This document shows positions 1-23,946 of a DNA stretch of 23,946 bases, piece by piece. The position numbers were made by a program, and so were the translations under genes. Source of the stretch: a virus (lineage: Duplodnaviria; Heunggongvirae; Uroviricota; Caudoviricetes); the IMG/VR virus record IMGVR_UViG_2562617151_000005, one strand, 5' to 3'. Positions within the stretch are counted from its first letter, which is position 1, and each line of letters starts with the position of its first letter. Below the pieces are notes generated by a model. That model made no database searches, was not told the DNA's origin, and saw only the letters and a program-made list of their open reading frames with translations.

Positions 1-1131
1 TCAAATGACCAGTTTTTTCCACTCCTTACCGCGTACATCGTTGTAAATATCGGTCATTTTTTGATTCGAATGGCCTAGCAAAATTTTGGTATCAACCCCC
101 TGCTCTCTGAACAATCGCTCTGATAAAGATCTCTGCTCATGGAAAGAGGGTGGGGTGCCATTAGCACGCCAGTTGTAATCCACAGAATCCCGGGCTTTTT
201 TAAATGCAACGGTTAATGTTGCTGGCTTAACCATCCCGCCGCGCTTAGCTGTCCCTTTCGCGTGATGGTGGTGCAATAGCCACGGACTAAGAACGCAATC
301 GCGGCAGGATGACACTACATCATCCAGGGTGAGATTTAATTTATCGCAACGCAGAGCCAGAGGGATGGCAATCCGGGTTCCTGTTTTTTGCTGTTCGACA
401 TGAAGATAACCATCCCGGATATCCGAAAATTGCATTTTGCAAATATCTGAAAGGCGCTGGCCTGTCATCAGTGCCAGCAGCATACCGCGCTGTAAAAAGT
501 AACCATTCTTTTCCGCTGCGTTATAAATCATCATCCACTCATCAAAAGTCAGTCGCTGTCTTGATATCCGCACCTGCGGTTTTTTTGCCGATTCTGCAGG
601 GTTAAAGCCTGGCGGGACATCGCCCGTTTGCTGAGCTTCCCGGAAAACATCGATCAGTACTTTCCTGAAAATTTGTCCCATTCTGTTATGTCCTCTGGCC
701 TTGTACTCTTCCAGTACTGATACCACATCTTTTACGGTTATGGCATCTAACGGTCTGGTGCCAAAACGTTCATCAAATACCCTGAGAGGGGCCGCTTTCT
801 GTTTCAGCGTGTTGAGTTTGATCTCGCCGTTTTCATATCTTTCCTGTTGAATTTTTCTGTAATTATTCAGAAAAATGGTAACGGTTGATGAACCGCCGGT
901 ATCACTAATAATTTTCTCCTGCAGACTGAGCATTTGTTCCATTTGCTGCCGGGCAAGACGGCTGTTCGCTTCTGCTGCAATAGTTTCTGCCAGTTTCTGG
1001 TCAATACTGCCGAGACCGTGATTTTTGCCTGTTATGGGATGCCTGTAACGCCAGTAAACTTTGTTATTTCTTTTGTCAAAATACGGAGATAATCCCGGAA
1101 CATCGGTTTTATATTTTCGCGGGCGCGCCAT
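1..1131 (-). CDS. int: Tyrosine-recombinase phage integrase (lambda Int family); complete, stop at 1-3
   Basis: 376-aa ORF in track; C-terminal half carries the R...HxxR...Y catalytic layout typical of lambda-type integrases; immediately downstream of an overlapping Xis-like gene, the usual xis-int arrangement. Confidence 0.9.
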   Translation of the reverse strand: MARPRKYKTDVPGLSPYFDKRNNKVYWRYRHPITGKNHGLGSIDQKLAETIAAEANSRLARQQMEQMLSLQEKIISDTGGSSTVTIFLNNYRKIQQERYENGEIKLNTLKQKAAPLRVFDERFGTRPLDAITVKDVVSVLEEYKARGHNRMGQIFRKVLIDVFREAQQTGDVPPGFNPAESAKKPQVRISRQRLTFDEWMMIYNAAEKNGYFLQRGMLLALMTGQRLSDICKMQFSDIRDGYLHVEQQKTGTRIAIPLALRCDKLNLTLDDVVSSCRDCVLSPWLLHHHHAKGTAKRGGMVKPATLTVAFKKARDSVDYNWRANGTPPSFHEQRSLSERLFREQGVDTKILLGHSNQKMTDIYNDVRGKEWKKLVI

Positions 1132-1357
1132 CTTCCAGTATCCTCTTCAAAGCAGGGTGATCTGTGGCGATCACCTCCGGCTTGTTTACCATTCCGACAA
1201 AGCGAGCTTGCGGATCCACTCGCCAGCGTCTTCCAACTTTTTTGGGGAGAGGAAATATCATTCCGGCTTTAGCGTATTTACTTAACGTACTCGGAGTAGG
1301 GACCGGTTCACTGAATTCCTCTTTTGCCCACTCAGTGAGCAGAATAAGTCTTGCCAT
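1109..1357 (-). CDS. xis: Excisionase (lambda Xis-like)
   Basis: 82-aa ORF; segment IFPLPKKVGRRWRV resembles lambda Xis IFPPPVKDGREYLF by eye; 3' end overlaps int start by 23 nt. Confidence 0.8.
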   Translation of the reverse strand: MARLILLTEWAKEEFSEPVPTPSTLSKYAKAGMIFPLPKKVGRRWRVDPQARFVGMVNKPEVIATDHPALKRILEDGAPAKI

Positions 1358-1421
1358 GAGCGTCGTTCGCTAATCATGGTCGCCGCCACTATAGCTGGTG
1401 GGCAACGACCGGGGTTGAACA

Positions 1422-3893
1422 TTAAAAATCAGCCTGATTTGGGATCAGTTTTTGCCAGATAGCTGAAACGTATTTTGCCTGGTAACGGGCGTCATCAAGT
1501 GCATTATGGCGCTCACCTTCGAATGGAATAGCCGTTCTGGCATCGAAGTCTATGGCTTTCCCCAGCTCAACGATTGTGCGTACATCGCGATCGTTGTAGT
1601 AACGCCACGGGCAGGGGATCCCCTGCCGTTCGTATGAACGGCGCAAAATCGTGTTGTCGAAGTTGGCTCCATTTCCCCAAACCTGAACAAAAAATTCACC
1701 GGAGTTTTCGTCGATAAATTCCCGCAATTGTAACAGTGCATCATCTAACGGGATTTCATCGGTCATAATGGCAGATTGCGCTTCGCGTGATTGCTTAAGC
1801 CACCATTTAATGGTGTCCCGATCAATGACTCCGCCAGCAGTTTCCAGATCGATAGTCTTACTAAATTCCGGTCCCATATCTCCGGTTTGCGGATCGAAAA
1901 ATATTGCACCTATTGAGATGATCGGGGCATCAGGATTTTTTCCCATGGTTTCAAGGTCGATCATTAGATGGTCACACGTCCTGCTGGTGGATGTGATTTC
2001 TTGATGACCGTTCACCTTAATTGAGTGATCTGCCGTCTCGCCAGTTTCATTATCGCTATCGTGATGCTGATTGCCGCCAGTGTTCTCCTTGTGTGGATGT
2101 TCAGCGCCTTCCATTTCCTCCGGATCATCTTCCTGAACTTCAGGCTGATACTCTTCATCGAATGTTTCCTGGTATGTTGCGTCGCCCATTACCGCGCCAC
2201 AATCAGGGCAGTTGCCGCCGCCGGTCTGACCGCAGGCGGTGCAGACTTTTTCCACTTCCTGTTGCGCCACTGATTCAGGCTGTTTCGTTTCTGGCTCGTT
2301 TTGTAACGCATTTGGGCTGTTTTGTTCCGCTTTCTGGTCGTTCTGTTCCGTTTCTTGCTGGTTCTGGTTCACAGAATCGCGGGTCTGGTTCCCCTTAACC
2401 CATTTCGGATCATTCGGGTCGCTAATCCCTTCAACAAATTCACCACGTGATACTGCAAGCAGTTCATCGGCGTCAGGCTGGCTGATATTGGCTGCCTGCA
2501 TAATTTTGTTTACTTCGTCAGCGGTAACTTTTACTGACCCTGGTTGTGCGGTCGTGTCAGATGCACCAGTATTTTGTTGTGAACCTGAGTATGTACCGTT
2601 TTTGCGGGCGAAATATTCTTCTTTCGTGATTTCAGTAGCCCCAGCAGACAGCGCCTTATCCAGACCAGAAAGTTTGTTTGCGCGACCGTATTTTTCGCCA
2701 TCCTTGTCGGTGAAGAGGAAGTAGAACGGCCCCTCACGTTCTACAGATGGTTCGACTTCCACTTTGCATTCGGTTTTTTCGTTGTCCGGAATTGCCGTTT
2801 CCACTGCATCAGTTTCTGGTACTGGCGACGAGAGAGTATCAGTTGCGCTCTGATTTGTTCCTTCATCTTCAAACACGCCCTTTGTAGTCAGGTATTCAGT
2901 AATGTATTTGTTCAGTGCCACAGGGTCTTTGTGAATGTCGATCGGACGTTCACGGACAAGGCCAAAAATAGTCTGGCGGTCGTAGCGAAGGGCATCAGGC
3001 TGTTTGCGCATTGATGCCGAGATACGCTTCCAGTCTTCGCGGTCGTTGTCGATAACTTCATTTTTTGCCCAGCGATGGATGCTGCCGTCAATGTTTCCGG
3101 CATCCACATCACCAGGCCAGAGAGCGTAGGCCAGTTCGTCATCCAGTGTTTTCCATGTCTGCTTGTATTCGCGATGAATGGCAGCAATGACCGGGTTGAT
3201 TTTTCCTGTTGAATTTTCAGTGTGCTGTTGATTGGCTCTGGCGCGGGCGAGATCAACAACAGACGTGTATTTTCCGGCTTCCTTGCGTTCACCTTCGCGA
3301 CGTTTTTTCCAGATGCGCATCTCTGCCTGAATTTCGGGCCATTTGGCACCAGGCTTACATTTATGCTTAACCCACCCGATGGCATGCAGCTTAAGCTCCG
3401 GATACATGGCGTTAACTTCTGGCATTTTCATCAACGCTTCAACGATATGTCCGTCGAATGTTGCCATGTCTTCCTGCAACAGTTCCTGCGCGCTAATAAC
3501 CATATCAACGGTGATGTTTTCACATGTGTCGAACTTAACCATGACAGCGTTCTGTACTTCAGGGGCCAGCTTGTCAAAAGTGACGTTCATCGGATCGGAT
3601 TCAGTCTCAACCGGGACAAAGGAAGCAGACGCCTCATCCCAGCGGTTTTCCTGCATATATTCAGCATCCCAGGAATCTAGGGCAGGGCGGGGTATACCGG
3701 GTTTATCCTCGCAGACAAGAAATTTATAAGCGCAGTCCTGAGCAGCCGGATAATGTTCCAGGAATTGCCAGTGAAATTTTGCGCGGGCGCGACGTTCATC
3801 ACCGGCTTCAATGGCAGTGGCTACAGCGACTGCACCTTCTTCCTTTATTGCCTGTTCGTCCGGAATGGCGGCGCAAATAAAGACTTTACTCAT
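1422..3893 (-). CDS. Large early-left-operon protein with C-terminal DEDDh (DnaQ-like) 3'-5' exonuclease domain and central Cys4 zinc ribbon
   Basis: 823-aa ORF; C-terminal region shows Exo I (MIDLETMG), Exo II (VWGNGANFD) and Exo III (HNALDDARY) motifs; central CTACGQTGGGNCPDCG; acidic and Q/E-rich low-complexity linker. Confidence 0.8.
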   Translation of the reverse strand: MSKVFICAAIPDEQAIKEEGAVAVATAIEAGDERRARAKFHWQFLEHYPAAQDCAYKFLVCEDKPGIPRPALDSWDAEYMQENRWDEASASFVPVETESDPMNVTFDKLAPEVQNAVMVKFDTCENITVDMVISAQELLQEDMATFDGHIVEALMKMPEVNAMYPELKLHAIGWVKHKCKPGAKWPEIQAEMRIWKKRREGERKEAGKYTSVVDLARARANQQHTENSTGKINPVIAAIHREYKQTWKTLDDELAYALWPGDVDAGNIDGSIHRWAKNEVIDNDREDWKRISASMRKQPDALRYDRQTIFGLVRERPIDIHKDPVALNKYITEYLTTKGVFEDEGTNQSATDTLSSPVPETDAVETAIPDNEKTECKVEVEPSVEREGPFYFLFTDKDGEKYGRANKLSGLDKALSAGATEITKEEYFARKNGTYSGSQQNTGASDTTAQPGSVKVTADEVNKIMQAANISQPDADELLAVSRGEFVEGISDPNDPKWVKGNQTRDSVNQNQQETEQNDQKAEQNSPNALQNEPETKQPESVAQQEVEKVCTACGQTGGGNCPDCGAVMGDATYQETFDEEYQPEVQEDDPEEMEGAEHPHKENTGGNQHHDSDNETGETADHSIKVNGHQEITSTSRTCDHLMIDLETMGKNPDAPIISIGAIFFDPQTGDMGPEFSKTIDLETAGGVIDRDTIKWWLKQSREAQSAIMTDEIPLDDALLQLREFIDENSGEFFVQVWGNGANFDNTILRRSYERQGIPCPWRYYNDRDVRTIVELGKAIDFDARTAIPFEGERHNALDDARYQAKYVSAIWQKLIPNQADF

Positions 3894-3985
3894 TTTGTTT
3901 TACCTCATTACAGATTTAAGGGTGAACAAATCCCTGCCATTGCTGGCATATAAGAATGAAACCGGATATTTATTACGGAACTGTT

Positions 3986-4177
3986 TTAAAGACCTGCCGG
4001 GATTTCGTTATTATCCTGGTGAATAACTTTATCGACCGGGTAACAGTTACCGGGAATTTTCTGTTCGGTTGCTGCAGTCACACACTCCTGCATTGTCCTG
4101 TGAACACTGACTGCAATATCAACTGGCTCTCCGGAAACAAGAAAAACTGTCAGAACAAGTGCAAATGCTGTATTCAT
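3986..4177 (-). CDS. ydfD: YdfD-like small protein with hydrophobic N-terminus (Qin-prophage ydfD homologue)
   Basis: Internal Met of the 81-aa track ORF gives 63 aa MNTAFALVLTVFLVSGEP...; ATG (4177-4175) overlaps the dicB stop (4176-4174) in an ATGA arrangement, i.e. translational coupling. Confidence 0.75.
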   Translation of the reverse strand: MNTAFALVLTVFLVSGEPVDIAVSVHRTMQECVTAATEQKIPGNCYPVDKVIHQDNNEIPAGL

Positions 4178-4362
4178 TGTGCACATCCTTTTTGTATCGG
4201 ACGTAAACGGGCCAGCATTGAAAGAATGCATATTTTATTTAATAACTCCCGTTCGTGTTTTCTCTTGTTAATGGCATCTTCAGTAAATACAGGGTTACTG
4301 ATAGTGACACCAATTTCAAAACAACCTTCAGACGTATTAACGTTTGGTAATAACGTTTCCAT
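4174..4362 (-). CDS. dicB: Cell-division inhibitor DicB
   Basis: 62 aa from internal Met of the 97-aa track ORF: METLLPNVNTSEGCFEIGVTISNPVFTEDAINKRK..., near-identical to K-12 DicB as I recall it; lies immediately downstream of dicF as in Qin. Confidence 0.85.
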   Translation of the reverse strand: METLLPNVNTSEGCFEIGVTISNPVFTEDAINKRKHERELLNKICILSMLARLRPIQKGCAQ

Positions 4363-4531
4363 TATCGCGTCCTCAACAATGAATTTTGTGATGCGGTGCC
4401 TGGTGCCTCCAGGTGACGTTAACCAGTTAACAATTAACGCCGGATACAGAGAATCCACCCATAACACTGTTTTTGGTTTTAACTGTTCCGCGTGCGCTGA
4501 GCCGCATTCACCGCATCACAAAATTCACTTT

Positions 4532-4589
4532 AAAAAGGGCGGCAGAGCAGTCACGGAGTAAAACTGATACCGCCAAACGTCACCAGAAA
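4532..4589 (-). ncRNA. dicF: DicF small RNA (ftsZ-targeting) with intrinsic terminator
   Basis: Minus-strand sequence TTTCTGGTGACGTTTGGCGGTATCAGTTTTACTCCGTGACTGCTCTGCCGCCCTTTTT matches my recollection of DicF; GC stem plus U-run at the 3' end; directly upstream of dicB. Confidence 0.8.
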
Positions 4590-4920
4590 ATTGATAACAG
4601 AGGGCGTTGCAGCGGGGTTGTCGCTTAAGCGTATGGTCAACCTGACAACCCGGTGTCCTCAACGGGGAAGGAATAACCCCGCCATACTTACCGCCGCGCC
4701 ATTTCGCGGAGTGCCACAACCGGAAGCGCACGGTCGAACTAAATTTAACGACACCGTACAGAGAGACCAATTTCGCCGTGCGCTTTCGCGTTATGCCCTG
4801 ACTTTTCAGGGACATATCCTTTCAGTAAACTGTCAGTGCCGGATGTTCACCCGTGTCCGGCGCACGCACTCCACCTGACCCGTGGAGAACTCCTTAATTA
4901 CCAACCCTCAGGAGGGTGAA

Positions 4921-5199
4921 ATGGATAAAAAGCAAATTGAGGCCCTGCAATCTATTATTGAAAAACAAGATGAAGCTATCAGGATTCTTTCATATCGCAC
5001 TGATATGATACTAAATATGCTTTCTGCATTAACGGCTGCGCTTGGTGGTACAAAAACAAACGTATACCGCGAAGTTGTTATTCAACAGATAGATAAATTT
5101 GAAAAAACCATACCAGGTATTAATGCTCATCTTGCAGAACAAGAGAAAGACCATGCTCTTATGGCAATTTCTTCAGTAGCTCTCCCGAAAGTTGAGTAG
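4921..5199 (+). CDS. Hypothetical small coiled-coil protein (92 aa), on the strand opposite the early-left operon
   Basis: Strong SD AGGAGG 7 nt upstream of ATG at 4921; AT-rich codon usage; heptad-like charged sequence; 3' end overlaps the convergent ORF 5159-5572. Confidence 0.45.
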   Translation: MDKKQIEALQSIIEKQDEAIRILSYRTDMILNMLSALTAALGGTKTNVYREVVIQQIDKFEKTIPGINAHLAEQEKDHALMAISSVALPKVE

Positions 5200-5572
5200 T
5201 TTTAATTGTTGTTTTGAAATAATCACTGCTTTCACATTTGAGTGATTTCATGGCAATCCAAATGCGGGCCTCTGTGCCTGCATTTGGTTCCAGTTGCTGT
5301 AGACGTTTTGCGTCTTCCAAAAGTAAGGCGATAATGTGTTTCAGCTTCTCATCATTTGCTTGATTCTTGTTTTCAGGCGAATTCTGTCCGCCGAATAGGC
5401 GCTTCTCTTCATACAGACCTATAAAGGCACGACGCACGTTACCGGATATAGTATCGATGGTTTCTTTTTCTACGGTACTCAGGTCAAGAGTCGCCAGTTG
5501 AGAGCGAACCACATTCGATGCCATTTCCAGGAATGGTACTGGTAAATCTTTAAATTCCATCGTCAACCTCAT
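5159..5572 (-). CDS. Hypothetical early-left-operon protein (137 aa; alternative start at 5560 gives MEFKDL...)
   Basis: ORF start overlaps the stop of the upstream ydfA-like gene by 1 nt (TGATG); no family recognised. Confidence 0.5.
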   Translation of the reverse strand: MRLTMEFKDLPVPFLEMASNVVRSQLATLDLSTVEKETIDTISGNVRRAFIGLYEEKRLFGGQNSPENKNQANDEKLKHIIALLLEDAKRLQQLEPNAGTEARIWIAMKSLKCESSDYFKTTIKTTQLSGELLKKLP

Positions 5573-5724
5573 CAGTCAGTGTTTCTGGTTAACCAGCGAC
5601 GCGCGCCAGCTTCAGTTTTAAACGTTTTGCTTCTGGTATACGTCATCGCGGTAAACGTGCCGTCCTGGTTGGGGAACACGCCACATACCAGAGATTCGTT
5701 GTTGCCAAGATTGAGCATATCCAT
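5572..5724 (-). CDS. ydfA: YdfA-like small protein (50 aa), first gene of the leftward operon
   Basis: Internal Met of the 77-aa track ORF gives MDMLNLGNNESLVCGVFPNQDGTFTAMTYT..., resembling K-12 YdfA from memory; sits just downstream (leftward) of OL-like palindromes. Confidence 0.65.
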   Translation of the reverse strand: MDMLNLGNNESLVCGVFPNQDGTFTAMTYTRSKTFKTEAGARRWLTRNTD

Positions 5725-5909
5725 GTTGACCTCATTTCCCCTTAACGCCGGGGTAGCGGAACAAAAACCTGCTGCATAGTTATTAAAGTTGAACCCTGCC
5801 GTCATGTTCTTACGCCTCGGGCTGGCTACTTAACCCCTGACCACTGCCTGGTAACTCGAAGTATTGCCCTGCATTCTGTGGGGCGGGGTGGGTTGGTATG
5901 AAAAGAAGG

Positions 5910-5947
5910 ATACCCATAGGTATTTAAAAAGTAAATACCCATGGGTA
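5910..5947. promoter_or_regulatory. OL-like operator pair: ATACCCATAGGTAT (5910-5923) and perfect palindrome TACCCATGGGTA (5936-5947)
   Basis: Two related palindromes about 25 bp apart in the gap between the repressor 3' end and the leftward operon. Confidence 0.5.
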
Positions 5948-5989
5948 AATTTTTGCGGTGTCTTAACTGGTGACTAGTTGTTTGGTGAG

Positions 5990-6409
5990 CTATGATGCGT
6001 TTTGTGCTTTCTTTTTACGGATTTCTTCGTAGATCATATTGTAATACTGTTTTTTCTCTTCAAGAGTTTTTAATAATTTATCCGCTTCACTTTCTGGCAG
6101 TTCGTCTAAGAGATCTAAAAAAATACGTTGTCGTGGCGTTAGAACCCTTGTTTCATAACTGGAGGCTGTGTTCGTTGATGATGAAACGATACCATCCATC
6201 CATCCCCGGGGTAACCCAAAGGACTCTTCGATAATCTCCACCATATCATCAGCGATCCGTTTTTTTCCCTTTTTCCCCTCTGGGTACAACATTCTTGATA
6301 CATAAGAAGGCTCGCGCCCGATCTTTCTGGCCACGTTAACCGCTTTACCATCGCATTTCTCATCACGAATTTTGATGAGTTGCTGTCGTCTAAATTCATA
6401 TTTGTCCAT
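5990..6409 (-). CDS. Prophage immunity repressor candidate (HTH, CI-position, no S24 peptidase domain recognised)
   Basis: 139 aa; HTH-like GKAVNVARKIGREPSYVSRML; divergent from the Cro-like gene; no SD upstream of the ATG, consistent with a leaderless PRM-type transcript as in lambda cI. Confidence 0.7.
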   Translation of the reverse strand: MDKYEFRRQQLIKIRDEKCDGKAVNVARKIGREPSYVSRMLYPEGKKGKKRIADDMVEIIEESFGLPRGWMDGIVSSSTNTASSYETRVLTPRQRIFLDLLDELPESEADKLLKTLEEKKQYYNMIYEEIRKKKAQNAS

Positions 6410-6446
6410 AGGTAAATAATAGATGCGATTACCGCAAGGTAAACAA

Positions 6447-6485
6447 CCTGTGGGTATTGACTTTTGTTTACCTGTGGGTATTCTT
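6447..6485. promoter_or_regulatory. OR/PR-like region: direct repeats CCTGTGGGTATT (6447-6458, 6471-6482) with TTGACT -35 (6457-6462) and TATTCT -10 (6479-6484)
   Basis: Repeats share the TGGGTA half-site with the OL palindromes; also inverted repeat GGTAAACAA/TTGTTTACC; located between divergent repressor and cro-like starts; SD AAGGAG before ATG 6510. Confidence 0.5.
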
Positions 6486-6509
6486 TGCTGTGTTTACTAA
6501 GGAGTAGCT

Positions 6510-6791
6510 ATGGAAGAATTAAGAATATTTCTCAATTCTCTTTCGTCAGATGAACAGCGTATGTTTGCATGCGAGTGTGGTACCAGCATCGGTTATCTAA
6601 GAAAGGCATTGAGTAAAGGTCAAGTGTTAGGGGCATCGTTATGTGTCCTTATTGAGCGAGCCAGTAATGGTGAAGTTACACGTCAGCAACTAAGGCCTTT
6701 TGATTGGATGAATATTTGGCCCGAGCTGGAAGATACCAAAACGTTAACACAACCACTTTCTAGGAGCTTGATTCATGAAAATCAAGCATGA
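6510..6791 (+). CDS. Cro-like HTH regulator (YdaS-like)
   Basis: 93 aa; position and orientation of cro; segment ERASNGEVTRQQLRP resembles the YdaS family as I recall it. Confidence 0.65.
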   Translation: MEELRIFLNSLSSDEQRMFACECGTSIGYLRKALSKGQVLGASLCVLIERASNGEVTRQQLRPFDWMNIWPELEDTKTLTQPLSRSLIHENQA

Positions 6792-7200
6792 ACACATCCG
6801 CATGGCGATGAATGTCTGGGCGCATCCGGACGGCGAAAAAGTGCCGGCTGCGAAAATTACCAAAGCGTATTTCGAGCTGGGAATGACGTTCCCGGAACTG
6901 TATGACGACAGCCATCCGGAAGCCCTGGCCCGTAATACCCAGAAAATTTTCCGTTGGCTGGATAAAGACACCCCTGATGCTGTTGAAAAAATGCAGGCTC
7001 TGTTACCGGCGATCGAAAAGGCGATGCCGCCTTTGCTGGTGGCCCGTATGCGCAGCCACAGTTCTGAATATTACCGTGAGATCGTCGAACGGAGGGATCG
7101 GCTGGTGAAGGATGTCGATGATTTTGTTGCGTCAGCGGTTGTTTTGTATGACCAGATGAATCGCGGCGGCCCGGCAGGGAATGCTGTGGTGATGCACTAA
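6775..7200 (+). CDS. YdaT-like protein (CII-position regulator)
   Basis: 141 aa beginning MKIKHEHI, which I recall as the YdaT N-terminus; overlaps the cro-like gene by 17 nt. Confidence 0.6.
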   Translation: MKIKHEHIRMAMNVWAHPDGEKVPAAKITKAYFELGMTFPELYDDSHPEALARNTQKIFRWLDKDTPDAVEKMQALLPAIEKAMPPLLVARMRSHSSEYYREIVERRDRLVKDVDDFVASAVVLYDQMNRGGPAGNAVVMH

Positions 7201-7207
7201 AAGCACG

Positions 7208-8182
7208 GTGTTCGGGGGTTTTATGAGCAGCAAGCTTCATGGTCTTGTCTGGGAAGGGTGCGCCTTCACCGGCATGATCTTATCCAGGGTGGCGGTTATG
7301 GCCCGTCTTGCAGACTACAGCAATGACGAGGGCGTGTCATGGCCTGCCATTGAAACTATCCGGCGTCAGATCGGTGCAAGAAGTGAATCCACAGTGAAAT
7401 CGGCTATTGCAGAACTGGCGAAAGAGGGCTGGCTGACGAAGGAAGAGCGTAAGGTCGGTGGGCGTAATGTAAGCAATATCTATCGGCTTAATGTGGAAAA
7501 ACTCGAAGCAGCTGCGGCGGCGCGTGAGTCATATAAACCGAAAAGAAAAATTAGCCCGGCAAAAAATGACCCGTTAACAGTTGACCCGTCAAATATTGCC
7601 CCCTCAACGGTTGACCCGTCAAATTTTGATGGATCAACTGTTGATAAAAAACTGCCGATTAGGGGGCCGATGATTGACCCCGATCCGTCAGTATTAAAAC
7701 CTGATCCGTCAGATAAAAGATCTTCTTGTCCGGACGCTTCGCAACCGGACCCGCAGACGGCTGAACAGGATTTTTTAACCCGACACCCTGACGCGGTTGT
7801 GTTCAGTGCGAAAAAACGCCAGTGGGGAAGTCAGGAAGATTTGGTGTGCGCACAGTGGATCTGGGGACGAATCGTGAGTCTTTACGAGCAGGCGGCCAGC
7901 TATGATGGCGAGATCACTAGACCGAAAGAACCCAACTGGACAGCATGGGCCAATGACGTTCGCACAATGCGGATGCTGGATGGCAGAACTCACAGACAAA
8001 TTTGTGAAATGTTTGGGCGTCTCCAGCGGGATTCGTTCTGGGTAAAAAACATCATGAGTCCGGCAAAACTCCGGGAAAAATGGGATGAACTGGTTATCCG
8101 CCTGGGGCGTTCGCCTGCGCAGCGTTGCGTGAATCACATTTCTGAACCGGACACTGAAATTCCGCCGGGCTTCAGGGGGTAA
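7208..8182 (+). CDS. Replication initiation protein (lambda O-like; N-terminal winged-helix, internal iteron-encoded repeat)
   Basis: 324 aa; N-terminal HTH-like region; peptide repeat TVDPSN encoded by DNA iterons; position after cro/cII-like genes. Confidence 0.7.
   Translation: MFGGFMSSKLHGLVWEGCAFTGMILSRVAVMARLADYSNDEGVSWPAIETIRRQIGARSESTVKSAIAELAKEGWLTKEERKVGGRNVSNIYRLNVEKLEAAAAARESYKPKRKISPAKNDPLTVDPSNIAPSTVDPSNFDGSTVDKKLPIRGPMIDPDPSVLKPDPSDKRSSCPDASQPDPQTAEQDFLTRHPDAVVFSAKKRQWGSQEDLVCAQWIWGRIVSLYEQAASYDGEITRPKEPNWTAWANDVRTMRMLDGRTHRQICEMFGRLQRDSFWVKNIMSPAKLREKWDELVIRLGRSPAQRCVNHISEPDTEIPPGFRG
7567..7714. repeat. Iteron cluster, candidate replication origin inside the O-like gene
   Basis: TGACCCGTCAAAT perfect at 7582-7594 and 7612-7624 (30-bp spacing), degenerate copies at 7567-7579, 7675-7691 and 7702-7714, with an A-rich stretch between; analogous to lambda ori inside O. 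Confidence 0.55.
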
Positions 8183-8326
8183 GTGTTAATTTCTGGTCAT
8201 GAGGTAATTTTCAGGAGGGCTTGTGGCAAAAGTTTTTACACAAGAAGAGCGGGAAAAAATTAAAGGGCAGGTTGTTGAACTCGTACGCCAGAGTGGGCGC
8301 GAGACGTTACGACAACTGGAAACTAA

Positions 8327-9522
<1,196 letters not shown>

Positions 9523-10036
9523 CTAATACTGGGGCAACAAGATATCTGATGAGCGTTCTGGCCAGAGAGCTGGTTGCCAGTGGCGATGTATACAACTCTG
9601 GTTACGGGTTATTCCCGTCTGAACAGGCGCGTAAGGACTGGCAAAATGCCCGTAAAAAGCTCTCAAGGGCAAAGCTGAAGAAACCATCTGCGGTTGATCC
9701 GGACCTTATCTGGTCATTACCTGACGGAGAAATACGTCGCTACGACAGGCGTCAGAACATAATCTGTCGCGAGTGCCGGAAGAGTGAAGTTATGCAGCGC
9801 ATATTGTCGTTTTATCAGGGTGATGTTCGGTATTTATTGAAGTGACGAGATTAAAGTGCATTAGTTCAGATGCAAATTGACATTTTGTGGCACAGGGTAG
9901 AGCTAGCGTGGTTGTCCGCTTTGTGCCAATAGCGGACATTGCTGGCTCATGGTATGTTAGTTTAAGGAGGCAGGTTATGCCCTGTATTTCGCTGTGGTAT
10001 AATAGTTGCGCAATTGATACAAGGGAGCGTTACATC

Positions 10037-10999
10037 GTGAAAATTGTTTTCGAGGTTAATGGAAAGAAAGTTCCACTAAAATCTTTAAAATACATAAGCA
10101 AAAAAGATCAACTCGAAGTAATGAAAAACTGGTTCTTTGAAAACTTTGAAGATCCGGCAAATGCTTGTCCGTATGAAAGTAGAGAAGGTGGCTATGCTTA
10201 CATATATGGCGGGCCGTATGATGCGAGCGAAGAACTACAATCCATCTTCGGTCAATATGTTAAATCTGAGTATATTGAGGAATTAGTAGATGAATTACAA
10301 ACACAATGTTTTGACTGGTCTGGAAACTCAAATAATATAGATGATTGGTACGATGATGATATCTACGACGCTGTAACGTCTTCCGGTAATCCGTATTTAA
10401 AATTCATTGATAATATCGATAAAATAAAAAAACTTGCAAAAGATAAAACTGAACAACAGCAAAAAAACCACTTGCTTAGTTTGCTCTACACGAATGTTAT
10501 TACAGCTTTGGAAACGCTTTATGTTGAGCTATTCATTAATTCTATAGAGAAAGATGATGTCTACATAGCCAATTGTATAGAAAAAGGTAAGACTGAATTT
10601 AAAGTAAGCAAAGATATTGCTGCGTTGCCTTTCAAGGGTGAACCCATCGAGAAAATTAGGGGAGAGCTAATCAGGTCAATCAAGGAACACTTGATCAGTG
10701 CAAGCTGGCATAGCACTAAAAAGGTAATCGACCGCTATGAAGCTACATTCGATATAAAAGTACAAAAAGACTGTCCGATAGAAGCTATTGAATTGGCAAC
10801 CCTCAATCGAAATCACTTAGTGCATCGTGGTGGAAAGGATAAAGAAGGGAACCTCGTAGTGATTACAGACCAGGATCTTGAAACGCTGATTGAAAATGCA
10901 TCGAACCTGGCAATTATGCTCTACAACAGTTTAAATGTAGCAACGAATAAAACCACCATTTTGCAACCAGATGACAAACCGTTCATTCATGAATTTTAA
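10037..10999 (+). CDS. Hypothetical protein A of AT-rich cassette (about 320 aa) with C-terminal HEPN-like Rx4H motif
   Basis: Long ORF; proposed GTG start at 10037 preceded by AGGGA; TTGACA at 9878-9883 upstream; motif LNRNHLVHRGG near C-terminus; markedly AT-rich by eye. Confidence 0.6.
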   Translation: MKIVFEVNGKKVPLKSLKYISKKDQLEVMKNWFFENFEDPANACPYESREGGYAYIYGGPYDASEELQSIFGQYVKSEYIEELVDELQTQCFDWSGNSNNIDDWYDDDIYDAVTSSGNPYLKFIDNIDKIKKLAKDKTEQQQKNHLLSLLYTNVITALETLYVELFINSIEKDDVYIANCIEKGKTEFKVSKDIAALPFKGEPIEKIRGELIRSIKEHLISASWHSTKKVIDRYEATFDIKVQKDCPIEAIELATLNRNHLVHRGGKDKEGNLVVITDQDLETLIENASNLAIMLYNSLNVATNKTTILQPDDKPFIHEF

Positions 11000-11014
11000 T
11001 AGCGCAGGTCATAC

Positions 11015-12016
11015 ATGGATATTCGCACACGAAAGACAAAATTTTTAGAGTCGTTAGATTCAACTGAAGTGATACGCAAAGCAGTAAGTCTCGCTATAGA
11101 TTGCATTATTGATAATCATAATAGTAATGAAGATACCCCCTTAGTTATTACCAGCTATGATGATCTCTGTAGAATCCAGGTGCTAAATTATGTACAGGAG
11201 TTTTGCGAAGCTGCATTCCCTGATATGGATGAATATTACTTTAGTCCTAACATACTTCGCATCAACGGCAAGACTAGTGAAGAAGCTTGTATTAACTTAA
11301 TTAAACTCTTAAGAAGTACAAAAGGCATGCTATTCTGGTCCGATGCCCCATCGTGGTTCGCTAGCCTCCCCGACGGATTATTCCATGTTGTTAACATTGA
11401 TCAAAAAATCGTTACTCGCGGCCTTAATAAGAAAAACTCTAAGCCGACAATAATCAATAAAGATTACAGTGTAGATACACTACTATCAGAGCTATTTTTG
11501 AATGGCGCACACATGGAGCAACCCAACGTACACAACGTTTCTGAGGGAAACATGAAGTTCTATGATGAATGCCATGCTGGATTAATCAGACCAATACCCG
11601 CTCCAATAGGCGCGTCATACGATGAAGAGATCACAATTAATTCTCCAGATTGGCAAAAGCTCGCGTGTGTAGCTTTACGCCGCTATCAGTCGAAGGAATG
11701 TCATGACGGAATGCAATGGGATACAACCGATCATGGTTGGACTGATGTAATCGCGTATCCATTCGTCGAAGAAATACAATCAATGGATAATAGTGGTTAT
11801 CGACAATGTTTAGTTGGGCTGGTCACAATAAACAATTCAAATGCAAATTCTCCGTACCTATCTACCGTTTGGATACATCTATTTTATCGCAGGAGAGGGT
11901 TATTAAGTAAGTTATGGCCAAAATTACAAGAGTTATATGGAAGTAACTTCGAAATTGAGCGACCTAATGAAAATATGAAAGCATTTCTGAAAAGTGCGAA
12001 ACACGCAGATTACTAA
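11015..12016 (+). CDS. Hypothetical protein B of AT-rich cassette (333 aa)
   Basis: ORF 15 nt downstream of gene A on the same strand; AT-rich; no Walker A or other recognisable motif. Confidence 0.6.
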   Translation: MDIRTRKTKFLESLDSTEVIRKAVSLAIDCIIDNHNSNEDTPLVITSYDDLCRIQVLNYVQEFCEAAFPDMDEYYFSPNILRINGKTSEEACINLIKLLRSTKGMLFWSDAPSWFASLPDGLFHVVNIDQKIVTRGLNKKNSKPTIINKDYSVDTLLSELFLNGAHMEQPNVHNVSEGNMKFYDECHAGLIRPIPAPIGASYDEEITINSPDWQKLACVALRRYQSKECHDGMQWDTTDHGWTDVIAYPFVEEIQSMDNSGYRQCLVGLVTINNSNANSPYLSTVWIHLFYRRRGLLSKLWPKLQELYGSNFEIERPNENMKAFLKSAKHADY

Positions 12017-12332
12017 TTTATGAATCAGTCTGTGGAGTTAGGGTTGGTGTGAACAAGTAGGGTAAGAGCCTCAACGTGATGCTATGCCGACCTGCTCCCT
12101 GAGAATTCACACAGAAGGCTGCTAGCAATGTCCGCAGATCGCTCAAAGCGGACTAGAAGGTTAGCTTGCGTCGGACTTGGCGTATTTAAAGAAGTGCTGG
12201 TGGTGACTGGTTGTTGTGTTCCATTTCTACAGAACAAAATCACAGAAACTATACCCAATAGTTATATTGAATCAATGATGAGACAGCCTCATATTTATCA
12301 GAACTGGTGTACGTCCAATACAGGAGGTTGTC

Positions 12333-12422
12333 GTGCTGGTTCTCAAATGTGCGCTAGCTATTGCGGCTGTAATGGCAATTTATTGTCTTGCTGTTGTTCT
12401 TACGGATCGCCTTTCTGATTGA
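12333..12422 (+). CDS. Candidate small hydrophobic peptide (29 aa, single predicted TM helix)
   Basis: SD AGGAGG at 12322-12327, 5 nt before GTG 12333; translation VLVLKCALAIAAVMAIYCLAVVLTDRLSD; not in the six-frame track because below the length cut-off. Confidence 0.3.
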   Translation: MLVLKCALAIAAVMAIYCLAVVLTDRLSD

Positions 12423-12476
12423 TTTTATATTGGCGAGGTGACGGGAGTTAAGTAGAATTGCTGCGGGTGCTTGAGG

Positions 12477-12512
12477 CTATCTGCCTCAGGCATGAACACC
12501 AAAGGCAGATAG
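12477..12512 (+). promoter_or_regulatory. Perfect 10-bp inverted repeat (CTATCTGCCT ... AGGCAGATAG, 16-nt loop) in the hok leader
   Basis: Seen directly; hok-family mRNAs are known to carry extensive leader structure. Confidence 0.4.
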
Positions 12513-12633
12513 AGAAAAGCCCCAGTTAACATTATGCGTCCTGCAAGACGTTTAACATTAATCTGAGGCTCAATCTATGAACGGCAAATCTAGGTTAGCC
12601 TCTTACGTGCCGAAAGGCAAGGAGAAGCAGGCT

Positions 12634-12789
12634 ATGAAGCAGCAAAAGGCGATGTTAATCGCCCTGATCGTCATCTGTTTAACCGTCATAATGACGGCAC
12701 TGGTAACGAGGAAAGACCTCTGCGAGGTACGAATCCGAACCGGCCAGACGGAGGTCGCTGTCTTCACAGCTTACGAACCTGAGGAGTAA
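12634..12789 (+). CDS. hok: Hok/Gef-family type I toxin (HokD/RelF-like)
   Basis: 51 aa MKQQKAMLIALIVICLTVIMTALVTRKDLCEVRIRTGQTEVAVFTAYEPEE; SD AAGGAG 9 nt upstream. Confidence 0.85.
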   Translation: MKQQKAMLIALIVICLTVIMTALVTRKDLCEVRIRTGQTEVAVFTAYEPEE

Positions 12790-12858
12790 GAGACCAGGCG
12801 GGGGAGAATCCCTCGCCACCTCTGATGTGTCAGGCATCCTCAACGCACCCGCACTTAA

Positions 12859-12884
12859 CCCGCTTCGGCGGGTTTTGTTTTTTC
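12859..12884 (+). terminator. Intrinsic terminator downstream of hok
   Basis: Hairpin CCCGC-TTCG-GCGGG followed by T-run TTTTGTTTTTT. Confidence 0.55.
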
Positions 12885-12955
12885 CTAGCATTCTGGTTTA
12901 CAATTCGCACACCAGCCTGAACAACTGGCACCTGCTGCGCCAGCAGAGACAACCG

Positions 12956-13234
12956 ATGGCGCACGATACCAAATTACACAATTCTGATGATTCTGCCGTC
13001 TTTGCCAGCAGGCACGGGCGGCGTTCCCGCACTTTCAAATCTGACTGGTTCCAGCATCCCCCATGCACTGAAGAACAGGCCGAGTGGCTAATTCAGTGCT
13101 ACCGCAGACACGGATACGAGATTAAGAAAGCCCTCAGCCTCGACTACCGTCACTGGATAATCTCCGTCAGGCTTCCTTACTCCGAACGCCCACCGCGTCC
13201 GTCCCGCACATTCCAGCAACGCATCTGGAGGTAA
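12956..13234 (+). CDS. Hypothetical protein (92 aa) between hok and the DUF968-like gene
   Basis: ORF from internal Met MAHDTKLHNSDD...; weak RBS; position corresponds to rem in Qin but homology not verified. Confidence 0.4.
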   Translation: MAHDTKLHNSDDSAVFASRHGRRSRTFKSDWFQHPPCTEEQAEWLIQCYRRHGYEIKKALSLDYRHWIISVRLPYSERPPRPSRTFQQRIWR

Positions 13235-13235
13235 C

Positions 13236-14291
13236 GTGCGGGTATTACTTCGACCTGTTCTGGTACCGGAACTCGGGCTGGTGATCGTTAAGCCGGGCCG
13301 TGAATCCATGCCGGTATTCCACAATACCCGGGTACTGGTGGAGCCGGAACCGAAAAGCATGCGTAATCTGCCGTCCGGGGTTGTTCCTGCCGTTCGCCAG
13401 CCGCTAGTGGAAGACAAAACATTGCTGCCGTTTTTCAGTAACGCACGGGTGATTCGTGCTGCTGGTGGTGCTGGTGCATTGTCTGACTGGCTGTTGCGCC
13501 ATATTAAATCCTGCCAGTGGCCACACGGCGATTATCATCACAGCGAAACCGTCATTCACCGTTATGGTACCGGCGCAATGGTGTTGTGCTGGCACTGCGA
13601 CAACCAGCTGCGTGACCAGACATCCGAATCACTCGAGCAACTTGCTCATCAAAACCTGTCAGCATGGATGATTGACGTCATCGGTCACGCAATAAGCGGT
13701 ACGCAGGAGCGTGAATTATCTTTGGCTGAATTATCCTGGTGGGCGGTCCGCAATCAGGTGGCGGACGCGCTACCGGAAGCGGTATTACGTCGTTCGCTGG
13801 GGTTGCGTGCGGAAAAAATCCGCTCAATGTACCGTGAAAGCGACATCGTACCGGGAGAGCAGACCGCCACCAGCATACTGAAGCAGCGCACAAAAAATCT
13901 TGCGCCGCTGCCTCACGCCCACCAGCAAAACCCGCCACAGGAAAAGACGGTGGTCAGCATTGCCGTTGATCCGGAGTCACCGGCTCAGTATCTCCAGCGC
14001 CAGAAATCACAACGGGAAGAGATGCCTGTATACACGCGCTGGGTAAAAACGCAGAAATGCATGACATGTGGCAATCAGGCAGATGATCCGCATCACATCA
14101 TTGGTCATGGACTGGGAGGGATGGGAACAAAGGCTGATGATTTGTTTGTTATTCCGCTGTGCCGTAAATGCCATAGCGAACTACACGCCGGGGTAAAAGA
14201 TTTTGAAGAAAAACACGGCAGCCAGCTGTTGTTGCTGATTCGTTTTTTAATGCACGCGAGAAATTCGGGTGTTTTGAAGTGGAAAGCATAA
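13236..14291 (+). CDS. DUF968-like nin-region protein with C-terminal HNH/zinc-binding motif (YdfU-like)
   Basis: 351 aa; GTG start after SD GGAGG; C-terminal CMTCGN...HHIIGHGLGG...CRKCHSELH. Confidence 0.7.
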   Translation: MRVLLRPVLVPELGLVIVKPGRESMPVFHNTRVLVEPEPKSMRNLPSGVVPAVRQPLVEDKTLLPFFSNARVIRAAGGAGALSDWLLRHIKSCQWPHGDYHHSETVIHRYGTGAMVLCWHCDNQLRDQTSESLEQLAHQNLSAWMIDVIGHAISGTQERELSLAELSWWAVRNQVADALPEAVLRRSLGLRAEKIRSMYRESDIVPGEQTATSILKQRTKNLAPLPHAHQQNPPQEKTVVSIAVDPESPAQYLQRQKSQREEMPVYTRWVKTQKCMTCGNQADDPHHIIGHGLGGMGTKADDLFVIPLCRKCHSELHAGVKDFEEKHGSQLLLLIRFLMHARNSGVLKWKA

Positions 14292-14672
14292 ATGACTGAA
14301 CGCATAGAATTTGTTTTGCCTTACCCGCCAACGGTGAACACTTACTGGCGTCGTCGTGGCAGCACATATTTTGTATCAAAAGCCGGGGAGCGTTATCGCC
14401 GGGCAGTGGCGCTTATTGTTCGCCAGCAGCGGCTGAAATTAAGCCTGTCCGGAAGGTTGGCAATAAAAATTATTGCAGAACCACCGGATAAGCGCCGCCG
14501 TGACCTGGACAATATTCTGAAAGCGCCGCTGGATGCGCTGACGCATGCGGGGTTGCTAATGGACGATGAGCAGTTTGATGAAATCAATATCGTTCGTGCT
14601 CAGCCAGTATCTGGTGGACGTCTGGGGGTGAAGATTTACCCCATAATGCTTGAAGGGCAGGTCAAAAAATGA
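14292..14672 (+). CDS. rusA: Holliday-junction resolvase RusA
   Basis: 126 aa; conserved RRRDLDN...KAPLDALT...DDEQ block matching RusA. Confidence 0.85.
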   Translation: MTERIEFVLPYPPTVNTYWRRRGSTYFVSKAGERYRRAVALIVRQQRLKLSLSGRLAIKIIAEPPDKRRRDLDNILKAPLDALTHAGLLMDDEQFDEINIVRAQPVSGGRLGVKIYPIMLEGQVKK

Positions 14673-15490
14673 AACTGGAAGATTTACCGAAATACTACTC
14701 CCCAAAATCCCCCGGCCTGACTGATGCATCGGCCTCAACGTCGAAAGATGCGCTGAGTATCACTGATGTGATGGCCGCGCAGGGCATGACACAGAATCGG
14801 GCTGAGATGGGGTTTTCTGCGTTCCTTGGGAAAATGGGCATTAGTATGAATGACAGAGAGCGGGCAACAGAATTGCTGACAGAATATGCACTCAGTCGGT
14901 GTGATCGCGTGGCGGCGTTAAGAAAACTCCCGGCAGAAATAAAACCGGTAGTGATGCGCATTATGGCTTCGTACGCTTTTGAGGATTATGCCCGCAGCGC
15001 AGCGAGTAAAAAGCAGTGCCCTTGTTGCTATGGGGAAAAATTTATTGAAAGCGTAGTTTTTACAAACAAGGTCCAGTATCCGGATGGTAAGCCGCCGGTA
15101 TGGGCAAAGTGTACGAAAGGTGTGTATCCGTCTTACTGGGAAGAATGGAAAAAAGTCAGGGAGGTGGTAAAAGTTGCCTGTCCGGAGTGTGGCGGAAAGG
15201 GTGAGGTTTCCACCGCCTGTAAGGATTGCCGTGGGCGTGGTGTCGCCATTCATCGTGAAGAGTCGGTAAAACGTGGTATGCCTGTTATCAGAGACTGCCA
15301 GCGTTGTGGTGGTCGTGGCTGTGAAAGACTACCATCAACGGAGGCATTTAATGCCATATGCAAAGTGACGAGTGCTATCACGCTTGATACGTGGAAAAAA
15401 TCAGTGAAACGCTTTTACGATACGTTGGTGGTTCGGTTTGACATTGAAGAGGCATGGGCGGAGCGGCAGTTAAAGAGGGTAACGCGATAG
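14669..15490 (+). CDS. Q: Late-gene antiterminator Q (lambda Q family, Cys4 zinc finger)
   Basis: 273 aa; N-terminus and central region align by eye with lambda Q (SPKSP, TDVMAA, ASYAFEDYARSAA); ATGA overlap with rusA stop. Confidence 0.85.
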   Translation: MKLEDLPKYYSPKSPGLTDASASTSKDALSITDVMAAQGMTQNRAEMGFSAFLGKMGISMNDRERATELLTEYALSRCDRVAALRKLPAEIKPVVMRIMASYAFEDYARSAASKKQCPCCYGEKFIESVVFTNKVQYPDGKPPVWAKCTKGVYPSYWEEWKKVREVVKVACPECGGKGEVSTACKDCRGRGVAIHREESVKRGMPVIRDCQRCGGRGCERLPSTEAFNAICKVTSAITLDTWKKSVKRFYDTLVVRFDIEEAWAERQLKRVTR

Positions 15491-15493
15491 TGT

Positions 15494-15523
15494 TGTTGAT
15501 TTTTCCCGAATCTGTGGTAAATT
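15494..15523 (+). promoter_or_regulatory. PR'-like late promoter with -10 TAAATT
   Basis: TGTTGA -35-like, then TAAATTTGCTCTAACGATGGG closely resembling lambda PR' -10 and initial transcribed region; directly downstream of Q. Confidence 0.5.
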
Positions 15524-15572
15524 TGCTCTAACGATGGGCGTTTTATGCCTGACGTTAGAAGATTTTTTACAC

Positions 15573-15596
15573 CCCGCCGCCTGGCGGGTTTTTTAT
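15573..15596 (+). terminator. tR'-like intrinsic terminator (Q-antiterminated)
   Basis: CCCGCC-GCCT-GGCGGG followed by TTTTTTAT, about 60 nt downstream of the PR'-like promoter. Confidence 0.6.
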
Positions 15597-15716
15597 GACT
15601 GAAATCGCGTCAGTACAGTAAACGCGCTGGTGGCGGTGAATACCTGTCTTTCAGCTTGCTGGCTTTTTCGACAAGAGTTATTGGTGTGTCACGTTAACCG
15701 GAAAAGGGAAAAAGAC

Positions 15717-15914
15717 ATGCTAAAACAGCAGGATATGACAGAAACCGCCAGAGTAGTGTTTAATGAATTAAGCGTTACCGAACCGGCGACAGTCGGGGAG
15801 ATTGCACAGAATACTTACCTTTCACGCGAACGCTGCCAGTTAATACTGACCCAGCTGGTTATGGCGGGTCTGGCAGACTATCAGTTCGGTTGTTACAGAC
15901 GCCTTCCGCAGTGA
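15717..15914 (+). CDS. Hypothetical small protein (65 aa)
   Basis: ORF from internal Met MLKQQDMTETARV...; purine-rich region upstream; followed by terminator. Confidence 0.4.
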   Translation: MLKQQDMTETARVVFNELSVTEPATVGEIAQNTYLSRERCQLILTQLVMAGLADYQFGCYRRLPQ

Positions 15915-15925
15915 AGGCTTTTTTA
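15901..15925 (+). terminator. Intrinsic terminator overlapping the stop of the small ORF
   Basis: GCCTTC-CGCAGT-GAAGGC followed by TTTTTTAT. Confidence 0.55.
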
Positions 15926-15943
15926 TTTGTGGTAAATGGGCGG

Positions 15944-15970
15944 CTGGTGGGTGTTAGGGGCACCCACCAG
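15944..15970. promoter_or_regulatory. Perfect 10-bp inverted repeat CTGGTGGGTG-N7-CACCCACCAG upstream of the methyltransferase
   Basis: Seen directly; no T-run follows, so more likely a binding site or RNA structure than a terminator. Confidence 0.35.
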
Positions 15971-16064
15971 CCATCTGCTCATGCGTTGGGTTCACAAGCA
16001 AACCTCAGGCCCACTGCTTTGCGCAAAAGCAGAATGAGCCTATCAGAGACAGGCTTAATGATCC

Positions 16065-17114
16065 ATGCTTAATACTGTAAAAATATCCAGTTGTGAGTTA
16101 ATCAACGCCGACTGCCTGGAATTTATCCGGTCGTTACCCGAAAATTCTGTTGACCTGATAGTCACGGACCCGCCGTACTTTAAAGTGAAGCCTGAGGGCT
16201 GGGATAACCAGTGGAAGGGCGACGATGATTACCTGAAGTGGCTGGACCAGTGTCTGGCGCAGTTCTGGCGGGTGCTGAAACCTGCCGGAAGTCTTTACCT
16301 GTTCTGTGGTCATCGCCTGGCATCTGATATCGAAATCATGATGCGTGAACGCTTCAGTGTGCTGAACCATATTATCTGGGCGAAGCCGTCCGGACGCTGG
16401 AACGGATGCAACAAGGAAAGCCTGCGGGCGTATTTCCCCGCCACAGAGCGCATTCTGTTCGCGGAACATTATCAGGGGCCGTATCGTCCGAAAGATGCCG
16501 GGTATGCGGCGAAGGGCAGTGCACTGAAACAGCATGTGATGGCCCCGCTGATTTCTTACTTTCGTGATGCGCGCGCGGCCCTGGGGATAACGGCAAAACA
16601 GATTGCAGATGCCACAGGAAAGAAAAACATGGTGTCGCACTGGTTCAGTGCCAGTCAGTGGCAGCTACCGAACGAAAGCGATTATCTGAAATTACAGTCG
16701 CTGTTTGCCCGGGTGGCAGAAGAGAAACATCAGCGCGGTGAACTGGAAAAGCCCCACCACCAGCTGGTGGATACGTATACGTCACTGAACCGGCAGTATG
16801 TGGAGCTGCAGAGTGAATATAAGCATCTGCGGCGGTATTTTGGTGTGACGGCGCAGGTGCCGTACACGGATGTGTGGACACATAAACCGGTGCAGTTCTA
16901 TCCCGGGAAACATCCGTGCGAAAAACCGGCAGAAATGCTGCAGCAGATAATCAGCGCAAGCAGTCGTCCGGGTGACCTGGTTGCAGATTTTTTTATGGGC
17001 TCAGGTTCAACGGTAAAAGCGGCACTGGCGCTCGGGCGTCGTGCGATTGGCGTTGAACTGGAGACCGGACGTTTTGAGCAGACAGTCAGGGAAGTTCAGG
17101 ATTTAATCGTTTGA
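16065..17114 (+). CDS. Orphan DNA N6-adenine (or N4-cytosine) methyltransferase, beta-class
   Basis: 349 aa; catalytic DPPY (VTDPPYF) near N-terminus and SAM-binding FxGxG (DFFMGSGST) near C-terminus; no adjacent endonuclease gene. Confidence 0.85.
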   Translation: MLNTVKISSCELINADCLEFIRSLPENSVDLIVTDPPYFKVKPEGWDNQWKGDDDYLKWLDQCLAQFWRVLKPAGSLYLFCGHRLASDIEIMMRERFSVLNHIIWAKPSGRWNGCNKESLRAYFPATERILFAEHYQGPYRPKDAGYAAKGSALKQHVMAPLISYFRDARAALGITAKQIADATGKKNMVSHWFSASQWQLPNESDYLKLQSLFARVAEEKHQRGELEKPHHQLVDTYTSLNRQYVELQSEYKHLRRYFGVTAQVPYTDVWTHKPVQFYPGKHPCEKPAEMLQQIISASSRPGDLVADFFMGSGSTVKAALALGRRAIGVELETGRFEQTVREVQDLIV

Positions 17115-17163
17115 AACGGATGAGATTGCAGAATTAATTACGCACCATTATTATTCTGCTCCC

Positions 17164-17239
17164 GGCCCTTTAGCTCAGTGGTGAGAGCGAGCGACTCATA
17201 ATCGCCAGGTCGCTGGTTCAAATCCAGCAAGGGCCACCA
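17164..17239 (+). tRNA. tRNA with CAU anticodon, Ile2-like (ileX/ileZ type) rather than Met
   Basis: Hand-folded cloverleaf: acceptor GGCCCTT/AAGGGCC, D-stem GCTC/GAGC, anticodon loop CTCATAA, T-loop TTCAAAT, encoded CCA; resembles E. coli ileX from memory. Confidence 0.8.
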
Positions 17240-17246
17240 TCACATA

Positions 17247-17323
17247 CCGCCATTAGCTCATCAGGAAAGAGCGCCAGCCTTCGAAGCTGGTTGCGCGGAG
17301 TTCGGGTCCCCGAAGGCGGTCCA
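17247..17323 (+). tRNA. tRNA-Arg (UCG) with atypical T-arm
   Basis: Hand-fold: acceptor CCGCCAT/AAGGCGG (one A-A mismatch), D-stem GCTC/GAGC, anticodon stem CCAGC/GCTGG, loop CTTCGAA, T-loop TTCGGGT with one T-stem mismatch, encoded CCA. Confidence 0.55.
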
Positions 17324-17336
17324 TTATCTGTATCCT

Positions 17337-17413
17337 GCGTTGTTAGCTCAGCCGGACAGAGCAATTGCCTTCTAAGCAATCGGTCACTGGTTCGAATCCA
17401 GTACAACGCGCCA
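17337..17413 (+). tRNA. tRNA-Arg (UCU)
   Basis: Acceptor GCGTTGT/ACAACGC, D-stem GCTC/GAGC, anticodon loop CTTCTAA, T-loop TTCGAAT, encoded CCA. Confidence 0.85.
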
Positions 17414-17458
17414 CACTTATTTTCCCTGGCTCGCTTTTGCGGGCTTTTTTTTAAATGT

Positions 17459-17672
17459 CTCACAATTCAGGCGGTTGACTGTTGTCTGGTTTGCGGGGAG
17501 TTTGTTAAAAGAAACTGGCATGGTGAATCCCCCTGTGCGGAGGGGCAATCAGCGAGTAGGTATATGGGATAATCGCGGATTCAGGTGCTGGTACTGAATT
17601 CACCGGGAGGCACCCGGCACCATGCAATGGCACATAGCGCCACTCTCCAGCCCCTCTCCGGAGGGGCTTTTC
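17459..17672 (+). other. Structured module A (about 215 bp), candidate sRNA or regulatory leader ending in an intrinsic terminator
   Basis: Shares blocks with module B: CTCACAATTCAG, TTGAC, TTTGTTAAAA, CATGGTGAATCCCCCTGNGCGGAGGGGC, CACCGGGAGGCACCCGGCACCATG, and terminator GCCCCTC-TCCG-GAGGGGC plus T-run. Confidence 0.4.
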
Positions 17673-17926
17673 TGTGCCGGATACATCACAGTTTCTGGAA
17701 CCTTAGGTACTACAGTATCAGTCAGGGTGCTATATTTTCAGATGTGATGAAAGCCTGTCAGCAGGCAGGGCGTATCGGAAATGACCCAGTAGAGAAAACG
17801 TTGACTCAGATACCGGTGCTGAGTTACCGGGAAACCGGCATCACATGACCGCTATCCTTCCAGGCCCATCCGCTCCGGTGGGCCTTTTTACTGCAGAAAA
17901 CAGGTTCCCCGTTAAATGCTATGTTG

Positions 17927-18160
17927 CTCACAATTCAGTAAGTTGACAGTTGCCTGTCAGACTGGGCATTTGTTAAAAAAATTTCGCATGGTGAATCCCC
18001 CTGAGCGGAGGGGCGACTGGTGACGGTATAATCTCTGATTATCAAAACGAGAATGACGCGGGTTTAGTGGCACCGGGCTGAACTCACCGGGAGGCACCCG
18101 GCACCATGTGCATGATGATACAGATACGCGGCTTTAGCCCCTCTCCGGAGGGGCTTTCTT
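17927..18160 (+). other. Structured module B, paralogue of module A with a TTGACA -35-like hexamer
   Basis: Same conserved blocks in the same order as module A; identical terminator hairpin at 18137-18154 followed by T-rich tract. Confidence 0.4.
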
Positions 18161-18166
18161 ATGGAC

Positions 18167-18195
18167 AAAAAAAGCCCGCGCTGGGAGACGCGGGC
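18167..18195 (-). terminator. Candidate minus-strand intrinsic terminator
   Basis: Plus strand reads A-run, then GCCCGCG-N8-CGCGGGC; on the minus strand this is a GC hairpin followed by a U-run. Confidence 0.3.
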
Positions 18196-18388
18196 GGCAA
18201 GGAATAAACAATAAAACGTGAAGTAATATTTCAGCTGGCGAATAATACCCCATAGTAATCACTCTGCGCAACTGCGCGGTCTTTTTCGAATTGCGGGCTG
18301 TAGTCTCCCTTCTGCCATTGTCCTGTAACTTCCGGACTTCAGCCTGCTCCTTATCTGACTCACAACATTATCCCGCCCGGGAGGATTC

Positions 18389-19423
18389 ATGGCATTTAAA
18401 CACTATGACGTGGTCAGGGCGGCATCGCCGTCAGACCTTGCGAAACGACTGACACAAAAACTGAAGGAGGGCTGGCAGCCGTTTGGTAGTCCGGTGGCCA
18501 TAACCCCTTATACCCTGATGCAGGCGATTGCAGCAGAAGGTGATGTGGTCGTCAGTGGTGCAACTGAGCCGGAGTGGTACTACGTCATCGTACTGGCCGG
18601 GCAATCCAATGCCATGGCTTACGGTGAAGGGCTTCCGCTTCCGGATTCATACGATGCGCCCCATCCGCGCATTAAGCAACTGGCCCGTCGTAACACAGTG
18701 ACTCCCGGTGGTGAAGTATGCGTATTTAACGACATCATTCCTGCTGACCATTGTCTGCATGATGTTCAGGATATGAGTACGATTAACCATCCCCGGGCTG
18801 ACCTGAGCAAAGGGCAGTACGGCTGTGTCGGACAGGGCTTACATATTGCCAAAAAACTGCTTCCGTATATCCCTAATAATGCGGGGATCCTGCTGGTACC
18901 ATGCTGTCGTGGTGGTTCGGCATTCACCCAGGGCACGGAGGGGACATTCAGCGAGTCCACGGGAGCCAGTCAGGATTCGGCTCGCTGGGGAGTGGGTAAG
19001 CCGTTATATCAGGATCTGCTTTTCCGCACGAAGGCAGCATTGCAGAAAAACCCGAAAAACGTTTTGCTGGCGATATGCTGGATGCAGGGGGAATTCGATA
19101 TGACGAATGCCAGTTACGCCCAGCAGCCAGCAGCATTTCTTGCAATGGTACAGCAGTTCCGTGCTGACCTTGCCGGGCTGGCAGCGCAGTGTCACGGTGG
19201 AAGTCCGGCATCAGTCCCCTGGATTTGTGGCGACACGACATACGCGTGGAAACAAGAACACGGTACGCAATATGAAGTGGTATATGGTGCATATAAAGGT
19301 AAAGAATCCCAGCAGATTTATTTTGTTCCCTTTATGACCGATGGTAGCGGAGTTAATACACCGACAAACAACCCGTCAGAAGATCCTGATACCTGCAGGA
19401 GTACATCAGGACGCAGTGCTTAA
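18389..19423 (+). CDS. nanS: NanS-like 9-O-acetyl sialate esterase (SGNH hydrolase) of the prophage nanS-p type
   Basis: 344 aa; SD GGGAGG upstream; GQSN motif (VLAGQSNAMAYGEG) typical of SGNH/SASA esterases; N-terminus MAFKHYDVVRAASP... resembles YjhS/NanS from memory. Confidence 0.75.
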   Translation: MAFKHYDVVRAASPSDLAKRLTQKLKEGWQPFGSPVAITPYTLMQAIAAEGDVVVSGATEPEWYYVIVLAGQSNAMAYGEGLPLPDSYDAPHPRIKQLARRNTVTPGGEVCVFNDIIPADHCLHDVQDMSTINHPRADLSKGQYGCVGQGLHIAKKLLPYIPNNAGILLVPCCRGGSAFTQGTEGTFSESTGASQDSARWGVGKPLYQDLLFRTKAALQKNPKNVLLAICWMQGEFDMTNASYAQQPAAFLAMVQQFRADLAGLAAQCHGGSPASVPWICGDTTYAWKQEHGTQYEVVYGAYKGKESQQIYFVPFMTDGSGVNTPTNNPSEDPDTCRSTSGRSA

Positions 19424-19468
19424 AATAATTTTAATTTCACTGAAATTTAATACGTGACTTTCAGGAAA

Positions 19469-19494
19469 ATGCCTCGCAGATGCGGGGCATTTTT
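19469..19494 (+). terminator. Intrinsic terminator downstream of nanS-like gene
   Basis: ATGCCTCGCA-GA-TGCGGGGCAT (one mismatch) followed by TTTT. Confidence 0.5.
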
Positions 19495-19844
19495 GTACAG
19501 GTATTTCACCGCGCACCGCAGTGCACTCAACCACGTCGAACCAAACCCTTTGGAATGAGCCTTTGAGTAGTCAGTTAGTGCTGGTGAGCCTTGACGGGCT
19601 GATCTCCTATGCAGCAAAGGTTCATCTCAAAGTAAGGCGAACGCTATGACAAACCAAGATTCTATAGACCTATCTGATCTTCGTGGAATGGTCAGTTTTC
19701 CAGACAAAAGGTAATCACCATAGTCGTATGGCTATGAATCTTGTTGCTGCAGATAAGCATTTTGTGATTGAAGTGGTCAAATCTCTCAAATGCAGTAAAA
19801 TGCAGTGCGCTATAATTCAATAACGGAGGGAGTAAGGAGAAGTC

Positions 19845-20465
19845 ATGAAAGATCAAGATGTTAGGTTCGCGGTGCATCATAAGCTTTTGAAAGAATCGCA
19901 TTTAGATCCAGACTGCCTTGTGGTCGATGAATTTTCCATATCCCTTGGCGCCAGTAGAGCAGACATTGCTGTAATAAATGGTGTTATACACGGGTACGAG
20001 CTCAAAAGTGAATATGACTCTTTGGAGCGTTTGCCTCTTCAAATCAAGCATTATTCTTCTGTAATGGACAAGGTTACTCTTGTCGTAGCTGAGAAACATC
20101 TTGAGGGAGCATTAAAGTTAATCCCAGGTTGGTGGGGCGTTAAAACGGTTTCTGTTGGGCCAAAAGGCGCCATTCTTATAAAGCACATGCGTGGAGAAAA
20201 GCTTAATCGAAACCATGACACATTGATGCTCGCTCAATTGCTTTGGAAAGATGAATGTATCGACGTACTTGAACGATGGGGCTATTCCAAAGGAATCAAA
20301 AGCAAGCCCCGATTTGAGTTATGGAATATTATTGCGGAAAATATTCCAATAGCGAATCTCAGGCTTGAAGTCAGAACAGCCTTAAAGAAACGCGTAGGCT
20401 GGAAAGTTAAGGCTTGGCAGGCTGAGTCTGCGCCAACCAATAAAGCTGTCTCACGACTAACGTAA
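19845..20465 (+). CDS. Hypothetical protein (206 aa) with PD-(D/E)xK nuclease-like motif
   Basis: SD AAGGAG and TATAAT-like -10 upstream; motif ...RADIAVINGVIHGYELKSE... with D-x11-ELK spacing typical of restriction-endonuclease-fold enzymes; AT-rich. Confidence 0.6.
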   Translation: MKDQDVRFAVHHKLLKESHLDPDCLVVDEFSISLGASRADIAVINGVIHGYELKSEYDSLERLPLQIKHYSSVMDKVTLVVAEKHLEGALKLIPGWWGVKTVSVGPKGAILIKHMRGEKLNRNHDTLMLAQLLWKDECIDVLERWGYSKGIKSKPRFELWNIIAENIPIANLRLEVRTALKKRVGWKVKAWQAESAPTNKAVSRLT

Positions 20466-21474
20466 TATGGTGCGTATGTGCAACTTTACGCCATTCTTTA
20501 GAGCCGCCAGATTTGTTAGCGCCTAATGATCTTTGGTAAATGTAATCATCCCCCCAACTAAATTTGGAACCAAAGACTTGATACTCTGGCGAACTAACAA
20601 GGGTAGTACATAAGTTTTTAGTTTGGCCCCATCCATTTCCTTTAACTGCGGTACCTTTTACAAAGATCCATGAGGTATCGTTCGAATATCTCACTGAGAC
20701 ATACTGAGACATGAAGCGTGGGTCTACGCTCGTAATGGTAGAGCTAGCGGTGGGATAATCACTAAAACTTGGCGTTCTTCCATTGCTAAAATTCTGTACT
20801 ACGTACATCCAAAGATCGTATTCATGGCGCGGAATATGATGAACTTGATGTTGCGGTATCCCTGCCTGTGATGCTGGGTATGCGGTTGAAGATAAAATCA
20901 AGTTTCTCCACGGAGCTTGGCCTGATAATGTGTTGACCATGCTTAATGCTTGTTGTTTTAAACTATCAGTTGCGTTTTGAATATCTCCAAAATCAATGAT
21001 TACATCAATTAAACTAGGATGAATATTTAAGTGGTTAACCAGACTTGTGAATTGGTGCCATGTCTGGGGGGTGATAGATATAGCGAGCCCATTGATTAAG
21101 TTGCGTTGAACAGCATGTATATAGTTTGTTGAATATGCGGGAGAAACAACAGGGATAATTTCCTTACCATTTACTCTAGCATCTTGGATACACATATCTA
21201 GAGGATGATGGCGGCTCGAACCATGTTTATCTAAATATTTAACATCCAGCAAAACAGGACGATTGGCTTTCCAGGATGCCGCAAGGTTAATACCGAAGTC
21301 AGATAAGTAAGAACTCAAACTCTTCTTGTAGCATTCGTTTTCATAATCCCAGTCTATGTCTGGAATGGTAATGATCGGAGTAAAACCAGAGAGCGTAGTT
21401 TGATCTAAAAGCATCAGAGATTCATATTCAGCAGGCTTCCATTTCAGCTGTGGATAATATTGATGTTGACTCAT
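20407..21474 (-). CDS. Hypothetical protein (355 aa), convergent partner of the nuclease-like gene
   Basis: Long AT-rich ORF; 3' end overlaps 19845-20465 by 59 nt on the opposite strand; no family recognised. Confidence 0.6.
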   Translation of the reverse strand: MSQHQYYPQLKWKPAEYESLMLLDQTTLSGFTPIITIPDIDWDYENECYKKSLSSYLSDFGINLAASWKANRPVLLDVKYLDKHGSSRHHPLDMCIQDARVNGKEIIPVVSPAYSTNYIHAVQRNLINGLAISITPQTWHQFTSLVNHLNIHPSLIDVIIDFGDIQNATDSLKQQALSMVNTLSGQAPWRNLILSSTAYPASQAGIPQHQVHHIPRHEYDLWMYVVQNFSNGRTPSFSDYPTASSTITSVDPRFMSQYVSVRYSNDTSWIFVKGTAVKGNGWGQTKNLCTTLVSSPEYQVFGSKFSWGDDYIYQRSLGANKSGGSKEWRKVAHTHHITLVVRQLYWLAQTQPAKP

Positions 21475-21697
21475 TAAAACTCCTTAAAATCTTTACTTAT
21501 CCTAAGTATAGTGTTATGGCGTAACGCCAATTGTTTTTATACACTTGAAAACATTGGGAAAAGTTGAGCTATATCTAAATTTACAAAATTGGATGTTATA
21601 GAAATCGAGGTTTCAACTAGGCATGGAACTGCAAAATTTTTAATGCCTGCACGCGAAAGTCGTTGGCGGGTCCTTTCCGGTGATCCAGACCGTTACG

Positions 21698-21709
21698 GGG
21701 CGGCGACCT
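21698..21709 (+). other. cosN, lambda-type 12-nt cohesive end GGGCGGCGACCT with flanking cos sequence
   Basis: CGTTACG|GGGCGGCGACCT|CGCGG followed by TTTTTCACTATTTATGAAAATTTTT, near-identical to the lambda genome left end as I recall it; about 180 bp upstream of Nu1. Confidence 0.7.
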
Positions 21710-21885
21710 CGCGGTTTTTCACTATTTATGAAAATTTTTCAGGGAAAATCGTGTCGGTACTTCTCGAATATAACTTTTTGTTTTTTTTAATATTACATCC
21801 GTAAAGGTCCGACATGAAAGTGTCCGAAAATGCCTTTTTCTGGCGTTTTCATGTCGGGCCTTGTATTTGATAATGGGTTGTTTTC

Positions 21886-22434
21886 ATGAAGGTTAATAAA
21901 AAGAGGCTTGCCGAAATTTTCAACGTGGACCCGCGGACGATTGAACGCTGGCAGTCTCAGGGACTCCCTTGCGCCTCCAAAGGTAGTAAGGGCATTGAAT
22001 CTGTATTTGATACTGCCATGGCAATTCAGTGGTATGCGCAGAGGGAAACTGATATCGAAAACGAAAAGCTCCGCAAAGAACTGGACGATTTGCGTGCGGC
22101 AGCGGAGTCAGATTTACAACCCGGCACCATTGACTATGAACGCTACCGGCTCACAAAAGCGCAGGCAGATGCGCAGGAACTGAAAAATGCCCGTGAAGAC
22201 GGAGTAGTGCTGGAAACTGAACTGTTTACCTTCATTCTGCAACGTGTGGCACAGGAGATTTCGGGGATACTTGTGCGTGTGCCGTTGACATTACAGCGTA
22301 AATATCCGGACATTTCACCATCACACCTTGATGTGGTGAAAACTGAAATCGCGAAAGCCTCCAATGTTGCAGCTAAGGCCGGTGAAAACGTGGGCGGGTG
22401 GATCGATGATTTCAGACGCGCAGAAGGCAGCTAA
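21886..22434 (+). CDS. nu1: Terminase small subunit (lambda Nu1-like)
   Basis: 182 aa [28 protein letters not shown]...[47 protein letters not shown], closely parallel to lambda Nu1. Confidence 0.85.
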
Positions 22435-23179
22435 TGCAGCCGGTGCGATAGCTACAGGGCTTTTATCTCTCATTATTCCTGTTCCACTGACGACAGTTCA
22501 GTGGGCCAATAAACATTATTACCTTCCTAAAGAGTCGTCTTATACCCCCGGGCGGTGGGAAACACTGCCGTTTCAGGTTGGCATCATGAACTGTATGGGC
22601 AACGATCTGATTCGCACGGTTATGCGTGGCTGGACGATTAAGGGCAAGCCCGCCAGTGGTCGGGCCGTATTATCTCAGGAACAGGACGGCATTAAATCGC
22701 ACACCCACAGCGCCAGCGCATCCAGTACGGATTTGGGGACGAAAACCACATCGTCGTTTGATTACGGAACCAAATCCACGAATAACACCGGGGCGCATAC
22801 CCATAGTATTAGCGGGACCGCAAATAGTGCCGGTGCGCACCAACACAAGAGTTCCGGTGCATTTGGTGGCACGAACACGAGCATTTTCCCTAATGGTTAT
22901 ACCGCGATTTCAAATCTAAGCGCGGGGATTATGAGCACAACAAGCGGTAGTGGCCAGACTCGTAATGCAGGGAAGACATCATCAGATGGTGCTCATACCC
23001 ACTCGCTGTCCGGCACTGCTGCAAGCGCAGGCGCACATGCACATACTGTCGGTATTGGTGCTCATACGCACTCCGTTGCGATTGGTTCACATGGACACAC
23101 CATCACCGTTAACGCTGCTGGTAACGCGGAAAACACCGTCAAAAACATCGCATTTAACTATATTGTGAGGCTTGCATAA
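22406..23179 (+). pseudogene. Chimeric ORF: terminase large subunit (gpA-like) N-terminal 70-odd aa fused to a side-tail-fibre C-terminal His-rich repeat region
   Basis: From MISDAQ the N-terminus matches lambda gpA ([41 protein letters not shown]) up to about nt 22620, then switches to GAHTHS/GAHQH repeats; same frame throughout; start overlaps Nu1 end as in lambda. Confidence 0.6.
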
Positions 23180-23763
23180 TGGCATTCAGAATGAGTGAAC
23201 AACCACGGACCATAAAAATTTATAATCTGCTGGCCGGAACTAATGAATTTATTGGTGAAGGTGATGCATATATTCCGCCTCATACAGGTCTGCCAGCAAA
23301 CAGTACCGATATTGCACCACCAGATATTCCTGCTGGCTTTGTGGCTGTTTTCAACAGTGATGAGGCATCGTGGCATCTCGTTGAAGACCATCGGGGTAAA
23401 ACGGTTTATGACGTAGCGTCAGGGGACGAGTTATTTATTTCTGAACTCGGTCCGTTACCGGAAAATGTTACCTGGTTATCGCCGGAAGGGGAGTTTCAGA
23501 AGTGGAACGGCACAGCCTGGGTGAAGGATACGGAAGCAGAAAAACTGTTCCGGATCCGGGAGGCGGAAGAAACAAAAAACAACCTGATGCAGGTAGCCAG
23601 TGAGCATATTGCGCCGCTTCAGGATGCTGCAGATCTGGAAATTGCAACGGAGGAAGAAACCTCATTGCTGGAAGCCTGGAAAAAGTATCGGGTGTTGCTG
23701 AACCGTGTTGATACATCAACTGCACCTGATATTGAGTGGCCTACGAACCCTGTCAGGGAGTAA
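23179..23763 (+). CDS. tfa: Tail fibre assembly protein (Tfa)
   Basis: 194 aa [39 protein letters not shown]... recognised as the lambdoid Tfa family; TAATG overlap with upstream stop. Confidence 0.8.
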
Positions 23764-23817
23764 TCATTGGGATTATGCCGCAGCACGTCTTAAGCAAGAA
23801 CGTGCTGCGGTTGGATG

Positions 23818-23946
23818 CTATTTTTTCCCTGAAGCGGAAAACATTACTACAGTACCTTGAACCTTGGTTTTAACATTCTCGAAATGCTCTGAGAGTATAT
23901 GTGTTAAGCCTTCTTCGGAATCTTTTGTGTTTGAAAAGATGCCTTT
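23818..23946 (-). CDS. Possible 3' end of a minus-strand gene running off the window edge
   Basis: Open frame on minus strand from the window end to TAG at 23820-23818 (...HFENVKTKVQGTVVMFSASGKK*); 11-bp inverted repeat at 23778-23810 follows; only 42 codons visible. Confidence 0.25.
   Translation of the reverse strand, partial: KGIFSNTKDSEEGLTHILSEHFENVKTKVQGTVVMFSASGKK

What the first reader, a model, noticed from the sequence alone, without database searches (positions are those of the whole stretch)
3986..5724. Qin-type ydfA...dicF-dicB-ydfD module embedded in the early-left operon of a Rac-like int/xis/exo arm
dicF sRNA and dicB are recognisable at near-identity to the K-12 versions, with ydfD translationally coupled (ATGA overlap) to dicB. 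Unlike K-12 Qin, the block here is followed directly by a large DEDDh exonuclease gene, xis and int, so the mosaic differs. These genes inhibit host division when derepressed.
Basis: partly seen in the sequence, partly recalled or inferred. Interest (0 to 1): 0.45.

Follow-up and report, generated by a model that had tools for sequence, protein, structure and literature searches.

The report
Ordinary prophage dicBF cell-division-inhibitor operon
This stretch is a standard copy of the well-studied prophage dicBF operon (DicF small RNA, DicB and YdfD), sitting in a common E. coli prophage that integrates next to ompW, and its layout is the intact form of what survives as a broken remnant in K-12.

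Summary
On the minus strand, 5724→3986 carries these genes:
- ydfA (DUF1391)
- an unknown 133-aa ORF
- dicF, 53/53 identical to K-12 (Rfam 76.7 bits)
- dicB, 56/62 identical
- ydfD, 59/63 identical, overlapping dicB by ATGA

- **Exonuclease.** The claim that K-12 Qin lacks a following exonuclease is wrong. DNA homology to K-12 Qin (95.2%) runs from 20 bp past ydfC through dicF, dicB, ydfD and the ydfE pseudogene. It stops exactly where IS2E is inserted. K-12 YdfE residues 1-256 are 96.5% identical to the start of the 823-aa exonuclease here.
- **Intact Qin.** A Qin-site prophage in strain 101EVA has dicB-ydfD-exonuclease (91.6%)-xis-int next to rspB, the same order as here.
- **Rac.** The arm is not Rac-like. 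Int and xis match neither IntR/XisR nor IntQ, and only a non-catalytic middle part of the exonuclease resembles RecE.

The real mosaic differences from K-12 Qin are three:
- a 686-bp block replaces ydfB-ydfC
- a different immunity module, with its own short repressor and four TACCCAYRGGTA operators
- an ompW-type int/xis

The int→dicF arm is present in 1652 of 5426 complete E. coli genomes. This is already known and of low interest.

The parts
1..1131 (-). Integrase, lambda type (Arm-DNA-binding plus tyrosine recombinase domains). It is the last gene of the leftward arm. In near-identical prophages it abuts ompW.
   Evidence: Pfam PF09003 and PF00589. E2348/69 and strain H3 have this int directly next to ompW. 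No significant similarity to IntQ or IntR.
1109..1357 (-). Excisionase
   Evidence: Pfam Exc PF07825 and PHROG 629 excisionase. Annotated excisionase in E2348/69.
1422..3893 (-). 823-aa exonuclease, the full-length form of the K-12 ydfE pseudogene. N-terminal region of unknown function, a middle region shared with RecE, and a C-terminal DEDDh 3'-5' exonuclease domain.
   Evidence: PF16473, 227 bits, aa 642-813. DEDDh motif residues. aa 1-256 are 96.5% identical to K-12 YdfE. aa 262-625 are 39% identical to RecE aa 278-591. PHROG 2082 exonuclease matches full length.
3986..4177 (-). ydfD (63 aa, DUF1482; lysis protein in K-12). Its start overlaps the dicB stop by ATGA.
   Evidence: Pfam DUF1482, 88 bits. 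59/63 identical to K-12 YdfD. Overlap read.
4174..4362 (-). dicB (62 aa), a MinC-dependent division inhibitor
   Evidence: Pfam DicB, 129.2 bits. 56/62 identical to K-12 DicB. The six substitutions are K2E, Q36H, V47L, L55P, M56I and P57Q.
4363..4536 (-). dicF-dicB spacer carrying the dicB ribosome-binding site. Also conserved in Rac between kilS and kilR.
   Evidence: Alignment A1. blastn: window 4378-4542 matches Rac L003 9250-9416 at 80.6%.
4537..4589 (-). dicF small RNA (53 nt), ending in a GC-rich hairpin followed by a U run
   Evidence: Rfam RF00039, 76.7 bits. 53/53 identical to K-12 dicF. Hairpin GGCGGUAUCAG...CUGCCGCCC followed by UUUUU in the fold.
4590..4906 (-). Non-coding leader upstream of dicF, homologous to K-12. 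It covers the stretch that in K-12 gives the 190-nt RNase III precursor of DicF.
   Evidence: blastn homology to K-12 Qin continues to window 4906, which is L002 17063, 20 bp past the ydfC stop. Only three differences from K-12 between about 4730 and 4590. Processing scheme from PMC10448788.
4907..5592 (.). 686-bp block that replaces ydfB-ydfC of K-12 Qin. This is the real mosaic difference inside the operon.
   Evidence: No K-12 Qin match between window 4907 and 5592. At least 80% of the stretch searched (window 4900-5600) is present in 124 of 5426 E. coli genomes.
5159..5560 (-). orf133, unknown function, in the operon between ydfA and dicF. GAGG six nt before the ATG.
   Evidence: PHROG 1363, E=5e-43, unknown function; no Pfam hit. 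Its N- and C-terminal halves match different phage proteins. Annotated hypothetical in E2348/69 and strain H3.
4921..5199 (+). Convergent 92-aa ORF overlapping the 3' end of orf133 by 41 nt. AGGAGG precedes the ATG. Whether it is a real gene is doubtful.
   Evidence: PHROG 18692, E=1e-62. Annotated hypothetical in RefSeq. In 57 IMG/VR loci it is 94-100% identical. Five loci carry a +1 frameshift and most substitutions are non-synonymous. No match in the phage collection or in the GTDB species representatives.
5572..5724 (-). ydfA (50 aa, DUF1391), first gene of the operon
   Evidence: Pfam DUF1391, 98.7 bits. 82% identical to K-12 YdfA and 80% to Rac YdaF.
5911..5947 (.). Two palindromic operator-like sites (5911-5922 and 5936-5947, TACCCAYRGGTA). 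They bracket a weak promoter candidate for the leftward operon: TTTACT, 17 nt, TATCCT at 5935-5907.
   Evidence: Six strand-hits at four sites against 0.27 expected; 0 of 100 shuffles reach 6. Weak promoter match, 8 of 12. The sites occur only in loci that carry this repressor.
5990..6409 (-). 139-aa repressor in the position of DicA, on the same strand as the operon and upstream of it
   Evidence: PHROG 5736 transcriptional regulator, E=6e-70. The C-terminal 46 aa are 33% identical to DicA, E=2e-7. No Pfam domain and no significant PDB match.
6445..6480 (.). Two further operator sites (6445-6456 and 6469-6480). They overlap divergent promoter-like sites for the repressor and for the cro-like gene.
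   Evidence: Promoter-like sites at 6443-6416 (minus strand) and 6457-6484 (plus strand).
6510..6791 (+). Cro/YdaS-like regulator, divergent from the repressor, followed by a YdaT-like gene (6775-7200)
   Evidence: Pfam YdaS_toxin below its cut-off (25.8 against 30 bits) and PHROG 35. YdaT_toxin, 40.9 bits.

Best explanation
This is the dicBF operon of a lambdoid prophage of the ompW-integrating type (PPompW). It is the same operon as ydfABC-dicF-dicB-ydfDE of K-12 Qin, but intact at its distal end.

**Shown here.** Gene content, order and strand. dicF is identical to K-12. DicB, YdfD and YdfA are conserved. The downstream exonuclease is the full-length form of K-12 ydfE.

**Inferred from K-12 work (PMC10448788, PMC5069750, PMC6832061, PMC8835842).**
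1. In the lysogen the prophage repressor keeps the leftward promoter off. Here that repressor is a 139-aa protein in the DicA position. It probably binds the four TACCCAYRGGTA sites on both sides of its own gene.
2. On derepression, one leftward transcript runs ydfA-orf133-dicF-dicB-ydfD-exo-xis-int.
3. RNase III and RNase E cut DicF out of this transcript. Its 3' end comes from the hairpin and U-run terminator, or from RNase III cleavage of read-through RNA.
4. DicF, with Hfq, pairs through its 3' part with the ftsZ ribosome-binding site and blocks FtsZ synthesis. It also represses xylR, pykA and manX.
5. Read-through RNA expresses DicB. DicB binds MinC and takes it to the septum via ZipA, which dissolves Z rings. 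DicB also blocks ManYZ-dependent phage DNA entry.
6. YdfD, coupled to dicB by the ATGA overlap, causes lysis when overproduced, by inhibiting the IspG step.

The net effect is arrest of host division when the prophage early-left operon fires.
For: - Rfam DicF 76.7 bits, 53/53 identical to K-12.
- Pfam DicB, DUF1482 and DUF1391 all far above their cut-offs.
- 95.2% DNA identity to K-12 Qin over 1.78 kb, from just past ydfC to the IS2E junction.
- E2348/69 matches window 1-8326 at 98.8%. RefSeq annotates it as DUF1391 / dicB / DUF1482 / exonuclease / excisionase / integrase next to ompW.
- The same arm is 100% identical in strain H3.
- Terminator-like hairpin at the dicF 3' end.
- Operator repeats well above chance, and present only in loci with this repressor.
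- Divergent promoter-like sites overlap the operators.
- The repressor's C-terminus is related to DicA.
- Mechanisms of the K-12 orthologues come from the papers read.
Against: - Nothing here measures expression or function.
- DicB has six substitutions, three of them clustered at residues 55-57, with unknown effect on MinC binding.
- No strong sigma-70 consensus was found for the leftward promoter; the best candidate scores 8 of 12.
- The repressor has no recognised DNA-binding domain in Pfam or PDB. Its operator assignment rests on position, repeat statistics and co-occurrence in a handful of loci.
- The prophage carries an IS5 in a DUF977 gene, so it may be defective as a phage. That does not touch this operon.
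Confidence: 0.9

Rival explanations
1. One reading: a new mosaic in which a Qin-type dicF/dicB/ydfD block has been moved into a Rac-like int/xis/exonuclease arm. On this view the junction with the exonuclease is a recombination novelty absent from K-12.
For: A 443-nt stretch of the exonuclease gene (window 2027-2469) is 77% identical to recE, and aa 262-625 are 39% identical to RecE. The 5' leader of the operon (5737-5900) and the dicF-dicB spacer have Rac counterparts at 81-87%. K-12 shows only a pseudogene after ydfD.
Against: K-12 homology continues without a break through ydfD into ydfE and stops at the IS2E insertion. YdfE is 96.5% identical to exonuclease aa 1-256. An intact Qin-site prophage has the same dicB-ydfD-exonuclease-xis-int order. 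Int and Xis are unrelated to IntR and XisR. The catalytic domain is DEDDh and shows no alignment to the C-terminal part of RecE. The arm occurs in 1652 of 5426 genomes.
Confidence: 0.04
2. The module is a decaying, silent remnant. The genes are recognisable but no longer expressed or active, as in many cryptic prophages, so there is no division-inhibition phenotype in this host.
For: The prophage has an IS5 insertion in a DUF977 gene downstream of the replication genes. PPompW prophages are reported to be generally defective (PMC8112680). No strong leftward promoter consensus was found.
Against: Every ORF of the operon is intact from ydfA to int. dicF is 100% identical to K-12. Ribosome-binding sites and the ATGA coupling are kept. 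Repressor, operators and divergent promoters are intact. Even in the far more decayed K-12 Qin the operon is expressed and toxic when derepressed (PMC10448788).
Confidence: 0.06

Closest known systems
dicBF operon of cryptic prophage Qin, E. coli K-12 (ydfABC-dicF-dicB-ydfDE, repressed by DicA)
   Same: The order ydfA ... dicF-dicB-ydfD-(ydfE/exonuclease) on one strand, downstream of a short repressor gene on that same strand. dicF is identical. DNA is 95.2% identical from 20 bp past ydfC to the IS2E junction. The dicB/ydfD ATGA overlap is the same. Operators flank the repressor gene as with DicA.
   Different: ydfB and ydfC are replaced by a 686-bp block (orf133 plus a convergent ORF). The exonuclease gene is whole here and truncated by IS2E in K-12. 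The repressor shares only its C-terminal 46 aa with DicA (33%) and has different operators. Int and xis are unrelated to intQ; close relatives integrate at ompW, whereas Qin lies between ydfJ and rspB.
ompW-integrated lambdoid prophages (PPompW; E2348/69 prophage at 1.427-1.443 Mb; strain H3)
   Same: 98.8% identity to E2348/69 over window 1-8326. 100% identity to strain H3 over the int→dicF arm. Same gene order, ending at ompW in those genomes.
   Different: This window has an IS5 at 8327-9522 and different cargo after 9820 compared with E2348/69. Strain H3 carries a different immunity module in place of window 5771-6744.
Rac prophage early-left operon (racR | ydaG-ydaF-[sieB]-kilS-kilR-...-recE-recT-...-xisR-intR)
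   Same: The same architectural logic: a DUF1391 gene first, a small RNA just upstream of a small division-inhibitor gene, then a large exonuclease, then xis and int. The sRNA-inhibitor spacer, the 5' leader and the middle of the exonuclease show real sequence similarity. A gene on the opposite strand sits between the DUF1391 gene and the sRNA in both.
   Different: KilR is unrelated to DicB. KilS differs from DicF in most of its body. The catalytic end of RecE shows no similarity to the DEDDh domain here. IntR, XisR and RacR are unrelated to the proteins here.

Membership tests
DicF RNA (Rfam RF00039) | Covariance-model score at or above the curated gathering score, over the whole model | tested here: met
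   76.7 bits against 48, model positions 1-52 of 52, E=1.4e-15
DicF RNA (Rfam RF00039) | Target-pairing regions present: the 3' part for ftsZ and pykA, the 5' part for xylR | tested here: met
   53/53 identical to K-12 dicF. Pairing regions as defined in PMC5069750.
DicF RNA (Rfam RF00039) | 3' hairpin followed by a U run, and a location inside the polycistronic operon just upstream of dicB | tested here: met
   Fold. dicF at 4589-4537 lies 174 nt upstream of the dicB start at 4362.
DicF RNA (Rfam RF00039) | [quoted passage not shown] | not testable with these tools
   Needs Northern blots in rnc and rne mutants and an ftsZ'-'lacZ reporter
DicB (Pfam PF05358) | Full-length match above the Pfam gathering score | tested here: met
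   129.2 bits against 27, residues 1-62 of 62. 90.3% identical to K-12 DicB.
DicB (Pfam PF05358) | MinC- and ZipA-dependent block of Z-ring assembly | not testable with these tools
   Needs expression in wild-type and minC E156A hosts, followed by microscopy
YdfD / DUF1482 lysis protein | Pfam match above cut-off, and a position immediately after dicB with overlapping stop and start | tested here: met
   88 bits against 25. 93.7% identical. ATGA at 4177-4174.
K-12 Qin-type dicBF operon as a whole | ydfB and ydfC lie between ydfA and dicF | tested here: not met
   No K-12 match in window 4907-5592. orf133 is unrelated to YdfB and YdfC.
K-12 Qin-type dicBF operon as a whole | ydfE follows ydfD | tested here: met
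   Exonuclease aa 1-256 are 96.5% identical to YdfE. DNA homology runs to the IS2E junction.
K-12 Qin-type dicBF operon as a whole | DicA is the repressor | tested here: not met
   Only the C-terminal 46 aa align, at 33%. The N-terminal part is unrelated and the operators differ.
Rac-type int/xis/exo arm | IntR-type integrase and XisR-type excisionase | tested here: not met
   blastp E-values of 1.3 or worse. No DNA match.
Rac-type int/xis/exo arm | RecE (exonuclease VIII) catalytic C-terminal domain, with recT next to it | tested here: not met
   The C-terminal domain is Rv2179c-like DEDDh. Similarity to RecE is confined to aa 262-625 against RecE 278-591. There is no recT in the arm.
DEDDh 3'-5' exonucleases (Pfam PF16473 / RNase_T clan) | Domain match above cut-off, with the D-E-D-D and H residues present | tested here: met
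   227.2 bits against 27, aa 642-813. D646, E648, D746, H796 and D801. A weak match to an exodeoxyribonuclease structure, 8kel, E=1.5e-6.

The most novel reading that the evidence does not exclude
The 686-bp block that replaces ydfB-ydfC may bring in a convergently transcribed 92-aa gene (4921-5199, plus strand) whose transcript runs head-on into the leftward operon just upstream of dicF. Together with a non-DicA repressor that has its own TACCCAYRGGTA operators, this copy of dicF/dicB would then be controlled separately from the Qin DicA-Rem circuit. Antisense or collision control would set how much DicF and DicB is made.
Probability: 0.08. Interest if true: 0.3.

Novelty: already known. Interest (0 to 1): 0.08.

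Why it matters
It matters little as a discovery. The dicBF operon, its products and their targets are well characterised, and multiple copies in pathogenic E. coli prophages have been described. The useful outcome is a correction: K-12 Qin is the decayed version of this arrangement, not a different mosaic, and ydfE is the stump of a DEDDh exonuclease gene. The practical point is that this copy is under a different repressor from DicA. Its derepression conditions therefore need not match those worked out for K-12.

Tried and rejected
1. **Rac-like arm.** Protein and DNA comparisons of int, xis and the exonuclease with IntR, XisR and RecE. Rejected, apart from a shared non-catalytic middle region of the exonuclease.

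2. **Repressor fold.** Pfam and PDB sequence searches on the 139-aa protein. Nothing was significant; the best hits were chance-level winged-helix (ADAR1 Z-alpha) matches at E≈0.08. Its role rests on position, a PHROG family, C-terminal similarity to DicA, and the operators.

3. **Leftward promoter.** The consensus scan found none upstream of ydfA. A relaxed scan gave only 8-of-12 candidates, the best placed being TTTACT-17-TATCCT between the two operators. The 'terminator' reported at 5947-5911 is simply the two operator palindromes pairing with each other.

4. **The convergent 92-aa ORF.**
   - tblastn against 50,697 phage records found no match.
   - A scan of GTDB species representatives found no relative.
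   - IMG/VR gave 57 loci at 94-100% identity.
   - Too little divergence exists for a codon-position test. The variation that does exist (a frameshift in five loci, mostly non-synonymous changes) argues weakly against a conserved gene.

5. **orf133.** There is no Pfam family. Its two halves match different phage proteins. Function was left open.

6. **KilS literature.** No paper in the library mentions it.
Full report
**What is there.** All elements below are on the minus strand of the window.

| Element | Coordinates | Evidence |
|---|---|---|
| ydfA | 5724-5572 | 50 aa; DUF1391, 98.7 bits |
| orf133 | 5560-5159 | no Pfam family; PHROG 1363, unknown function |
| dicF | 4589-4537 | Rfam RF00039, 76.7 bits against 48, whole model |
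| dicB | 4362-4174 | Pfam DicB, 129 bits |
| ydfD | 4177-3986 | DUF1482, 88 bits |

- The dicB stop and the ydfD start share ATGA at 4177-4174.
- The finding's coordinates, 3986-5724, run exactly from the ydfD stop to the ydfA start.
- Identity to K-12: dicF 53/53, DicB 56/62, YdfD 59/63, YdfA 41/50.
- dicF is complete, so its ftsZ-pairing 3' part is intact.
- The dicF 3' end folds into the expected GC-rich hairpin followed by UUUUU.

**What follows the block.** Downstream lie three genes.
- An 823-aa ORF (3893-1422). Its C-terminal 170 residues are an Rv2179c-like DEDDh exonuclease domain: PF16473, 227 bits, with residues D646, E648, D746, H796 and D801.
- An excisionase (1357-1109).
- A lambda-type integrase (1131-1).

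- blastn aligns window 3127-4906 with K-12 Qin at 95.2% as one uninterrupted segment. In K-12 that segment starts 20 bp after the ydfC stop. It runs through dicF, dicB, ydfD and the ydfE pseudogene and ends at L002 18845. The IS2E element is annotated from 18844.
- At protein level, YdfE residues 1-256 are 96.5% identical to residues 1-256 of the exonuclease here. K-12 ydfE is therefore the 5' stump of this same gene, cut off by IS2E.
- Strain 101EVA has a prophage at the K-12 Qin site, next to rspB. Its order is repressor-ydfA-ydfB'-dicB-ydfD-exonuclease (2472 nt, 91.6% aa identity to the one here)-excisionase-integrase.

So 'dicB-ydfD followed directly by a large exonuclease, xis and int' is the normal intact state of Qin-type prophages. 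It is not a departure from them.

**The arm is not Rac-like in any strict sense.**
- Window 1-2026 has no DNA match to Rac.
- Int and Xis give no significant blastp hit to IntR, XisR or IntQ, nor to the 101EVA int and xis.
- The exonuclease shares only a middle region with RecE: aa 262-625 against RecE 278-591, 39%. That region lies outside the catalytic domain identified here. The catalytic domain here is DEDDh and does not align with the C-terminal part of RecE.
- Some Rac similarity does exist elsewhere. The operon's 5' leader (5737-5900) is 87% identical to Rac. ydfA resembles ydaF. The dicF-dicB spacer (4378-4542) is 80.6% identical to the Rac kilS-kilR spacer.

**Where the mosaic really differs from K-12 Qin.**
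1. Window 4907-5592 has no K-12 counterpart. ydfB and ydfC are replaced by orf133 and a convergent 92-aa ORF. At least 80% of this stretch is present in 124 of 5426 complete E. coli genomes.
2. The immunity module is different.
   - The gene in the DicA position (6409-5990) encodes a 139-aa protein. It shares only its last 46 residues with DicA (33%, E=2e-7).
   - Four copies of the palindrome TACCCAYRGGTA flank this gene: 5911 and 5936 on the operon side, 6445 and 6469 on the cro side. That is six strand-hits against 0.27 expected, and 0 of 100 shuffles reach six.
   - The cro-side pair overlaps divergent promoter-like sites.
   - The motif is absent from the loci that carry other repressors: strain H3, 101EVA, K-12 Qin and Rac.
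   - Strain H3 shares window 5770→3800 at 99.8% and 4600→1 at 100%, but has a different repressor. The left boundary of the immunity module is thus 46 nt upstream of the ydfA start.
3. The int/xis pair is of the ompW type. In E2348/69 (98.8% identical over window 1-8326) and in strain H3 this integrase abuts ompW. Prophages at this site have been described as PPompW, with well-conserved early regions (PMC8112680).

**How common it is.**
- Some part of the 2.6-kb region occurs in 4761 of 5426 complete E. coli genomes.
- At least 80% of the int→dicF arm occurs in 1652 of them.
- Isolated phages such as Tritos and mEp460_ev081 carry dicB with ydfD or dicF.
- The literature already records that the dicBF locus is widespread and present in several copies in O157:H7 prophages (PMC5069750).

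**Mechanism.** Every step here is inferred from the K-12 orthologues; nothing was measured.
1. The prophage repressor holds the leftward promoter off.
2. When repression is lifted, one transcript starting upstream of ydfA covers the operon.
3. RNase III and RNase E release DicF. The 53-nt form ends at the terminator (PMC10448788; PMC5069750).
4. DicF, with Hfq, blocks ftsZ translation through its 3' part and represses xylR and pykA.
5. DicB binds MinC and brings it to the septum through ZipA. It also blocks ManYZ-dependent phage DNA entry (PMC6832061).
6. YdfD is a lysis protein that inhibits the IspG step (PMC8835842, title and abstract).

Two differences from K-12 are expected. The trigger should differ, because the repressor is not DicA. 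And the transcript can continue into an intact exonuclease, xis and int.

**Weak points.**
- No good sigma-70 consensus was found for the leftward promoter. The best-placed candidate is TTTACT-17-TATCCT at 5935-5907, between and overlapping the two operators, at 8 of 12 matches.
- The repressor has no recognisable DNA-binding domain in Pfam or PDB.
- The convergent 92-aa ORF has a strong Shine-Dalgarno sequence and is annotated in RefSeq. However, five of 57 related loci carry a frameshift and most substitutions are non-synonymous. I do not treat it as an established gene.

**Verdict.** This is a routine, already annotated copy of a well-known operon in a common prophage family. Novelty: already known. 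Interest: low.

Noticed in passing
window 4378-4542 (minus strand) compared with K-12 Rac, L003 9250-9416: The spacer from the dicF 3' end to the dicB ribosome-binding site is 80.6% identical to the Rac spacer between the annotated sRNA kilS and kilR. KilS shares the base of the DicF terminator stem (GGCGGYATCAGTTTT ... CCGCCCTTTTT) but differs in the rest. KilS therefore looks like a positional paralogue of DicF, placed in front of an unrelated division inhibitor. No paper on KilS was found in the library.
   Followed up: partly
window 4921-5199 (+): A convergent 92-aa ORF inside the operon, with AGGAGG before its ATG, overlapping the orf133 3' end by 41 nt. It sits where sieB sits in Rac. 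It is confined to E. coli prophages: 57 IMG/VR loci at 94-100% identity, none in the phage records and none in the GTDB representatives. Five loci are frameshifted.
   Followed up: partly
window 8327-9522: An IS5 copy, 99.1% identical to K-12 IS5Y, with a CTAA target duplication (8323-8326 and 9523-9526). Compared with E2348/69 it is inserted in the DUF977 gene of the prophage.
   Followed up: yes
window 9887-12016 (+): Two adjacent ORFs of 370 and 333 aa that are absent from the E2348/69 prophage. The first has a sub-threshold HEPN/RES N-terminal domain hit and the second has no Pfam hit. They may be defence or other cargo genes sitting between the DUF977 gene remnant and the sok/hok region (sok at 12465-12639).
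   Followed up: no
window 5771-6744: The immunity module (repressor, operators and cro-like gene) is swapped as a unit compared with strain H3. H3 is otherwise 99.8-100% identical from 5770 to position 1. The short repressor shares only a C-terminal 46-aa segment with DicA, presumably an oligomerisation part.
   Followed up: partly
window 12465-12639; 17164-17410; 17489-18166; 23522-23720: Other Rfam hits in the prophage: sok antitoxin RNA, three tRNAs in a row, two copies of STnc100, and IS009 RNA.
   Followed up: no
window 1422-3893 (minus strand), aa 262-625: The large exonuclease shares a cysteine-containing, acidic middle region with RecE (up to about 77% DNA identity over 443 nt), including CxxCG...CPDCG. 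Its catalytic end, however, is DEDDh and does not align with the C-terminal part of RecE. The two large early-left exonucleases appear to share a non-catalytic scaffold with exchanged nuclease domains.
   Followed up: partly

What the first reader, a model, noticed from the sequence alone, without database searches (positions are those of the whole stretch)
5910..6485. Immunity region with leaderless repressor gene and two operator sets sharing a TGGGTA half-site
The repressor ORF has no SD before its ATG, as for lambda cI transcribed from PRM. Palindromes containing TACCCA/TGGGTA occur at the left (5910-5947) and direct repeats CCTGTGGGTATT overlap the -35 and -10 of a rightward promoter (6447-6485). 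This defines a specific, testable operator motif for the immunity group.
Basis: seen in the sequence. Interest (0 to 1): 0.45.

Follow-up and report, generated by a model that had tools for sequence, protein, structure and literature searches.

The report
Prophage repressor switch and its operators
This is the on/off control region of a lambda-like (Qin-type) prophage of E. coli. A small repressor gene with no ribosome-binding leader is flanked by two sets of a 12-bp palindrome, TACC-N4-GGTA, and the same layout recurs in dozens of distant bacteria, so the design is ordinary but its operator sequence is newly defined.

Summary
The 139-aa repressor ORF (5990-6409, minus strand) has no Shine-Dalgarno sequence. 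TACCCA/TGGGTA palindromes lie at 5911-5922 and 5936-5947. An exact 13-bp direct repeat lies at 6446-6458 and 6470-6482, over a TTGACT-16-TATTCT promoter.

- The conserved operator is TACC-N4-GGTA with a variable, mostly YRYR centre, not a TGGGTA half-site.
- OR has three sites.
- The left pair is OL, over a leftward promoter (TTTACT-17-TATCCT) that drives a dicBF-like operon.

**Comparative evidence.**
- In 38 of 46 related loci, from Enterobacterales to Neisseria, Burkholderiales and Xanthomonas, the motif sits at about -72, -47 and -32 from the repressor ATG. In 23 loci it recurs as an exact pair elsewhere (25-26 bp apart downstream of the repressor where inspected).
- It is absent where the recognition helix differs, and in phage Tritos, which carries a swapped immunity module.
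- A -10 hexamer ends 6-7 nt before the ATG in 31 of 46 loci, which supports leaderless expression.

**Closest characterised relatives** are lambda cI/Cro, CP-933P PaaR2/YdaS/YdaT and Qin DicA/DicC.

**Verdict:** a new member of a known kind, of moderate interest. Binding, transcription start sites and any terminator role of the left hairpin remain untested.

The parts
5907..5912 (-). Predicted PL -10 hexamer, TATCCT. Its first two bases are the last two of OL1.
   Evidence: Read from the sequence. The same placement (site...GG-TAnnnT) is seen in related loci. The match to consensus is too weak for the promoter scan to list it.
5911..5922 (.). OL1 operator, TACCCATAGGTA (promoter-proximal site of PL).
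5930..5935 (-). Predicted PL -35 hexamer, TTTACT. It directly abuts OL2 and lies 17 bp from the -10.
   Evidence: Read from the sequence. The family-wide pattern is site-TTGACx.
5936..5947 (.). OL2 operator, TACCCATGGGTA, a perfect palindrome 25 bp from OL1.
5901..5947 (-). 16-bp hairpin formed by OL2 and OL1 plus TTTA/TAAA flanks, followed by UCCUUCUUUU. A possible intrinsic terminator of the repressor transcript, 42 nt after the stop codon.
   Evidence: Terminator scan. RNA fold about -22 to -23 kcal/mol, z-score -4.9. Not conserved in the Salmonella relative L048.
5990..6409 (-). Repressor gene, 139 aa. The N-terminal HTH domain (about residues 1-75) has the recognition helix PSYVSRM. A disordered linker covers residues 77-87. 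The C-terminal domain is a two-helix DicA-like unit.
6416..6421 (-). Predicted PRM -10 hexamer, TATTAT. It ends 6 nt before the A of the ATG, so +1 falls on that A (6409).
   Evidence: A -10-like hexamer ends 6-7 nt before the ATG in 31 of 46 loci.
6430..6441 (.). OR3 operator, TACCGCAAGGTA. It overlaps the PRM -35 (TTTACC, 6438-6443 on the minus strand).
6445..6456 (.). OR2 operator, AACCTGTGGGTA, an imperfect site. It lies between the two -35 hexamers, with its centre about -41.5 from the PRM start and about -40.5 from the PR start.
   Evidence: The one-base deviation (GGTT on the repressor strand) recurs in most related loci.
6457..6484 (+). PR promoter, TTGACT-16-TATTCT, for the cro-like gene.
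6469..6480 (.). OR1 operator, TACCTGTGGGTA. It overlaps the spacer and the first 2 bp of the PR -10.
6510..6791 (+). Cro-like (YdaS-like) gene, 93 aa, with Shine-Dalgarno AAGGAG at 6499-6504.
   Evidence: 73% identical to mEp043 Cro. A homologue lies divergent from the repressor in 34 of 45 related loci.
6768..6785 (.). Exact YdaT operator, TTGATT-N6-AATCAA, at the cro-like/ydaT-like gene junction. This is the likely site of a P_RE-type establishment promoter.
   Evidence: Motif and position match O_M of CP-933P (PMC9986795).
6775..7200 (+). YdaT-like (CII-equivalent) gene, 141 aa.
   Evidence: PF06254 at 40.9 bits against a cutoff of 21. phrog_163, CII-like activator.

Best explanation
Window 5900-6800 is the immunity (lysis/lysogeny switch) module of a Qin/Rac-like lambdoid prophage.

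**Repressor binding (inferred).** The 139-aa repressor probably binds as a dimer, through an N-terminal helix-turn-helix domain, to 12-bp dyads of the form TACC-N4-GGTA.

**Right operator, three sites.**
- OR1 overlaps the -10 of PR.
- OR2 abuts the -35 of PR, so filling OR1 and OR2 shuts off the cro-like, ydaT-like and replication genes.
- OR2 is centred about -41.5 from the repressor promoter PRM. That is the position from which lambda CI activates its own promoter, so positive autoregulation is plausible.
- OR3 covers the PRM -35, which would give negative autoregulation at high repressor levels.

**Repressor expression.** PRM (TTTACC-16-TATTAT) should start transcription on the A of the ATG, so the repressor mRNA is leaderless.

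**Left operator, two sites.** OL2 and OL1 bracket the -35 and -10 of a leftward promoter PL, in the same way as at PR. They keep the dicBF-like early-left operon silent (ydfA-like gene, DicF and other genes as far as the RecE-like exonuclease).

**Cro-like protein.** It co-occurs with these sites across the family and presumably binds the same dyads in the opposite order of preference.

**Induction.** The repressor has a short DicA-like helical C-terminal domain and no S24 self-cleavage domain, so induction is probably not by RecA-stimulated cleavage.

**What is shown and what is inferred.** Shown here: the sequence features, their statistical excess, their conservation, and their co-variation with the protein. 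Inferred: binding, transcription starts, activation or repression at each site, and cooperativity or looping.
For: **In the window**
- The motif is confined to the two regulatory regions: 4 exact sites against 0.16 expected.
- PR and PRM are the only two sigma-70-like hits in 5500-6900, and they sit exactly on the sites.

**Across the family**
- 46 loci (235 kb) hold 122 exact TACC-N4-GGTA sites against 3.6 expected. Of these, 63 lie in the 65-bp zone upstream of the repressor ATG and 46 are members of exact pairs elsewhere, spaced 25-26 bp downstream of the repressor where printed.
- Offsets of about -72/-73, -47/-48 and -32/-33 from the ATG are kept from E. coli to Neisseria, Burkholderiales and Xanthomonas.
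- The N4 centre varies freely (YRYR in 76 of 140 exact sites), while the arms TACC and GGTA are kept at the same offsets in 38 of 46 loci.
- The OL pairs carry TTGACx directly after the first site, and a TAnnnT hexamer starts in the last 2 bp of the second site.

**Protein-DNA co-variation**
- Loci whose recognition helix is not SYVSRM(L) have no sites (L023, L040, L044, L045, L046). The DicA region of K-12 Qin also has no exact site.
- Phage Tritos shares the flanks and the repressor C-terminal part, but has a different N-terminal domain, different repeats and no TACC-N4-GGTA.
- The mEp043 cI N-terminal domain is 65% identical with an identical recognition helix, mEp043 Cro is 73% identical, and mEp043 has the same OR and OL sites.

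**Leaderless expression**
- A -10-like hexamer ends 6-7 nt before the ATG in 31 of 46 loci. The -35 TTTACC lies inside OR3 with a 16-17 bp spacer.
- No functional Shine-Dalgarno sequence was evident on inspecting the upstream sequences, except in L035.
- A leaderless repressor was shown by 5' RACE for the analogous CP-933P paaR2 (PMC8630535).

**Fold**
- The AlphaFold2 model (pLDDT 85) gives a five-helix HTH N-terminal domain. It resembles phage repressors and C proteins, with the SPC32H Rep as best hit.

**Left operon**
- A DicF RNA and a ydfA-like gene lie downstream of PL.
Against: - There is no experimental binding, footprint or transcription-start data for this module. The literature searches found none.
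- PL is a weak consensus match (8 of 12), below the promoter scan's threshold, and was not reported by it.
- The conserved arms are only 8 bp apart centre to centre (9 bp if the flanking T/A is counted). That is short for a classical HTH dimer, so the real contacts may extend into the flanks.
- OR2 and OR3 are only 15 bp apart centre to centre, so both may not be occupied at once.
- Pfam does not recognise the N-terminal domain as an HTH, and the structural matches are weak (best E = 1.2e-3).
- The left pair also scores as a terminator-like hairpin, so part of its conservation in this lineage could serve RNA rather than protein binding.
Confidence: 0.85

Rival explanations
1. The left inverted repeat (5911-5947) is primarily the intrinsic terminator of the repressor gene rather than an operator. 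Its resemblance to the right-hand repeats would then be secondary.
For: - It lies 42 nt after the stop codon.
- It forms a 16-bp stem with a 5-nt loop followed by UCCUUCUUUU.
- The fold is about -22 to -23 kcal/mol with z-score -4.9; 0 of 200 shuffles fold as well.
- No other terminator lies between the repressor gene and the toxic dicBF-like operon.
Against: - The two arms are each a TACC-N4-GGTA dyad, with the same spacing and the same -35/-10 placement as at PR.
- The same pair occurs downstream of the repressor operon in 23 other loci, at distances of 460-2500 bp. Many of these have a 13-14 nt loop and no U-tract, and some have a separate GC-rich terminator (mEp043, L022, L043).
- The closest non-E. 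coli relative (Salmonella L048) keeps the pair but has neither the stem extension nor the U-tract.
- A dual role (operator DNA and terminator RNA) in this lineage is not excluded. I put that at about 0.3.
Confidence: 0.08
2. The dyads are bound only by the Cro-like (YdaS-like) protein or by another factor. The 139-aa protein would then recognise something else.
For: - The Cro-like gene co-occurs with the sites in 34 of 45 loci, so co-variation alone cannot fully separate the two proteins.
- In CP-933P, the footprints of PaaR2 and YdaS overlap.
Against: - Sites are present in loci where tblastn found no Cro homologue but the repressor N-terminal domain is kept (for example L006-L011).
- Sites disappear exactly where the repressor recognition helix changes.
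- The site offsets are fixed relative to the repressor ATG and its promoter.
- In every characterised lambdoid switch, the repressor and Cro share operators (established knowledge; PMC8630535).
Confidence: 0.05
3. The repeats are chance or non-functional repeated DNA.
For: None beyond the short length of the motif.
Against: - 0 of 100 shuffles reach the observed count in the window.
- There is a 34-fold excess across 46 loci, with positional conservation across proteobacterial classes while the centre and the flanks diverge.
Confidence: 0.01

Closest known systems
Bacteriophage lambda cI / cro with OR1-3, OL, PR, PRM and PL
   Same: - Divergent repressor and cro genes.
- A tripartite OR.
- The predicted PR and PRM starts are about 82 bp apart.
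- OR1 and OR2 are 24 bp apart, and OR2 is centred about -42 from PRM.
- A leaderless repressor mRNA is predicted.
- A second operator set lies over a leftward early promoter.
   Different: - The operator is a 12-bp TACC-N4-GGTA rather than a 17-bp site.
- OR3 is only 15 bp from OR2.
- OL has two sites in the window.
- OL lies about 535 bp from OR, not 2.3 kb.
- The repressor lacks the S24 self-cleavage domain, although relatives such as mEp043 cI have one that matches the lambda cI C-terminal domain at E = 7e-30.
- There is no N/nut system; the left operon is dicBF-like.
CP-933P immunity region of E. coli O157:H7: PaaR2 / YdaS / YdaT (PMC8630535, PMC9986795)
   Same: - A short, non-cleavable repressor divergent from ydaS-ydaT-type genes across an intergenic region of about 100 bp.
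- A leaderless repressor mRNA, shown there by 5' RACE.
- OR-like and OL-like sites, and a PL whose design copies PR.
- A YdaT operator, TTGATT-N6-AATCAA, at the ydaS/ydaT junction. It is present as an exact match here at 6768-6785.
   Different: - The repressor sequence differs (PaaR2 starts MQKKE), and so does the operator sequence (18-bp repeats with consensus GTTTAGTAA).
- No paaA2-parE2 toxin-antitoxin genes follow the repressor here.
- The window's Cro-like protein scores below the Pfam YdaS cutoff (25.8 against 30 bits).
Qin prophage DicA / DicC / dicBp of E. coli K-12 (bioRxiv 10.1101/2023.04.14.536235)
   Same: - The same gene order: cro-like gene, then repressor, promoter, ydfA-ydfB-ydfC-DicF-dicB.
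- A repressor of about 135-139 aa without an S24 domain.
- The C-terminal 46 residues are 33% identical to DicA.
- A DicF RNA is present.
   Different: - The N-terminal DNA-binding domain is unrelated by sequence.
- The Qin region has no exact TACC-N4-GGTA site.
- The NCBIfam DicA model is matched only over the C-terminal part and far below its cutoff (24.5 against 101 bits).
- No Rem-like antirepressor was found among the ten largest ORFs of 9357-17114.
Phage mEp043 cI / Cro (GenBank PV340537, NC_019706)
   Same: - The repressor N-terminal domain is 65% identical, with an identical recognition helix.
- Cro is 73% identical.
- The three OR sites and the OL pair are the same, with the same promoter placement.
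- It probably has the same operator specificity.
   Different: - mEp043 cI is 228 aa with an S24 (LexA-like) C-terminal domain.
- A separate GC-rich terminator precedes OL.
- The left operon starts with N.
- It has a lambda-type CII rather than YdaT.
- I found no published operator analysis for mEp043.
Salmonella phage SPC32H Rep, the repressor of the Rep-Ant pair (PDB 5D50, 5D4Z)
   Same: It is the best structural match to the model. It is also a short HTH repressor that is inactivated by an antirepressor rather than by cleavage.
   Different: The similarity is weak (E = 1.2e-3, TM 0.47, 24% identity over 87 columns), and no sequence-level relationship was detected.

Membership tests
Lambdoid CI/Cro immunity switch | Divergently transcribed repressor and cro-like genes, separated by a short intergenic region that holds back-to-back promoters. 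| tested here: met
   Repressor 5990-6409 (minus strand) and cro-like gene 6510-6791 (plus strand), with a 100-bp gap. PR and PRM are the only promoter-like hits in 5500-6900.
Lambdoid CI/Cro immunity switch | Repeated dyad-symmetric operators that overlap PR and PRM (OR), with a second set over a leftward early promoter (OL). | tested here: met
   Three OR dyads and two OL dyads. The excess over chance and the family-wide positional conservation support them.
Lambdoid CI/Cro immunity switch | The repressor protein binds those operators and represses PR and PL. | not testable with these tools
   Only indirect support is available: the sites co-vary with the recognition helix and with the module swap.
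Lambdoid CI/Cro immunity switch | Leaderless repressor mRNA from the maintenance promoter (as for lambda cI and paaR2). | tested here: inconclusive
   The geometry predicts +1 on the A of the ATG, there is no Shine-Dalgarno sequence, and the arrangement is conserved in 31 of 46 loci. No transcription-start data exist.
Lambda-CI-type (LexA-like) cleavable repressors | A C-terminal S24 peptidase domain (PF00717) with a self-cleavage site. | tested here: not met
   The 139-aa protein has no Pfam hit. Its C-terminal domain is two helices. Homologues with the same N-terminal domain do carry PF00717.
DicA subfamily (NCBIfam NF007257) | A full-length match above the curated cutoff. | tested here: not met
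   24.5 bits against a cutoff of 101. Only residues 86-136 align. BLASTP to K-12 DicA gives 33% identity over 46 C-terminal residues.
YdaS/YdaT (Rac and CP-933P type) early-right genes | A YdaT-family protein downstream of the cro-like gene. | tested here: met
   PF06254 at 40.9 bits against a cutoff of 21.
YdaS/YdaT (Rac and CP-933P type) early-right genes | A YdaT operator, TTGATT-N6-AATCAA, at the end of the cro-like gene. | tested here: met
   A single exact match in the window, at 6768-6785. The position is as described in PMC9986795.
YdaS/YdaT (Rac and CP-933P type) early-right genes | The cro-like protein belongs to Pfam YdaS_toxin (PF15943). | tested here: not met
   25.8 bits, below the cutoff of 30, and only a partial alignment. 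It matches phrog_35 and mEp043 Cro instead.
mEp043-type immunity module (defined here) | An N-terminal domain with MDKYE...REPSYVSRMLYPEGK.GKKRIADDM...LPRGWMD, together with TACC-N4-GGTA sites at about -72, -47 and -32 from the ATG. | tested here: met

The most novel reading that the evidence does not exclude
One repressor-DNA recognition code (helix SYVSRML with dyad TACC-N4-GGTA) may be kept almost unchanged in prophages of gamma- and beta-proteobacteria.

- It would be combined modularly with either an SOS-cleavable S24 domain or a short DicA-like domain.
- The 'immunity group' would then be unusually broad. The probably defective prophage module, found in about 15% of complete E. coli genomes (822 of 5426), could give cross-immunity against mEp043-like phages.
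- In this lineage, the OL operator pair would also serve, as RNA, as the terminator of the repressor transcript.
Probability: 0.35. Interest if true: 0.55.

Novelty: new member of a known kind. Interest (0 to 1): 0.36.

Why it matters
**Annotation.** The result gives a concrete, testable operator (TACC-N4-GGTA), a promoter map, and a three-plus-two site layout. The module is present in about 15% of complete E. coli genomes, including O157:H7 and O145, where it is annotated only as 'hypothetical protein / transcriptional regulator'.

**What it controls.** The module governs a dicBF-like operon that holds cell-division inhibitors (DicF in the window; DicB is annotated in identical-module relatives).

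**Evolution.** It shows that immunity specificity (N-terminal domain, Cro and operators) travels as one unit, apart from the induction-sensing C-terminal domain.

**Wider prediction.** The deep conservation of the site predicts cross-immunity among otherwise unrelated prophages.

**Limits.** The design itself is textbook lambda biology, so this does not open a new kind of mechanism.

Tried and rejected
- **Pfam and NCBIfam on the repressor.** There was no usable family assignment: no Pfam hit, and a sub-threshold DicA match over the C-terminal tail only.
- **PDB sequence search with the family profile.** It matched only the S24 domains of the long homologues and found nothing for the N-terminal domain.
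- **Foldseek against PDB.** It gave only weak matches to HTH repressors and C proteins.
- **Rfam.** No known RNA lies in 5700-6520. The one hit, a miRNA family at E = 0.019, is just the hairpin.
- **Conserved PL leader (5800-5902).** I tested it for unusual structure and found none (z-score -0.08).
- **Literature searches.** Searches for mEp043, for the motif strings and for DicA/DicC in O157 found no description of this operator.
- **Megablast against sequenced phages.** It found only the flanks, not the module.
- **Antirepressor gene.** I looked among the ten largest ORFs of 9357-17114 and found none. The rest of the window was not scanned.
- **Terminator-only reading of the left pair.** Rejected, because relatives keep the pair without the terminator features.
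- **TGGGTA as the half-site.** Rejected, because only TACC and GGTA are kept at the conserved positions across the family.

Full report
**What is in the sequence**

The window is a lambdoid prophage of the Qin/Rac type. Its parts, in order, are:
- a RecE-like exonuclease gene (1422-3893, minus strand);
- a DicF RNA (4537-4588, minus strand);
- a DUF1391/ydfA-like gene (5572-5805, minus strand);
- a 139-aa ORF (5990-6409, minus strand);
- a divergent 93-aa Cro/YdaS-like gene (6510-6791);
- a YdaT/CII-like gene (6775-7200);
- a replication-organiser gene;
- an IS5 element.

- TACCCATAGGTA lies at 5911-5922 and TACCCATGGGTA at 5936-5947.
- An exact 13-bp direct repeat, ACCTGTGGGTATT, lies at 6446-6458 and 6470-6482.
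- The promoter scan finds only two sigma-70-like sites in 5500-6900. One is TTGACT-16-TATTCT on the plus strand (6457-6484). The other is TTTACC-16-TATTAT on the minus strand (6443-6416).
- The repressor ATG is preceded by ...CTATTATTTACCT and has no Shine-Dalgarno sequence. The cro-like gene has AAGGAG 5 nt before its ATG.

**The unit and its statistics**

The common element is a 12-bp dyad, TACC-N4-GGTA.
- Exact copies occur four times in the 23.9-kb window: 5911, 5936, 6430 and 6469. The expectation is 0.16, and 0 of 100 shuffles reached 4.
- A fifth copy with one mismatch, AACCTGTGGGTA, lies at 6445.
- The right region therefore has three sites, not two. The extra site (6430-6441) lies over the -35 of the leftward repressor promoter.

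**Comparative evidence**

*Homologues of the repressor.*
- The 139-aa protein has no Pfam domain. It belongs to PHROG 5736.
- Its first roughly 75 residues (MDKYE...REPSYVSRMLYPEGKKGKKRIADDM...LPRGWMD) are highly conserved in hundreds of proteins.
- That domain is fused either to a short helical tail (135-140 aa; E. coli, Salmonella, Serratia, Yersinia) or to an S24/LexA-type domain (221-242 aa). Phage mEp043 cI is of the second kind, 65% identical over residues 1-86.
- mEp043 Cro is 73% identical to the window's 93-aa protein.

*Position of the sites.* A scan of one genome per species returned 44 loci. Together with mEp043 and the window, this gives 46 loci.
- 38 of the 46 loci have an exact dyad in the 65-bp zone upstream of the repressor ATG.
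- The dyads sit at nearly fixed offsets of -72/-73, -47/-48 and -32/-33. In the window the offsets are -71, -47 and -32.
- The hosts range from Enterobacterales and Aeromonas to Neisseria, Burkholderiales and Xanthomonas.
- 23 loci also have an exact pair elsewhere; the pairs printed lie 25-26 bp apart, 460-2500 bp downstream of the ATG.
- In total there are 122 exact sites in 235 kb against 3.6 expected.
- The centre N4 is variable, and is YRYR in 76 of 140 exact sites. The flanking base prefers T on the TACC side and A on the GGTA side. TACC and GGTA are the part that stays fixed at these offsets across the family.

*Protein-DNA co-variation.*
- The five loci whose recognition helix departs from SYVSRM(L) have no site: L023, L040, L044, L045 and L046.
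- The K-12 Qin dicA region has no exact site.
- Phage Tritos is a natural module swap. It shares the left flank (window 5593-5893, 94%), the right flank from 6763 (86%) and the 3' part of the repressor gene (5991-6106, 75%). It has a different N-terminal domain, different repeats and no TACC-N4-GGTA.
- The Salmonella relative L048 (repressor 85% identical) changes the centres of the sites but keeps TACC and GGTA in four of five sites.

**Promoter anatomy**

*Right side.*
- OR2 abuts the PR -35, and the last two bases of OR1 begin the PR -10.
- The PRM -35 (TTTACC) is part of OR3.
- The PRM -10 ends 6 nt before the ATG, so the expected start is the A of the ATG.
- Across the family, a -10-like hexamer ends 6-7 nt before the ATG in 31 of 46 loci, with a 16-17 bp spacer from TTTACC. 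On inspecting the upstream sequences, only L035 has a credible Shine-Dalgarno sequence.
- A leaderless repressor has been shown experimentally for the analogous paaR2 of CP-933P and is known for lambda cI (PMC8630535).
- With these starts, OR2 is centred about -41.5 from PRM and about -40.5 from PR, and the two starts are about 82 bp apart. That matches the lambda geometry as I know it.

*Left side.*
- Read on the minus strand, the order is OL2, TTTACT, 17 bp, TATCCT, with OL1 overlapping the -10.
- Relatives show the same design with better hexamers, for example GGTA-TTGACA and GG-TATATT.
- This is therefore PL, equivalent to dicBp of Qin (bioRxiv 10.1101/2023.04.14.536235).

**The hairpin**

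- Because both left sites are near-palindromes, the minus-strand RNA can form a 16-bp stem with a 5-nt loop, followed by UCCUUCUUUU.
- The fold is about -22 to -23 kcal/mol with z-score -4.9. It lies 42 nt after the repressor stop codon, with no other terminator before PL.
- This may terminate the PRM transcript, but the stem extension and the U-tract are absent in Salmonella L048 and in most other loci. I therefore treat it as a possible lineage-specific second use and not as the primary function.

**The protein**

- AlphaFold2 (pLDDT 85) gives a five-helix N-terminal domain with helices at 23-30 and 34-40 (PSYVSRM), a disordered linker at 77-87, and two C-terminal helices at 92-103 and 106-138.
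- Foldseek's best PDB matches are the SPC32H Rep repressor, restriction-modification C proteins, HigA, the TP901-1 CI N-terminal domain and the lambda repressor N-terminal domain. All are weak.
- The tail is 33% identical to the DicA tail.
- There is no S24 domain, so RecA-stimulated cleavage is unlikely. DicA is relieved by the antirepressor Rem.
- I found no antirepressor among the ten largest ORFs of 9357-17114.

**Distribution and novelty**

- The module (5880-6520) is present at 80% identity or more in 822 of 5426 complete E. coli genomes, at 99% or more in 690 of them, and is annotated only generically.
- Sequenced phages share only its flanks.
- I found no paper that describes this operator.
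- The architecture is that of lambda, CP-933P and Qin. What is new is the specific operator, the three-plus-two site map, and the breadth over which the recognition helix and site are conserved.

**Verdict**

This is a new member of a known kind, of moderate interest. Binding, transcription starts, autoregulation and termination all remain to be tested.

Noticed in passing
window 6768-6785: An exact copy of the published YdaT operator, TTGATT-N6-AATCAA. It spans the end of the cro-like gene and the ATG of the ydaT-like gene, the same position as O_M of CP-933P. It suggests a YdaT-controlled P_RE-type promoter for establishing repressor synthesis.
   Followed up: partly
window 4537-4588 (minus strand): A DicF antisense RNA (Rfam RF00039, 76.7 bits). 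The operator-controlled leftward operon is therefore dicBF-like and probably toxic when derepressed.
   Followed up: partly
window 8190-9400: An IS5-type transposase gene (8395-9375) sits where relatives (L001) carry the DnaC-like ATP-binding replication gene. Only a 43-aa ORF (8223-8354) lies between the O-like gene and IS5. The prophage is probably replication-defective.
   Followed up: no
L054 (phage Tritos) 1294-2887, against window 5593-7189: A natural immunity-module swap. The flanks and the 3' third of the repressor gene are shared (75-94% identity). The N-terminal domain, the cro gene and the operators are replaced, with AAAGTAC-type repeats instead. One recombination joint lies inside the repressor gene, near window 6106.
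   Followed up: yes
L002 (mEp043) about 3545-3575; also L003, L012, L014, L018, L021, about 45 nt upstream of OL2: A conserved inverted repeat, TTACCTG-N10-CAGGTAA, which is TACC...GGTA with a wide spacer. It could be a third, atypical OL site or an RNA hairpin. It is absent from the window.
   Followed up: no
window 5800-5903 (minus strand): A GC-rich leader downstream of the predicted PL start. It is 95-99% conserved in phages with different immunity modules. Its predicted fold is no better than that of shuffled sequence.
   Followed up: partly
window 6139-6399 (minus strand, alternative frame): Database proteins P0010 and P0019 are frameshift chimeras that begin in this alternative frame and join the repressor frame. 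Some genomes therefore carry a frameshifted repressor gene.
   Followed up: no
window 12465-12639, 17164-17410, 17489-18166, 23522-23720: Other Rfam hits: a sok antitoxin RNA (hok/sok), three tRNA genes, two STnc100 sRNA copies and an IS009 RNA.
   Followed up: no

What the first reader, a model, noticed from the sequence alone, without database searches (positions are those of the whole stretch)
7567..7714. Iteron array inside the O-like gene: probable prophage origin of replication
Two perfect copies of TGACCCGTCAAAT spaced 30 bp apart plus three degenerate copies, followed by an A-rich tract, lie within the coding sequence of the replication initiator and encode a peptide repeat (TVDPSN). 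This mirrors the lambda arrangement where ori iterons lie inside O.
Basis: partly seen in the sequence, partly recalled or inferred. Interest (0 to 1): 0.5.

Follow-up and report, generated by a model that had tools for sequence, protein, structure and literature searches.

The report
Replication origin inside prophage initiator gene
A run of short repeated DNA motifs in the middle of a dormant virus's replication-initiator gene is very probably that virus's origin of replication, built on the plan of phage lambda but with different repeats; this is a well-supported but expected feature rather than a surprise.

Summary
An exact 15-mer, GTTGACCCGTCAAAT, occurs at 7580 and 7610. It lies in a 15-bp-period array of 5-6 palindromic units (7566-7655). 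Two GATCCGTCAG boxes follow at 7682 and 7703.

All of this encodes the linker (aa 115-164) of a 319-aa O-like initiator (7223-8182). Its C-terminal domain is homologous to lambda O (35% identity, E 4e-26). Its N-terminal domain is a different HTH (Pfam HTH_36).

Comparison with about 140 homologues shows selection on the DNA itself:
- Serine codons in the array are TCA or TCT in 83% of cases, against 19% in the N-domain.
- A GATC-containing core, GGGGATCCGTCAGTAA, is at least 90% identical at the nucleotide level across genera.
- Copy number changes in 15-bp steps.
- Genes with an unrelated N-domain but the same C-domain carry a different array, with a 23-bp period, at the same place.

This is the lambda pattern: an origin inside O, with iterons that go with the DNA-binding domain. 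Neither binding nor origin activity has been tested, the AT-rich tract is weak, and the prophage is cryptic. I class it as a new member of a known kind, of moderate interest.

The parts
6416..6484 (.). Divergent promoter-like sites between the racR-like repressor gene (5990-6409, -) and the ydaS-like gene. An exact 13-mer, ACCTGTGGGTATT, is repeated at 6446 and 6470 and is operator-like. The rightward promoter would drive ydaS-like, ydaT-like and O-like transcription through the array.
7223..8182 (+). O-like replication initiator gene (319 aa). An alternative GTG start lies at 7208.
   Evidence: PHROG 391 at E 6e-115. The NCBI annotation of the 99.7%-identical gene in L001 uses the same start.
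7223..7522 (+). N-terminal helix-turn-helix DNA-binding domain (about aa 1-100).
   Evidence: Pfam HTH_36 at aa 25-71, 27.9 bits against a cut-off of 25. Matches to many PHROG replication-initiator families.
7566..7655 (+). 15-bp-period array of six units: ATGACCCGTTAACAG, TTGACCCGTCAAATA, TTGCCCCCTCAACGG, TTGACCCGTCAAATT, TTGATGGATCAACTG, TTGATAAAAAACTGC. These are the candidate iterons. The 30-bp super-period alternates strong and weak units.
7580..7594 (+). Perfect 15-mer GTTGACCCGTCAAAT, copy 1.
7610..7624 (+). Perfect 15-mer GTTGACCCGTCAAAT, copy 2.
7674..7714 (+). Family-wide conserved block TTGACCCCGATCCGTCAGTATTAAAACCTGATCCGTCAGAT. It contains two GATCCGTCAG boxes (7682-7691 and 7703-7712) that are 21 bp apart.
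7688..7727 (.). Least stable 40-bp stretch of the gene (68% A+T), overlapping three GATC sites (7682, 7703, 7719). This is the candidate unwinding region.
7715..8128 (+). C-terminal module homologous to the lambda O C-domain. The mosaic junction with genes that carry other N-domains falls at about 7713-7715.
8129..8179 (+). C-terminal tail VNHISEPDTEIPPGFRG, which matches the extreme C-terminus of E. coli DnaT.
8223..9845 (+). Downstream DUF977/Ren-like gene, split by an IS5 element (8329-9522, with CTAA target duplication). No P-like or DnaC-like loader gene follows the initiator.

Best explanation
The repeats at 7566-7714 are the cis-acting core of the prophage's origin of replication. They lie inside the linker-coding part of its own O-type initiator gene, as in phage lambda.

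Proposed mechanism:
1. After derepression, the rightward promoter at about 6457-6484 transcribes the ydaS-like, ydaT-like and O-like genes, and so transcribes through the origin. (Inferred.)
2. The N-terminal helix-turn-helix domain of the initiator binds the palindromic 15-bp units (TGAC-NN-GTCA, or equally GTCA-N5-TGAC) and the two GATCCGTCAG boxes, probably as dimers, to form an O-some-like nucleoprotein complex. (Inferred from architecture and co-variation; not shown.)
3. The adjacent low-stability, GATC-rich stretch at about 7688-7727 opens. (Inferred; this is the weakest step.)
4. The lambda-O-like C-terminal domain, with its DnaT-like IPPGFRG tail, brings in the host helicase, DnaB-DnaC, without a phage P protein. 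(Inferred from the tail-partner correlation.)

What is shown directly is the repeat anatomy, the homology of the gene to O-type initiators, nucleotide-level selection on the repeats, and their co-inheritance with the DNA-binding domain.
For: (1) Gene identity. PHROG 391 'replication initiation O-like' matches at E 6e-115. The C-domain is 35% identical to lambda O over 148 aa, E 4e-26. The N-domain matches HTH_36.

(2) Position. The array encodes aa 115-164, between the two domains. Lambda's annotated iterons encode about aa 117-145 of O. In Providencia homologues, the 36 nt that follow the GATC block are 29/36 identical to lambda 39159-39194, which lies immediately right of lambda's AT-rich tract.

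(3) Selection acts on the DNA, not only on the peptide.
- Of 911 Ser codons in the linkers of 60 homologues, 83% are TCA or TCT, against 19% in the N-domain and 31% in the C-domain.
- In X-x-S units, Ser is TCA in 82% of cases, against 11% elsewhere.
- In S-K-S-D units the codons are TCA 91/96, AAA 67/67 and TCT 84/96.
- In the block, D is GAT in 33/33 genes, P is CCG in 91% and V is GTA in 97%. The mean top-codon frequency at conserved N-domain residues is 0.54.
- GGGGATCCGTCAGTAA is at least 90% conserved in 57 genes from Escherichia to Providencia, and GATC is present in 57/57.

(4) The repeats travel with the DNA-binding domain.
- mEp460-type genes share the window's C-domain (86-92% nt identity from window position 7715 on). 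They have an unrelated N-domain and, at the same place, five repeats of CCATCRGKTCAAAATG. Their 23-bp period is not a multiple of 3, and an AT-rich stretch follows.
- Sub-clades of the N-domain have different unit consensus sequences, and one clade has a 33-bp period.
- The invariant 16-mer occurs in at least 120 IMG/VR contigs. In all 77 assessable of the 80 fetched, it lies in frame downstream of this N-domain.

(5) The array behaves like an iteron array. Copy number is 3-9 and changes in 15-bp steps between near-identical genes.

(6) The family is the only replication function in the early region of viable phages such as SfII and SfIV.

(7) Members with lambda-like W-rich tails are always followed by a lambda-P homologue (8/8). 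Members with GFRG tails never are (0/114).
Against: - No experiment on this family was found in the searchable literature, so binding and origin firing are inferences.
- The A+T-rich element is weak. The best 40-bp window is 68% A+T, and similar values occur elsewhere in the gene. Lambda has a clear tract of about 40 bp.
- A 15-bp spacing, about 1.4 helical turns, is unusual for iterons, which are usually about two turns apart.
- Only two units in this window are perfect.
- Homologues are not phylogenetically independent, and repeats within a gene share codons by descent. The codon statistics therefore overstate the number of independent observations.
- Strong nucleotide conservation at a mosaic junction could partly reflect recombination.
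- The prophage is cryptic, so this copy may never fire. It has an IS5 insertion just downstream, and its Nu1 gene sits directly next to the tail-fibre genes.
Confidence: 0.75

Rival explanations
1. The repeats are only a by-product of a repetitive, disordered Pro/Ser/Asp-rich peptide linker (TVDPSN, SDxSK) between the two protein domains. On this view the DNA itself has no cis-acting role.
For: The period is 15 bp, exactly 5 codons, and the repeats are always in frame. The encoded segment is low-complexity and lies between two folded domains. Copy number changes preserve the reading frame.
Against: Synonymous positions are fixed, with position-specific TCA, TCT, AAA, GAT, CCG and GTA codons. 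Meanwhile the middle codon of each unit changes amino acid freely. The equivalent array in mEp460-type genes has a 23-bp period, so the same DNA repeat is read in three frames. Lambda's proven iterons lie at the same place in O.
Confidence: 0.04
2. The repeats are binding sites for the initiator, but they act in regulation rather than as the site of unwinding. Possible roles are autorepression of O synthesis, titration, or handcuffing-type copy control. The actual start of replication would lie elsewhere in the prophage.
For: The case for binding (co-variation with the N-domain) does not by itself say what binding does. The unwinding element is weak.
Against: GAYCCGTCA occurs nowhere else in the window, so there is no second iteron cluster. 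The position is equivalent to the lambda ori, including a segment homologous to the sequence flanking lambda's AT-rich tract. In the low-GC Gilliamella homologues, the array and GATC box are followed directly by a long pure A+T stretch.
Confidence: 0.1
3. The nucleotide conservation reflects some other DNA-level function. Candidates are a preferred recombination junction for module exchange between lambdoid phages, or a site for a host factor (SeqA/Dam at GATC, or DnaA). The initiator itself would not bind there.
For: The conserved block ends exactly at the mosaic junction, about 7713-7715. GATC is invariant (57/57) and this is the densest GATC cluster in the window, with 4 sites in 91 bp. A dam gene lies directly downstream in 75 of 146 family members.
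Against: The block is absent from mEp460-type genes, which have the same C-domain and the same junction. It is found only with this N-domain, which argues for a partner encoded by that domain. DnaA boxes are not enriched, with 20 found against 22 expected. A role for Dam or SeqA at the origin is compatible with the main explanation and does not compete with it.
Confidence: 0.08

Closest known systems
Phage lambda ori-lambda within gene O (O-some; also the Stx-phage variants with six iterons, PMC7466680)
   Same: The initiator has two domains, and the origin is encoded in the interdomain linker. The C-domain is homologous (35% identity). The gene sits in the rightward early operon behind cro/cII-like genes. 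The repeats are palindromic. Some family members pair with a lambda-P homologue. A segment next to the block is 29/36 identical to lambda DNA right of the AT-rich tract.
   Different: The N-domain is Pfam HTH_36, not Phage_rep_O. The array has 5-6 head-to-tail 15-bp units (30-bp super-period), whereas lambda has four 18-nt annotated iteron sites 20-24 bp apart start to start. There is no clear 40-bp AT-rich tract. The core contains invariant GATC. This prophage has no P gene. The C-terminal tail resembles DnaT rather than lambda O.
mEp460 / HannyBb / PhiR42_1-type O-like initiators (annotated 'primosomal protein I' or 'replication initiation O-like')
   Same: The C-terminal module and tail are the same (86% nt identity from window position 7715 on). 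The gene order is the same, with the initiator followed by a DUF977-type gene. Each has a repeat array at the same place.
   Different: The N-domain is unrelated. The repeats are different: five copies of CCATCRGKTCAAAATG with a 23-bp period, followed by a clearer AT-rich stretch.
SfII / SfIV / Klebsiella-phage O proteins (same family, clade B)
   Same: N-domain 66-67% identical. The layout is the same: 4-7 copies of TCTGACnCnTCAAAA, an A-run, and then the block TTTTSACCCGTCAGAATCTGGnGGGGATCCGTCAGTAAA...GATCCRTCAGATAAAAAA.
   Different: The conserved part of the unit is the unit boundary (TCAAAATCTGA), not the centre. The downstream genes are YfdN/PerC-like and often dam.
Dam/SeqA-controlled origins (E. 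coli oriC; P1 oriR with its GATC-containing heptamers next to iterons). This comparison rests on my own knowledge.
   Same: A cluster of GATC sites lies directly beside the iterons, and 21 bp separates two of them.
   Different: There is no evidence here that methylation matters. The initiator is unrelated to DnaA or P1 RepA.
E. coli DnaT (primosomal protein I)
   Same: The last 17-21 residues are nearly identical: VNHISEPDTEIPPGFRG against VNTVSEPDSQIPPGFRG.
   Different: The similarity is confined to the tail. A profile of the C-domain finds no solved structure, and the NCBIfam score is 16.7 against a cut-off of 201. The protein is not a DnaT orthologue.

Membership tests
Lambdoid O-type initiator with an intragenic iteron origin | C-terminal domain homologous to lambda O | tested here: met
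   BLASTP gives 35% identity over 148 aa, E 4e-26. PHROG 391 matches at E 6e-115.
Lambdoid O-type initiator with an intragenic iteron origin | N-terminal domain of the lambda O type (Pfam PF04492, Phage_rep_O) | tested here: not met
   Lambda O matches PF04492 at E 6e-36. The window protein matches HTH_36 instead and has no PF04492 hit.
Lambdoid O-type initiator with an intragenic iteron origin | Cluster of repeated, dyad-symmetric sites in the linker-coding part of the initiator gene | tested here: met
   Five to six 15-bp units plus two GATCCGTCAG boxes at aa 115-164. The lambda iterons lie at aa 117-145.
Lambdoid O-type initiator with an intragenic iteron origin | Repeat sequence specific to, and co-inherited with, the N-terminal DNA-binding domain | tested here: met
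   The array differs where the N-domain is unrelated but the C-domain is the same. Consensus sequences are clade-specific. The 16-mer occurs only with this N-domain, in 77 of 77 assessable cases.
Lambdoid O-type initiator with an intragenic iteron origin | A+T-rich unwinding tract next to the iterons | tested here: inconclusive
   The least stable 40-mer of the gene is 7688-7727 (68% A+T), but several other stretches are similar. The tract is clear only in the Gilliamella homologues.
Lambdoid O-type initiator with an intragenic iteron origin | Partner helicase-loader gene (lambda P) directly downstream | tested here: not met
   The next gene is DUF977/Ren-like and is split by IS5. P homologues follow only the family members with W-rich tails, 8 of 8.
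Lambdoid O-type initiator with an intragenic iteron origin | Initiator binds the repeats | not testable with these tools
   This needs EMSA or footprinting. A single-sequence structure model was unusable, with mean pLDDT 38.
Lambdoid O-type initiator with an intragenic iteron origin | The fragment supports initiator-dependent replication | not testable with these tools
   The only hint is a 16-kb circular 'plasmid' record consisting of the early region of such a prophage. In that assembly the initiator gene is frameshifted.
Dam/SeqA-regulated origin (oriC, P1 oriR type) | Cluster of GATC sites at the origin | tested here: met
   There are 4 GATC sites in 91 bp, the densest cluster in the window. 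GATC is present in the block in 57 of 57 homologues, and the Asp codon there is always GAT.
Dam/SeqA-regulated origin (oriC, P1 oriR type) | Initiation depends on, or is sequestered by, the methylation state | not testable with these tools
   The only indirect evidence is a dam gene within 1.3 kb downstream in 75 of 146 unique family members.
DnaT (primosomal protein I) | Full-length similarity to DnaT (NCBIfam NF002770) | tested here: not met
   The score is 16.7 bits against a cut-off of 201, and only model positions 159-179 match. The PDB hits cover only the last 21 residues.

The most novel reading that the evidence does not exclude
This initiator family may define a distinct origin design, widespread in Enterobacterales prophages, with three unusual features:
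- a filament-like array of head-to-tail 15-bp palindromic sites;
- an invariant GATC-containing core whose firing is gated by Dam methylation or SeqA, with many members carrying a translationally coupled dam gene;
- helicase recruitment without P, through a portable C-terminal 'IPxGFRG' peptide shared with host DnaT.
If so, the tail would act as a short linear motif that specifies the loader partner, and it would point to the still unknown DnaT-to-DnaB/DnaC link.
Probability: 0.2. Interest if true: 0.6.

Novelty: new member of a known kind. Interest (0 to 1): 0.35.

Why it matters
It pins down, to about 150 bp, the likely origin of a replication module that occurs in a large share of E. coli genomes. 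DNA matching the gene was found in 3265 of 5426 complete genomes, and 1515 of them hold at least 80% of it. The module is also present in serotype-converting Shigella phages.

It gives a clean comparative signature for finding intragenic origins elsewhere: synonymous-site conservation, together with co-variation between the repeats and the DNA-binding domain.

The side observations turn two open questions into direct experiments. The questions are how P-less lambdoid phages load DnaB, and what the conserved C-terminal tail of DnaT contacts. The observations are the perfect correlation between tail type and partner gene, the DnaT-like tail, and the invariant GATC core with an adjacent dam gene.

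Tried and rejected
- Rac oriJ / YdaU. K-12 Rac has the same ydaS-ydaT context, but its YdaU is a DUF1376 protein and not this family, so oriJ is not a precedent.
- Structure prediction. A single-sequence AlphaFold2 model of the initiator had mean pLDDT 38 and was unusable, so I ran no fold search.
- Solved structures. A profile of the C-domain against all PDB sequences found nothing. The DnaT similarity is limited to the tail.
- DnaA boxes. 20 found against 22 expected in the window, with nothing notable at the array.
- RNA families. Rfam has no match in 7200-8200.
- Literature. Searches for the motif strings, and for iterons or O proteins of these phages, found no description of this origin. 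The DnaT papers I read do not assign a function to the terminal peptide.
- A natural mini-replicon. NZ_CP148542.1 is a 16-kb circle holding only the early region. In that assembly the ydaT-like and initiator genes are frameshifted, so I do not count it as evidence.
- Which register is bound. I could not decide between TGAC-NN-GTCA (unit centre) and GTCA-N5-TGAC (unit boundary). Clade A conserves the centre and clade B conserves the boundary.

Full report
**Observation**

Window 7560-7730 contains the motif as described. TGACCCGTCAAAT occurs exactly at 7582 and 7612. The identity extends to a 15-mer, GTTGACCCGTCAAAT, at 7580-7594 and 7610-7624. Such close exact repeats occur on average 0.05 times per dinucleotide-preserving shuffle of the window.

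Read in 15-bp register, the units are ATGACCCGTTAACAG, TTGACCCGTCAAATA, TTGCCCCCTCAACGG, TTGACCCGTCAAATT, TTGATGGATCAACTG and TTGATAAAAAACTGC, spanning 7566-7655. Tandem Repeats Finder reports periods of 15 and 30. Each unit is palindromic, so the array as a whole is self-complementary. The repeat finder reports 33-nt arms at 7576-7608 and 7610-7642. As single-stranded DNA the region folds far better than shuffles, z = -3.96.

Two further boxes, CCCGATCCGTCAG and CCTGATCCGTCAG, lie 21 bp apart at 7679 and 7700. The core GAYCCGTCA occurs four times in the 23.9-kb window, all here and all on the + strand. Four GATC sites (7632, 7682, 7703, 7719) form the densest GATC cluster of the window.

The 'A-rich tract' of the finding is modest. 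It consists of an A6 run at 7645-7650 and a 68% A+T stretch at 7688-7727, which is the least stable 40-mer of the gene.

**The gene and its context**

The repeats lie in frame in ORF 7223-8182 (319 aa) and encode aa 115-164, including TVDPSN twice. The protein matches PHROG 391, 'replication initiation O-like', end to end at E 6e-115. Its N-terminus matches Pfam HTH_36. Its C-terminal 148 aa are 35% identical to lambda O, E 4e-26. Lambda O's own N-domain belongs to a different Pfam family, Phage_rep_O.

Upstream lie a racR-like repressor gene, divergent promoter-like sites with an operator-like repeated 13-mer (6446 and 6470), and ydaS-like and ydaT-like genes. Downstream lies a DUF977/Ren-like gene split by IS5, which spans 8329-9522. 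There is no P-like or DnaC-like gene.

The element is a lambdoid prophage, next to potC/potD in a 99.7%-identical E. coli locus. Here it is cryptic: the Nu1 gene is followed directly by tail-fibre genes. DNA matching the gene occurs in 3265 of 5426 complete E. coli genomes, and 1515 of them hold at least 80% of it.

**Comparative evidence**

I fetched 67 loci encoding the N-domain from other species, plus named phages such as SfII, SfIV and a Klebsiella phage.

All complete genes share one layout:
- the N-domain, about 95 aa;
- a 15-bp (5-codon) tandem array;
- a short A-run;
- a conserved block, consensus tttT.ACCCg.CAGAATCTGG.GGGGATCCGTCAGTAA..TCAA.....GATCCA.CAG.

Longest runs of phased units are mostly 4-6 and reach 9. 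The window has 5. Near-identical genes differ by 15, 45 or 90 bp in the array.

The selection acts on nucleotides:
- Ser codons in the linker are TCA or TCT in 83% of 911 cases, against 19% in the N-domain and 31% in the C-domain.
- In X-x-S units, Ser is TCA in 82% of cases, against 11% elsewhere.
- In S-K-S-D units the codons are TCA 91/96, AAA 67/67 and TCT 84/96, while the neighbouring codon varies freely.
- In the block, Asp is GAT in 33/33 dereplicated genes, Pro is CCG in 91% and Val is the rare GTA in 97%. At conserved N-domain residues the mean top-codon frequency is 0.54.
- GATC is present in the block in 57 of 57 genes.

The exact 16-mer GGGGATCCGTCAGTAA occurs in at least 120 IMG/VR contigs. 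In all 77 assessable of the 80 fetched, it lies in frame downstream of this same N-domain.

**Co-variation with the DNA-binding domain**

Many E. coli prophages and phages (mEp460, HannyBb, PhiR42_1) match only query positions 506/508-975, which is window 7713/7715 onward, at 86-92% identity. Their N-domain is unrelated.

At the equivalent place they carry five repeats of CCATCRGKTCAAAATG, spaced 23, 23, 23 and 24 bp, followed by an A+T-rich stretch. That period is not a multiple of three, so the repeat cannot be explained as a peptide repeat.

Within the family, sub-clades of the N-domain have different unit consensus sequences:
- Clade A, including the window, has TTGASSSSTCAA with variable spacers.
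- Clade B has TCAAAATCTGA with a variable centre.
- A divergent clade has a 33-bp period and CCACAAG boxes.

So three unrelated or diverged DNA-binding domains (lambda, mEp460-type and this one) each bring their own repeat array to the same position, in front of homologous C-domains. Lambda's annotated iterons lie at aa 117-145 of O. In Providencia homologues, the 36 nt after the block are 29/36 identical to lambda 39159-39194, just right of lambda's AT-rich tract. The array plus block therefore occupies the place of lambda's iterons plus AT-rich tract.

**Mechanism**

The best-supported reading is a lambda-type origin. The initiator's N-domain binds the palindromic units and the boxes, the adjacent low-stability GATC-rich stretch opens, and the C-domain recruits the helicase. 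Established knowledge of lambda (summarised in PMC7466680) provides the model: iterons and an AT-rich tract in the middle of O, an O-some, and transcriptional activation from pR. None of these steps is shown here for this family.

For helicase recruitment the family gives a clear pattern:
- Of 146 unique initiators, the 8 with W-rich lambda-like tails are all followed by a Phage_lambda_P homologue.
- The 114 with GF(R/K)G-type tails never are. They are followed instead by dam, PerC/YfdN-like genes or, in 4 cases, DnaC-like genes.

The window's tail, VNHISEPDTEIPPGFRG, nearly equals the C-terminus of E. coli DnaT. The similarity does not extend beyond the tail. The papers I read leave open both the function of that tail and the DnaT-to-DnaB/DnaC link. 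I therefore infer, without proof, that the tail is the handle for a DnaC-type loader, here the host's.

**Rivals**

A pure peptide-linker explanation is contradicted by the synonymous-site data and by the 23-bp array. A regulatory-only role for initiator binding cannot be excluded. However, there is no second cluster of the motif in the window. A recombination-junction or host-factor site is possible for the GATC block, but the block is absent from genes that share the junction and the C-domain yet have another N-domain. DnaA boxes are not enriched.

**Novelty**

I found no description of these repeats in the searchable literature. The principle, however, is textbook lambda biology, and the gene family is already labelled O-like. 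I therefore class it as a new member of a known kind.

The unusual details are worth a note but remain hypotheses. They are the 15-bp head-to-tail palindromic units, the invariant GATC core with a dam gene within 1.3 kb downstream in 75 of 146 members, and the DnaT-like tail in P-less modules.

**Verdict**

I put about 0.75 on the region being the origin core. Interest is moderate to low, at 0.35.

Noticed in passing
window 8129-8179; loci L011-L160: The C-terminal tail of the initiator predicts its partner gene. W-rich lambda-like tails are always followed by a lambda-P homologue (8/8). GFRG-type tails, which nearly match the DnaT C-terminus, never are (0/114). These tails are followed instead by dam, PerC/YfdN-like or DnaC-like genes.
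   Followed up: partly
L024 3352-4686, L028 3388-4638, L029 3358-4257, L050 3382-4560; SfII (L008 3520-4173): A Dam-type N6-adenine methyltransferase gene lies within 1.3 kb downstream of the initiator in 75 of 146 unique family members. It often overlaps the initiator's stop codon by 4 nt. This fits the invariant GATC in the origin block.
   Followed up: partly
window 6446-6458 and 6470-6482: An exact 13-mer, ACCTGTGGGTATT, is repeated 24 bp apart over the divergent promoter-like sites between the racR-like repressor gene and the ydaS-like gene. These are probably operators.
   Followed up: no
window 8329-9522: An IS5 element with a CTAA target duplication is inserted in the DUF977/Ren-like gene about 150 bp downstream of the initiator's stop codon. 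It is likely polar on the downstream early genes.
   Followed up: partly
window 21886-23763: The terminase small-subunit gene (Nu1) is followed directly by tail-fibre and tail-fibre-assembly genes. The head and tail genes are therefore deleted and the prophage is cryptic.
   Followed up: partly
window 19845-21474: A 'Beta protein' gene (PADLOC PD-Lambda-2_C / beta, minus strand) lies next to a gene that matches the PADLOC 'cll' model. This is a candidate anti-phage defence pair inside the prophage. Relatives carry a beta-family gene interrupted by IS1 (L001).
   Followed up: no
window 9887-12016: Two adjacent ORFs of 370 and 333 aa lie after the IS5 element. There is only a weak, sub-threshold HEPN/RES-NTD1 hit and no PADLOC match. 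They could be moron or defence cargo in the nin-region position.
   Followed up: no
window 4537-4588 (-), 12465-12639, 17164-17410, 17489-18166, 23522-23720: Rfam hits in the window: DicF sRNA, the sok antitoxin RNA of a hok/sok locus, three tRNAs, two STnc100 copies and IS009.
   Followed up: no
L064 and L072 (E. coli), match at 2501-2734: The first 79 aa of a clade-B initiator are fused in frame to an unrelated 455-aa ORF. This deletion removes the array, and it resembles the O-terminase fusion I recall for e14 oweE (from memory, not checked).
   Followed up: no
L079 (NZ_CP148542.1, 15,977 bp, circular): A 'plasmid' record consists only of the immunity, replication, nin, Q and lysis region of a prophage with this initiator, which makes it lambda-dv-like. 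In the assembly the ydaT-like and initiator genes are frameshifted, so it may be an artefact or an escape-replication product.
   Followed up: partly
L078 1160-1195 (lambda 39159-39194) against L063: The lambda sequence just right of the ori AT-rich tract (TTCGTCAGAGAATTCTGGCGAATCCTCTGACCAGCC) is 29/36 identical to the start of the C-module in Providencia homologues. This suggests shared ancestry of that part of the origin.
   Followed up: partly

What the first reader, a model, noticed from the sequence alone, without database searches (positions are those of the whole stretch)
10037..12016. AT-rich two-gene operon between replication module and hok: candidate undescribed defence/abortive-infection cassette
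Two co-directional ORFs (about 320 and 333 aa, 15-nt gap) are strikingly more AT-rich than the surrounding prophage and have their own promoter-like region (TTGACA at 9878-9883). Gene A ends with a HEPN-like Rx4H motif (LNRNHLVHRGG), common in abortive-infection RNases. Gene B has no Walker A or other motif I recognise. The cassette sits in the nin-type moron hotspot next to a hok toxin and directly downstream of an IS5 insertion. I cannot match either protein to a named defence family from memory.
Basis: partly seen in the sequence, partly recalled or inferred. Interest (0 to 1): 0.8.

Follow-up and report, generated by a model that had tools for sequence, protein, structure and literature searches.

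The report
Published HEPN anti-phage cassette DS-33
The two AT-rich genes are real and are an anti-phage defence cassette, but it has already been published and tested (system DS-33, 2026): the first gene, a HEPN ribonuclease-type protein, does the protecting, and the second, an acetyltransferase, is not needed.

Summary
Two co-directional genes (10037-10999, 320 aa; 11015-12016, 333 aa; 15-nt gap) form the lowest-GC 2 kb of the window, and both are under purifying selection.

Both proteins are 100% identical to DS-33A and DS-33B of DeWeirdt et al. (Science 2026, PMC13092281). That paper cloned the operon with its native promoter and found 10^2- to 10^6-fold protection against T7, T3, Bas67 and Bas26. 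Deleting the HEPN gene or mutating R258A abolished protection. Deleting the GNAT gene kept it, or slightly raised it.

My comparative genomics agrees. A is a solo gene in most lineages, B-only cassettes exist, and there is no conserved partner.

Three points are new here:
- The cassette is a discrete 2240-bp unit (9914-12153) bounded by inverted hairpin repeats.
- It carries its own extended -10 promoter.
- It occurs in prophages, IncF plasmids and a relaxase-bearing Aeromonas mobile element.

Verdict: already known. The RNA target, the trigger and the role of GNAT remain open.

The parts
9914..12153 (+). Whole mobile cassette, hairpin to hairpin (2240 nt)
   Evidence: Homology to an IncF plasmid (L162, 99.8%) and to a metagenome contig (L122, 95.7%) runs exactly 9913/9914-12153. 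The flanks outside differ in the window, L162, L122 and L004, and in L146, where the hairpin stems themselves are diverged. Phage Evi backbone homology stops at 9940 and resumes at 12127.
9914..9937 (.). Left terminal hairpin GTCCGCTTTGTGCCAATAGCGGAC
   Evidence: It is one arm of inverted repeat I1 (9901-9946 / 12121-12166, 46 nt, 76% complementary). The pattern GTCCGC-N8-16-GCGGAC occurs 3 times in the window against 0.01 expected. As DNA it folds at -9.3 kcal/mol, z = -2.7. It is present upstream of gene A in about 40 loci.
9995..10003 (+). Predicted extended -10 promoter element TGgTATAAT of the cassette
   Evidence: Read directly from the sequence. TG(G/A)TA(T/C)AAT is conserved in the Serratia and Aeromonas cassettes and in the B-only cassettes L108 and L130. 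It was not called by the consensus scan because the -35 is poor. This is inferred, not demonstrated.
10037..10999 (+). Gene A = DS-33A, 320 aa (GTG start; alternative in-frame ATG at 9977 gives 340 aa)
   Evidence: 100% identical to the DS-33A sequence in Table S8 of PMC13092281. RefSeq WP_014639476.1. The GTG start is conserved in Aeromonas, Serratia and Yersinia.
10112..10312 (+). HEPN/RES N-terminal domain 1 (residues about 26-92 of gene A)
   Evidence: Pfam PF18870 scores 22.2 bits against a cut-off of 27.4 for the window protein. The stronger relatives reach 28.7-29.4 bits (P0116, L070, L072, P0117). Invariant residues include W, F, P, E-G-G and G-G-P.
10391..10960 (+). HEPN domain of gene A (residues about 119-308), RiboL-PSP type
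10808..10825 (+). Rx4H catalytic motif (R258 ... H263)
   Evidence: R, H and the following R are invariant in 38 homologues down to 26% identity. R258A abolishes defence in the published data.
11015..12016 (+). Gene B = DS-33B, 333 aa
   Evidence: 100% identical to the DS-33B sequence (WP_000354965.1) in Table S8. AlphaFold model pLDDT 89.5.
11015..11464 (+). N-terminal alpha/beta domain of gene B (residues 1 to about 150), fold unassigned
   Evidence: The secondary structure is alpha/beta. The motif AIDC(L/I)I(E/D)N is conserved. There is no Pfam, NCBIfam or PDB sequence hit. The full-length family is small, with about a dozen full-length representatives at 50% identity.
11552..12013 (+). GNAT acetyltransferase domain of gene B (residues about 180-333)
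12130..12153 (.). Right terminal hairpin GTCCGCAGATCGCTCAAAGCGGAC, an inverted copy of the left one
   Evidence: As DNA it folds at -6.2 kcal/mol, z = -1.65.

Best explanation
This is defence system DS-33, carried as a self-contained 2.2-kb moron in the replication-to-hok slot of a lambdoid prophage. It is transcribed from its own promoter (inferred).

Gene A is the working part. Its C-terminal HEPN domain is a metal-independent ribonuclease of the Rx4-6H type. Its N-terminal HEPN/RES-NTD1 domain is also found joined to a PIN nuclease and to other, unassigned C-terminal regions. NTD1 most likely keeps the nuclease silent and senses infection. On infection by T7-like and some other phages, the nuclease is released and cuts an essential RNA, which stops phage production. 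By analogy with other HEPN defence proteins, that RNA is most likely tRNA anticodon loops or mRNA.

Gene B is a GNAT-fold acetyltransferase that rides in the same operon. It is not required for this protection. It is either a mild brake on A or has a separate job.

What is shown and what is inferred:
- Shown by published experiments on identical sequences: protection, the need for gene A and for R258, and the dispensability of B.
- Shown here: the folds, the conserved catalytic residues, the solo distribution of A and B, and the cassette boundaries.
- Inferred: RNase activity, the RNA target, the sensor role of NTD1, abortive infection, and the promoter.
For: Identity with DS-33:
- Both proteins are 100% identical to DS-33A/B (against the sequences printed).
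- Table S6 lists working id GNAT as DS-33, marked defensive.

Published plaque data from Table S7, two replicates, log10 protection:
- Wild type: T7 3.8/2.6, T3 3.3/2.4, Bas67 4.0/2.0, Bas26 5.0/5.9, T5 0.8/0.1.
- HEPN gene deleted: -0.5 to 0.5.
- R258A: -0.3 to 0.8.
- GNAT gene deleted: T7 4.8/4.3, T3 3.3/3.3, Bas67 4.0/3.3, Bas26 5.0/4.9.

- PF18735 and PF18870 are found in homologues. Of the proteins scanned, PF18735 passes its gathering score in P0060, P0101 and P0108, and PF18870 passes in P0116, L070, L072 and P0117.
- R258, H263 and R264 are invariant.
- NTD1 also occurs fused to a PIN domain and to other C-terminal regions.
- Among 80 genome loci with an A relative, B is adjacent only in the three loci with 98-100% identity, and no neighbour is conserved.
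- B-only cassettes keep the leader and lack exactly gene A.
- Purifying selection acts on both genes.

Precedent: HepS, a solo HEPN anticodon nuclease in the same kind of lambdoid accessory slot, is inactive until it is triggered by a phage protein (PMC13043305).
Against: - No RNase assay, RNA target, trigger or MOI-dependence has been reported for DS-33, so abortive infection and the target are extrapolations.
- The window protein itself falls below Pfam gathering scores: PF18870 scores 22.2 against 27.4, and there is no PF18735 hit at E<=1.
- PADLOC v2 gives no hit.
- In 209 of 209 E. coli genomes that carry either gene, A and B travel together. B is also under purifying selection. That sits uneasily with B being irrelevant.
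- The published mutant data are two replicates in a supplementary table and are not discussed in the paper.
Confidence: 0.85

Rival explanations
1. Toxin-antitoxin-like pair. The GNAT (B) holds the HEPN nuclease (A) in check by acetylating it or its substrate, in the way MntA AMPylates HepT. Infection relieves this brake.
For: - The operon is tight, with a 15-nt gap conserved from E. coli to Aeromonas.
- A and B co-occur in 209/209 E. coli genomes.
- The GNAT fold of B is nearest to protein lysine acetyltransferases such as ATAT, ESCO1, HAT1 and MYST.
- Deleting B gave equal or higher protection in 9 of 10 comparisons and higher protection in 6.
Against: - The B-deletion strain was viable and was kept in the strain list. 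No unrestrained toxicity was noted.
- A relatives at 54-76% identity and below lack B and lack any conserved neighbour.
- B-only cassettes exist.
- B relatives at 55% identity or less are never next to an A relative.
Confidence: 0.15
2. Two independent modules stacked in one cassette. B is a separate defence or counter-defence gene (for example against other phages or plasmids, or protecting the prophage's own induction), and its activity was not sampled by the five phages used in the mutant tests.
For: - B occurs alone with the same leader and promoter (L108, L109, L130).
- B relatives sit next to other defence-type genes: an AAA_13 ATPase, an Abi_2 HEPN, a HerA-like protein and a SUKH protein.
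- The GNAT half has stand-alone relatives of about 160 aa in phage-like contigs, directly after primase/helicase genes.
- The same slot in phage Evi carries an unrelated GNAT.
Against: - B alone (HEPN gene deleted) gave no protection against T7, T3, T5, Bas67 or Bas26.
- DefensePredictor scored B low, at log-odds 1.08 against 9.45 for A.
- No phenotype of any kind is known for B.
Confidence: 0.3
3. B is a passenger with no current function, and the cassette is in effect a single-gene system.
For: - Defence is intact without B.
- A is solo in most lineages.
- One E. coli strain has an IS1 inserted in B (H68).
Against: - dN/dS of B is 0.2-0.4 over dS up to 0.46.
- B is kept full-length in 209 E. 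coli genomes and across at least six genera.
- 39 columns are invariant in the family alignment, and further GNAT motif positions are conserved.
Confidence: 0.1

Closest known systems
DS-33 (working id 'GNAT'), DeWeirdt et al., DefensePredictor, Science 2026 (PMC13092281)
   Same: Both proteins are identical residue for residue. The operon has the same length (1980 nt from the start of A to the stop of B). The RefSeq protein for A is the same (WP_014639476.1).
   Different: Nothing differs at the protein level. The window copy sits in a prophage with an IS5 upstream. The paper gives no mechanism, domain dissection or mobility analysis for DS-33, and does not discuss the mutant data held in its Table S7.
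PD-T4-2 (Vassallo et al. 2022), subunit B
   Same: It has a RiboL-PSP-type HEPN domain (PF18735), and it is the best remote match that the DS-33 authors list for DS-33A (55% coverage, probability 96.1). PF18735 is assigned to PD-T4-2 in PMC10952713.
   Different: PD-T4-2 pairs its HEPN protein with a DUF262 protein, whereas DS-33 has no DUF262 and carries NTD1 plus a GNAT neighbour. PADLOC v2, which by my recollection includes PD-T4-2 models, gave no PD-T4-2 match to either window protein.
HepS of Salmonella prophage Gifsy-1 (Sargen et al., Nature 2026, PMC13043305)
   Same: It is a solo HEPN defence protein in the accessory slot after the replication genes of a lambdoid prophage. It has no conserved partner and its Rx4-6H motif is required. 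It is a model for a nuclease that stays silent until a phage protein triggers it, and it cleaves tRNA anticodon loops.
   Different: HepS is under 250 aa, its motif is at R100-H105, and it has no NTD1 domain. Sequence relatedness to gene A was not tested here. The trigger and target of DS-33A are unknown.
HepT/MntA type VII toxin-antitoxin systems
   Different: The partner here is a GNAT, not a minimal nucleotidyltransferase. A is 320 aa with an extra N-terminal domain. The partner is dispensable, and its loss does not appear to be lethal.
GNAT toxins of type II TA systems (TacT, AtaT, ItaT, KacT)
   Same: They share the GNAT fold and a mobile-element location.
   Different: Those toxins are about 160-175 aa and are paired with an RHH/DUF1778 antitoxin (my knowledge of these families). 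B is 333 aa with a novel N-terminal domain, and no such antitoxin is adjacent.

Membership tests
DS-33 (DefensePredictor 2026) | Protein sequences of DS-33A and DS-33B | tested here: met
   320/320 and 333/333 residues are identical to the sequences printed in Table S8.
DS-33 (DefensePredictor 2026) | Two co-directional genes in one transcription unit, A then B | tested here: met
   The gap is 15 nt. The 1980-nt span equals the published cds_start to cds_end, 6922-8901.
DS-33 (DefensePredictor 2026) | Protection against phage when expressed from the native promoter | not testable with these tools
   Published for identical sequences: 10^2- to 10^6-fold against T7, T3, Bas67 and Bas26.
HEPN superfamily | Rx4-6H motif, conserved across the family | tested here: met
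   The motif is R258-N-H-L-V-H263. R, H and the next R are invariant in 38 sequences.
HEPN superfamily | All-alpha up-down helical HEPN fold | tested here: met
HEPN superfamily | Ribonuclease activity | not testable with these tools
   The only functional evidence is that R258A abolishes defence.
RiboL-PSP-HEPN (Pfam PF18735) | Score at or above Pfam's gathering cut-off (28.4 bits) | tested here: inconclusive
   The window protein has no hit at E<=1. Homologues at 31-58% identity score 28.5-36.1 bits.
HEPN/RES-NTD1 (Pfam PF18870) | Score at or above the gathering cut-off (27.4 bits) | tested here: inconclusive
   The window protein scores 22.2 bits, E 1.9e-4, over residues 26-92. The more distant relatives P0116, L070, L072 and P0117 score 27.7-29.4 bits, while P0060 and P0101 fall just short at 26.2-26.8. 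Many homologue clusters carry a precomputed PF18870 hit.
GNAT acetyltransferases | GNAT fold (mixed beta sheet with the beta4-alpha3 acetyl-CoA site) | tested here: met
GNAT acetyltransferases | Pfam PF00583 at or above its cut-off (20.7 bits) | tested here: inconclusive
   The window protein scores 13.9 bits. Homologues score 22.0-27.0 bits.
GNAT acetyltransferases | Acetyl-CoA pyrophosphate-binding motif (Q/R)-x-x-G-x-(G/A) and the catalytic Tyr of motif B | tested here: inconclusive
   R292 is invariant, but the motif reads RRRGLL, and the Gly is absent in some close homologues. Y308-G309 are invariant. The mapping of these residues onto the GNAT motifs is my inference from the alignment.
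HepT/MntA type VII TA | Adjacent MNT nucleotidyltransferase antitoxin | tested here: not met
   The neighbour is a GNAT, and there is no nucleotidyltransferase hit.
PD-T4-2 | DUF262 partner protein and a match to the PD-T4-2 models | tested here: not met
   PADLOC gave no PD-T4-2 match to either protein. No DUF262 is present in the cassette. The DUF262 composition of PD-T4-2 is taken from PMC10952713.
GNAT/RHH type II TA (TacAT-like) | RHH/DUF1778 antitoxin gene adjacent to a GNAT of about 170 aa | tested here: not met
   There is no such ORF next to B, and B is 333 aa.

The most novel reading that the evidence does not exclude
Two linked ideas are not excluded.

(1) DS-33B may be a built-in attenuator that acetylates DS-33A or its RNA or protein target. 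That would be an acetylation-based counterpart of the AMPylation control seen in HepT/MntA. The hint is the equal-or-stronger protection when B is deleted.

(2) The cassette may belong to a class of transposase-less defence modules bounded by inverted hairpins of about 24-30 nt. These modules would be swapped between prophages, plasmids and integrative elements by recombination at the hairpins. Phage Evi carries a different cargo between the same hairpins.
Probability: 0.2. Interest if true: 0.55.

Novelty: already known. Interest (0 to 1): 0.27.

Why it matters
As a defence system it adds nothing new, because identical genes were cloned, tested and mutated in a 2026 paper. Three things are worth keeping.

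- The published mutant data and the comparative genomics here agree that the HEPN protein alone is the system. The DS-33 operon is therefore better described as a solo NTD1-HEPN defence gene plus an accessory GNAT.
- The role of a conserved, selected acetyltransferase that is not needed for defence is an open and directly testable question.
- The exact hairpin-to-hairpin boundaries, seen in several unrelated contexts, suggest a defined way in which such morons move. That would help explain how prophage defence hotspots are filled.

Tried and rejected
- Family libraries. PADLOC v2 and NCBIfam gave no meaningful hit for either protein. PHROGs matched only unannotated families. PDB sequence searches with profiles of both families found nothing credible.
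Rejected: there is no -10 and it lies in phage backbone.
- The 340-aa start at 9977. Not favoured: homologues start at the GTG/MKIVF position, and residues 1-17 of the 340-aa model are disordered. It is not excluded, because the Shine-Dalgarno sequence is strong.
- Obligate A-B pairing. Rejected from 80 A loci and about 75 B loci.
- A conserved alternative partner of A or B. None was found by clustering the neighbours.
- Defence-island enrichment around A relatives. Only anecdotal: integrases, SIR2, type I S subunits, Fic, FRG, AbiJ-NTD3 and RmrA appear among 150 neighbours, alongside housekeeping genes. No statistical test was done.
- The acetyltransferase in the same slot of phage Evi. It is unrelated to B by BLASTP.
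- The 320-aa E. coli variant P0148. It is a fusion or truncation that keeps only residues 133-333 of B, and says nothing about the N-terminal domain.
- The fold of B's N-terminal domain. It could not be assigned, because GNAT hits dominate both fold searches and the afdb50 library was unavailable.
- Isolated phage genomes. None carry the cassette; they share only its flanks.
- Target-site duplications at the cassette ends. None are obvious.
- Later literature on DS-33. None found.
Full report
**Observation.** The window is part of a lambdoid prophage of E. coli. The same region, without the IS5, lies next to ompW in strain S88 and also occurs in ATCC 11775.
Gene A is read from the GTG at 10037 to 10999 (320 aa) and gene B is 11015-12016 (333 aa). 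They are separated by 15 nt.
- The cassette is 38.5% GC against 48.6% for the rest of the window, and it is the lowest-GC 2-kb stretch of the window.
- The motif LNRNHLVHRGG is there (R258...H263).
- Upstream, an IS5 (transposase 8395-9375) interrupts the DUF977 gene. By my mapping that gene is 8223-8342 plus 9525-9845.
- Downstream lie sok and mok/hok.
It has no acceptable -10, was not called by the scan, and lies in sequence shared with phage Evi.

**What the proteins are: gene A.**
- It gives a sub-threshold Pfam hit to HEPN/RES N-terminal domain 1.
- Homologues down to about 30% identity carry PF18870 together with PF18735 (RiboL-PSP-HEPN), and some pass the gathering scores.
- In an alignment of 38 homologues, R258, H263 and R264 are invariant. 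So are a Glu in the first HEPN helix and a W-H pair.
- NTD1 also occurs joined to a PIN domain and to other, unassigned C-terminal regions. This matches the description by Anantharaman et al. 2013 of an N-terminal module shared by HEPN and RES toxins.

**What the proteins are: gene B.**
- It models confidently (pLDDT 89.5).
- Homologues pass PF00583.
- Residues 1 to about 150 form an alpha/beta domain with a conserved AIDC(L/I)I(E/D)N helix. I could not assign this domain to a fold.
- An exhaustive profile search shows that the full-length family is small. The GNAT half, in contrast, has many stand-alone relatives of about 160 aa. Three of the four that I looked up sit in phage-like contigs just after primase/helicase-type genes.

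**Distribution and context.**
- In complete E. coli genomes, A and B are each found in 209 of 5426 genomes, nearly always together and at 99% identity or more.
- The pair is also found on IncF and other plasmids, in Serratia, and in an Aeromonas mobile element that encodes a relaxase, next to a SIR2 gene.
- Outside this close clade the pair dissolves. Among 80 genome loci with an A relative, B is adjacent only in the three loci with 98-100% identity. Relatives at 54-76% identity already lack it, and no other neighbour is conserved.
- B relatives at 55% identity or less are never beside an A relative. Their neighbours vary: an AAA_13 ATPase, a divergent Abi_2 HEPN, a HerA-like protein and a SUKH protein.
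- Three B loci at 86% identity keep the cassette leader (9914 to about 10009) and the last 60 nt of gene A, and lack exactly the rest of gene A.
- Both genes are under purifying selection, with dN/dS 0.06-0.17 for A and 0.20-0.41 for B. The GTG start of A is conserved across genera.

**Cassette anatomy.**
- Homology to an IncF plasmid and to a metagenome contig runs exactly from 9913/9914 to 12153. The sequences outside those ends differ in the window, the IncF plasmid L162, L122 and Serratia L004, and also in L146, where the hairpin stems themselves are diverged.
- The ends are inverted copies of a hairpin, GTCCGC-N12-GCGGAC, followed on the inside by ATTGCT.
- Phage Evi holds a different cargo in the same slot: an XRE-cupin regulator and an unrelated GNAT. 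That cargo is bounded by the same hairpins. The outer flanks match the window's backbone and the inner flanks do not.
- Phage Tritos has an FRG-domain protein in the slot.
- Inside the cassette, an extended -10 (TGgTATAAT, 9995-10003) is conserved in the Serratia, Aeromonas and B-only versions. This fits a transcript starting just before the GTG of gene A. It is a prediction only.

**Literature.** A text search for the RefSeq accession led to the supplements of DeWeirdt et al., 'DefensePredictor' (Science 2026, PMC13092281).
- Table S6 lists working id GNAT as DS-33, made of WP_014639476.1 and WP_000354965.1, and marks it defensive.
- The sequences printed in Table S8 are identical to the window's A and B.
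- Table S7 holds two replicates, in log10 protection:
  - Wild type: T7 3.8/2.6, T3 3.3/2.4, Bas67 4.0/2.0, Bas26 5.0/5.9, and little or nothing against T5.
  - HEPN gene deleted: about zero.
  - R258A: about zero.
  - GNAT gene deleted: T7 4.8/4.3, T3 3.3/3.3, Bas67 4.0/3.3, Bas26 5.0/4.9.
- The main text never discusses DS-33. It says only that four validated systems contain HEPN domains.
- The authors' own remote-homology table gives PD-T4-2_B (RiboL-PSP-HEPN) as the nearest known protein for A and nothing for B.
- I found no later paper on DS-33.

**How it most likely works.** Experiment and comparative genomics point the same way: gene A is the system. I take it to be a normally silent HEPN ribonuclease, with NTD1 coupling infection to activation.
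- The nearest worked example is HepS of Gifsy-1. HepS is a solo HEPN protein in the same kind of prophage slot. It is inactive as a tetramer until it binds a phage tail-tip protein, and it then cuts tRNA anticodon loops.
- For DS-33A, the RNase activity, the target, the trigger and whether infected cells die are all inferred, not shown.
- Gene B is conserved and selected but dispensable. Protection was equal or stronger without it (higher in 6 of 10 comparisons, lower in 1). That is a hint, no more, that it damps A.
- The alternatives are that B has a separate function that was not sampled, or that it is a passenger.
- A classical toxin-antitoxin relationship is unlikely. The B deletion is viable, and A lives without B in most lineages.

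**Comparison and novelty.**
- Membership in DS-33 is established by sequence identity.
- Membership in the HEPN superfamily and in the GNAT fold class is met by fold and motif. The window proteins themselves fall below the Pfam cut-offs, which their homologues pass.
- It is not a HepT/MntA system, a PD-T4-2 system or a TacAT-like pair, because the defining partners are absent.
- The finding is therefore already known as a defence system.
- Three things are not in the paper: the solo nature of A across bacteria, the B-only cassettes, and the hairpin-bounded mobile unit with its own promoter. These are modest additions. The first two mainly explain the published mutant result.

**Scores.**
- Interest is 0.27.
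- The most novel reading still open is acetylation-based damping of a HEPN effector, together with hairpin-mediated cassette exchange. I give it probability 0.2 and interest 0.55 if true.

Noticed in passing
window 9914-9937 and 12130-12153 (IR 9901-9946 / 12121-12166); L002 4065-4088 and 5483-5506; L162 6878-9117: The cassette is bounded by inverted copies of a hairpin of about 24 nt (GTCCGC-N12-GCGGAC). Homology to a plasmid and to a metagenome contig ends exactly at the outer edges of the hairpins. Phage Evi carries a different cargo between the same hairpins. There is no transposase and no obvious target duplication.
   Followed up: partly
L108 5817-7075, L109 5878-7188, L130 1422-2682: These are B-only versions of the cassette (B 86% identical). 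They keep the leader and promoter and the last 60 nt of gene A, and lack exactly the rest of gene A.
   Followed up: yes
Table S7 of PMC13092281: In the published but undiscussed data, deleting the GNAT gene gave equal or higher protection than wild type. It was higher in 6 of 10 comparisons, with T7 up 10- to 50-fold, and lower in one (Bas26, replicate B).
   Followed up: partly
window about 8343-9524 (transposase ORF 8395-9375): An IS5 is inserted in the DUF977 gene of the replication module (gene parts 8223-8342 and 9525-9845), about 390 nt upstream of the cassette. It is absent in S88 and ATCC 11775, so it is incidental to the cassette.
   Followed up: partly
window 9964-9979: A strong Shine-Dalgarno sequence (AAGGAGG) and an ATG lie in frame with gene A, 60 nt upstream of the conserved GTG start. 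The PHROG family profile includes this 20-aa extension. It is conserved in the E. coli, Serratia and B-only cassettes but not in Aeromonas.
   Followed up: partly
window 12128-12418: A 96-aa Cys-rich ORF lies between the cassette and hok, starting at the right hairpin. It is conserved in related loci (L001, L113, L138, L143) but is not annotated in RefSeq. It may not be a gene.
   Followed up: no
L169 1734-3068 (phage Tritos); L002 4059-5272 (phage Evi): The same DUF977-to-hokD slot holds an FRG-domain protein in Tritos and an XRE-cupin regulator plus an Acetyltransf_10 GNAT in Evi. It is a variable accessory-gene hotspot.
   Followed up: partly
L083 7212-8293 (Aeromonas caviae chromosome, element with a relaxase): The A-B cassette sits next to a SIR2 gene and a cREC_REC gene on the opposite strand, which looks like another defence pair.
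   Followed up: no
L163, L164, L166: Stand-alone GNATs of about 160 aa, related to the C-terminal half of B, lie directly after large replication-type genes in phage-like contigs: DUF3987, DUF3631 and an unannotated 802-aa protein.
   Followed up: partly
window 19000-22000: A second AT-rich stretch (GC 0.38-0.44) lies in the region corresponding to the lysis and late-gene part of the prophage. It was not examined.
   Followed up: no
window 4537-4588 (-), 17164-17410, 17489-18166, 23522-23720: Rfam matches elsewhere in the window: DicF RNA, three tRNA genes, two copies of STnc100, and IS009 RNA.
   Followed up: no
NZ_CP012631.1 2718772-2720550 (E. coli SF-173, hit H68); L113 5644-6606: Damaged copies of gene B exist. 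One has an IS1 insertion. Another is a 320-aa fusion that keeps only residues 133-333 of B behind a DUF1376 gene, with gene A absent.
   Followed up: no

Follow-up and report, generated by a model that had tools for sequence, protein, structure and literature searches.

The stretch of DNA analyzed here (the window; 23,946 nucleotides of the Caudoviricetes record IMGVR_UViG_2562617151_000005) carries a hok-type toxin gene with a 29-codon open reading frame (ORF) upstream of it, raising the question of whether the small ORF belongs to the toxin locus, is a toxin itself, or is a separate gene that happens to lie beside a known module. Combined, the results make it probable that two independent modules adjoin in a Rac/Qin-like lambdoid prophage of E. 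coli, a hok/mok/sok module at 12430-12884 and a small gene at 12267-12422 (Table 1). The setting of both is the early-right (replication-to-nin) region of the prophage; at a 99.8%-identical locus, RefSeq places two hypothetical genes upstream and a DUF968 gene downstream. All of the sequence features named in the original prediction, an earlier reading of this DNA made from its letters alone, were located where it had placed them.

Table 1. Features of the hok/mok/sok module and of the small upstream gene (positions in the window).
Feature	Position	Strand	Description
Putative weak sigma-70 promoter of the small ORF	12267-12295	+	-35 TTGAAT (12267-12272), 17-nt spacer, -10 CATATT (12290-12295)
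Shine-Dalgarno (SD) sequence of the 29-aa ORF	12322-12327	+	AGGAGG, 5 nt 5' of GTG; read from sequence
29-aa ORF	12333-12422	+	(M)LVLKCALAIAAVMAIYCLAVVLTDRLSD; one hydrophobic helix, short polar C-terminal tail; on ORF list
hok promoter	12430-12458	+	TTGGCG, 17-nt spacer, TAGAAT; promoter scan
Full-length hok mRNA	12463-12884	+	About 420 nt, inferred start to terminator T-run
tac element	12465-12476	+	GGGTGCTTGAGG; fold partners fbi (full-length) and ucb (truncated)
Inverted repeat of the original prediction	12477-12512	+	Conserved leader stem of hok mRNAs
Sok antisense RNA (predicted)	12513-12589	-	About 71-77 nt; spans the mok SD and start codon in antisense
ucb / anti-SD	12519-12525	+	GCCCCAG; predicted folds and published model
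mok ORF	12577-12789	+	70 aa, in frame with hok, 19-codon N-terminal extension; on ORF list
sok promoter	12592-12620	-	-35 TTGCCT (12620-12615), 17-nt spacer, -10 TAACCT (12597-12592); read from sequence
hok toxin gene	12634-12789	+	51 aa, intact; HokD allele with V20M
fbi element	12838-12853	+	CCTCAACGCACCCGCA; pairs with the mRNA 5' end
Intrinsic terminator	12857-12884	+	Stem AACCCGC/GCGGGTT, loop TTCG, T-run; terminator scan

The toxin half of the locus agrees with the original prediction, which had described an intact hok-family ORF with its own SD sequence and a terminator. The 51-aa product has the size of the roughly 50-aa Hok/Gef toxins and matched their profile (Pfam HOK_GEF, PF01848) with 82.3 bits against a cutoff of 22; it also matched PHROG 251 ('MokW-like host killing') at 4e-33 and carries the name HokD in RefSeq. 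The SD sequence was found as GGAG at 12621-12624, and the terminator as a stem at 12857-12874 followed by a T-run. The in-frame mok ORF, which the original prediction had overlooked, overlaps hok, shares its stop codon and has an SD sequence of its own within CTGAGGC (12563-12569); an in-frame ATG lies 19 codons 5' of hok in 153 of 164 hok-bearing loci. In R1, the mok frame is different from that of hok. In the window, mok and hok share one frame, comparable to the mokC-type annotation of the Sakai homologue (ECs_1245, 'regulatory protein MokC').

Scored against the Rfam model RF01794, the leader of the hok mRNA reached 112.6 bits over 12465-12639 (gathering score, 59), and the hok promoter, which is conserved in Sp5 hokW, lies just 5' of the first model position (12465). 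A structured leader with a perfect 10-bp inverted repeat had been predicted, and its two arms, CTATCTGCCT (12477-12486) and AGGCAGATAG (12503-12512), were found to be a stem of the Rfam consensus structure, present in both predicted folds of the mRNA. In a sequence of the window's size and composition, chance would produce about 0.9 perfect 10-bp inverted repeats with loops of 3-40 nt, and the repeat is therefore not significant alone; it becomes significant because of its homology to the Rfam hok-leader model and because of covariation at the single position left free by the search pattern (A-T 139, G-C 32, T-A 1, G-T 4, mismatch 3). A weak minus-strand match to RF01794 (12399-12523, 18 bits) was rejected, as it arises from the palindromic leader stem.

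Both published conformations of the hok mRNA, tac/fbi in the full-length form and tac/ucb with mok-SD/dcb in the truncated form, were adopted in silico; the element names and the R1-type switch model are those of PMC9841398. The full-length mRNA is predicted to fold with a minimum free energy of -172.6 kcal/mol (z = -7.87), its 5' end paired with its 3' end and closed over this long range by a perfect 9-bp tac/fbi pairing (12462-12470 with 12845-12853), a 5'-3' pairing that the original prediction had overlooked. Natural variants in fbi are structure-neutral, one changing a bulged C to T and the other a G-C pair to G-U. When the last 48 nt are removed, the predicted fold of the remaining RNA (12465-12836) switches to tac/ucb and mok-SD/dcb, the same structure as the RF01794 consensus. 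The predicted partner of ucb is the mok SD before truncation and tac after it. The tac element also forms part of a metastable hairpin (TGAGGC at 12472-12477 with GCCTCA at 12483-12488).

A sok-like promoter on the minus strand had been proposed as a check across 12540-12640, and one was found at 12620-12592. The promoter is identical to that of Sp5 sokW, of which a 'pro-less' mutant was made with primers YO-421/422 that replace the -10 TAACCT (PMC8621323); other loci retain it, in part as the variants TTGACC and TAATCT, and it scores below the threshold of a simple promoter scan. The corresponding RNA, with a start predicted near 12585-12590, would be cis-antisense to the mok initiation region and is predicted to have an unpaired 5' tail followed by a long hairpin and a U-run (-27.1 kcal/mol, z = -4.40). 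The sokW RNA of Sp5 is reported to be 71 nt long and complementary to the hokW 5' UTR (PMC8621323), and the northern-blot probes of the hokW paper include one exact match (YO-597) and one near match to this region.

From the work on R1 and Sp5, we infer how the module at 12430-12884 would operate. The full-length hok mRNA would be locked, with tac at the 5' end pairing with fbi at the 3' end and ucb sequestering the mok SD, until slow 3' trimming removes fbi and the RNA refolds to tac/ucb and mok-SD/dcb. The refolded RNA would then either be bound by the short-lived Sok and cut by RNase III or, once Sok is depleted, be translated, with the translation of mok coupled to that of hok; Hok would insert into the inner membrane and collapse it. 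In a prophage, hok would most likely serve as a lysis aid after induction, as for hokW, and/or in prophage stabilization. Overall, the hok module is ordinary and already well known, and adds nothing new.

The 29-codon ORF upstream of hok was found with the AGGAGG, 5-nt spacer and GTG start that had been described for it, and its product is, as predicted, a single hydrophobic helix, with a best 19-residue Kyte-Doolittle mean of 2.56 (residues 6-24) and a GRAVY of 1.72, a hydrophobic stretch of the membrane-spanning type. Nearly all homologous loci keep an SD sequence here, in the form AGGAGG, GGGAGG or AGGAGA. Transcription may begin near 12302 from the putative sigma-70 promoter, whose hexamers and 17-nt spacing are conserved while the spacer differs between the window type, the L006 type and the Shigella pINV copy; this promoter matches only 8 of 12 consensus positions and was therefore not flagged by the promoter scan. 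Two further signals were rejected, namely a lipoprotein signal in the peptide (there is no lipobox, and a K precedes the Cys) and a terminator-like hairpin at 12357-12376, which has only 3 G-C pairs and lies within the coding sequence.

The small ORF is widespread within a narrow host range. Of 108 IMG/VR loci, about 105 have the ORF intact and preceded by its SD, and 4 phage genomes have it intact. Together with the SD it occurs in 1,896 of 5,426 complete E. coli genomes (35%, or about a third), and it is also carried by infectious lambdoid phages and by virulence plasmids of Shigella; carriers include strains BL21(DE3), REL606, UTI89 and ATCC 11775 and the phages HannyBb, Tritos and those of mEp460 type. 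The family also includes a 34-aa homologue. The virulence-plasmid copy, 76% identical to the 29-aa ORF, lies just upstream of icsP and adjoins a decayed hok leader, beside which it is intact, with an ATG start and an SD, on 136 Shigella/EIEC plasmids that are largely clonal and represent roughly one event. In about 11 other loci, the ORF occurs without hok, homology stopping a few bases past the stop codon and a yeaR-like gene replacing hok, and only about 37% of sampled prophage hok loci carry the 29-aa ORF or its 34-aa homologue upstream. The ORF is therefore genetically separable from hok, each occurring without the other. A degenerate-pattern scan of species-representative genomes returned 42 matches, of which 5 were real, all of them in Escherichia/Shigella or on contaminated MAG contigs, the others being chance matches inside unrelated proteins; as judged from these sequences, the family is narrow and confined to Escherichia/Shigella phage-derived elements in the genomes scanned.

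The ORF is almost never annotated, appearing as a 'hypothetical protein' (WP_000960667.1) in one RefSeq genome and as a 'membrane protein' in GenBank. The 29-aa peptide belongs to no family in Pfam, NCBIfam, PHROGs or PADLOC, the 34-aa homologue gave no match above threshold in Pfam or PHROGs, and a protein-database search with a 40-aa read-through variant (P0011) recovered its own cluster only. A literature search with the peptide sequence and accessions found no mention of it, and a search of the icsP/ospZ literature returned no paper in which 'small open reading frame' also occurs; novel small membrane proteins are listed in a Ribo-seq preprint on CFT073.

The small ORF would be unremarkable alone, and its significance comes from its conservation and its substitution pattern. 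Polymorphisms in the ORF are distributed 8/7/17 over the three codon positions, and synonymous and nonsynonymous changes stand at 15:16 in this frame versus 7-12 : 17-24 in the other five, counts that are small and drawn from copies many of which are closely related. The changes in the 34-aa subfamily comprise 7 synonymous and 3 conservative ones in addition to an ATG/GTG start swap, pN/pS between lineages is 0.26-0.48 (pooled P ~5e-4), and in the most divergent copy every helix substitution is hydrophobic-for-hydrophobic. With a synonymous excess specific to the frame, the 7:3 ratio and the low pN/pS between lineages, the substitutions indicate purifying selection on the protein sequence, and the 29-codon ORF is most likely a real gene of its own. 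A 96-aa ORF (12128-12418) and the ORFs on the minus strand of this DNA were rejected, as the synonymous excess is confined to the 29-aa frame. Some of these rejected ORFs are called in the annotation of phage HannyBb.

It is unlikely that the ORF is instead untranslated, its conservation reflecting recent common descent or a role of the DNA or RNA itself, for instance as DNA 5' of the hok promoter or as a segment of a read-through RNA. An open frame can survive by descent where most copies are >85% identical, PGAP omits the ORF in almost all genomes, some pairwise pN/pS values are near 1, and two copies are damaged (L097 is frameshifted and L087 lacks a stop codon). However, the third-position and synonymous excess is specific to this frame among the six and is repeated independently in the 34-aa subfamily and the plasmid lineage, the start alternates between GTG and ATG, both of them valid, with the SD kept, and the helix replacements remain hydrophobic. 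L097, the single frameshifted copy, is also the only one to have lost the SD, as expected of a dead gene. Additionally, the ORF is retained where hok has been replaced or has decayed, and it is therefore not simply hok promoter context. The same separability bears on the idea that the small ORF acts with hok, either through a peptide that modulates Hok or lysis timing or through read-through from upstream phage promoters into hok/sok, where a 5'-extended hok RNA unable to form tac/fbi, together with interference with the convergent sok promoter, would link Hok to induction. Supporting such a connection, the ORF or its 34-aa homologue lies directly upstream of the hok promoter in about 37% of sampled prophage hok loci, other small hydrophobic ORFs (such as the 27-aa MTWPEAF...YSICRW) fill the same slot in Sp5-type loci, and the terminator scan found no intrinsic terminator between the upstream genes, the ORF and hok. 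In Sp5, moreover, the sokW RNA vanishes and HokW appears only after RecA-dependent induction, by a route that was left unexplained (PMC8621323). Joint action is nonetheless improbable, given that hok without the ORF and the ORF without hok are both common, that the hok mRNA has its own promoter 3' of the ORF, and that linkage is expected anyway for neighbors in mosaic phage genomes. It is likewise rather doubtful that hok/sok is switched on by transcription that reads through the ORF from the early operon of the induced phage.

The original prediction had seen in the 29-aa peptide the profile of a type I toxin, which would make the ORF a second toxin-antitoxin module beside hok, checked by an unrecognized antisense or divergent small RNA. 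The peptide is a small, highly hydrophobic prophage product adjoining another type I toxin, and a minus-strand promoter-like site at 12451-12422 (TTAACT-18-TAAAAT) would yield an RNA complementary to the ORF's 3' end. This site, however, has lost the critical A of its -10 element in most variants (ATTTTA to ATTTCA) and is absent from hok-less loci and from the 34-aa subfamily, and the terminator scan found no terminator for such an antisense RNA. The region around the ORF is also without an Rfam match, and the predicted fold of the 12300-12430 RNA does not stand out from shuffled controls (z = -0.74, with 44 of 200 shuffles folding at least as well, compared with z = -7.9 for hok), its strong SD being exposed rather than sequestered. 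Furthermore, the ORF persists alone with its ATG and SD on Shigella plasmids. With neither a conserved antisense promoter and small RNA nor an SD-sequestering mRNA structure, the ORF is unlikely to encode a type I toxin, and this part of the original prediction is not upheld.

The product of the small gene is thus best read as a small inner-membrane protein. The alternative offered by the original prediction, a 'small membrane regulator', holds as far as a small membrane protein under purifying selection is concerned, while 'regulator' is too specific. The peptide would be translated and inserted into the inner membrane as a phage accessory protein, moron-like or early, and would presumably be non-toxic at native levels. 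A more specific but rather doubtful suggestion is that the 29/34-aa family represents an unrecognized phage inner-membrane effector, working with Hok (on lysis timing, or in protecting the lysogen from leaky Hok) or directed at the host; an independent host-directed role, if true, would be strong enough to keep the ORF intact on Shigella virulence plasmids after the decay of hok. The modest value of the locus lies in this gene, which looks selected, is almost always skipped by annotation pipelines and has no family, and which provides a well-defined candidate for small membrane-protein studies. Cloned prophage 'hok-sok' fragments may also carry an extra small gene; judging by its sequence, the YO-432 primer used in the hokW study begins at the 27-aa ORF that precedes hokW.

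Compared with known systems, the small gene resembles the small single-helix membrane proteins of E. coli and its phages (MgtS, YohP and the 27-aa MTWPEAF...YSICRW) in having fewer than 50 aa, one hydrophobic helix and a strong SD, and in belonging to a class usually missed by annotation; the 29-aa ORF lies on a mobile element and is unrelated in sequence to any curated family.

For the toxin module, the closest experimentally characterized locus is hokW-sokW of prophage Sp5 in E. coli O157:H7 Sakai (Takada et al. 2021, PMC8621323). The two share a lambdoid prophage home, the hok promoter, leader, mok frame, sok promoter (-10 TAACCT), Sok hairpin and fbi, with about 95% identity, estimated by eye from the alignment, between the hok -35 and fbi. 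It is for this closely similar Sp5 homologue that toxicity, Sok antitoxicity and induction-linked Hok production have been shown (PMC8621323). The loci differ in the C-terminus of the toxin (...VFTAYEPEE in the window, ...VFVDYESEK in HokW), in the terminator region, where the window diverges, in the upstream small ORF (the 29-aa ORF in the window, the 27-aa MTWPEAF... ORF in Sp5) and in phage position, with the window's hok between replication genes and DUF968/RusA/Q genes and that of Sp5 near the prophage end beyond the tail genes.

The comparison with hokD (relF) of the K-12 Qin prophage is of another kind. The toxins are nearly identical, with one change (V20M), and the 3' UTR is the same, including fbi and the terminator, but in K-12 the homology begins only at the hok SD, without the promoter, tac, ucb, Sok target or mok start. 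Additionally, K-12 hokD lies directly 3' of relB-relE, whereas the window has the complete regulatory leader and not the relBE-hokD (relBEF) arrangement; as had been pointed out in the original prediction, relB/relE are absent, both from the window and from its 99.8%-identical RefSeq twin. The gene that K-12 retains as a truncated hokD is present whole in the window, with regulatory regions essentially matching Sp5 hokW-sokW, and the module is the one studied under that name; the original prediction had overlooked that the locus amounts, in essence, to the published hokW-sokW or intact hokD module. In relation to the founding member, R1 hok/sok, the tac, fbi, ucb, dcb, mok and Sok elements and the metastable 5' hairpin can all be located, and the predicted switch between full-length and truncated folds follows the R1 model (PMC9841398). 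HokW is 44% identical to R1 Hok (PMC8621323), and the window's Hok, unlike that of R1, is of the same prophage type as HokW. The context is also a prophage and not a plasmid, and the likely role is accordingly a lysis aid or prophage stabilization rather than plasmid post-segregational killing.

The hok gene was found intact, as originally predicted, with an SD and a terminator stem followed by a T-run, and its 51-aa product matched Pfam HOK_GEF (82.3 bits) and PHROG 251 ('MokW-like host killing'); the toxin is the HokD allele with a single change, V20M. The leader matched Rfam RF01794 at 112.6 bits (gathering score 59), a family whose model, despite the name 'sok', represents the hok leader in the sense orientation. 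The overlapping mok frame, a 70-aa ORF in the same frame as hok, was found in 153 of 164 related loci and is annotated likewise in the Sakai homologue (Sp5). Additionally, the perfect 10-bp inverted repeat noticed in the leader is present and constitutes one stem of RF01794; approximately 0.9 perfect 10-bp inverted repeats at such spacing are expected by chance per window of equal size, and the repeat is meaningful because of the Rfam leader match and the covariation, not by itself. The covariation is real: at the one stem position that the search pattern did not fix, 179 related leaders carried A-T (139), G-C (32), T-A (1), G-T (4) or a mismatch (3).

The full-length hok transcript was predicted to be strongly folded (z = -7.87), with the 5' GGGUGCUUGAGG pairing with the 3' CCUCAACGCACCC and the mok SD paired with GCCCCAG (the ucb element). 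Removing the last 48 nt switched the predicted fold to tac/ucb and mok-SD/dcb pairing, the same rearrangement as in the published R1 hok model (PMC9841398) and also the RF01794 consensus structure. A simple promoter scan returned nothing on the minus strand at the sok region; the sok-like antisense promoter that had been proposed for a search across 12540-12640 was read there from the sequence. The predicted Sok RNA, a long hairpin (z = -4.4) preceded by an unpaired 5' tail, spans the mok SD and start codon.

Several observations concern hok and its leader at related loci. The UACG context at hok codon 47, near the Hok C-terminus, is preserved in the window; a 2026 preprint describes TadA A-to-I editing of hokC, hokD and hokE mRNAs that recodes Tyr to Cys, needed for a disulfide bond. 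At L005 (HB-Coli0), the mok ATG is lost while hok itself is identical, and a small hairpin 5' of the hok SD shows a compensatory change (GCC-GAAA-GGC to GACC-AAAA-GGTC). At L110, approximately 190-600 nt after the start of its 34-aa ORF (a divergent homologue of the 29-codon ORF), the hok leader with its Sok target hairpin is retained, and a gene starting MKELNKFRVIDLFCGAGG replaces mok and hok; this is therefore a foreign gene behind a hok leader, and its MKELNKFRVIDLFCGAGG looks like a cytosine-5 DNA methyltransferase motif.

The region under study is 99.8% identical to a prophage of E. coli Z1323PEC0008 integrated beside ompW. This prophage is a Rac/Qin-like lambdoid element, in which integrase, excisionase, dicB, racR, a YdaT-family gene, a DUF977 gene, two hypotheticals and hokD are followed by a hypothetical, a DUF968 gene, rusA, an antiterminator, tRNAs, and lysis and tail genes. 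In the window, a two-gene cassette (PHROGs 17908 and 16994) follows the DUF977 gene and precedes the small ORF, with faint matches only, to a HEPN/RES N-terminal domain and GNAT, and no significant PADLOC match; it may be an accessory or defence cassette of the prophage. The approximately 200-nt block 5' of the small ORF is conserved across many prophages, unannotated and without a match in an Rfam search, and it opens with a hairpin that lacks a T-run and, at some loci, has a perfect stem of 9 bp.

Features located in the window, in order of position
Feature	Position	Strand	Basis or remark
DicF sRNA	4537-4588	-	Rfam match
Cassette, first gene	9887-10999	+	
Cassette, second gene	11015-12016	+	
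Conserved block	12130-12330		
Hairpin opening the block	12130-12153		GTCCGC...GCGGAC
Promoter-like pair of small ORF	12267-12295	+	TTGAAT-17-CATATT; weak
29-codon ORF	12333-12422	+	AGGAGG, 5-nt spacer, GTG
Antisense promoter-like site	12451 to 12422	-	
hok promoter	12430-12458	+	TTGGCG, 17 nt, TAGAAT; promoter scan; just 5' of RF01794 match
hok transcript	about 12463-12884	+	
RF01794 match	12465-12639	+	
Inverted-repeat arms	12477-12486 / 12503-12512		
Predicted Sok RNA	about 12589 to 12513	-	
mok ORF	12577-12789	+	
sok promoter	12620 to 12592	-	TTGCCT, 17 nt, TAACCT
hok SD	12621-12624	+	
hok ORF	12634-12789	+	
hok codon 47	12772-12774	+	Tyr TAC, within TTACGAA
hok terminator stem	12857-12874	+	
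Three tRNAs	17164-17410	+	Rfam match; Ile, Arg, Arg in RefSeq twin
STnc100, two copies	17489-17679 and 17957-18166	+	Rfam match
IS009	23522-23720	+	Rfam match

The 29-codon ORF with its near-consensus SD was likewise confirmed, and comparative sequence evidence suggests that it is a real, widespread and largely unannotated small-protein gene. Searches of Pfam, NCBIfam, PHROGs and PADLOC returned nothing for the 29-aa peptide; an exact-sequence look-up showed that some GenBank/RefSeq records, REL606/BL21 and WP_000960667.1 among them, label it 'membrane protein' or 'hypothetical protein'. A degenerate-pattern scan of IMG/VR gave 120 loci, nearly all being true homologues that keep the SD and whose 29-codon frame is open; L097, frameshifted with the SD lost, and L087, with a stop-loss, are the exceptions. 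The ORF also occurs in four sequenced phages (Tritos, Evi, mEp460_ev081 and HannyBb) and, together with the SD, in 1,896 of 5,426 complete E. coli genomes, being unannotated in every sampled row. With codons fixed by the search pattern left out, variable alleles in the 29-aa group fell 8/7/17 by codon position, and the synonymous:nonsynonymous count was 15:16 in this frame vs. 7-12 : 17-24 in the other five frames; pN/pS between lineages was 0.26-0.48, and pooled within-group polymorphisms gave P of about 5e-4 against neutrality.

The 34-aa homologue, MSDDISLAMEGALAVIAVVGVYCLVVFLMDRLGN, came from unbiased sampling of loci by their hok leader; it is preceded by AAGGAGG, its changes are 7 synonymous vs. 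3 conservative, and its start codon alternates between ATG and GTG. Additionally, tblastn against plasmids detected a 76%-identical copy, MLVLKGTLAIAAVMTIYCLIVVLMERFSD, that starts with ATG and keeps the same SD; it lies upstream of icsP on 136 Shigella/EIEC virulence plasmids, beside a decayed hok leader remnant from which hok is gone. On the Shigella flexneri virulence plasmid (L270:2900-3200), the phage-derived remnant 5' of icsP comprises the intact 29-aa ORF and the decayed hok promoter and leader; an icsP/ospZ literature search by the phrase 'small open reading frame' returned no paper matching both.

It was concluded that the 29-codon ORF is not part of the hok module, because the hok mRNA starts 3' of it and because the ORF without hok, varied upstream DNA and hok loci lacking the ORF all occur. 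At approximately 11 loci, different DNA begins a few bases past the ORF stop, with a yeaR-like DUF1971 gene on the opposite strand in hok's place; at BL21-type loci a deletion junction lies approximately 25 nt upstream of the ORF start, and the upstream block differs in others. Only approximately 37% of sampled hok loci carry the 29-aa ORF or its 34-aa homologue upstream. The promoter-like pair of the small ORF is conserved in position, with different spacer sequence, in three lineages, a hint of independent expression. A functional tie to hok, via the peptide or via read-through transcription after prophage induction, is possible, and would be of interest if true, as the loss of sokW on induction is still without an explained route (PMC8621323).

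The original prediction had also given the 29-aa peptide the profile of a type I toxin or small membrane regulator. The peptide is indeed hydrophobic (best 19-residue mean 2.56), but the sole antisense promoter-like site at the ORF is not conserved, the mRNA folds no better than shuffled sequence (z = -0.74) and leaves its strong SD exposed, and plasmid copies of the gene persist by themselves. Were the peptide toxic, a gene with an open near-consensus SD and no antitoxin would not be tolerated; the product is therefore taken to be a small inner-membrane protein that is not toxic, or has only mild activity, and is not obviously a toxin. Overall, the sequence observations of the prediction held and its interpretation was largely right, the type I toxin alternative excepted.

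Other small elements occupy the region upstream of hok elsewhere. A separate 27-aa hydrophobic family (MTWPEAF..VG..MAV.LVVYSICRW.) sits immediately 5' of hokW in Sp5 (L173:35640-35760, minus strand) and occurs at L006, L019, L070, L110, L178 and L189, in several loci in tandem with, and upstream of, the 29/34-aa ORF; tblastn located it in 94 phage records (933W and many Stx phages among them), where it is mostly labelled hypothetical, and it is absent from the window. Primer YO-432 of the hokW paper (PMC8621323), as its sequence was read, begins at this ORF. A third kind, a 41-aa hydrophobic ORF (...ILIFGYINALFLGVFMAVMCIEYWR), fills the slot at L185 and L207. At L177, L206, L226 and L236, a perfect 22-bp palindrome, CGATATGGGAATTCCCATATCG, lies between the 34-aa ORF stop and the hok -35; it has no T-run on either side, is absent from the window and may be a protein-binding site.

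The hok/sok module itself is already known biology. From the hok -35 through fbi, the window and Sp5 hokW-sokW are approximately 95% identical, by eye from the alignment; the promoter-less sokW primers of Takada et al. (PMC8621323) replace exactly TAACCT, the same -10 as in the window, the sokW northern-blot probes include one exact and one near match, and the predicted Sok RNA fits the 71-nt complementarity reported for sokW. Experiments in Sp5 displayed the toxicity of HokW, the antitoxic activity of sokW, a dependence on RNase III and Hfq, HokW production tied to induction, and a twofold effect on phage release (PMC8621323). As originally noted, no relBE was found in the window, unlike the neighbourhood of K-12 hokD, which lies directly behind relBE and is homologous to the window only from the hok SD onward; therefore, the window represents an intact, ancestor-like version of the gene that is truncated in K-12.

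Follow-up and report, generated by a model that had tools for sequence, protein, structure and literature searches.

A probable array of three tandem STnc100-family small RNA genes in the late region of a lambdoid prophage

The STnc100 family of small RNAs (sRNAs; Rfam RF02076) also includes EcOnc04, EcOnc05, EcOnc27 and EcOnc28 of E. coli O157 Sakai and sRNA103 of EDL933, with PasD as a sister group. EcOnc05, from prophage Sp4 of O157 Sakai, was Hfq-CRAC positive in 5 of 5 passes and runs at ~222 nt on Northern blots (PMC4104026 Table S2). EcOnc27/sRNA103 is the phage 933W/Sp5 copy and lies just 3′ of stx2B; its RNAs are ~235/247 nt long, the 247-nt form losing stability when Hfq is missing (PMC4104026). 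Variants of the Stx2-phage copy have been reported among the features predicting haemolytic uraemic syndrome (PMC12711010), and overexpression of sRNA103 alters espA and fimZ transcript levels, effects that were described as probably indirect. [quoted passage not shown] The PasD1 and PasD2 RNAs of EPEC are Hfq-dependent, and RIL-seq places their seed, UGUGAG, immediately 5′ to the terminator, in the corresponding linker. Adjacent paralogous sRNAs are also familiar from the core genome, where OmrA/OmrB, PrrF1/2 and Qrr1-5 share a structural or Hfq-binding part and differ elsewhere, the seed being conserved and the remainder variable.

The locus described here is part of a 23,946-nt stretch of a Caudoviricetes virus record (IMGVR_UViG_2562617151_000005), referred to below as the window. 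The initial annotation recognised two tandem paralogous modules on the plus strand and hypothesised that they are regulatory sRNAs of the prophage. A covariance-model scan against RNA families supports this and identifies both as Rfam STnc100, a family already described, whose gathering threshold is 47 bits. Module A (17459-17672) matches RF02076 at 17489-17679 with 136.3 bits (E 2.7e-30) and module B (17927-18162; 17927-18160 in the initial annotation) at 17957-18166 with 165.4 bits (E 9e-38), both over the full length of the model (positions 1-206). Against a scaffold model, R1, they score 112 and 98.7 bits, respectively. Module A is the gene for EcOnc05, being identical at 212 of 212 positions to the Sakai Sp4 locus (L244:1416-1627), and its sequence is therefore that of an RNA found experimentally to be bound by Hfq and to measure ~222 nt; the Hfq-CRAC peak of EcOnc05 maps to window positions 17550-17658. 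Among the loci compared, the closest to module B is the 933W/Sp5 copy EcOnc27/sRNA103, with 192/241 identities (80%). Modules A and B are thus a rediscovery of a catalogued sRNA family and not a new element, and we consider it highly probable that they are STnc100-family sRNA genes. The additions beyond the known family are a third copy between A and B and a related fold before dicB.

Alignment of 17440-17690 with 17905-18185 gives 79% column identity, confirming that the modules are paralogous, although the array holds three copies and not two. Common to A and B are a 5′ box, CTCACAATTCAG; a block, GCATGGTGAATCCCCCTG-N-GCGGAGGGGC, that carries one mismatch (17518-17546 in A, 17986-18014 in B); and exact blocks of 18 and 25 nt, the longer being TCACCGGGAGGCACCCGGCACCATG (17600-17624 and 18084-18108). 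A 25-mer repeated exactly within 700 nt cannot be chance. Both modules end, as first reported, in the same terminator hairpin, AGCCCCTCTCCGGAGGGGCT (17649-17668 and 18136-18155), and the T-runs that follow, TTTTCTG and TTTCTTA, are short and interrupted. Terminator-like sites are enriched in the region, with 10 observed against 1.8 expected from shuffles. Module A begins with a 5′ leader containing the CUCACAAUUCAG box and a small hairpin, continues into a scaffold (17517-17626) built of P1 (GCAUGGUG/CACCAUGC), P2, P4 and P5, and closes with a variable linker (17627-17648) and the terminator with its U-run. Module B has its scaffold at 17985-18110, a linker (18111-18135) unlike that of A and a terminator identical to that of A. 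Helices P1, P2, P4 and P5 and the terminator are all recovered when A and B are folded by minimum free energy; if the long form of module A is folded in this way, its linker pairs with the leader and is not free.

Homologues were aligned to look for compensatory changes, a check that the initial annotation had proposed, and P1, P2 and P4 are supported across 30 diverse sequences. In this set, 93.9% of cells are paired, compared with 40-47% in slid-partner controls, double-sided changes occur in 14 of 26 pairs, and none of 500 shuffles match the observed values. All eight pairs of P4 covary. The homologues were gathered from IMG/VR by a 23-nt pattern that fixes P5 and the 3′ strand of P1, so that this set does not bear on covariation in P5 and in that half of P1; for P5, covariation is drawn only from the dicB-leader copy, a copy in L245 and the middle copies. 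Lacking P5, PasD2 is wrongly placed at its 3′ end in alignment A2, which adds a few “unpaired” cells to the count; it was excluded from the model alignment A5. The z-scores of the folds are modest (−1.7, −2.2 and −1.6 for A, B and the middle copy), so that thermodynamic stability by itself is unconvincing. A pattern with 15 specified bases, GCATGGTGAATCCNCC, run across genome contigs, gave only chance matches in unrelated phyla. The compensatory changes, the known transcript of the Sakai sequence identical to module A and the lack of a conserved reading frame support the initial interpretation of the modules as RNA.

The divergent stretch 17680-17925, between A and B, harbours the third member of the family. 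This middle module (17718-17891, plus strand) is a divergent copy with its scaffold at 17741-17847, consisting of P1 (AUGUGAUG/CAUCACAU), P2 (CCUGU/GCAGG), P4 (GACUCAG/CUGAGU) and P5 (CCGG-GAAA-CCGG), followed by the linker GACCGCUAUCCUUCCA and its own terminator (17862-17885) with UUUUU. All four helices are retained, with compensatory changes. Its RF02076 score of 30.1 bits (E 4e-5 locally, 0.004 across the window) falls under the Rfam gathering threshold, and threshold-based annotation would therefore miss it. R1, which was built without the middle copy, detects it with 36.9 bits (E 4e-7). In another prophage, a variant that is 89.7% identical shows compensatory changes in P2 and in the terminator. 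Of 5426 complete E. coli genomes, 2870 (about half) carry the family, 673 the middle element and ~353 the three-copy array. E. coli ATCC 11775 / DSM 30083 is one carrier of the array, matching 17690-17925 with 100% identity. The exact sequence of module B and the middle copy are both absent at the examined loci of Sakai, EDL933/933W and E2348/69, and we found no description of a tandem STnc100 array in the literature searched.

The genomic setting is that of the known copies. The Q gene (14669-15490; Pfam PF03589, E 5e-51) is directly followed by pR′ and tR′, a methylase gene, the Ile(CAT)/Arg/Arg tRNA cluster ileZ-argN-argO (17164-17413), the array and nanS, an order that is syntenic with 933W and Sakai Sp4. 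The array is positioned 1.9 kb downstream of pR′ in the Q-dependent late transcription unit, and belongs to the late or moron region of a lambdoid prophage. Its placement between the tRNAs and nanS, an ORF for a SASA/NanS-type esterase that starts at 18389, agrees with the initial annotation. The proposal that the modules occupy the stx slot does not hold, as 933W has stx2AB between the argO terminator and its STnc100 copy; the modules are instead the constant 3′ neighbour of that slot. The EcOnc members of the family share these helices and this terminator, are likewise located between the late promoter and tRNAs (or stx2B) and nanS, and also face a minus-strand Hfq-binding sRNA. The difference lies in copy number, with three tandem copies here and single ones in the experimentally examined cases of Sakai Sp4 and 933W.

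The convergent RNA on the minus strand (placed at 18174-18340, with a provisional 5′ end) is a homologue of Sakai EcOnc08/EcOnc21. Its terminator, GCCCGCGTCTCCCAGCGCGGGC-TTTTTTT (18195-18174), lies 12 nt beyond module B, and its flank corresponds to Sakai Sp4 L244:1617-1862 at nearly every base. EcOnc08/21 have Hfq-CRAC peaks and a ~271-nt Northern band (PMC4104026 Table S2), and a partner RNA of that size would cross the nanS start in antisense. AsxR and AgvB occur at the same type of locus, as the convergent minus-strand partners of STnc100-type genes, and also have one conserved and one variable specificity part, but they are 51-60 nt long, on the opposite strand and unrelated in sequence to those genes. 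Within 17100-18450, neither the AsxR nor the AgvB model (RF02703/RF02702) found a match with E up to 5, whereas AsxR of 933W, as a positive control, scores 88.1 bits at the equivalent place. The minus-strand partner was therefore rejected as AsxR/AgvB.

Variation within the family is concentrated before the terminator. The 128 IMG/VR instances fall into 57 different scaffolds and 48 different tails; a single scaffold type pairs with up to 5 linkers, and one linker is found on several scaffolds. Family members thus retain the scaffold and exchange the linker, which is the site of the PasD seed. This arrangement is the reverse of that in OmrA/OmrB, PrrF1/2 and Qrr1-5, since here the scaffold is conserved, the presumed seed varies and copy number changes through recombination between prophages.

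These features suggest how the locus may work. The array probably consists of three head-to-tail Hfq-binding STnc100-family sRNA genes in the late-operon “moron” zone, between ileZ-argN-argO and nanS-p, facing the convergent EcOnc08/21-type Hfq-binding RNA. Each gene is composed of an optional ~60-nt leader starting with CUCACAAUUCAG, a conserved ~110-nt scaffold in which P1 encloses the hairpins P2, P4 and P5, a short linker that is single-stranded and specific to the copy, and an intrinsic terminator. In the lysogen, each unit would be transcribed separately and stop at its own terminator. Hfq would bind the 3′ part, formed by P5, linker and terminator; the Hfq peak of EcOnc27 spans these three elements, and the Northern probe for EcOnc27 falls in the linker of the 933W copy. 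The copy-specific linker would serve as the seed for pairing with mRNAs of the host or the prophage, or with other sRNAs, and a single prophage would in this way supply three regulators that share a scaffold and differ in specificity. Once the prophage is induced, RNA polymerase modified by Q and coming from pR′ would pass the three terminators into nanS and beyond. By analogy with PasD, a linker that acts as the seed is, taken on its own, a somewhat probable account. We infer that module B and the middle copy are expressed and that the sRNAs have targets; the promoters of the modules are candidates.

The scaffold may also have a function of its own, as it is conserved beyond the needs of stability and is present in an mRNA leader. 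The same fold fills the spacer between DicF (4588-4537) and dicB on the minus strand (4390-4517), with P1 (GAUGCGGUG/CACCGCAUC) and P5 (CCUGG-AGGCA-CCAGG). The spacer scores 37.7 bits with RF02076 (E 4.7e-5, 4539-4330), which is under the threshold, as for the middle copy, and 51.8 bits with R1 (E 1e-10). ORF 4174-4467(−) holds DicB sequence, and homologous DNA is annotated as dicB in other genomes. Conservation of this spacer in 3937 of 5426 genomes, where the fold is followed by an ORF and not by a terminator, favours a reading in which the scaffold is chiefly a cis-acting or protein-binding domain, either a processing or stability insulator or a CsrA platform, and the “sRNAs” are by-products of terminator-bounded copies. 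The scaffold is conserved far above the linkers, several GGA/GGAGG motifs sit at the tops of its hairpins, and in EPEC no partner is more abundant than PasD2 among the CsrA-bound RNA-RNA chimeras. We nevertheless think this reading unlikely, given that Hfq binding and Hfq-dependent stability have been shown for EcOnc05/27 and PasD, that the seed of PasD is defined and is matched by a motif in the PasD targets, and that a separate terminator for each late-region copy with diversified linkers is the pattern expected of selection for specificity in trans. A cis-acting domain and a linker seed are also not mutually exclusive. More speculatively, the ~110-nt scaffold could be an autonomous mobile RNA domain with its own function, in CsrA-type protein binding or in processing and insulation, that is used both in the dicB leader and in sRNA bodies; new combinations of seed and scaffold would then come from tandem arrays together with recombination, both at the invariant P5/P1 block and at the identical terminators, and the middle copy would be a third, unannotated subfamily. 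We put this forward only tentatively.

Comparison with PasD bears on a different role for the leader. PasD1/PasD2 of EPEC E2348/69, homologues of EcOnc13, resemble the modules in P1, the GGUGAAUCC box, P2, P4 and the terminator; they adjoin nanS or a holin gene and, like the middle copy, stay below the RF02076 threshold (41.4 and 37.7 bits). They differ in lacking P5 and the long CUCACAAUUCAG leader, and in having a canonical promoter, TTGACT-N18-TAAAAA, with the start at P1. Local alignment to the PasD loci gives at best 97/146 identities with module A and 36/47 with module B. The PasD linker, CCUUGUGAGUUCUGG, is absent from the modules and from the window as a whole, and P5 is present in all three copies, placing the modules outside PasD. 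IMG/VR also holds hybrids in which an STnc100 scaffold has PasD-like flanks.

In this light, the modules might be sponges (anti-sRNAs) like AgvB/AsxR, with the 5′ box CUCACAAUUCAG mimicking the target site of another sRNA and titrating that sRNA. The heptamer CUCACAA can pair perfectly with UUGUGAG, the seed region of PasD, and corresponds to the CUCACA motif that is enriched among the RIL-seq targets of PasD; GcvB targets are of the CA-rich CACAA type, ACAACAACAAUA occurs in the linker of some family members, and sponges are documented at this type of locus. A 7-nt match is, however, within chance for RNAs of this size, and the presence of the box in the mature RNA is presumed and depends on the 5′ end. 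The window has no PasD, none of its four scaffold copies has the CCUUGUGAGUUCUGG linker, and PasD itself reaches only 38-41 bits with RF02076. A sponge role appears quite improbable.

The 5′ ends of the sRNAs can be approximated from the Northern sizes of 222-247 nt, which place those of the long forms near TTAAAT. For module A, this hexamer (17451-17456) comes after the terminator of the tRNA cluster (plus strand, 17428-17456 with the hexamer included), whose hairpin spans 17428-17445 and is followed by a T-run; TTAAAT at 17451-17456 is a candidate −10 for the long form, with its equivalent for module B at 17912-17917. Ahead of the CTCACAATTCAG box, TTAAAT, TAAAAT or TGTAAT recurs in many upstream contexts that are unrelated to one another. 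The middle copy has a candidate extended −10, TGcTATATT (17728-17736), and another candidate promoter element, TGtTAAAAG/A, is seen immediately before P1. A scan for the sigma-70 consensus found no plus-strand promoter for any module. TTGAC(T/A) at 17475/17943 was rejected as a −35, as the nearest acceptable −10 is 25 nt off and the RNA sizes put the 5′ ends ~15 nt upstream.

The −10-like elements invite comparison with leader RNAs of the pR′ type, such as lambda 6S and StxS, which run from a Q-utilisation promoter to tR′. Each unit is short, ends in a terminator inside the late region and would be read through by Q-modified polymerase, TAAAT-like −10 elements precede the units, and StxS is an example of such a leader that is an Hfq sRNA. 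Those RNAs start, however, at pR′ right after Q, and the pR′/tR′ of this prophage (plus strand, 15495-15594) is in that position, comprising TTGATT-N16-TAAATT (15495-15522), which we take to resemble lambda pR′, then a lambda-like TGCTCTAACGATGGG and tR′ (15573-15588) with a T-run. In 933W, pR′, qut and tR′ are annotated upstream of the tRNAs, and STnc100 is downstream of stx2B. We know of no precedent for three Q-loading promoters in series. With the modules 1.9 kb downstream of pR′/tR′, past the methylase gene and three tRNAs, this identity was rejected as very improbable.

Least probable of all, and rejected on frame and Pfam evidence, is that the conserved blocks are remnants of a duplicated coding gene or encode a small protein from the conserved ATG: PGAP does place a partial pseudo-“hypothetical protein” on the minus strand over a homologue of module A (L001 11010-11135) and another over PasD2 of E2348/69, in 70% of variants one frame of the minus strand stays open over 150 nt or more (a figure dominated by near-identical module-A-type sequences), and GGAGG occurs 11 nt upstream of the ATG, contrary to the initial view that no convincing ribosome-binding site exists, but this GGAGG is buried in P5, all three classes modulo 3 are represented among the scaffold lengths (27, 19 and 11 variants), no frame is open in every variant (minimum open spans 24-60 nt), the plus-strand ORFs from the ATG (41 and 33 aa) are unconserved between A and B except across the terminator, none of five candidate ORFs has a Pfam match, and substitutions track base-pairing and not codons.

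The STnc100 family directly adjoins Shiga-toxin genes. A divergent copy that threshold-based annotation misses, a copy number that ranges from one to three through recombination and a presumed seed that is exchanged between otherwise conserved scaffolds are all relevant to strain-specific riboregulation.

Modules A (17459–17672) and B (17927–18160) belong to an already catalogued and partly characterised small RNA family, and the sequence of one of them equals that of a published sRNA. When the window was scanned against Rfam 15 at curated thresholds (47 bits for STnc100), both modules gave full-length matches to RF02076 STnc100, at 17489–17679 for A (136 bits, E = 3e-30) and at 17957–18166 for B (165 bits, E = 9e-38). 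The initial annotation had described two modules with the same ordered blocks and terminator, and the pairwise alignment bears this out. The modules have 79% of columns in common and share a 5′ box (CTCACAATTCAG), the block GCATGGTGAATCCCCCTG-N-GCGGAGGGGC, an exact 25-mer (TCACCGGGAGGCACCCGGCACCATG; 17600–17624 in A, 18084–18108 in B) and an identical hairpin, AGCCCCTCTCCGGAGGGGCT (17649–17668 and 18136–18155), with short T-runs after both. Their placement between an Ile/Arg tRNA cluster and nanS also stands: ARAGORN finds tRNA(CAT), tRNA-Arg(TCG) and tRNA-Arg(TCT) at 17164–17413, and the ORF of a SASA/NanS-type esterase, nanS-p, starts at 18389 (+).

The scaffold consists of a closing helix, P1, and enclosed hairpins P2, P4 and P5. 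An exact-pattern scan of IMG/VR returned 128 instances; these comprise 84 unique sequences, in which 57 distinct scaffolds occur. We aligned 26 non-redundant scaffolds with two middle copies (described below), a divergent copy from another retrieved locus (L245) and PasD2. The four-helix structure has standard pairs in 93.9% of cells, compared with only 40–47% when partners are slid by 1–3 columns; changes occur on both sides in 14 of 26 pairs, including all eight P4 pairs, and 0 of 500 shuffles reached the observed values, the search pattern itself having fixed P5 and the 3′ strand of P1. For single sequences, the z-scores of the folds are modest. The view of the modules as RNA elements rather than protein genes is thus supported by the Rfam matches, by helix covariation and by the lack of a conserved frame. 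The partial minus-strand "hypothetical protein" that PGAP draws over a homologue of module A and over PasD2 is most plausibly an annotation artefact. A coding gene or coding remnant was rejected: scaffold lengths occupy all three classes modulo 3, each reading frame is interrupted in some scaffold variants, ORFs from the conserved ATG are unlike between A and B, and a Pfam search of candidate ORFs gave no match.

The initial annotation counted two modules, but the divergent stretch between A and B contains a third STnc100-type element at 17718–17891. Under relaxed thresholds this middle copy aligns to the full-length Rfam model (30.1 bits; E = 4e-5 locally, 0.004 for the whole window). It scores 36.9 bits (E = 4e-7) with a scaffold-only covariance model built from 23 homologues, the middle copy left out. 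In the 24-kb window that model picks out exactly four scaffolds, namely A (112 bits), B (99 bits), the middle copy and an element between dicF and dicB, with no further match better than E 0.6. The middle copy keeps the closing helix (AUGUGAUG/CAUCACAU), P2 (CCUGU/GCAGG), P4 (GACUCAG/CUGAGU) and a shortened P5 (CCGG-GAAA-CCGG), and has its own terminator (17862–17885) followed by UUUUU. Two versions of it are found among complete E. coli genomes, together in 673 of 5426. The version at 89.7% identity lies in a different prophage (order Q, tRNA-Ile, DUF3927, array, iraM) and also has STnc100 copies on both sides. The versions differ mainly in P2 (C-G to U-A, U-G to C-G) and the terminator, with pairing preserved in both and the remaining scaffold almost invariant. 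Given these differences, we regard the middle copy as a maintained gene rather than debris. The complete array of three copies (at least 80% coverage of 17440–18290) is present in 353 of the 5426 genomes, and some STnc100-like DNA in 2870. Copy number varies from one to three: IMGVR_UViG_2698536657_000017 (1487–1784) carries two copies in direct tandem and lacks the middle module, its scaffolds 275 nt apart versus 484 nt in the window, and single-copy hybrids are present in O157, O103 and O55 genomes.

The Sakai Sp4 locus has one STnc100 copy, directly after argO, and its identity to module A over 212/212 positions marks A, as judged by sequence, as EcOnc05. Crosslinking of Hfq to RNA in O157 Sakai (Tree et al. 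2014, PMC4104026) showed that eight or more lambdoid prophages have, 3′ of pR′ at the moron site, convergent pairs of sRNAs that bind Hfq. The Sp5 pair, located just beyond the 3′ end of stx2B, consists of EcOnc27 in sense and AsxR in antisense orientation. Northern sizes were ~235/247 nt for EcOnc27 (Sp5, +), the 247-nt form being destabilised without Hfq, ~222 nt for EcOnc05 (Sp4, +; Hfq peak 1179806–1179914) and ~271 nt for EcOnc08/21 (Sp4, −), which is convergent with EcOnc05 (PMC4104026 Table S2). These sizes place the long-form 5′ ends near 17451–17462 in A and near 17925 in B, in agreement with the module boundaries drawn initially. In phage 933W, STnc100 (208 bits) begins 75 nt after stx2B, AsxR (88 bits) follows immediately on the opposite strand, and the published Northern probe for EcOnc27 matches the 933W linker in reverse complement. 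EcOnc27 is also sRNA103 of EDL933; fimZ and espA transcript levels rise when it is overexpressed, an effect that is probably indirect. According to a 2026 Storz-laboratory preprint, STnc100 and the EPEC sRNAs PasD1/2 have a common ancestor; the PasD loci score 41 and 38 bits with the STnc100 model (threshold 47). STnc100 has also been reported in STEC outer-membrane vesicles, and HUS-predictive features included variants in the Stx2-phage copy.

In an intact homologous region (E. coli NZ_CP062910) the order is RusA, antiterminator Q, small ORF, DNA methyltransferase, tRNA-Ile/Arg/Arg, modules, SASA/NanS-type esterase, holin, lysozyme and Rz, the modules being without any RNA annotation. In the window, Q (14669–15490, +; PF03589 match) is directly followed, within 15495–15594 (+), by a lambda-like late promoter, TTGATT-N16-TAAATT, then TGCTCTAACGATGGG; a terminator scan places the strong terminator tR′, CCCGCCGCCTGGCGGG-TTTTTT, at 15573–15588 (+). 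This places the modules within the late unit controlled by Q, 1.9 kb beyond pR′/tR′, and they were rejected as the pR′ leader. The pR′ leader RNA itself is predicted to be short, roughly 65–70 nt, and would correspond in position to lambda 6S RNA or StxS. At junction 19390/19391, 2865 bp are absent relative to the intact homologue (its 12894–15758), comprising the 3′ half of nanS-p, holin, ydfR, lysozyme and most of Rz, so that this prophage is without a lysis cassette and has a nanS ORF cut short at 344 aa. Rfam further matches sok antitoxin RNA adjoining hokD (12465–12639, +; 112.6 bits), IS009 inside the terminase region (23522–23720, +; 225 bits) and, weakly and below threshold, a CssrB-like element (23747–23809, +; 32.6 bits).

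The 3′ flank of B, including a minus-strand terminator (18195–18174), aligns nearly base for base with the Hfq-bound EcOnc08/EcOnc21 region of Sakai Sp4, and a convergent RNA gene is predicted at 18174–18340 (−), possibly extending to ~18445. With a length of ~271 nt, the RNA would overlap, in antisense, both the start codon of nanS-p (18389) and the ribosome-binding site before it. At the 3′ end the RNA is similar to E2348C_1409.E2348C_1408.IGR, an sRNA candidate from EPEC RIL-seq. The nanS-p leader (18350–18388, +) carries CUCACAACAUUAUCCCG just upstream of the Shine-Dalgarno GGGAGGA, and the box CUCACAAUUCAG at the head of A and B resembles it. CUCACA is enriched among PasD RIL-seq targets, and CACAACA is a GcvB-type target box cited for AgvB.

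The STnc100 family is a mosaic: five different linker/terminator tails are found with the module-A-type scaffold, the tail of either B or A with the module-B scaffold, and one and the same tail with several scaffolds. Sakai Sp4 joins module A to the 3′ flank of B, the product expected of recombination between identical terminators. Three kinds of upstream region occur: a long leader, TTAAAT-NN-CTCACAATTCAG, then hairpin (A and B type); a PasD-like promoter, TTGATT-N18-TAAAAA, with start at P1; and TTGACC-N18-TAACTT, with start also at P1. For the modules themselves we infer these promoter assignments. The last, canonical promoter belongs to a divergent subgroup (IMG/VR variants s7, s16, s25, s31 and s52) in which P2 changes from CCCCU/AGGGG to CUUUC/GAAAG, fully compensatory, and the linker starts with ACAACAACAAUACAG, which is CA-rich and of the kind bound by GcvB. 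PasD has an experimentally derived seed, UGUGAG (its targets carry the complement, CUCACA), situated in the linker within a few nucleotides of the terminator, on its 5′ side, and the published EcOnc27 and EcOnc05 Hfq peaks, placed on their loci, span P5, linker and terminator; we therefore propose the linker as specificity determinant. Each copy would be an Hfq-dependent base-pairing sRNA with specificity in its own linker (CAAUGGCACAUAGCGCCACUCUCCA in A, GACCGCUAUCCUUCCA in the middle copy and UGCAUGAUGAUACAGAUACGCGGCUUUA in B). In A and the middle copy the linker ends are rich in C and U, a composition that would favour base pairing to ribosome-binding sites.

The fourth scaffold (4517–4390, −) begins ~20 nt after the terminator of DicF (4537–4588, −) and ends ~40 nt before the start codon of dicB (about 4362, −). 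It scores 51.8 bits (E = 1e-10) with our scaffold model and 37.7 bits, below the family threshold, with Rfam STnc100. The spacer folds as an STnc100-type scaffold with compensatory changes in P1, P4 and P5, that in P5 being double (CCUGG/CCAGG), and its conservation extends to 3937 of 5426 complete E. coli genomes. The STnc100 literature, as far as searched, does not deal with the dicBF operon. This scaffold, the tandem triplication, the sub-threshold middle copy and the scaffold/linker shuffling appear to be undescribed, if modest, extensions of the family. The dicF–dicB copy indicates that the scaffold is not confined to terminator-ended sRNAs. Together with the extreme conservation of the scaffold and the reported rank of PasD2 as top partner among CsrA-bound chimeras, it gives a slim chance that the scaffold itself has a function of its own.

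What the first reader, a model, noticed from the sequence alone, without database searches (positions are those of the whole stretch)
19845..21474. Convergent AT-rich gene pair with PD-(D/E)xK-like nuclease motif occupying the lysis/bor-equivalent locus next to cos
In lambda the interval between Q and cos holds S, R, Rz and the bor moron. Here that interval holds no recognisable holin, endolysin or spanin; it holds two AT-rich genes arranged tail-to-tail with a 59-nt 3' overlap. The 206-aa protein has a restriction-endonuclease-fold motif (ADIAV...ELK). The 355-aa partner is unassigned. Its own SD and TATAAT-like element, plus a terminator at 19469-19494 insulating it from nanS, suggest independent expression. 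This is a plausible nuclease-based defence or exclusion module.
Basis: partly seen in the sequence, partly recalled or inferred. Interest (0 to 1): 0.75.

Follow-up and report, generated by a model that had tools for sequence, protein, structure and literature searches.

The report
Minimal beta–cII nuclease defence module
The two tail-to-tail genes are a self-contained 1.8-kb cargo module of a decayed lambda-like prophage, pairing a restriction-type nuclease with a TIM-barrel "Beta" protein; the same pair is shared by two proven anti-phage systems but here lacks their toxin genes, so it is a likely, still untested, phage-defence module.

Summary
ORFs 19845-20465(+) and 20407-21474(-) converge with a 59-nt 3' overlap, are AT-rich (GC 0.41 vs 0.48) and lie 224 bp from cosN.

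Neither protein is an orphan. The 206-aa protein belongs to the sce7726/Phage_P4_cII family. It models as a PD-(D/E)xK nuclease, and E29, D40 and E52-x-K54 are conserved in at least 75 of 76 relatives. The 355-aa partner is a Pfam Beta_protein and models as a TIM barrel.

These are the beta and cII genes of the P4 gop-beta-cII system. Beta is also component C of PD-lambda-2. Both systems are experimentally validated, but no gop, HigB or Xre-peptidase gene is present here.

Anchoring on either gene found the partner convergent next door: 77 of 80 genome loci and 41 of 41 viral loci. Nearly all pairs overlap, always in the same relative frame, and the conserved C-termini are dual-coded at a fixed 37-nt register in 69 of 80 pairs.

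The pair does not replace the lysis genes. A 2.87-kb deletion removed them, and intact relatives read Rz-[pair]-cos.

Verdict: a new, toxin-less variant of a known defence family. Its mechanism is unknown and its defence function untested.

The parts
19465..19494 (+). Intrinsic-terminator-like hairpin: A-tract, 13-bp stem, T-tract. It marks the left flank of the cargo slot and follows Rz in intact relatives.
   Evidence: RNA fold dG -23.5 kcal/mol, z -4.3. Its position relative to Rz comes from the L001 comparison.
19753..19844 (+). Conserved 5' control region of the nuclease gene. It holds TGGTCA (19774-79), a 16-nt spacer and TAAAAT (19796-801); tandem 10-mers AAATGCAGTA/AAATGCAGTG (19788-19807); TATAAT (19812-17); and SD AAGGAG (19834-39).
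   Evidence: DNA homology to the Edwardsiella, Klebsiella, Pantoea and Pectobacterium copies starts at about 19753-19788. The block is nearly invariant in the 5-genus alignment. The 10-mer occurs exactly only here in the window. Promoter function is inferred, not shown.
19845..20465 (+). sce7726 / Phage_P4_cII family gene, 206 aa. It encodes an N-terminal PD-(D/E)xK nuclease domain (E29, D40, E52-x-K54, Q66) and a C-terminal helical domain that may bind DNA. Residues 192-206 are a disordered lineage-specific tail.
20407..20465 (.). Dual-coding 3' overlap of the two genes, 59 nt. It encodes nuclease residues 188-206 and Beta residues 337-355.
   Evidence: The family-wide overlap always equals 2 mod 3. 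The stop-loss extension is shown.
20407..21474 (-). Beta_protein (PF14350) gene, 355 aa. The product is a predicted (beta/alpha)8 TIM barrel with a C-terminal helical extension. Conserved polar residues are E16, D161, D239 and H336.
21475..21578 (-). Conserved 5' region of Beta. It holds SD AAGGAG (21480-85 on the + strand), a -10-like TATAAA (21536-41) and the conserved block TTAGATATAGCTCAA (21564-78).
   Evidence: 5-genus alignment. Sequence. Promoter function is inferred.
21698..21709 (+). lambda-type cosN, given as context. Beta starts 224 bp away, so the order cos-beta><cII matches P4 (cos-gop-beta><cII).
   Evidence: Exact GGGCGGCGACCT match. P4 map.
19390..19391 (.). Deletion junction, given as context. 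2.87 kb were lost here: the nanS 3' part, holin, ydfR, lysozyme and most of Rz. This created the nanS fusion ORF 18389-19423.
   Evidence: blastn of the window against L001. Annotation of L001 and L088.

Best explanation
Window 19753-21578 is an autonomous, horizontally mobile cargo module (a 'moron') in the Rz-cos slot of a decayed lambda-like prophage. It encodes the minimal two-gene 'beta-cII' pair.

One gene encodes a PD-(D/E)xK nuclease of the sce7726/Phage_P4_cII family. The other encodes a TIM-barrel Beta protein. The same convergent pair is embedded in the P4 gop-beta-cII system and in PD-lambda-2-type loci, where an extra toxin-type cassette is transcribed with beta: gop in P4, HigB plus Xre-peptidase in PD-lambda-2.

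Most likely the lysogen expresses the pair from its own two facing promoters, and the pair protects the host against superinfecting phages. I infer that the nuclease is the effector that cuts DNA once activated. I infer that Beta, probably a metal- or ligand-binding enzyme-like protein, senses infection or controls the nuclease. I also infer that the obligatory 3' overlap couples the two genes' inheritance, and possibly their expression through convergent transcription and complementary 3' ends.

Shown: gene structure, family membership, folds, conserved catalytic residues, strict linkage and overlap, mobility, and prophage, satellite and defence-island contexts.

Inferred: the defence function of the toxin-less form, the assignment of roles to the two proteins, and antisense coupling.

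For: 2. Validated relatives. gop-beta-cII protects against lambda and P1 (PMC9122126). A phage gene, orf184, triggers it to kill the cell (bioRxiv 10.1101/2023.04.06.535777). [quoted passage not shown]

3. Linkage. 77 of 80 genome loci anchored on the nuclease carry a convergent Beta gene. They come from Proteobacteria, Firmicutes, Myxococcota, CPR, Melainabacteria, Acidobacteriota and Bacteroidota. Two of the three exceptions end at a contig edge and the third was not examined. 41 of 41 viral loci anchored on Beta carry the nuclease. Temperate Gordonia and Mycobacterium phages and Rac-SA53 show the same geometry.

4. Overlap. 77 of 80 pairs overlap, always by a length equal to 2 mod 3. The conserved codons R183 (nuclease) and H336 (Beta) lie exactly 37 nt apart in 69 of 80 pairs. 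The nuclease W-R codons lie opposite the Beta Q-L-A codons.

5. No third gene. No gop homologue was found in the window or the first 84 loci. There is no minus-strand ORF of 40 aa or more between Beta and cos. Clustering of neighbours finds no other conserved partner.

6. Mobility. Copies at 74-76% DNA identity sit in unrelated flanks in Edwardsiella, Klebsiella, Pantoea and Pectobacterium, with sharp homology limits and conserved promoter-like blocks. The allele occurs in 127 of 5426 complete E. coli genomes.

7. Context. Neighbours include phage and mobile-element genes and scattered defence genes such as dCTPase, dGTPase, BrxH, DrmD, PbeA, HmaA and PDC-S11. Another clade sits in P4-like islands beside an alpha-type primase.
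Against: No experiment addresses the two-gene form. Defence is transferred by homology at only 22-27% identity to the P4 proteins.

In both validated systems the demonstrated toxic component is something else: gop in P4 and the Xre-peptidase in PD-lambda-2. The role of the cII-type nuclease has never been tested.

The PD-lambda-2 clone extended only 396 bp past gene C. If a convergent nuclease gene exists in ECOR42, it was 5'-truncated in that clone, which would mean defence did not need it there. This is my inference, not checked on the ECOR42 sequence.

Beta is interrupted by IS5 or IS1 in several strains while the nuclease ORF stays intact. The nuclease is therefore not strongly toxic on its own at native expression.

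The promoter scan is not above chance, and no RNA structure signal exists in the overlap.
Confidence: 0.6

Rival explanations
1. The pair is a plain toxin-antitoxin (addiction) pair. The nuclease is a constitutively dangerous toxin and Beta its antidote. Their job is to stabilise the prophage or island, not to stop phages.
For: P4 beta neutralises the gop toxin (Ghisotti 1990, as cited in PMC9122126). Vassallo et al. describe Beta as related to a 'P4 phage antitoxin'. The tight two-gene linkage on mobile elements fits this reading.
Against: Natural knock-outs argue against it. IS5 interrupts Beta in strain 100416. IS1 interrupts it in NMBU-W12E19, and an IS1 also lies within the pair in 1532MA/WA. 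In both loci examined (100416 and NMBU-W12E19) the nuclease ORF is intact. It carries the same allele (WP_000654791.1) that pairs with intact Beta elsewhere. In PD-lambda-2 the Beta homologue is not needed to neutralise the toxin. Beta has a large, conserved, enzyme-like TIM barrel, unlike typical antitoxins.
Confidence: 0.12
2. The pair is a restriction-modification-like system. Beta is a TIM-barrel enzyme that modifies DNA or a nucleotide to mark self. The nuclease cuts unmarked incoming DNA.
Confidence: 0.08
3. The pair serves the phage's own life cycle. Possible roles are a lysogeny regulator, as the name cII suggests, or a DNA-processing or recombination nuclease used during lytic growth near cos. 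It is not host defence.
For: The nuclease gene runs in the same direction as the late operon, so Q-antiterminated transcription would read it. More distant solo homologues of the nuclease occur in about 290 lytic Staphylococcus, Bacillus and Lactobacillus phages. The module lies next to cos in both lambda-like prophages and P4.
Against: The pair is kept intact in a prophage that has lost its lysis, head and tail genes. It occurs on chromosomal islands and next to non-phage genes in many phyla, including CPR. It is absent from most lambdoid prophages: only 2.3% of E. coli genomes carry it. The P4 genes are non-essential.
Confidence: 0.12
4. The two ORFs are degenerate remnants of lysis or structural genes, or chance ORFs.
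For: None found.
Against: Both proteins give full-length, highly significant family matches. Both AF2 models are confident. Thousands of homologues exist: 4355 Beta cluster representatives. Conserved catalytic residues are retained. The true lysis genes are identified elsewhere in intact relatives.
Confidence: 0.01

Closest known systems
P4 gop-beta-cII anti-phage system (Ghisotti 1990; Rousset 2022, PMC9122126)
   Same: It has homologous Beta (22% identity; same Pfam PF14350) and homologous cII/sce7726 nuclease (27% identity; same catalytic residues). Beta and cII converge. Both lie directly next to cos on a mobile element, in the order cos-beta><cII.
   Different: There is no gop gene here or in any of the first 84 loci searched. 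P4 beta and cII are separated by a 27-nt terminator-bearing gap instead of overlapping. P4 cII is 264 aa with a longer C-terminus. The window's Beta scores better against PD-Lambda-2_C models than against the P4 'beta' model.
PD-lambda-2 (Vassallo 2022, PMC9519451)
   Same: Component C is a Beta_protein homologue (PADLOC 4e-32). Loci with the PD-lambda-2 A/B genes also carry the convergent cII-type nuclease: L040 scores A 1e-40, B 2e-150, C 3e-40 and cll 2e-22. 14 members of the 126-ORF neighbour set (nearest flanking ORFs of 66 non-redundant loci) match PD-lambda-2_B.
   Different: The window has no HigB-like A and no Xre-HTH/M78-peptidase B. PD-lambda-2 as published is a three-gene system that does not include the nuclease. 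HigB plus ImmA/IrrE also occur on plasmids without Beta or cII, so the two halves are separable modules.
PD-(D/E)xK nucleases of the MmcB-like type (PDB 3dnx SPO1766) and the nuclease domains of Can2, NucS and type II restriction enzymes
   Same: They share the alpha-beta-beta-beta-alpha-beta core and the E...D...ExK...Q catalytic signature.
Lambda bor/lom-type 'morons' (independently expressed cargo genes inside the late operon)
   Same: It has the same slot between Rz and cos, a terminator on the left flank, promoter-like elements of its own, and lower GC than the surrounding phage genome.
   Different: It has no sequence relation to bor. It comprises two convergent genes rather than one, and its predicted role is anti-phage rather than serum resistance.

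Membership tests
P4 gop-beta-cII system | Beta_protein (PF14350) homologue present | tested here: met
   Pfam E 8e-56, full length. PADLOC 'beta' 3.5e-10. blastp against P4 beta gives 22% identity, E 3e-7.
P4 gop-beta-cII system | cII (Phage_P4_cII / sce7726) homologue present | tested here: met
   NCBIfam NF033832 2e-54. PADLOC 'cll' 4e-31. 27% identity to P4 cII, E 1e-18. Relatives carry PF26915 Phage_P4_cII.
P4 gop-beta-cII system | gop toxin gene upstream of and co-transcribed with beta | tested here: not met
   tblastn with P4 gop finds nothing in the window or the first 84 loci. There is no minus-strand ORF of 40 aa or more between Beta (21474) and Nu1 (21886).
P4 gop-beta-cII system | beta and cII transcribed convergently | tested here: met
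   P4 map. Window ORFs.
P4 gop-beta-cII system | Protects cells against phage (lambda, P1), or kills the cell when a phage trigger is expressed | not testable with these tools
   This needs plaque and toxicity assays. The only data are for the P4 and ECOR59 three-gene loci.
PD-lambda-2 | HigB-like component A | tested here: not met
   No such ORF lies next to Beta. In contrast, L040 has A at 1e-40.
PD-lambda-2 | Xre-HTH plus M78/IrrE peptidase component B (the toxic component) | tested here: not met
   No ORF lies between Beta and cos. In contrast, B is present next to the pair in 14 members of the neighbour set.
PD-lambda-2 | Component C (Beta-like) | tested here: met
   PDLC03984 4.4e-32 and PDLC03983 2.2e-25.
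PD-(D/E)xK nuclease superfamily | Core alpha-beta-beta-beta-alpha-beta fold | tested here: met
PD-(D/E)xK nuclease superfamily | Catalytic D...(D/E)xK residues conserved | tested here: met
   E52, K54 and Q66 are conserved in 76 of 76 non-redundant members, and E29 and D40 in 75 of 76.
PD-(D/E)xK nuclease superfamily | Metal-dependent nucleic-acid cleavage | not testable with these tools
   A biochemical assay is required.
TIM-barrel (beta/alpha)8 fold (Beta protein) | Eight-fold beta/alpha barrel | tested here: met
Type II toxin-antitoxin pair | Antitoxin indispensable while the toxin gene is intact | tested here: not met
   Beta is disrupted by IS5 (L085) and IS1 (L086) with the nuclease ORF intact, carrying an allele also found with intact Beta. 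Caveat: expression levels are unknown.
Lambda lysis cassette / bor | Homology to holin, endolysin, spanin or Bor | tested here: not met
   Pfam, NCBIfam and PHROGs give only Beta_protein, sce7726 or unknown-function families. The real lysis genes lie upstream in intact relatives and are deleted here.
Phage 'moron' (autonomous cargo module) | Discrete insert with its own expression signals, deviant composition, and presence or absence among related phages | tested here: met
   GC is 0.414 against 0.477. Homology limits are sharp, with unrelated flanks in four genera. Promoter-like blocks are conserved at both ends. A terminator lies on the left flank. The module is present in only 127 of 5426 E. 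coli genomes. Promoter activity itself was not tested.

The most novel reading that the evidence does not exclude
The beta><cII pair may be an ancient, self-sufficient two-gene immune core found from Proteobacteria to CPR bacteria and actinophages. Under this reading its dual-coded, convergently overlapping 3' ends are functional rather than incidental. They would act as an antisense-coupled switch that sets the nuclease:Beta ratio when phage infection or prophage late transcription perturbs transcription. gop-beta-cII and PD-lambda-2 would then be derived forms that bolt a toxin cassette onto this core. The conserved nuclease, which the published PD-lambda-2 definition omits, would be the shared effector.
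Probability: 0.2. Interest if true: 0.7.

Novelty: new variant of a known kind. Interest (0 to 1): 0.5.

Why it matters
Two validated E. coli defence systems, gop-beta-cII and PD-lambda-2, have no known mechanism. In both, the shared Beta and cII components are the least understood parts.

This locus shows that Beta plus the cII nuclease form a separable, widely distributed module that usually travels without any added toxin. Beta alone has about 4,400 cluster representatives at 50% identity. The module would probably escape detection rules that expect gop or HigB/peptidase. I did not check those rules.

The toxin-less form is the simplest genetic system in which to ask what Beta (a new TIM-barrel family) and the nuclease do. 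The analysis also suggests that PD-lambda-2-type loci have a fourth, overlooked gene.

The fixed-register dual coding of both C-termini across phyla is an unusually clean example of a long-lived convergent gene overlap. It offers a testable link between gene architecture and regulation.

Tried and rejected
- gop or another third gene: tblastn with P4 gop and all-vs-all clustering of flanking ORFs found nothing conserved except the PD-lambda-2 A/B genes in a minority of loci.
- RNA element in the overlap: folding either strand gives z-scores of +0.7 and -0.3, and Rfam has no match inside the finding. I rejected a structured RNA or terminator between the genes.
- Solved relatives of the nuclease by sequence: only chance-level hits.
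- Literature: no paper mentions PF14350. The 'sce7726' hits are annotation mentions only. Ghisotti 1990 (PMC249035) is not held, so statements about P4 gop/beta rest on citations.
- Promoter calls: the sigma-70 consensus scan is not above chance. I rely on cross-genus conservation instead and label promoter function as inferred.
Only the cloned coordinates were available.
- 'The pair replaces the lysis cassette': rejected after comparison with L001 and L088.
Full report
OBSERVATION

One is 19845-20465(+), 206 aa. The other is 20407-21474(-), 355 aa. They converge and share 59 nt. The pair has GC 0.414 against 0.477 for the window.

Each gene has a strong Shine-Dalgarno sequence. The hairpin at 19465-19494 is a convincing intrinsic terminator: 13-bp stem, dG -23.5 kcal/mol, z -4.3. 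The lambda cosN sequence GGGCGGCGACCT is at 21698-21709, 224 bp from the start of the 355-aa gene.

CONTEXT

The window is a decayed lambda-like prophage of E. coli.
- Upstream it carries an integrase, a RecE-like exonuclease, replication genes, an orphan DNA methylase, tRNAs and nanS.
- Downstream it carries Nu1, then a terminase-A N-terminus fused to a tail-fibre gene, then tfa.

The best match is strain B-1109 (locus L001), which is 100% identical over 19400-21900. There the order is nanS-holin-YdfR-lysozyme-small ORF-Rz-[pair]-Nu1. An apparently complete prophage in O111:H21 strain 15A reads Q-methylase-tRNAs-esterase-holin-YdfR-lysozyme-Rz-[pair]-Nu1-A-W-portal.

blastn of the window against L001 shows a 2.87-kb deletion with junction at 19390/19391. 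It removed the 3' part of nanS, the holin, ydfR, the lysozyme and most of Rz.

So the pair does not replace the lysis cassette. It occupies the cargo slot between Rz and cos, where lambda carries bor.

WHAT THE PROTEINS ARE

The 206-aa protein:
- It matches NCBIfam NF033832 'sce7726 family' (2e-54) and the PADLOC model 'cll' (4e-31).
- Its relatives carry Pfam PF26915, 'Phage_P4_cII'.
- It is 27% identical to P4 cII.
- An AlphaFold2 model built on 37 homologues has pLDDT 90.
E52, K54 and Q66 are conserved in 76 of 76 non-redundant relatives including P4 cII, and E29 and D40 in 75 of 76.

The 355-aa protein:
- It is a full-length Pfam PF14350 Beta_protein (8e-56).
- It matches PADLOC PD-Lambda-2_C (4e-32) and P4 'beta' (3.5e-10).
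- It is 22% identical to P4 beta.
- Its model (pLDDT 94.4, pTM 0.92) is a (beta/alpha)8 TIM barrel with a helical C-terminal extension.
- No solved structure matches by sequence.
- E16, D161, D239, W328 and H336 are conserved across the family including P4, which looks more like an enzyme or ligand-binding site than a passive antidote.
- The family is large: 4355 cluster representatives at 50% identity. The 150 best hits are nearly all stand-alone proteins of 350-370 aa.

RefSeq already labels both genes as 'sce7726 family protein' and 'beta family protein'. PHROGs lists both as unknown function.

RELATION TO KNOWN SYSTEMS

In P4 the map is cos, gop(+), beta(+), then cII(-). Beta and cII therefore converge there too, next to cos.
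- gop-beta-cII protects against lambda and P1. gop is toxic without beta (PMC9122126).
- A phage accessory gene, orf184, triggers cell death through gop-beta-cII (bioRxiv 10.1101/2023.04.06.535777).

PD-lambda-2 has three published components: HigB-like A, a toxic Xre-peptidase B and Beta-like C. C is needed for defence but not for neutralising the toxin (PMC9519451).

The window has neither gop nor A/B:
- tblastn with gop finds nothing.
- No minus-strand ORF of 40 aa or more lies between Beta and Nu1.

LINKAGE AND ARCHITECTURE ACROSS GENOMES

A scan of species-representative genomes with the nuclease profile returned 80 loci. They come from Proteobacteria, Firmicutes, Myxococcota, CPR phyla, Melainabacteria, Acidobacteriota, Bacteroidota and others.
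- 77 of the 80 have a Beta gene immediately downstream and convergent.
- Two of the three exceptions end at a contig edge, and the third was not examined.

The reverse test anchored on Beta in viral contigs. All 41 loci carry the convergent nuclease, although most are copies of the E. coli allele. Rac-SA53, two Gordonia phages and a Mycobacterium phage show the same geometry.

The overlap itself is conserved:
- Of 80 convergent pairs, 77 overlap by 11-158 nt (median 54.5).
- Every overlap length equals 2 mod 3.
- The conserved Arg codon of the nuclease (R183) and the conserved His codon of Beta (H336) are exactly 37 nt apart in 69 of 80 pairs.
- The nuclease R-x-x-W-R codons are read on the other strand as Beta Q-L-A-x-L.

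The overlap is therefore an ancient dual-coding segment that has been kept continuously, not a local accident.

The window's clade has a 39-nt in-frame expansion, giving a distance of 76 nt. In E. coli a TAG->TGG stop loss lengthened the nuclease by 16 disordered residues. That raised the overlap from 11 to 59 nt.

THIRD GENES AND MODULARITY

Clustering of flanking ORFs finds only one recurrent partner. HigB-like and Xre/M78-peptidase genes lie upstream of and co-directional with Beta in 11-12 loci.
- In the neighbour set (126 nearest flanking ORFs from 66 non-redundant loci), 14 match PADLOC PD-Lambda-2_B.
- In L040 all four proteins score: A 1e-40, B 2e-150, C 3e-40 and cll 2e-22.

PD-lambda-2-type loci thus contain a fourth, convergent nuclease gene that the published definition does not include. 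The published clone extended only 396 bp beyond gene C. That would truncate such a gene if ECOR42 has one. This is my inference and is unverified.

Conversely, HigB plus ImmA/IrrE occur on plasmids without Beta or cII. The picture is a separable beta><cII module to which a TA-like cassette is sometimes attached. In the loci sampled the two-gene form is the commonest.

MOBILITY

The E. coli allele is at least 99% identical in 127 of 5426 complete genomes, always chromosomal.

Copies at 74-76% DNA identity exist in Edwardsiella, Klebsiella, Pantoea and Pectobacterium. They share homology only over window 19753-21487 by blastn. Their flanks are unrelated: an IS integrase, a phage HNH gene, DUF1176 and a glyoxalase gene.

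Alignment extends the conserved part to promoter-like blocks at both ends.
- On the nuclease side: TGGTCA, 16 nt, TAAAAT; a tandem 10-mer AAATGCAGTA/AAATGCAGTG; then TATAAT.
- On the Beta side: TTAGATATAGCTCAA and a TATAAA box.

Another enterobacterial clade sits in P4-like islands next to an alpha-type primase, AlpA and a transglycosylase, again without gop. Other neighbours include single instances of many defence genes and phage or mobile-element genes.

NATURAL GENETICS

Beta is split by IS5 in strain 100416 and by IS1 in NMBU-W12E19. An IS1 also lies within the pair in 1532MA/WA. In the two loci examined, the nuclease ORF is intact. Its allele (L174P, WP_000654791.1) also pairs with intact Beta in strain 15A. 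Beta is therefore not an indispensable antidote to the nuclease at native expression. This argues against a simple TA pair and against a restriction-modification logic.

MECHANISM

Best supported (about 0.6): a prophage-borne anti-phage module in which the PD-(D/E)xK nuclease is the effector and Beta senses or controls it.

Shown: identities, folds, conserved active-site residues, obligatory linkage, mobility and context.

Inferred: the defence activity of the toxin-less form, the division of labour between the two proteins, and any regulatory role of convergent overlapping transcription. No RNA structure signal was found in the overlap.

In an intact prophage the nuclease gene runs with the late operon and Beta runs against it. 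Late transcription would therefore favour the nuclease, which is a testable prediction.

Rivals:
- Plain addiction module, 0.12.
- A role in the phage's own life cycle, 0.12.
- Restriction-modification-like system, 0.08.
- Gene remnants, about 0.

NOVELTY AND SCORE

The proteins belong to named families, and their three-gene relatives are validated defence systems. This is not a new kind of system. The toxin-less two-gene form is untested, and I found no paper treating it as a system.

New here:
- The two-gene pair is the commonest form among the loci sampled.
- It is a fixed-register dual-coding convergent pair across phyla.
- Beta is a TIM barrel.
- PD-lambda-2-type loci carry the nuclease as well.

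I rate it 'new variant of a known kind', with interest 0.5.

Noticed in passing
window 9887-12016: This is a second AT-rich (GC 0.34-0.41), co-directional gene pair after the replication genes. The 370-aa product has only a sub-threshold HEPN/RES N-terminal domain hit (E 2e-4). The 333-aa product has no Pfam or PADLOC match. It is another unassigned cargo block and a possible defence candidate.
   Followed up: partly
window 19390/19391 and about 22304-22621: Two large deletions mark this prophage as defective. One fuses nanS to the 3' end of Rz, with 2.87 kb lost. The other fuses the terminase-A N-terminus to a tail-fibre gene, with the head and tail genes lost. Strain DLI.5a (L087) has a different, smaller deletion at the first site.
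   Followed up: partly
window 8323-9525: An IS5 copy, 95% identical to the IS5 that interrupts Beta in strain 100416, is inserted among the early and replication genes.
   Followed up: no
window 17164-17410, 17489-17679 and 17957-18166: Three tRNA genes and two copies of the sRNA family STnc100 (Rfam RF02076, 136 and 165 bits) lie between the orphan DNA methylase (16065-17114) and nanS.
   Followed up: no
window 19788-19807: An exact tandem 10-mer, AAATGCAGTA/AAATGCAGTG, overlaps the -35/-10 region upstream of the nuclease gene. It is nearly invariant in Edwardsiella, Klebsiella, Pantoea and Pectobacterium copies that are otherwise about 75% identical. It looks like an operator for an unknown regulator.
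   Followed up: partly
L040 5001-8122, and loci L048, L056, L060, L063, L065, L073, L075, L077-L081: Loci with the PD-lambda-2 A, B and C genes always had a fourth, convergent cII/sce7726 nuclease gene overlapping the end of C. The published three-gene definition and clone (only 396 bp past C) appear to leave it out.
   Followed up: partly
L085 (strain 100416) and L086 (NMBU-W12E19): Independent IS5 and IS1 insertions lie inside Beta while the nuclease ORF is intact. They are natural knock-outs showing that loss of Beta is tolerated.
   Followed up: yes
phage collection hits: About 290 lytic Staphylococcus, Bacillus and Lactobacillus phages encode a more distant solo homologue of the nuclease (E about 1e-4 to 1e-16), and no Beta gene was detected in any of them. 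Its role there is unknown.
   Followed up: no
window 21589-21804: A 71-aa TTG-start ORF spans cosN and matches PHROG 11159 (unknown function, E 7e-12). It is probably conserved cos-region sequence rather than a gene.
   Followed up: no

Follow-up and report, generated by a model that had tools for sequence, protein, structure and literature searches.

A terminase/tail-fibre fusion beside a phage 21-type cos site in a decaying lambdoid prophage

The packaging end of the prophage

Towards its right end, the window (the whole stretch of viral DNA that was analysed, 23,946 nucleotides in length) carries a complete cos site, an intact small terminase gene, a chimeric reading frame made of large terminase and side tail fibre, and an intact tfa gene:

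21668..21674, plus strand: cosQ (GGGTCCT), identical to the phage 21 annotation (OL657228) and at equal distance to cosN
21698..21709, plus strand: cosN, the 12-nt cohesive end GGGCGGCGACCT, equal to bases 1-12 of phage 21 and lambda; single copy in the window
21747..21863, plus strand: cosB of the phage 21 type, each subsite equal to the phage 21 annotation, with a different sequence in lambda at the same positions
Subsites of cosB: R3, 21747-21762; IHF site I1, 21771-21783; R2 (inverted), 21804-21819; R1, 21847-21863
21886..22434, plus strand: intact small terminase gene, 182 aa (phage 21 gene 1; Nu1 family), from Pfam and sequence identity
22406-23179, plus strand: chimeric ORF, 257 aa, with TerL residues 1-72 followed in frame by Stf residues 73-257
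22406..22621, plus strand: first 72 codons of the large terminase (phage 21 gene 2), 72/72 residues identical to phage 21 gp2 and to TerL of the Escherichia coli HH35 prophage
22621..22622, plus strand: deletion junction J1, with the dinucleotide TA common to both parents
22622..23179, plus strand: last 185 codons of the side tail fibre, in frame, with the DMRGW collar motif, His-box repeats and C-terminal tip
23179..23763, plus strand: intact tfa, 194 aa; Pfam Caudo_TAP at 1.9e-44; 99% identical to HH35 Tfa and 97% to TfaQ

The complete cos site spans 21668-21863, and in the order of its cosB subsites (R3-I1-R2-R1), their sequences and their offsets from cosN it equals OL657228, whereas the lambda R sequences differ. 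The small terminase, gp1, is identical to its phage 21 counterpart at 182 of 182 residues and shares 53% protein identity with lambda Nu1. The Pfam profile Phage_Nu1 (PF07471, 1.9e-81) is covered over positions 1-163 of 164, and the full-length domain includes the N-terminal wHTH and the C-terminal TerL-binding end. An earlier note, made from the letters alone, had called the cos sequence lambda-like and Nu1 intact. The first description applies to cosN and cosQ but not to cosB, which has phage 21 specificity, and the second is right about the gene being full length but not about the lambda type that it implied. Overall, the packaging region differs from that of phage 21 at only 3 of 925 nt, the cosQ, cosN, cosB, gp1 and gp2 residues 1-72 being the same or nearly so. 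A chromosomal phage 21 cos site and TerS gene have thus been identified, on which a helper could act.

Phage 21 gp2 runs on past codon 72, whereas the copy in the window has lost its ATPase motor, endonuclease and portal-binding C terminus, and only residues 1-72 of 642 are left. The TerS-binding domain of the large terminase is located at the N terminus, within the part that was kept (PMC9026076). The true start of the chimeric ORF is the ATG at 22406; the listed ATG at 22364 is in frame and further upstream. The PHROG profiles split at residues 72/73, with a terminase-large match to residues 1-72 only and a tail-fibre match (PHROG 295, 1e-90) to residues 73-257. No Pfam terminase domain was matched on the chimeric ORF, while its His-rich repeats match Pfam Phage_fiber; an NCBIfam search of the fusion ORF and tfa gave no match. 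Residues 73-257 are 99.5% identical to residues 136-320 of K-12 StfQ, and at the DNA level the stf part is 100% identical over 668 bp to that in the Qin prophage of strain S3. The fibre part thus retains the collar, His-box repeats and tip, with tfa next to it, but the N-terminal tail-attachment domain is absent, only the last 185 of about 1,025-1,035 residues having been kept. The earlier note had seen about 70 residues of gpA, an in-frame switch to a fibre at about nt 22620 and then tfa, which is accurate: 72 residues, a break at 22621/22622 and an intact tfa. The public annotation of the 257-aa protein as a "large terminase" is misleading and should be corrected to 72 TerL residues plus a fibre tip.

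The source scaffold belongs to a gut Escherichia, Escherichia sp. 4_1_40B (100% identity over 11.5 kb), in which the prophage is flanked by ompW on one side and yciE on the other. The opposite end of the window contains the integration genes:

1-1131, minus strand: intact integrase, 99.2% identical to HH35; in every place fetched, the exact protein adjoins ompW
1112-1357, minus strand: intact excisionase, 100% identical to HH35
1..1357, minus strand: integrase and excisionase together, part of the same prophage as the cos region, at its left end on the ompW side

Integration at an att site with a phage integrase and collinearity with an intact lambdoid prophage identify the element as a cryptic lambdoid prophage, and its terminase region abuts stf and tfa with the morphogenesis genes gone, as in prophages of the Qin and DLP12 kind. 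Its integrase, excisionase, immunity region, Q, cos and TerS appear intact. Further damage is seen in an IS5-family insertion, and a DnaC-like loader gene that is present in HH35 is absent, which could reflect either a deletion or a mosaic difference. A defence-like gene pair is located directly upstream. A promoter and terminator scan of positions 21400-23946 gave promoter matches at background level only.

Two deletions and what is left of the element

At J1, the left parent reads ...CACGGTTA/ACCTG and the right parent ...CCCTGATA/TGCGTGG, and the window reads ...CACGGTTATGCGTGG. The alignment proposed in the earlier note for locating the breakpoint and any microhomology placed it at 22621/22622, in frame, with TA as the only shared bases. 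An intact prophage at the same ompW/yciE site in E. coli HH35 has about 22.0 kb between the joined points, a value that is an estimate since HH35 does not represent the direct ancestor (within the segment that was kept, the two stf alleles diverge in the middle). The nearest stf allele (99.6%) belongs to a prophage at the ompW site whose head genes are of the HK97 type. In HH35, the block comprises 20 genes from W to lom, including W, portal, protease, D, E, FI, FII, Z, U, V, G, T, H, M, L, K, I, J and lom, plus most of TerL and stf. J1 removed all head and tail-shaft genes, lom, most of TerL and the N-terminal 80% of stf. The large deletion that had been read from the fusion is thereby borne out, and the absence of head and tail-shaft genes from the window is supported both by the collinearity with HH35 and by a gene-by-gene tblastn table, in which no head, tail-shaft or lysis genes were found in the window.

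The missing lysis genes have another cause. Their absence from the window had been observed correctly, but it is due to a separate deletion upstream of the terminase/fibre joint:

19390..19391, plus strand: deletion junction J2 (TA), joining codon ~334 of a nanS-type esterase to the 3' end of Rz
18389..19423, plus strand: truncated SASA/NanS esterase ORF made by J2, with Pfam DUF1737 and part of a SASA domain; it retains residues 1-338 of the HH35 protein, which has 617 aa

J2 cost the prophage 2,867 bp, which included the genes for holin, YdfR, lysozyme and Rz. Three sister contigs (L007, L009 and L010) carry J1 but have kept the lysis cassette, and their flanks are 100% identical. Since J1 is thus found both where the lysis cassette is present and where it is missing, J1 is the earlier event, and J2 is a later deletion, independent of J1, in a sub-lineage that includes the window. 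Past tfa, the source scaffold continues with remnants of tfa and attR and then with yciE, yciF, yciG and trpA, which rules out morphogenesis or lysis genes hidden beyond the window and agrees with the view that the prophage is defective.

Could the joint have been created during assembly? The window stops at a scaffold gap of 100 N within a methyltransferase gene, and its source is an older draft assembly. However, the gap is placed 770 bp past the fusion and is collinear with HH35 on both sides, and the same protein and flanks recur across independent assemblies and gut metagenomes. The exact 257-aa protein was read on nine contigs and seven distinct places were fetched; the carriers have an identical protein and flanks, are 99.9-100% identical to each other and come from two gut metagenomes in ENA and five assemblies in NCBI. 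We therefore regard an assembly or scaffolding artefact as practically negligible. The joint is also rare, being present in 0 of 5,426 complete E. coli genomes, and a scan for the exact 51-nt junction in one genome per species (GTDB representatives, of which the source strain is not one) gave no match.

We consider it very probable that the window contains the packaging-site end of a decaying lambdoid prophage, integrated between ompW and yciE, that is shared by 4_1_40B and a small number of near-identical strains. A single intraprophage deletion of about 22 kb joined TerL codon 72 to the last 185 codons of stf, with TA as the only overlap and the frame kept by chance, and the later 2,867-bp deletion, in which TA was again the sole overlap, took the lysis cassette. 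The locus itself is ordinary, textbook prophage decay, and it offers a dated two-step series in one clone, with morphogenesis lost first and lysis later. Judged by its gene content, the element should be incapable of cleaving its own cos site, of packaging DNA, of forming particles and of lysing its host. Excision and cleavage of cos by a co-resident or superinfecting terminase of the phage 21 type may nevertheless be possible, because no damage is apparent in int, xis, the immunity region, Q, cos or TerS.

This raises the question of whether the remnant is a functional satellite-like element, in which cos, TerS, int/xis and the fibre-tip genes have been kept for packaging and transfer by a phage 21-type helper. 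The identity of cos and gp1 to phage 21 and the intact int/xis genes are compatible with this idea, as is the presence of a full-length phage 21-type terminase in 856 of the 5,426 complete genomes. There is also a precedent in O157, where the terminase of a neighbour packages defective prophages that have a matching cos (PMC2669165). Yet the gene content is that of a full prophage minus deletions, collinear with HH35, and scans with Pfam, PHROG and PADLOC together with the collinearity revealed no replication module, no Rpp-type TerS redirector and no gene for capsid-size or helper interference. The hallmarks of satellites (rpp, capsid-size redirection, an own primase) are thus absent, a replication gene is seemingly missing, the lysis genes are lost and the distribution is rare and clonal. 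Furthermore, a lambdoid headful needs roughly 75-105% of the genome length, and the element, with about 25.6 kb by estimate, falls far short of that. We find a satellite function improbable.

Even less probable, in our opinion, is that the chimera and Tfa were co-opted for defence, either by masking of receptors with the fibre tip or by titration of TerS with the N-terminal domain of TerL. The in-frame fusion does keep the TerS-binding end of TerL, the entire receptor-binding tip and the chaperone, the gene pair upstream is defence-like, and a chimeric Stf from a cryptic prophage (StfE2) has been reported to block adsorption of T2 (PMC12529663). On the other hand, one in three joints is in frame by chance, and the sister events B-1109, S3 and L034 are out of frame. 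The chimera has no export signal, and as a late-operon gene it would be silent in a repressed prophage. The carriers are all clonal, so that there is no signal of purifying selection. Most likely, the chimeric ORF arose as a side effect of the deletion, as a "deletion-born fusion," and is not a selected gene.

Reuse of TA endpoints

The formation of the joint was not driven by homology. One possible origin of the deletions is random illegitimate recombination or slippage. The other is a process of an enzyme-like kind, with a preference for certain sites and a crossover at a 2-bp TA, that would resemble the activity of a serine recombinase or of a transposase with a TA target and act on preferred sites and quasi-sites. 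We take this second possibility seriously, although we do not favor it.

TA is common to every joint examined in detail, namely J1, J2, B-1109, Qin S3, an extra deletion in K-12 Qin and DLP12 (TAT). The endpoint stf -404 is joined, to the base, to at least ten different partners, stf -185 (the window's site) to at least five, one of them an inversion and at least four besides the window's, and codon 140 of TerS to four. That the stf-side TA is used to the base by unrelated remnants points to a site-preferring process over a random break. In an unbiased, anchor-based sample, TA was found at the boundary start in 9 of 31 distinct boundaries, against a background of 5.0% (P = 1.4e-5). Of the 86 TAs that lie between site B and the stop, only a handful are in use, and a control TA 45 nt away had no foreign partner. 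Partners with CA in place of TA gave products with either dinucleotide, as a 2-bp staggered exchange predicts.

On the other side of the balance, the TA pattern was spotted post hoc, the targeted scans detect joints at the queried TA only, and TA is absent from about 40% of the boundaries in the unbiased sample. The window's left endpoint, gp2 codon 72, has no second partner, some of the reuse is accounted for by nested secondary deletions, and neither a candidate enzyme nor a common motif past the TA was found. Terminal inverted repeats in the deleted block and a half-site motif among the endpoints amounted to weak similarities by eye only. When the left halves of sites B and C were searched for in combination with foreign right partners, 1 and 0 true cases, respectively, were obtained, and the 15-nt pattern for site B also gave about 29 chance matches. 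A search of the literature on TA-centred deletion endpoints in E. coli prophages turned up nothing relevant.

Three specific sources of the joints were considered and rejected. Quasi-sites of a Pin/Cin-type invertase do not fit, in that the e14 crossover repeat TTGGTTTGGGAGAAGG is mismatched, has the opposite strand sense and would place the crossover 14 bp from the TA. Adjacent deletion mediated by an IS is not supported either, with no IS or IS end at any junction and an IS5 target (YTAR) that fits one endpoint only. Finally, the hot spots are not mosaic boundaries, as native sequence is conserved on both flanks of each site.

We tentatively propose, with somewhat more doubt than attaches to a site-preferring process as such, that the terminase/fibre joint is not a random accident but one product of an undescribed, site-preferring recombination, which would have a 2-bp crossover at TA (occasionally at CA) and cut the lambdoid prophages of E. 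coli again and again. The preferred positions in this proposal would include codon 140 of TerS, codons 57, 81, 102 and 347 of gpA, and, in stf, -404, -320, -185 and -123 codons. Such a process would remove the morphogenesis block and leave cos and TerS beside a fibre tip and Tfa. If it exists, the "decay" of prophages to Qin- and DLP12-like forms would in part be programmed or driven by an enzyme, and could be reproducible in the laboratory. If reusable TA endpoints hold at scale, the terminase-to-tail-fibre architecture would stem from a specific molecular process and not from chance and selection alone.

Relation to known remnants and mobile elements

Cos-type PICIs resemble the element in the window by being chromosomal, by having cosQ and cosN and by the need for the terminase and capsids of a helper, but they lack a helper-type cosB and TerS, and their Rpp retargets the TerS of the helper (PMC9026076). 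PICIs are also much smaller than the element studied here and have replication and interference genes of their own. None of these traits applies to the window.

The term deletion-born fusion gene has been used for cases in which a deletion fuses fragments of two distant genes and the new ORF spreads with the deletion (PMC12803068). Prophage terminase/fibre fusions were not treated in that work, and the fusion in the window differs in having no shown adaptive value.

A similar remnant is present in E. coli B-1109, which shares with the window the ompW site, the prophage family, the flanking genes and TA at the joint. It has lost a 21.7-kb morphogenesis block between the terminase region and stf, but the joint connects TerS codon 140 to stf -404 out of frame, and the lysis genes are kept.

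In terms of architecture, the earlier note had pointed to the nohA-stfQ arrangement of Qin in K-12. The likeness holds for the arrangement, nohA being directly followed by stfQ and tfaQ in K-12, but not for the fusion, since K-12 StfQ has no terminase residues. Like the window, Qin (nohA-stfQ-tfaQ-pinQ) has a Nu1-family gene and cos beside the 3' part of stf, an intact tfa and deleted head and tail genes, and its retained stf/tfa DNA is 98-100% identical to that in the window. Closer than K-12 Qin are the versions in strains S3 and C21-2, in which an N-terminal fragment of gpA is joined to stf, from codon 81 and out of frame in S3, and as an in-frame gpA::Stf fusion of 601 aa in C21-2. The Qin terminase is however of the lambda type, with 53% protein identity to the phage 21 type in the window, the chromosomal site is another one, the lysis genes are kept and pinQ is present. 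The breakpoints in Qin are at gpA codon 347, gpA codon 81 or Nu1 codon 176, joined to stf -404, -254 or -320.

DLP12 (nohD-aaaD-tfaD-ybcY) likewise combines cos, an intact Nu1 homologue, an N-terminal TerL fragment (aaaD, 103 codons) and DNA from the tail-fibre region, with TAT shared at its joint and the same SAM methyltransferase gene thereafter. It differs from the window in being of the lambda type, in having its right endpoint inside tfa rather than stf and in having kept its lysis genes. Both its nu1 and its cos work in lambda (PMC3945230). Unlike the window's joint, which none of the 5,426 complete genomes has, Qin is common: a lambda-type Nu1 gene near stf/tfa is present in 469 of them, a number that pools Qin-like and DLP12-like remnants.

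Analogous deletions have thus arisen independently in B-1109, XJ34, TOK-001, the Qin variants and DLP12. Because all breakpoints differ, the events in Qin and DLP12 are independent of those in the window, which is one more independent instance of the known Qin/DLP12 architecture.

Phage-21-type cos site, small terminase and a chimeric reading frame

The region at 21480-23179 and its immediate neighbours comprise the following features.

Features in and around the terminase-to-fibre region (window positions)
20407-21474, minus strand: Beta_protein gene, its divergent start just before the region
21480-23179: region of interest, with complete cos site, small-terminase gene and chimeric ORF in that order, then tfa
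21668-74: cosQ, the same as the annotated phage 21 feature, position by position
21698-709: 12-nt cohesive end, the same as the annotated phage 21 feature
21747-21863: R3, I1, R2 and R1, each the same as the annotated phage 21 feature
21886-22434: gp1, small terminase
22406-23179: chimeric ORF, true start ATG 22406, 257 aa
23179-23763: Tfa, intact

A megablast search of phage records divided the region sharply at query position 1142/1143 (window 22621/22622, junction J1), the left part matching phage 21 from the cos site through gene 1 to the beginning of gene 2 (99.7%) and the right part matching tfa and the 3' portion of side tail fibre genes (96-98%). Up to J1 there are 3 mismatches to phage 21 in 925 nt, and the ribosome-binding site also equals the annotated phage 21 feature. 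The earlier note had described cosN and the flanking cos sequence as essentially lambda-like and Nu1 as intact. The lambda R sequences at the same offsets differ from those of the window, so that the description is true of cosN and cosQ only, whereas the R sites are those of phage 21 and gp1 is 53% identical to lambda Nu1. The gene is nevertheless an intact member of the Nu1 family, as claimed, with a full-length match to Pfam Phage_Nu1 and 182/182 identical residues to phage 21 gp1.

The start at ATG 22406 makes the chimeric ORF overlap the 3' end of gene 1, the arrangement that gene 2 has in phage 21. Residues 1-72 of the chimera are identical to phage 21 gp2 and residues 73-257 have 99.5% identity to residues 136-320 of K-12 StfQ, and PHROG profiles place a terminase large subunit and a tail fibre on the same two segments. 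Thus, the proposed in-frame switch near 22620, from about 70 gpA-like residues to a tail fibre followed by tfa, is located at 72 residues and J1. The retained fibre part starts at the collar motif (D)MRGW and continues through His-box repeats (Pfam Phage_fiber) to the C-terminal tip, and tfa overlaps the stop codon of the chimeric ORF.

The exact 257-aa protein is public as 'large terminase [Escherichia sp. 4_1_40B]' (EIG71195.1 and identical entries; 22406-23179), a misleading name, since the ATPase, nuclease and portal-binding parts are all absent. The other members of its 90% cluster are TerL N-terminal fragments of 37-73 aa from contig ends. The in-frame chimera retains the TerS-binding end of TerL (PMC9026076) and the entire fibre tip together with its chaperone. 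Adsorption of T2 is reportedly blocked by a chimeric Stf from a cryptic prophage (PMC12529663). Our default reading is that the chimera is a by-product born of the deletion (cf. PMC12803068), because one third of joints are in frame by chance, the sister joints are out of frame and the carriers are all clonal.

Two deletions and the extent of the remnant

All of the window belongs to a lambdoid prophage; its nearest relatives among complete genomes match no further than 22622. An intact relative lies between ompW and yciE in E. coli HH35, in the order int, xis, immunity, replication, Q, DNA methyltransferase, tRNAs, nanS, holin, YdfR, lysozyme and Rz, followed by the sce7726/Beta-protein pair, cos, TerS, TerL and W through lom, and then by a 1,035-aa stf, tfa, a SAM methyltransferase, fibre remnants and an ompW' attR fragment. 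The left parent of J1 stops at HH35 TerL codon 72 and the right parent begins 185 codons short of the stf stop; in HH35 about 22.0 kb separates the two points. All 20 genes from W to lom are missing in a tblastn search of the window with every HH35 prophage protein, in agreement with the suggestion that a large deletion removed the head and tail-shaft genes. A check of the breakpoint for microhomology found TA alone in common between the parents (left ...CACGGTTA/ACC; right ...CCTGATA/TGCG; window ...CACGGTTATGCG).

HH35 is a model rather than the ancestor; its stf diverges midway through the part that the window keeps. Another ompW-site prophage, with HK97-type head genes, has the closest stf allele (99.6%). 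L018 (NZ_CM136154.1), an ompW-site prophage of the same integrase family, combines the 99.6% stf allele with HK97/P27-type terminase and head genes, which shows head-module mosaicism at the ompW attachment site.

At a second junction, J2 (19390/19391), codon ~334 of a nanS-type esterase runs into the final bases of Rz, with the loss of 2,867 bp carrying holin, YdfR, lysozyme and Rz; the J2 parents likewise have TA alone in common. The lysis genes are indeed absent from the window, but through this separate deletion and not the terminase-fibre one. An exact-protein look-up found the fusion protein on nine contigs. In L007, L009 and L010 the fusion is present with the lysis cassette still in place and flanks 100% identical, whereas L006, L008, L011 and L012 have both deletions. 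Loss of the morphogenesis block therefore preceded that of the lysis genes, both steps falling in a single near-clonal lineage.

The window ends at 23946 (position 11541 of contig L006) in a 100-N scaffold gap within a ybcY-like SAM methyltransferase gene; both gap flanks are collinear with HH35, relative to which ~478 bp are missing. One of the nine contigs, a 2.7-Mb scaffold of GCA_000158415.2 with 100% identity to the window across 11,541 bp, was searched beyond the window for intact morphogenesis or lysis genes, and after tfa it has a tfa remnant, a small ORF, yciE, yciF, yciG, trpA and trpB. The window's exact integrase protein has ompW beside it in every case. With the integrase beside ompW and the tfa side running into yciE and trp, the remnant is about 25.6 kb and has no such genes beyond the window.

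Another lesion lies in the DUF977 gene:
8327-9522: IS5-family element, 4-bp CTAA target duplication, 92% identical to K-12 IS5

The genes for a DnaC-like loader (ATP-binding) and DUF1627, located 3' of the O-like gene in HH35, are absent, and 33 unmatched bases stand in their place (window 8181-8213 versus 20203-21749 in locus L001), reflecting what could be either a deletion or a mosaic difference. The integrase, excisionase, repressor- and cro-position genes, O-like gene, RusA, Q and methyltransferase are intact.

Between the former Rz position and cos lies a convergent gene pair (19845-21474), also present in the relatives HH35 (intact) and B-1109. One member is sce7726/P4-cII-like (PADLOC 'cll', 4e-31) and the other is Beta_protein (PADLOC PD-Lambda-2_C, 4e-32; 'beta', 3.5e-10). 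The pair looks like a two-gene relative of the gop-beta-cII/PD-Lambda-2 defence systems, with no obvious third gene. In place of HH35 queH are two large ORFs (9887-12016) of 370 aa (weak HEPN/RES N-terminal match) and 333 aa (no Pfam match); both match unknown-function PHROGs at e-240 and nothing in PADLOC, and are cargo of unknown function. The window also has three prophage tRNA genes 3' of the methyltransferase (17164-17413), with the anticodon CAT (Met by ARAGORN, Ile in RefSeq relatives), Arg-TCG and Arg-TCT.

Breakpoints at TA

TA is common to every joint first examined: J1, J2, the ompW-site remnant of E. coli B-1109, Qin of S3 (where it sits in an imperfect 8-mer), an extra deletion of 234 bp in K-12 Qin, and DLP12 (which shares TAT). 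Endpoints are also reused with single-base precision. TOK-001 joins lambda Nu1 codon 78 to precisely the stf position of the B-1109 joint, and XJ34, at another locus and with a TerS 85% identical, breaks at TerS codon 140 like B-1109. We scanned IMG/VR for right-hand sequences preceded by a non-native base, which catches joints at the queried TA only. The site at stf -404 (in codons before the stf stop; GGTCGGG-TA-CCTTCTGCC) has at least 10 different partners, including Nu1, gpA codon 347, tail gene K/L, the early region, intergenic DNA and two intra-stf positions. The window's own site, stf -185 (CCCTGA-TA-TGCGTGG), has as its other partners lambda gpA codon 102 (the left endpoint of DLP12), an inverted gpA segment, bor-ybcV intergenic DNA and one unidentified partner. 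On its right side, TerS codon 140 is joined to four different partners, and a targeted scan found no second partner for the window's left endpoint. In the IMG/VR loci L047 and L048 a lambda-type gpA segment is inverted at stf -185 with TA in common, which shows that the same sites take part in inversions too. Where a partner has CA for TA, the product bears either dinucleotide, as expected from a 2-bp staggered exchange.

An unbiased sample was formed by 120 IMG/VR loci with the conserved stf-end/tfa-start 40-mer (L051-L165). The stf reading frame is truncated in roughly half of them, so fibre-tip-plus-tfa remnants are very common among E. coli prophage fragments. TA stands exactly first in 9 of 31 distinct non-native left boundaries (background 5.0%, binomial P = 1.4e-5) and at offset 0 or 1 in 13 of the 31 (P = 3.6e-6); about 40% of the sampled boundaries are without TA. 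There are 86 TAs from stf -404 to the stop, and the endpoints cluster on a few; a control TA 45 nt downstream of stf -185, equally conserved, had no foreign partner. We also considered the possibility that the hot sites are mosaic boundaries, which was rejected because the 20 nt on either side are conserved in full-length genes. Part of the reuse comes from nested secondary deletions (gpA codon 347/stf -404 leading to C21-2, S3 and K-12 Qin; L045 leading to L049), but these do not explain reuse across unrelated terminase types and loci. We found no enzyme or extended motif for the TA joints, and nothing on TA-centred breakpoints in the literature. The TA pattern is a solid observation, recognised post hoc. 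The window is an ordinary, rare and recent case of a well-known kind of prophage remnant, and the sole point that might interest a specialist is that such remnants, the window included, are apparently cut at preferred TA positions.

Consequences and relation to Qin, DLP12 and B-1109

Because TerL, portal, capsid, tail and lysis genes are absent, the remnant should be unable to cut cos, package, assemble or lyse; it may excise. A helper could plausibly cut its cos, since cos and TerS equal those of a functional phage in sequence and 856 of 5,426 complete genomes encode a full-length terminase of the phage 21 type. In principle, the literature is in favour of this: DLP12 nu1 works in lambda, and cos promotes recombination with incoming phage (PMC3945230); in O157, a neighbour's terminase packages defective prophages whose cos matches (PMC2669165). 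A satellite lifestyle is unlikely, as the remnant is far below a lambdoid headful and has no satellite-specific genes.

The J1 joint occurs in 0 of 5,426 complete E. coli genomes, whereas the terminase-to-fibre architecture itself is common. A composite probe of lambda cos-Nu1 plus the stf end and tfa, with the parts within about 1.2 kb, matched 469 genomes, and its phage-21-type equivalent three (B-1109 and two XJ strains). B-1109 has the same ompW prophage family, but unlike J1 its joint connects TerS codon 140 to stf -404 and is out of frame, with 21.7 kb deleted and the lysis genes retained.

In K-12, the DLP12 order is nohD-aaaD-tfaD-ybcY, with aaaD consisting of 103 lambda-type gpA codons, and Qin has nohA-stfQ-tfaQ, where StfQ is without terminase residues. 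Qin of S3 retains gpA codons 1-81 joined to stf, and in Qin of C21-2 an in-frame gpA(1-347)::Stf fusion of 601 aa carries the annotation large terminase. At least four Qin forms (L023, S3; L027, C21-2; L038/L041/L044; L004, K-12) fit a nested erosion series. A founding joint of gpA codon 347 to stf -404 would have given rise to C21-2 (gpA codon 347/stf -254, via the 8-bp repeat GGGATACG), then S3 (gpA codon 81/stf -320) and then K-12 (Nu1 codon 176/stf -320). The earlier comparison with nohA-stfQ of Qin was right in architecture, the gpA::stf forms of S3 and C21-2 being closer than K-12 StfQ. With this terminase-fibre architecture shared by Qin, DLP12 and B-1109, the window is a new, independent and rare instance of the Qin/DLP12-like remnants.
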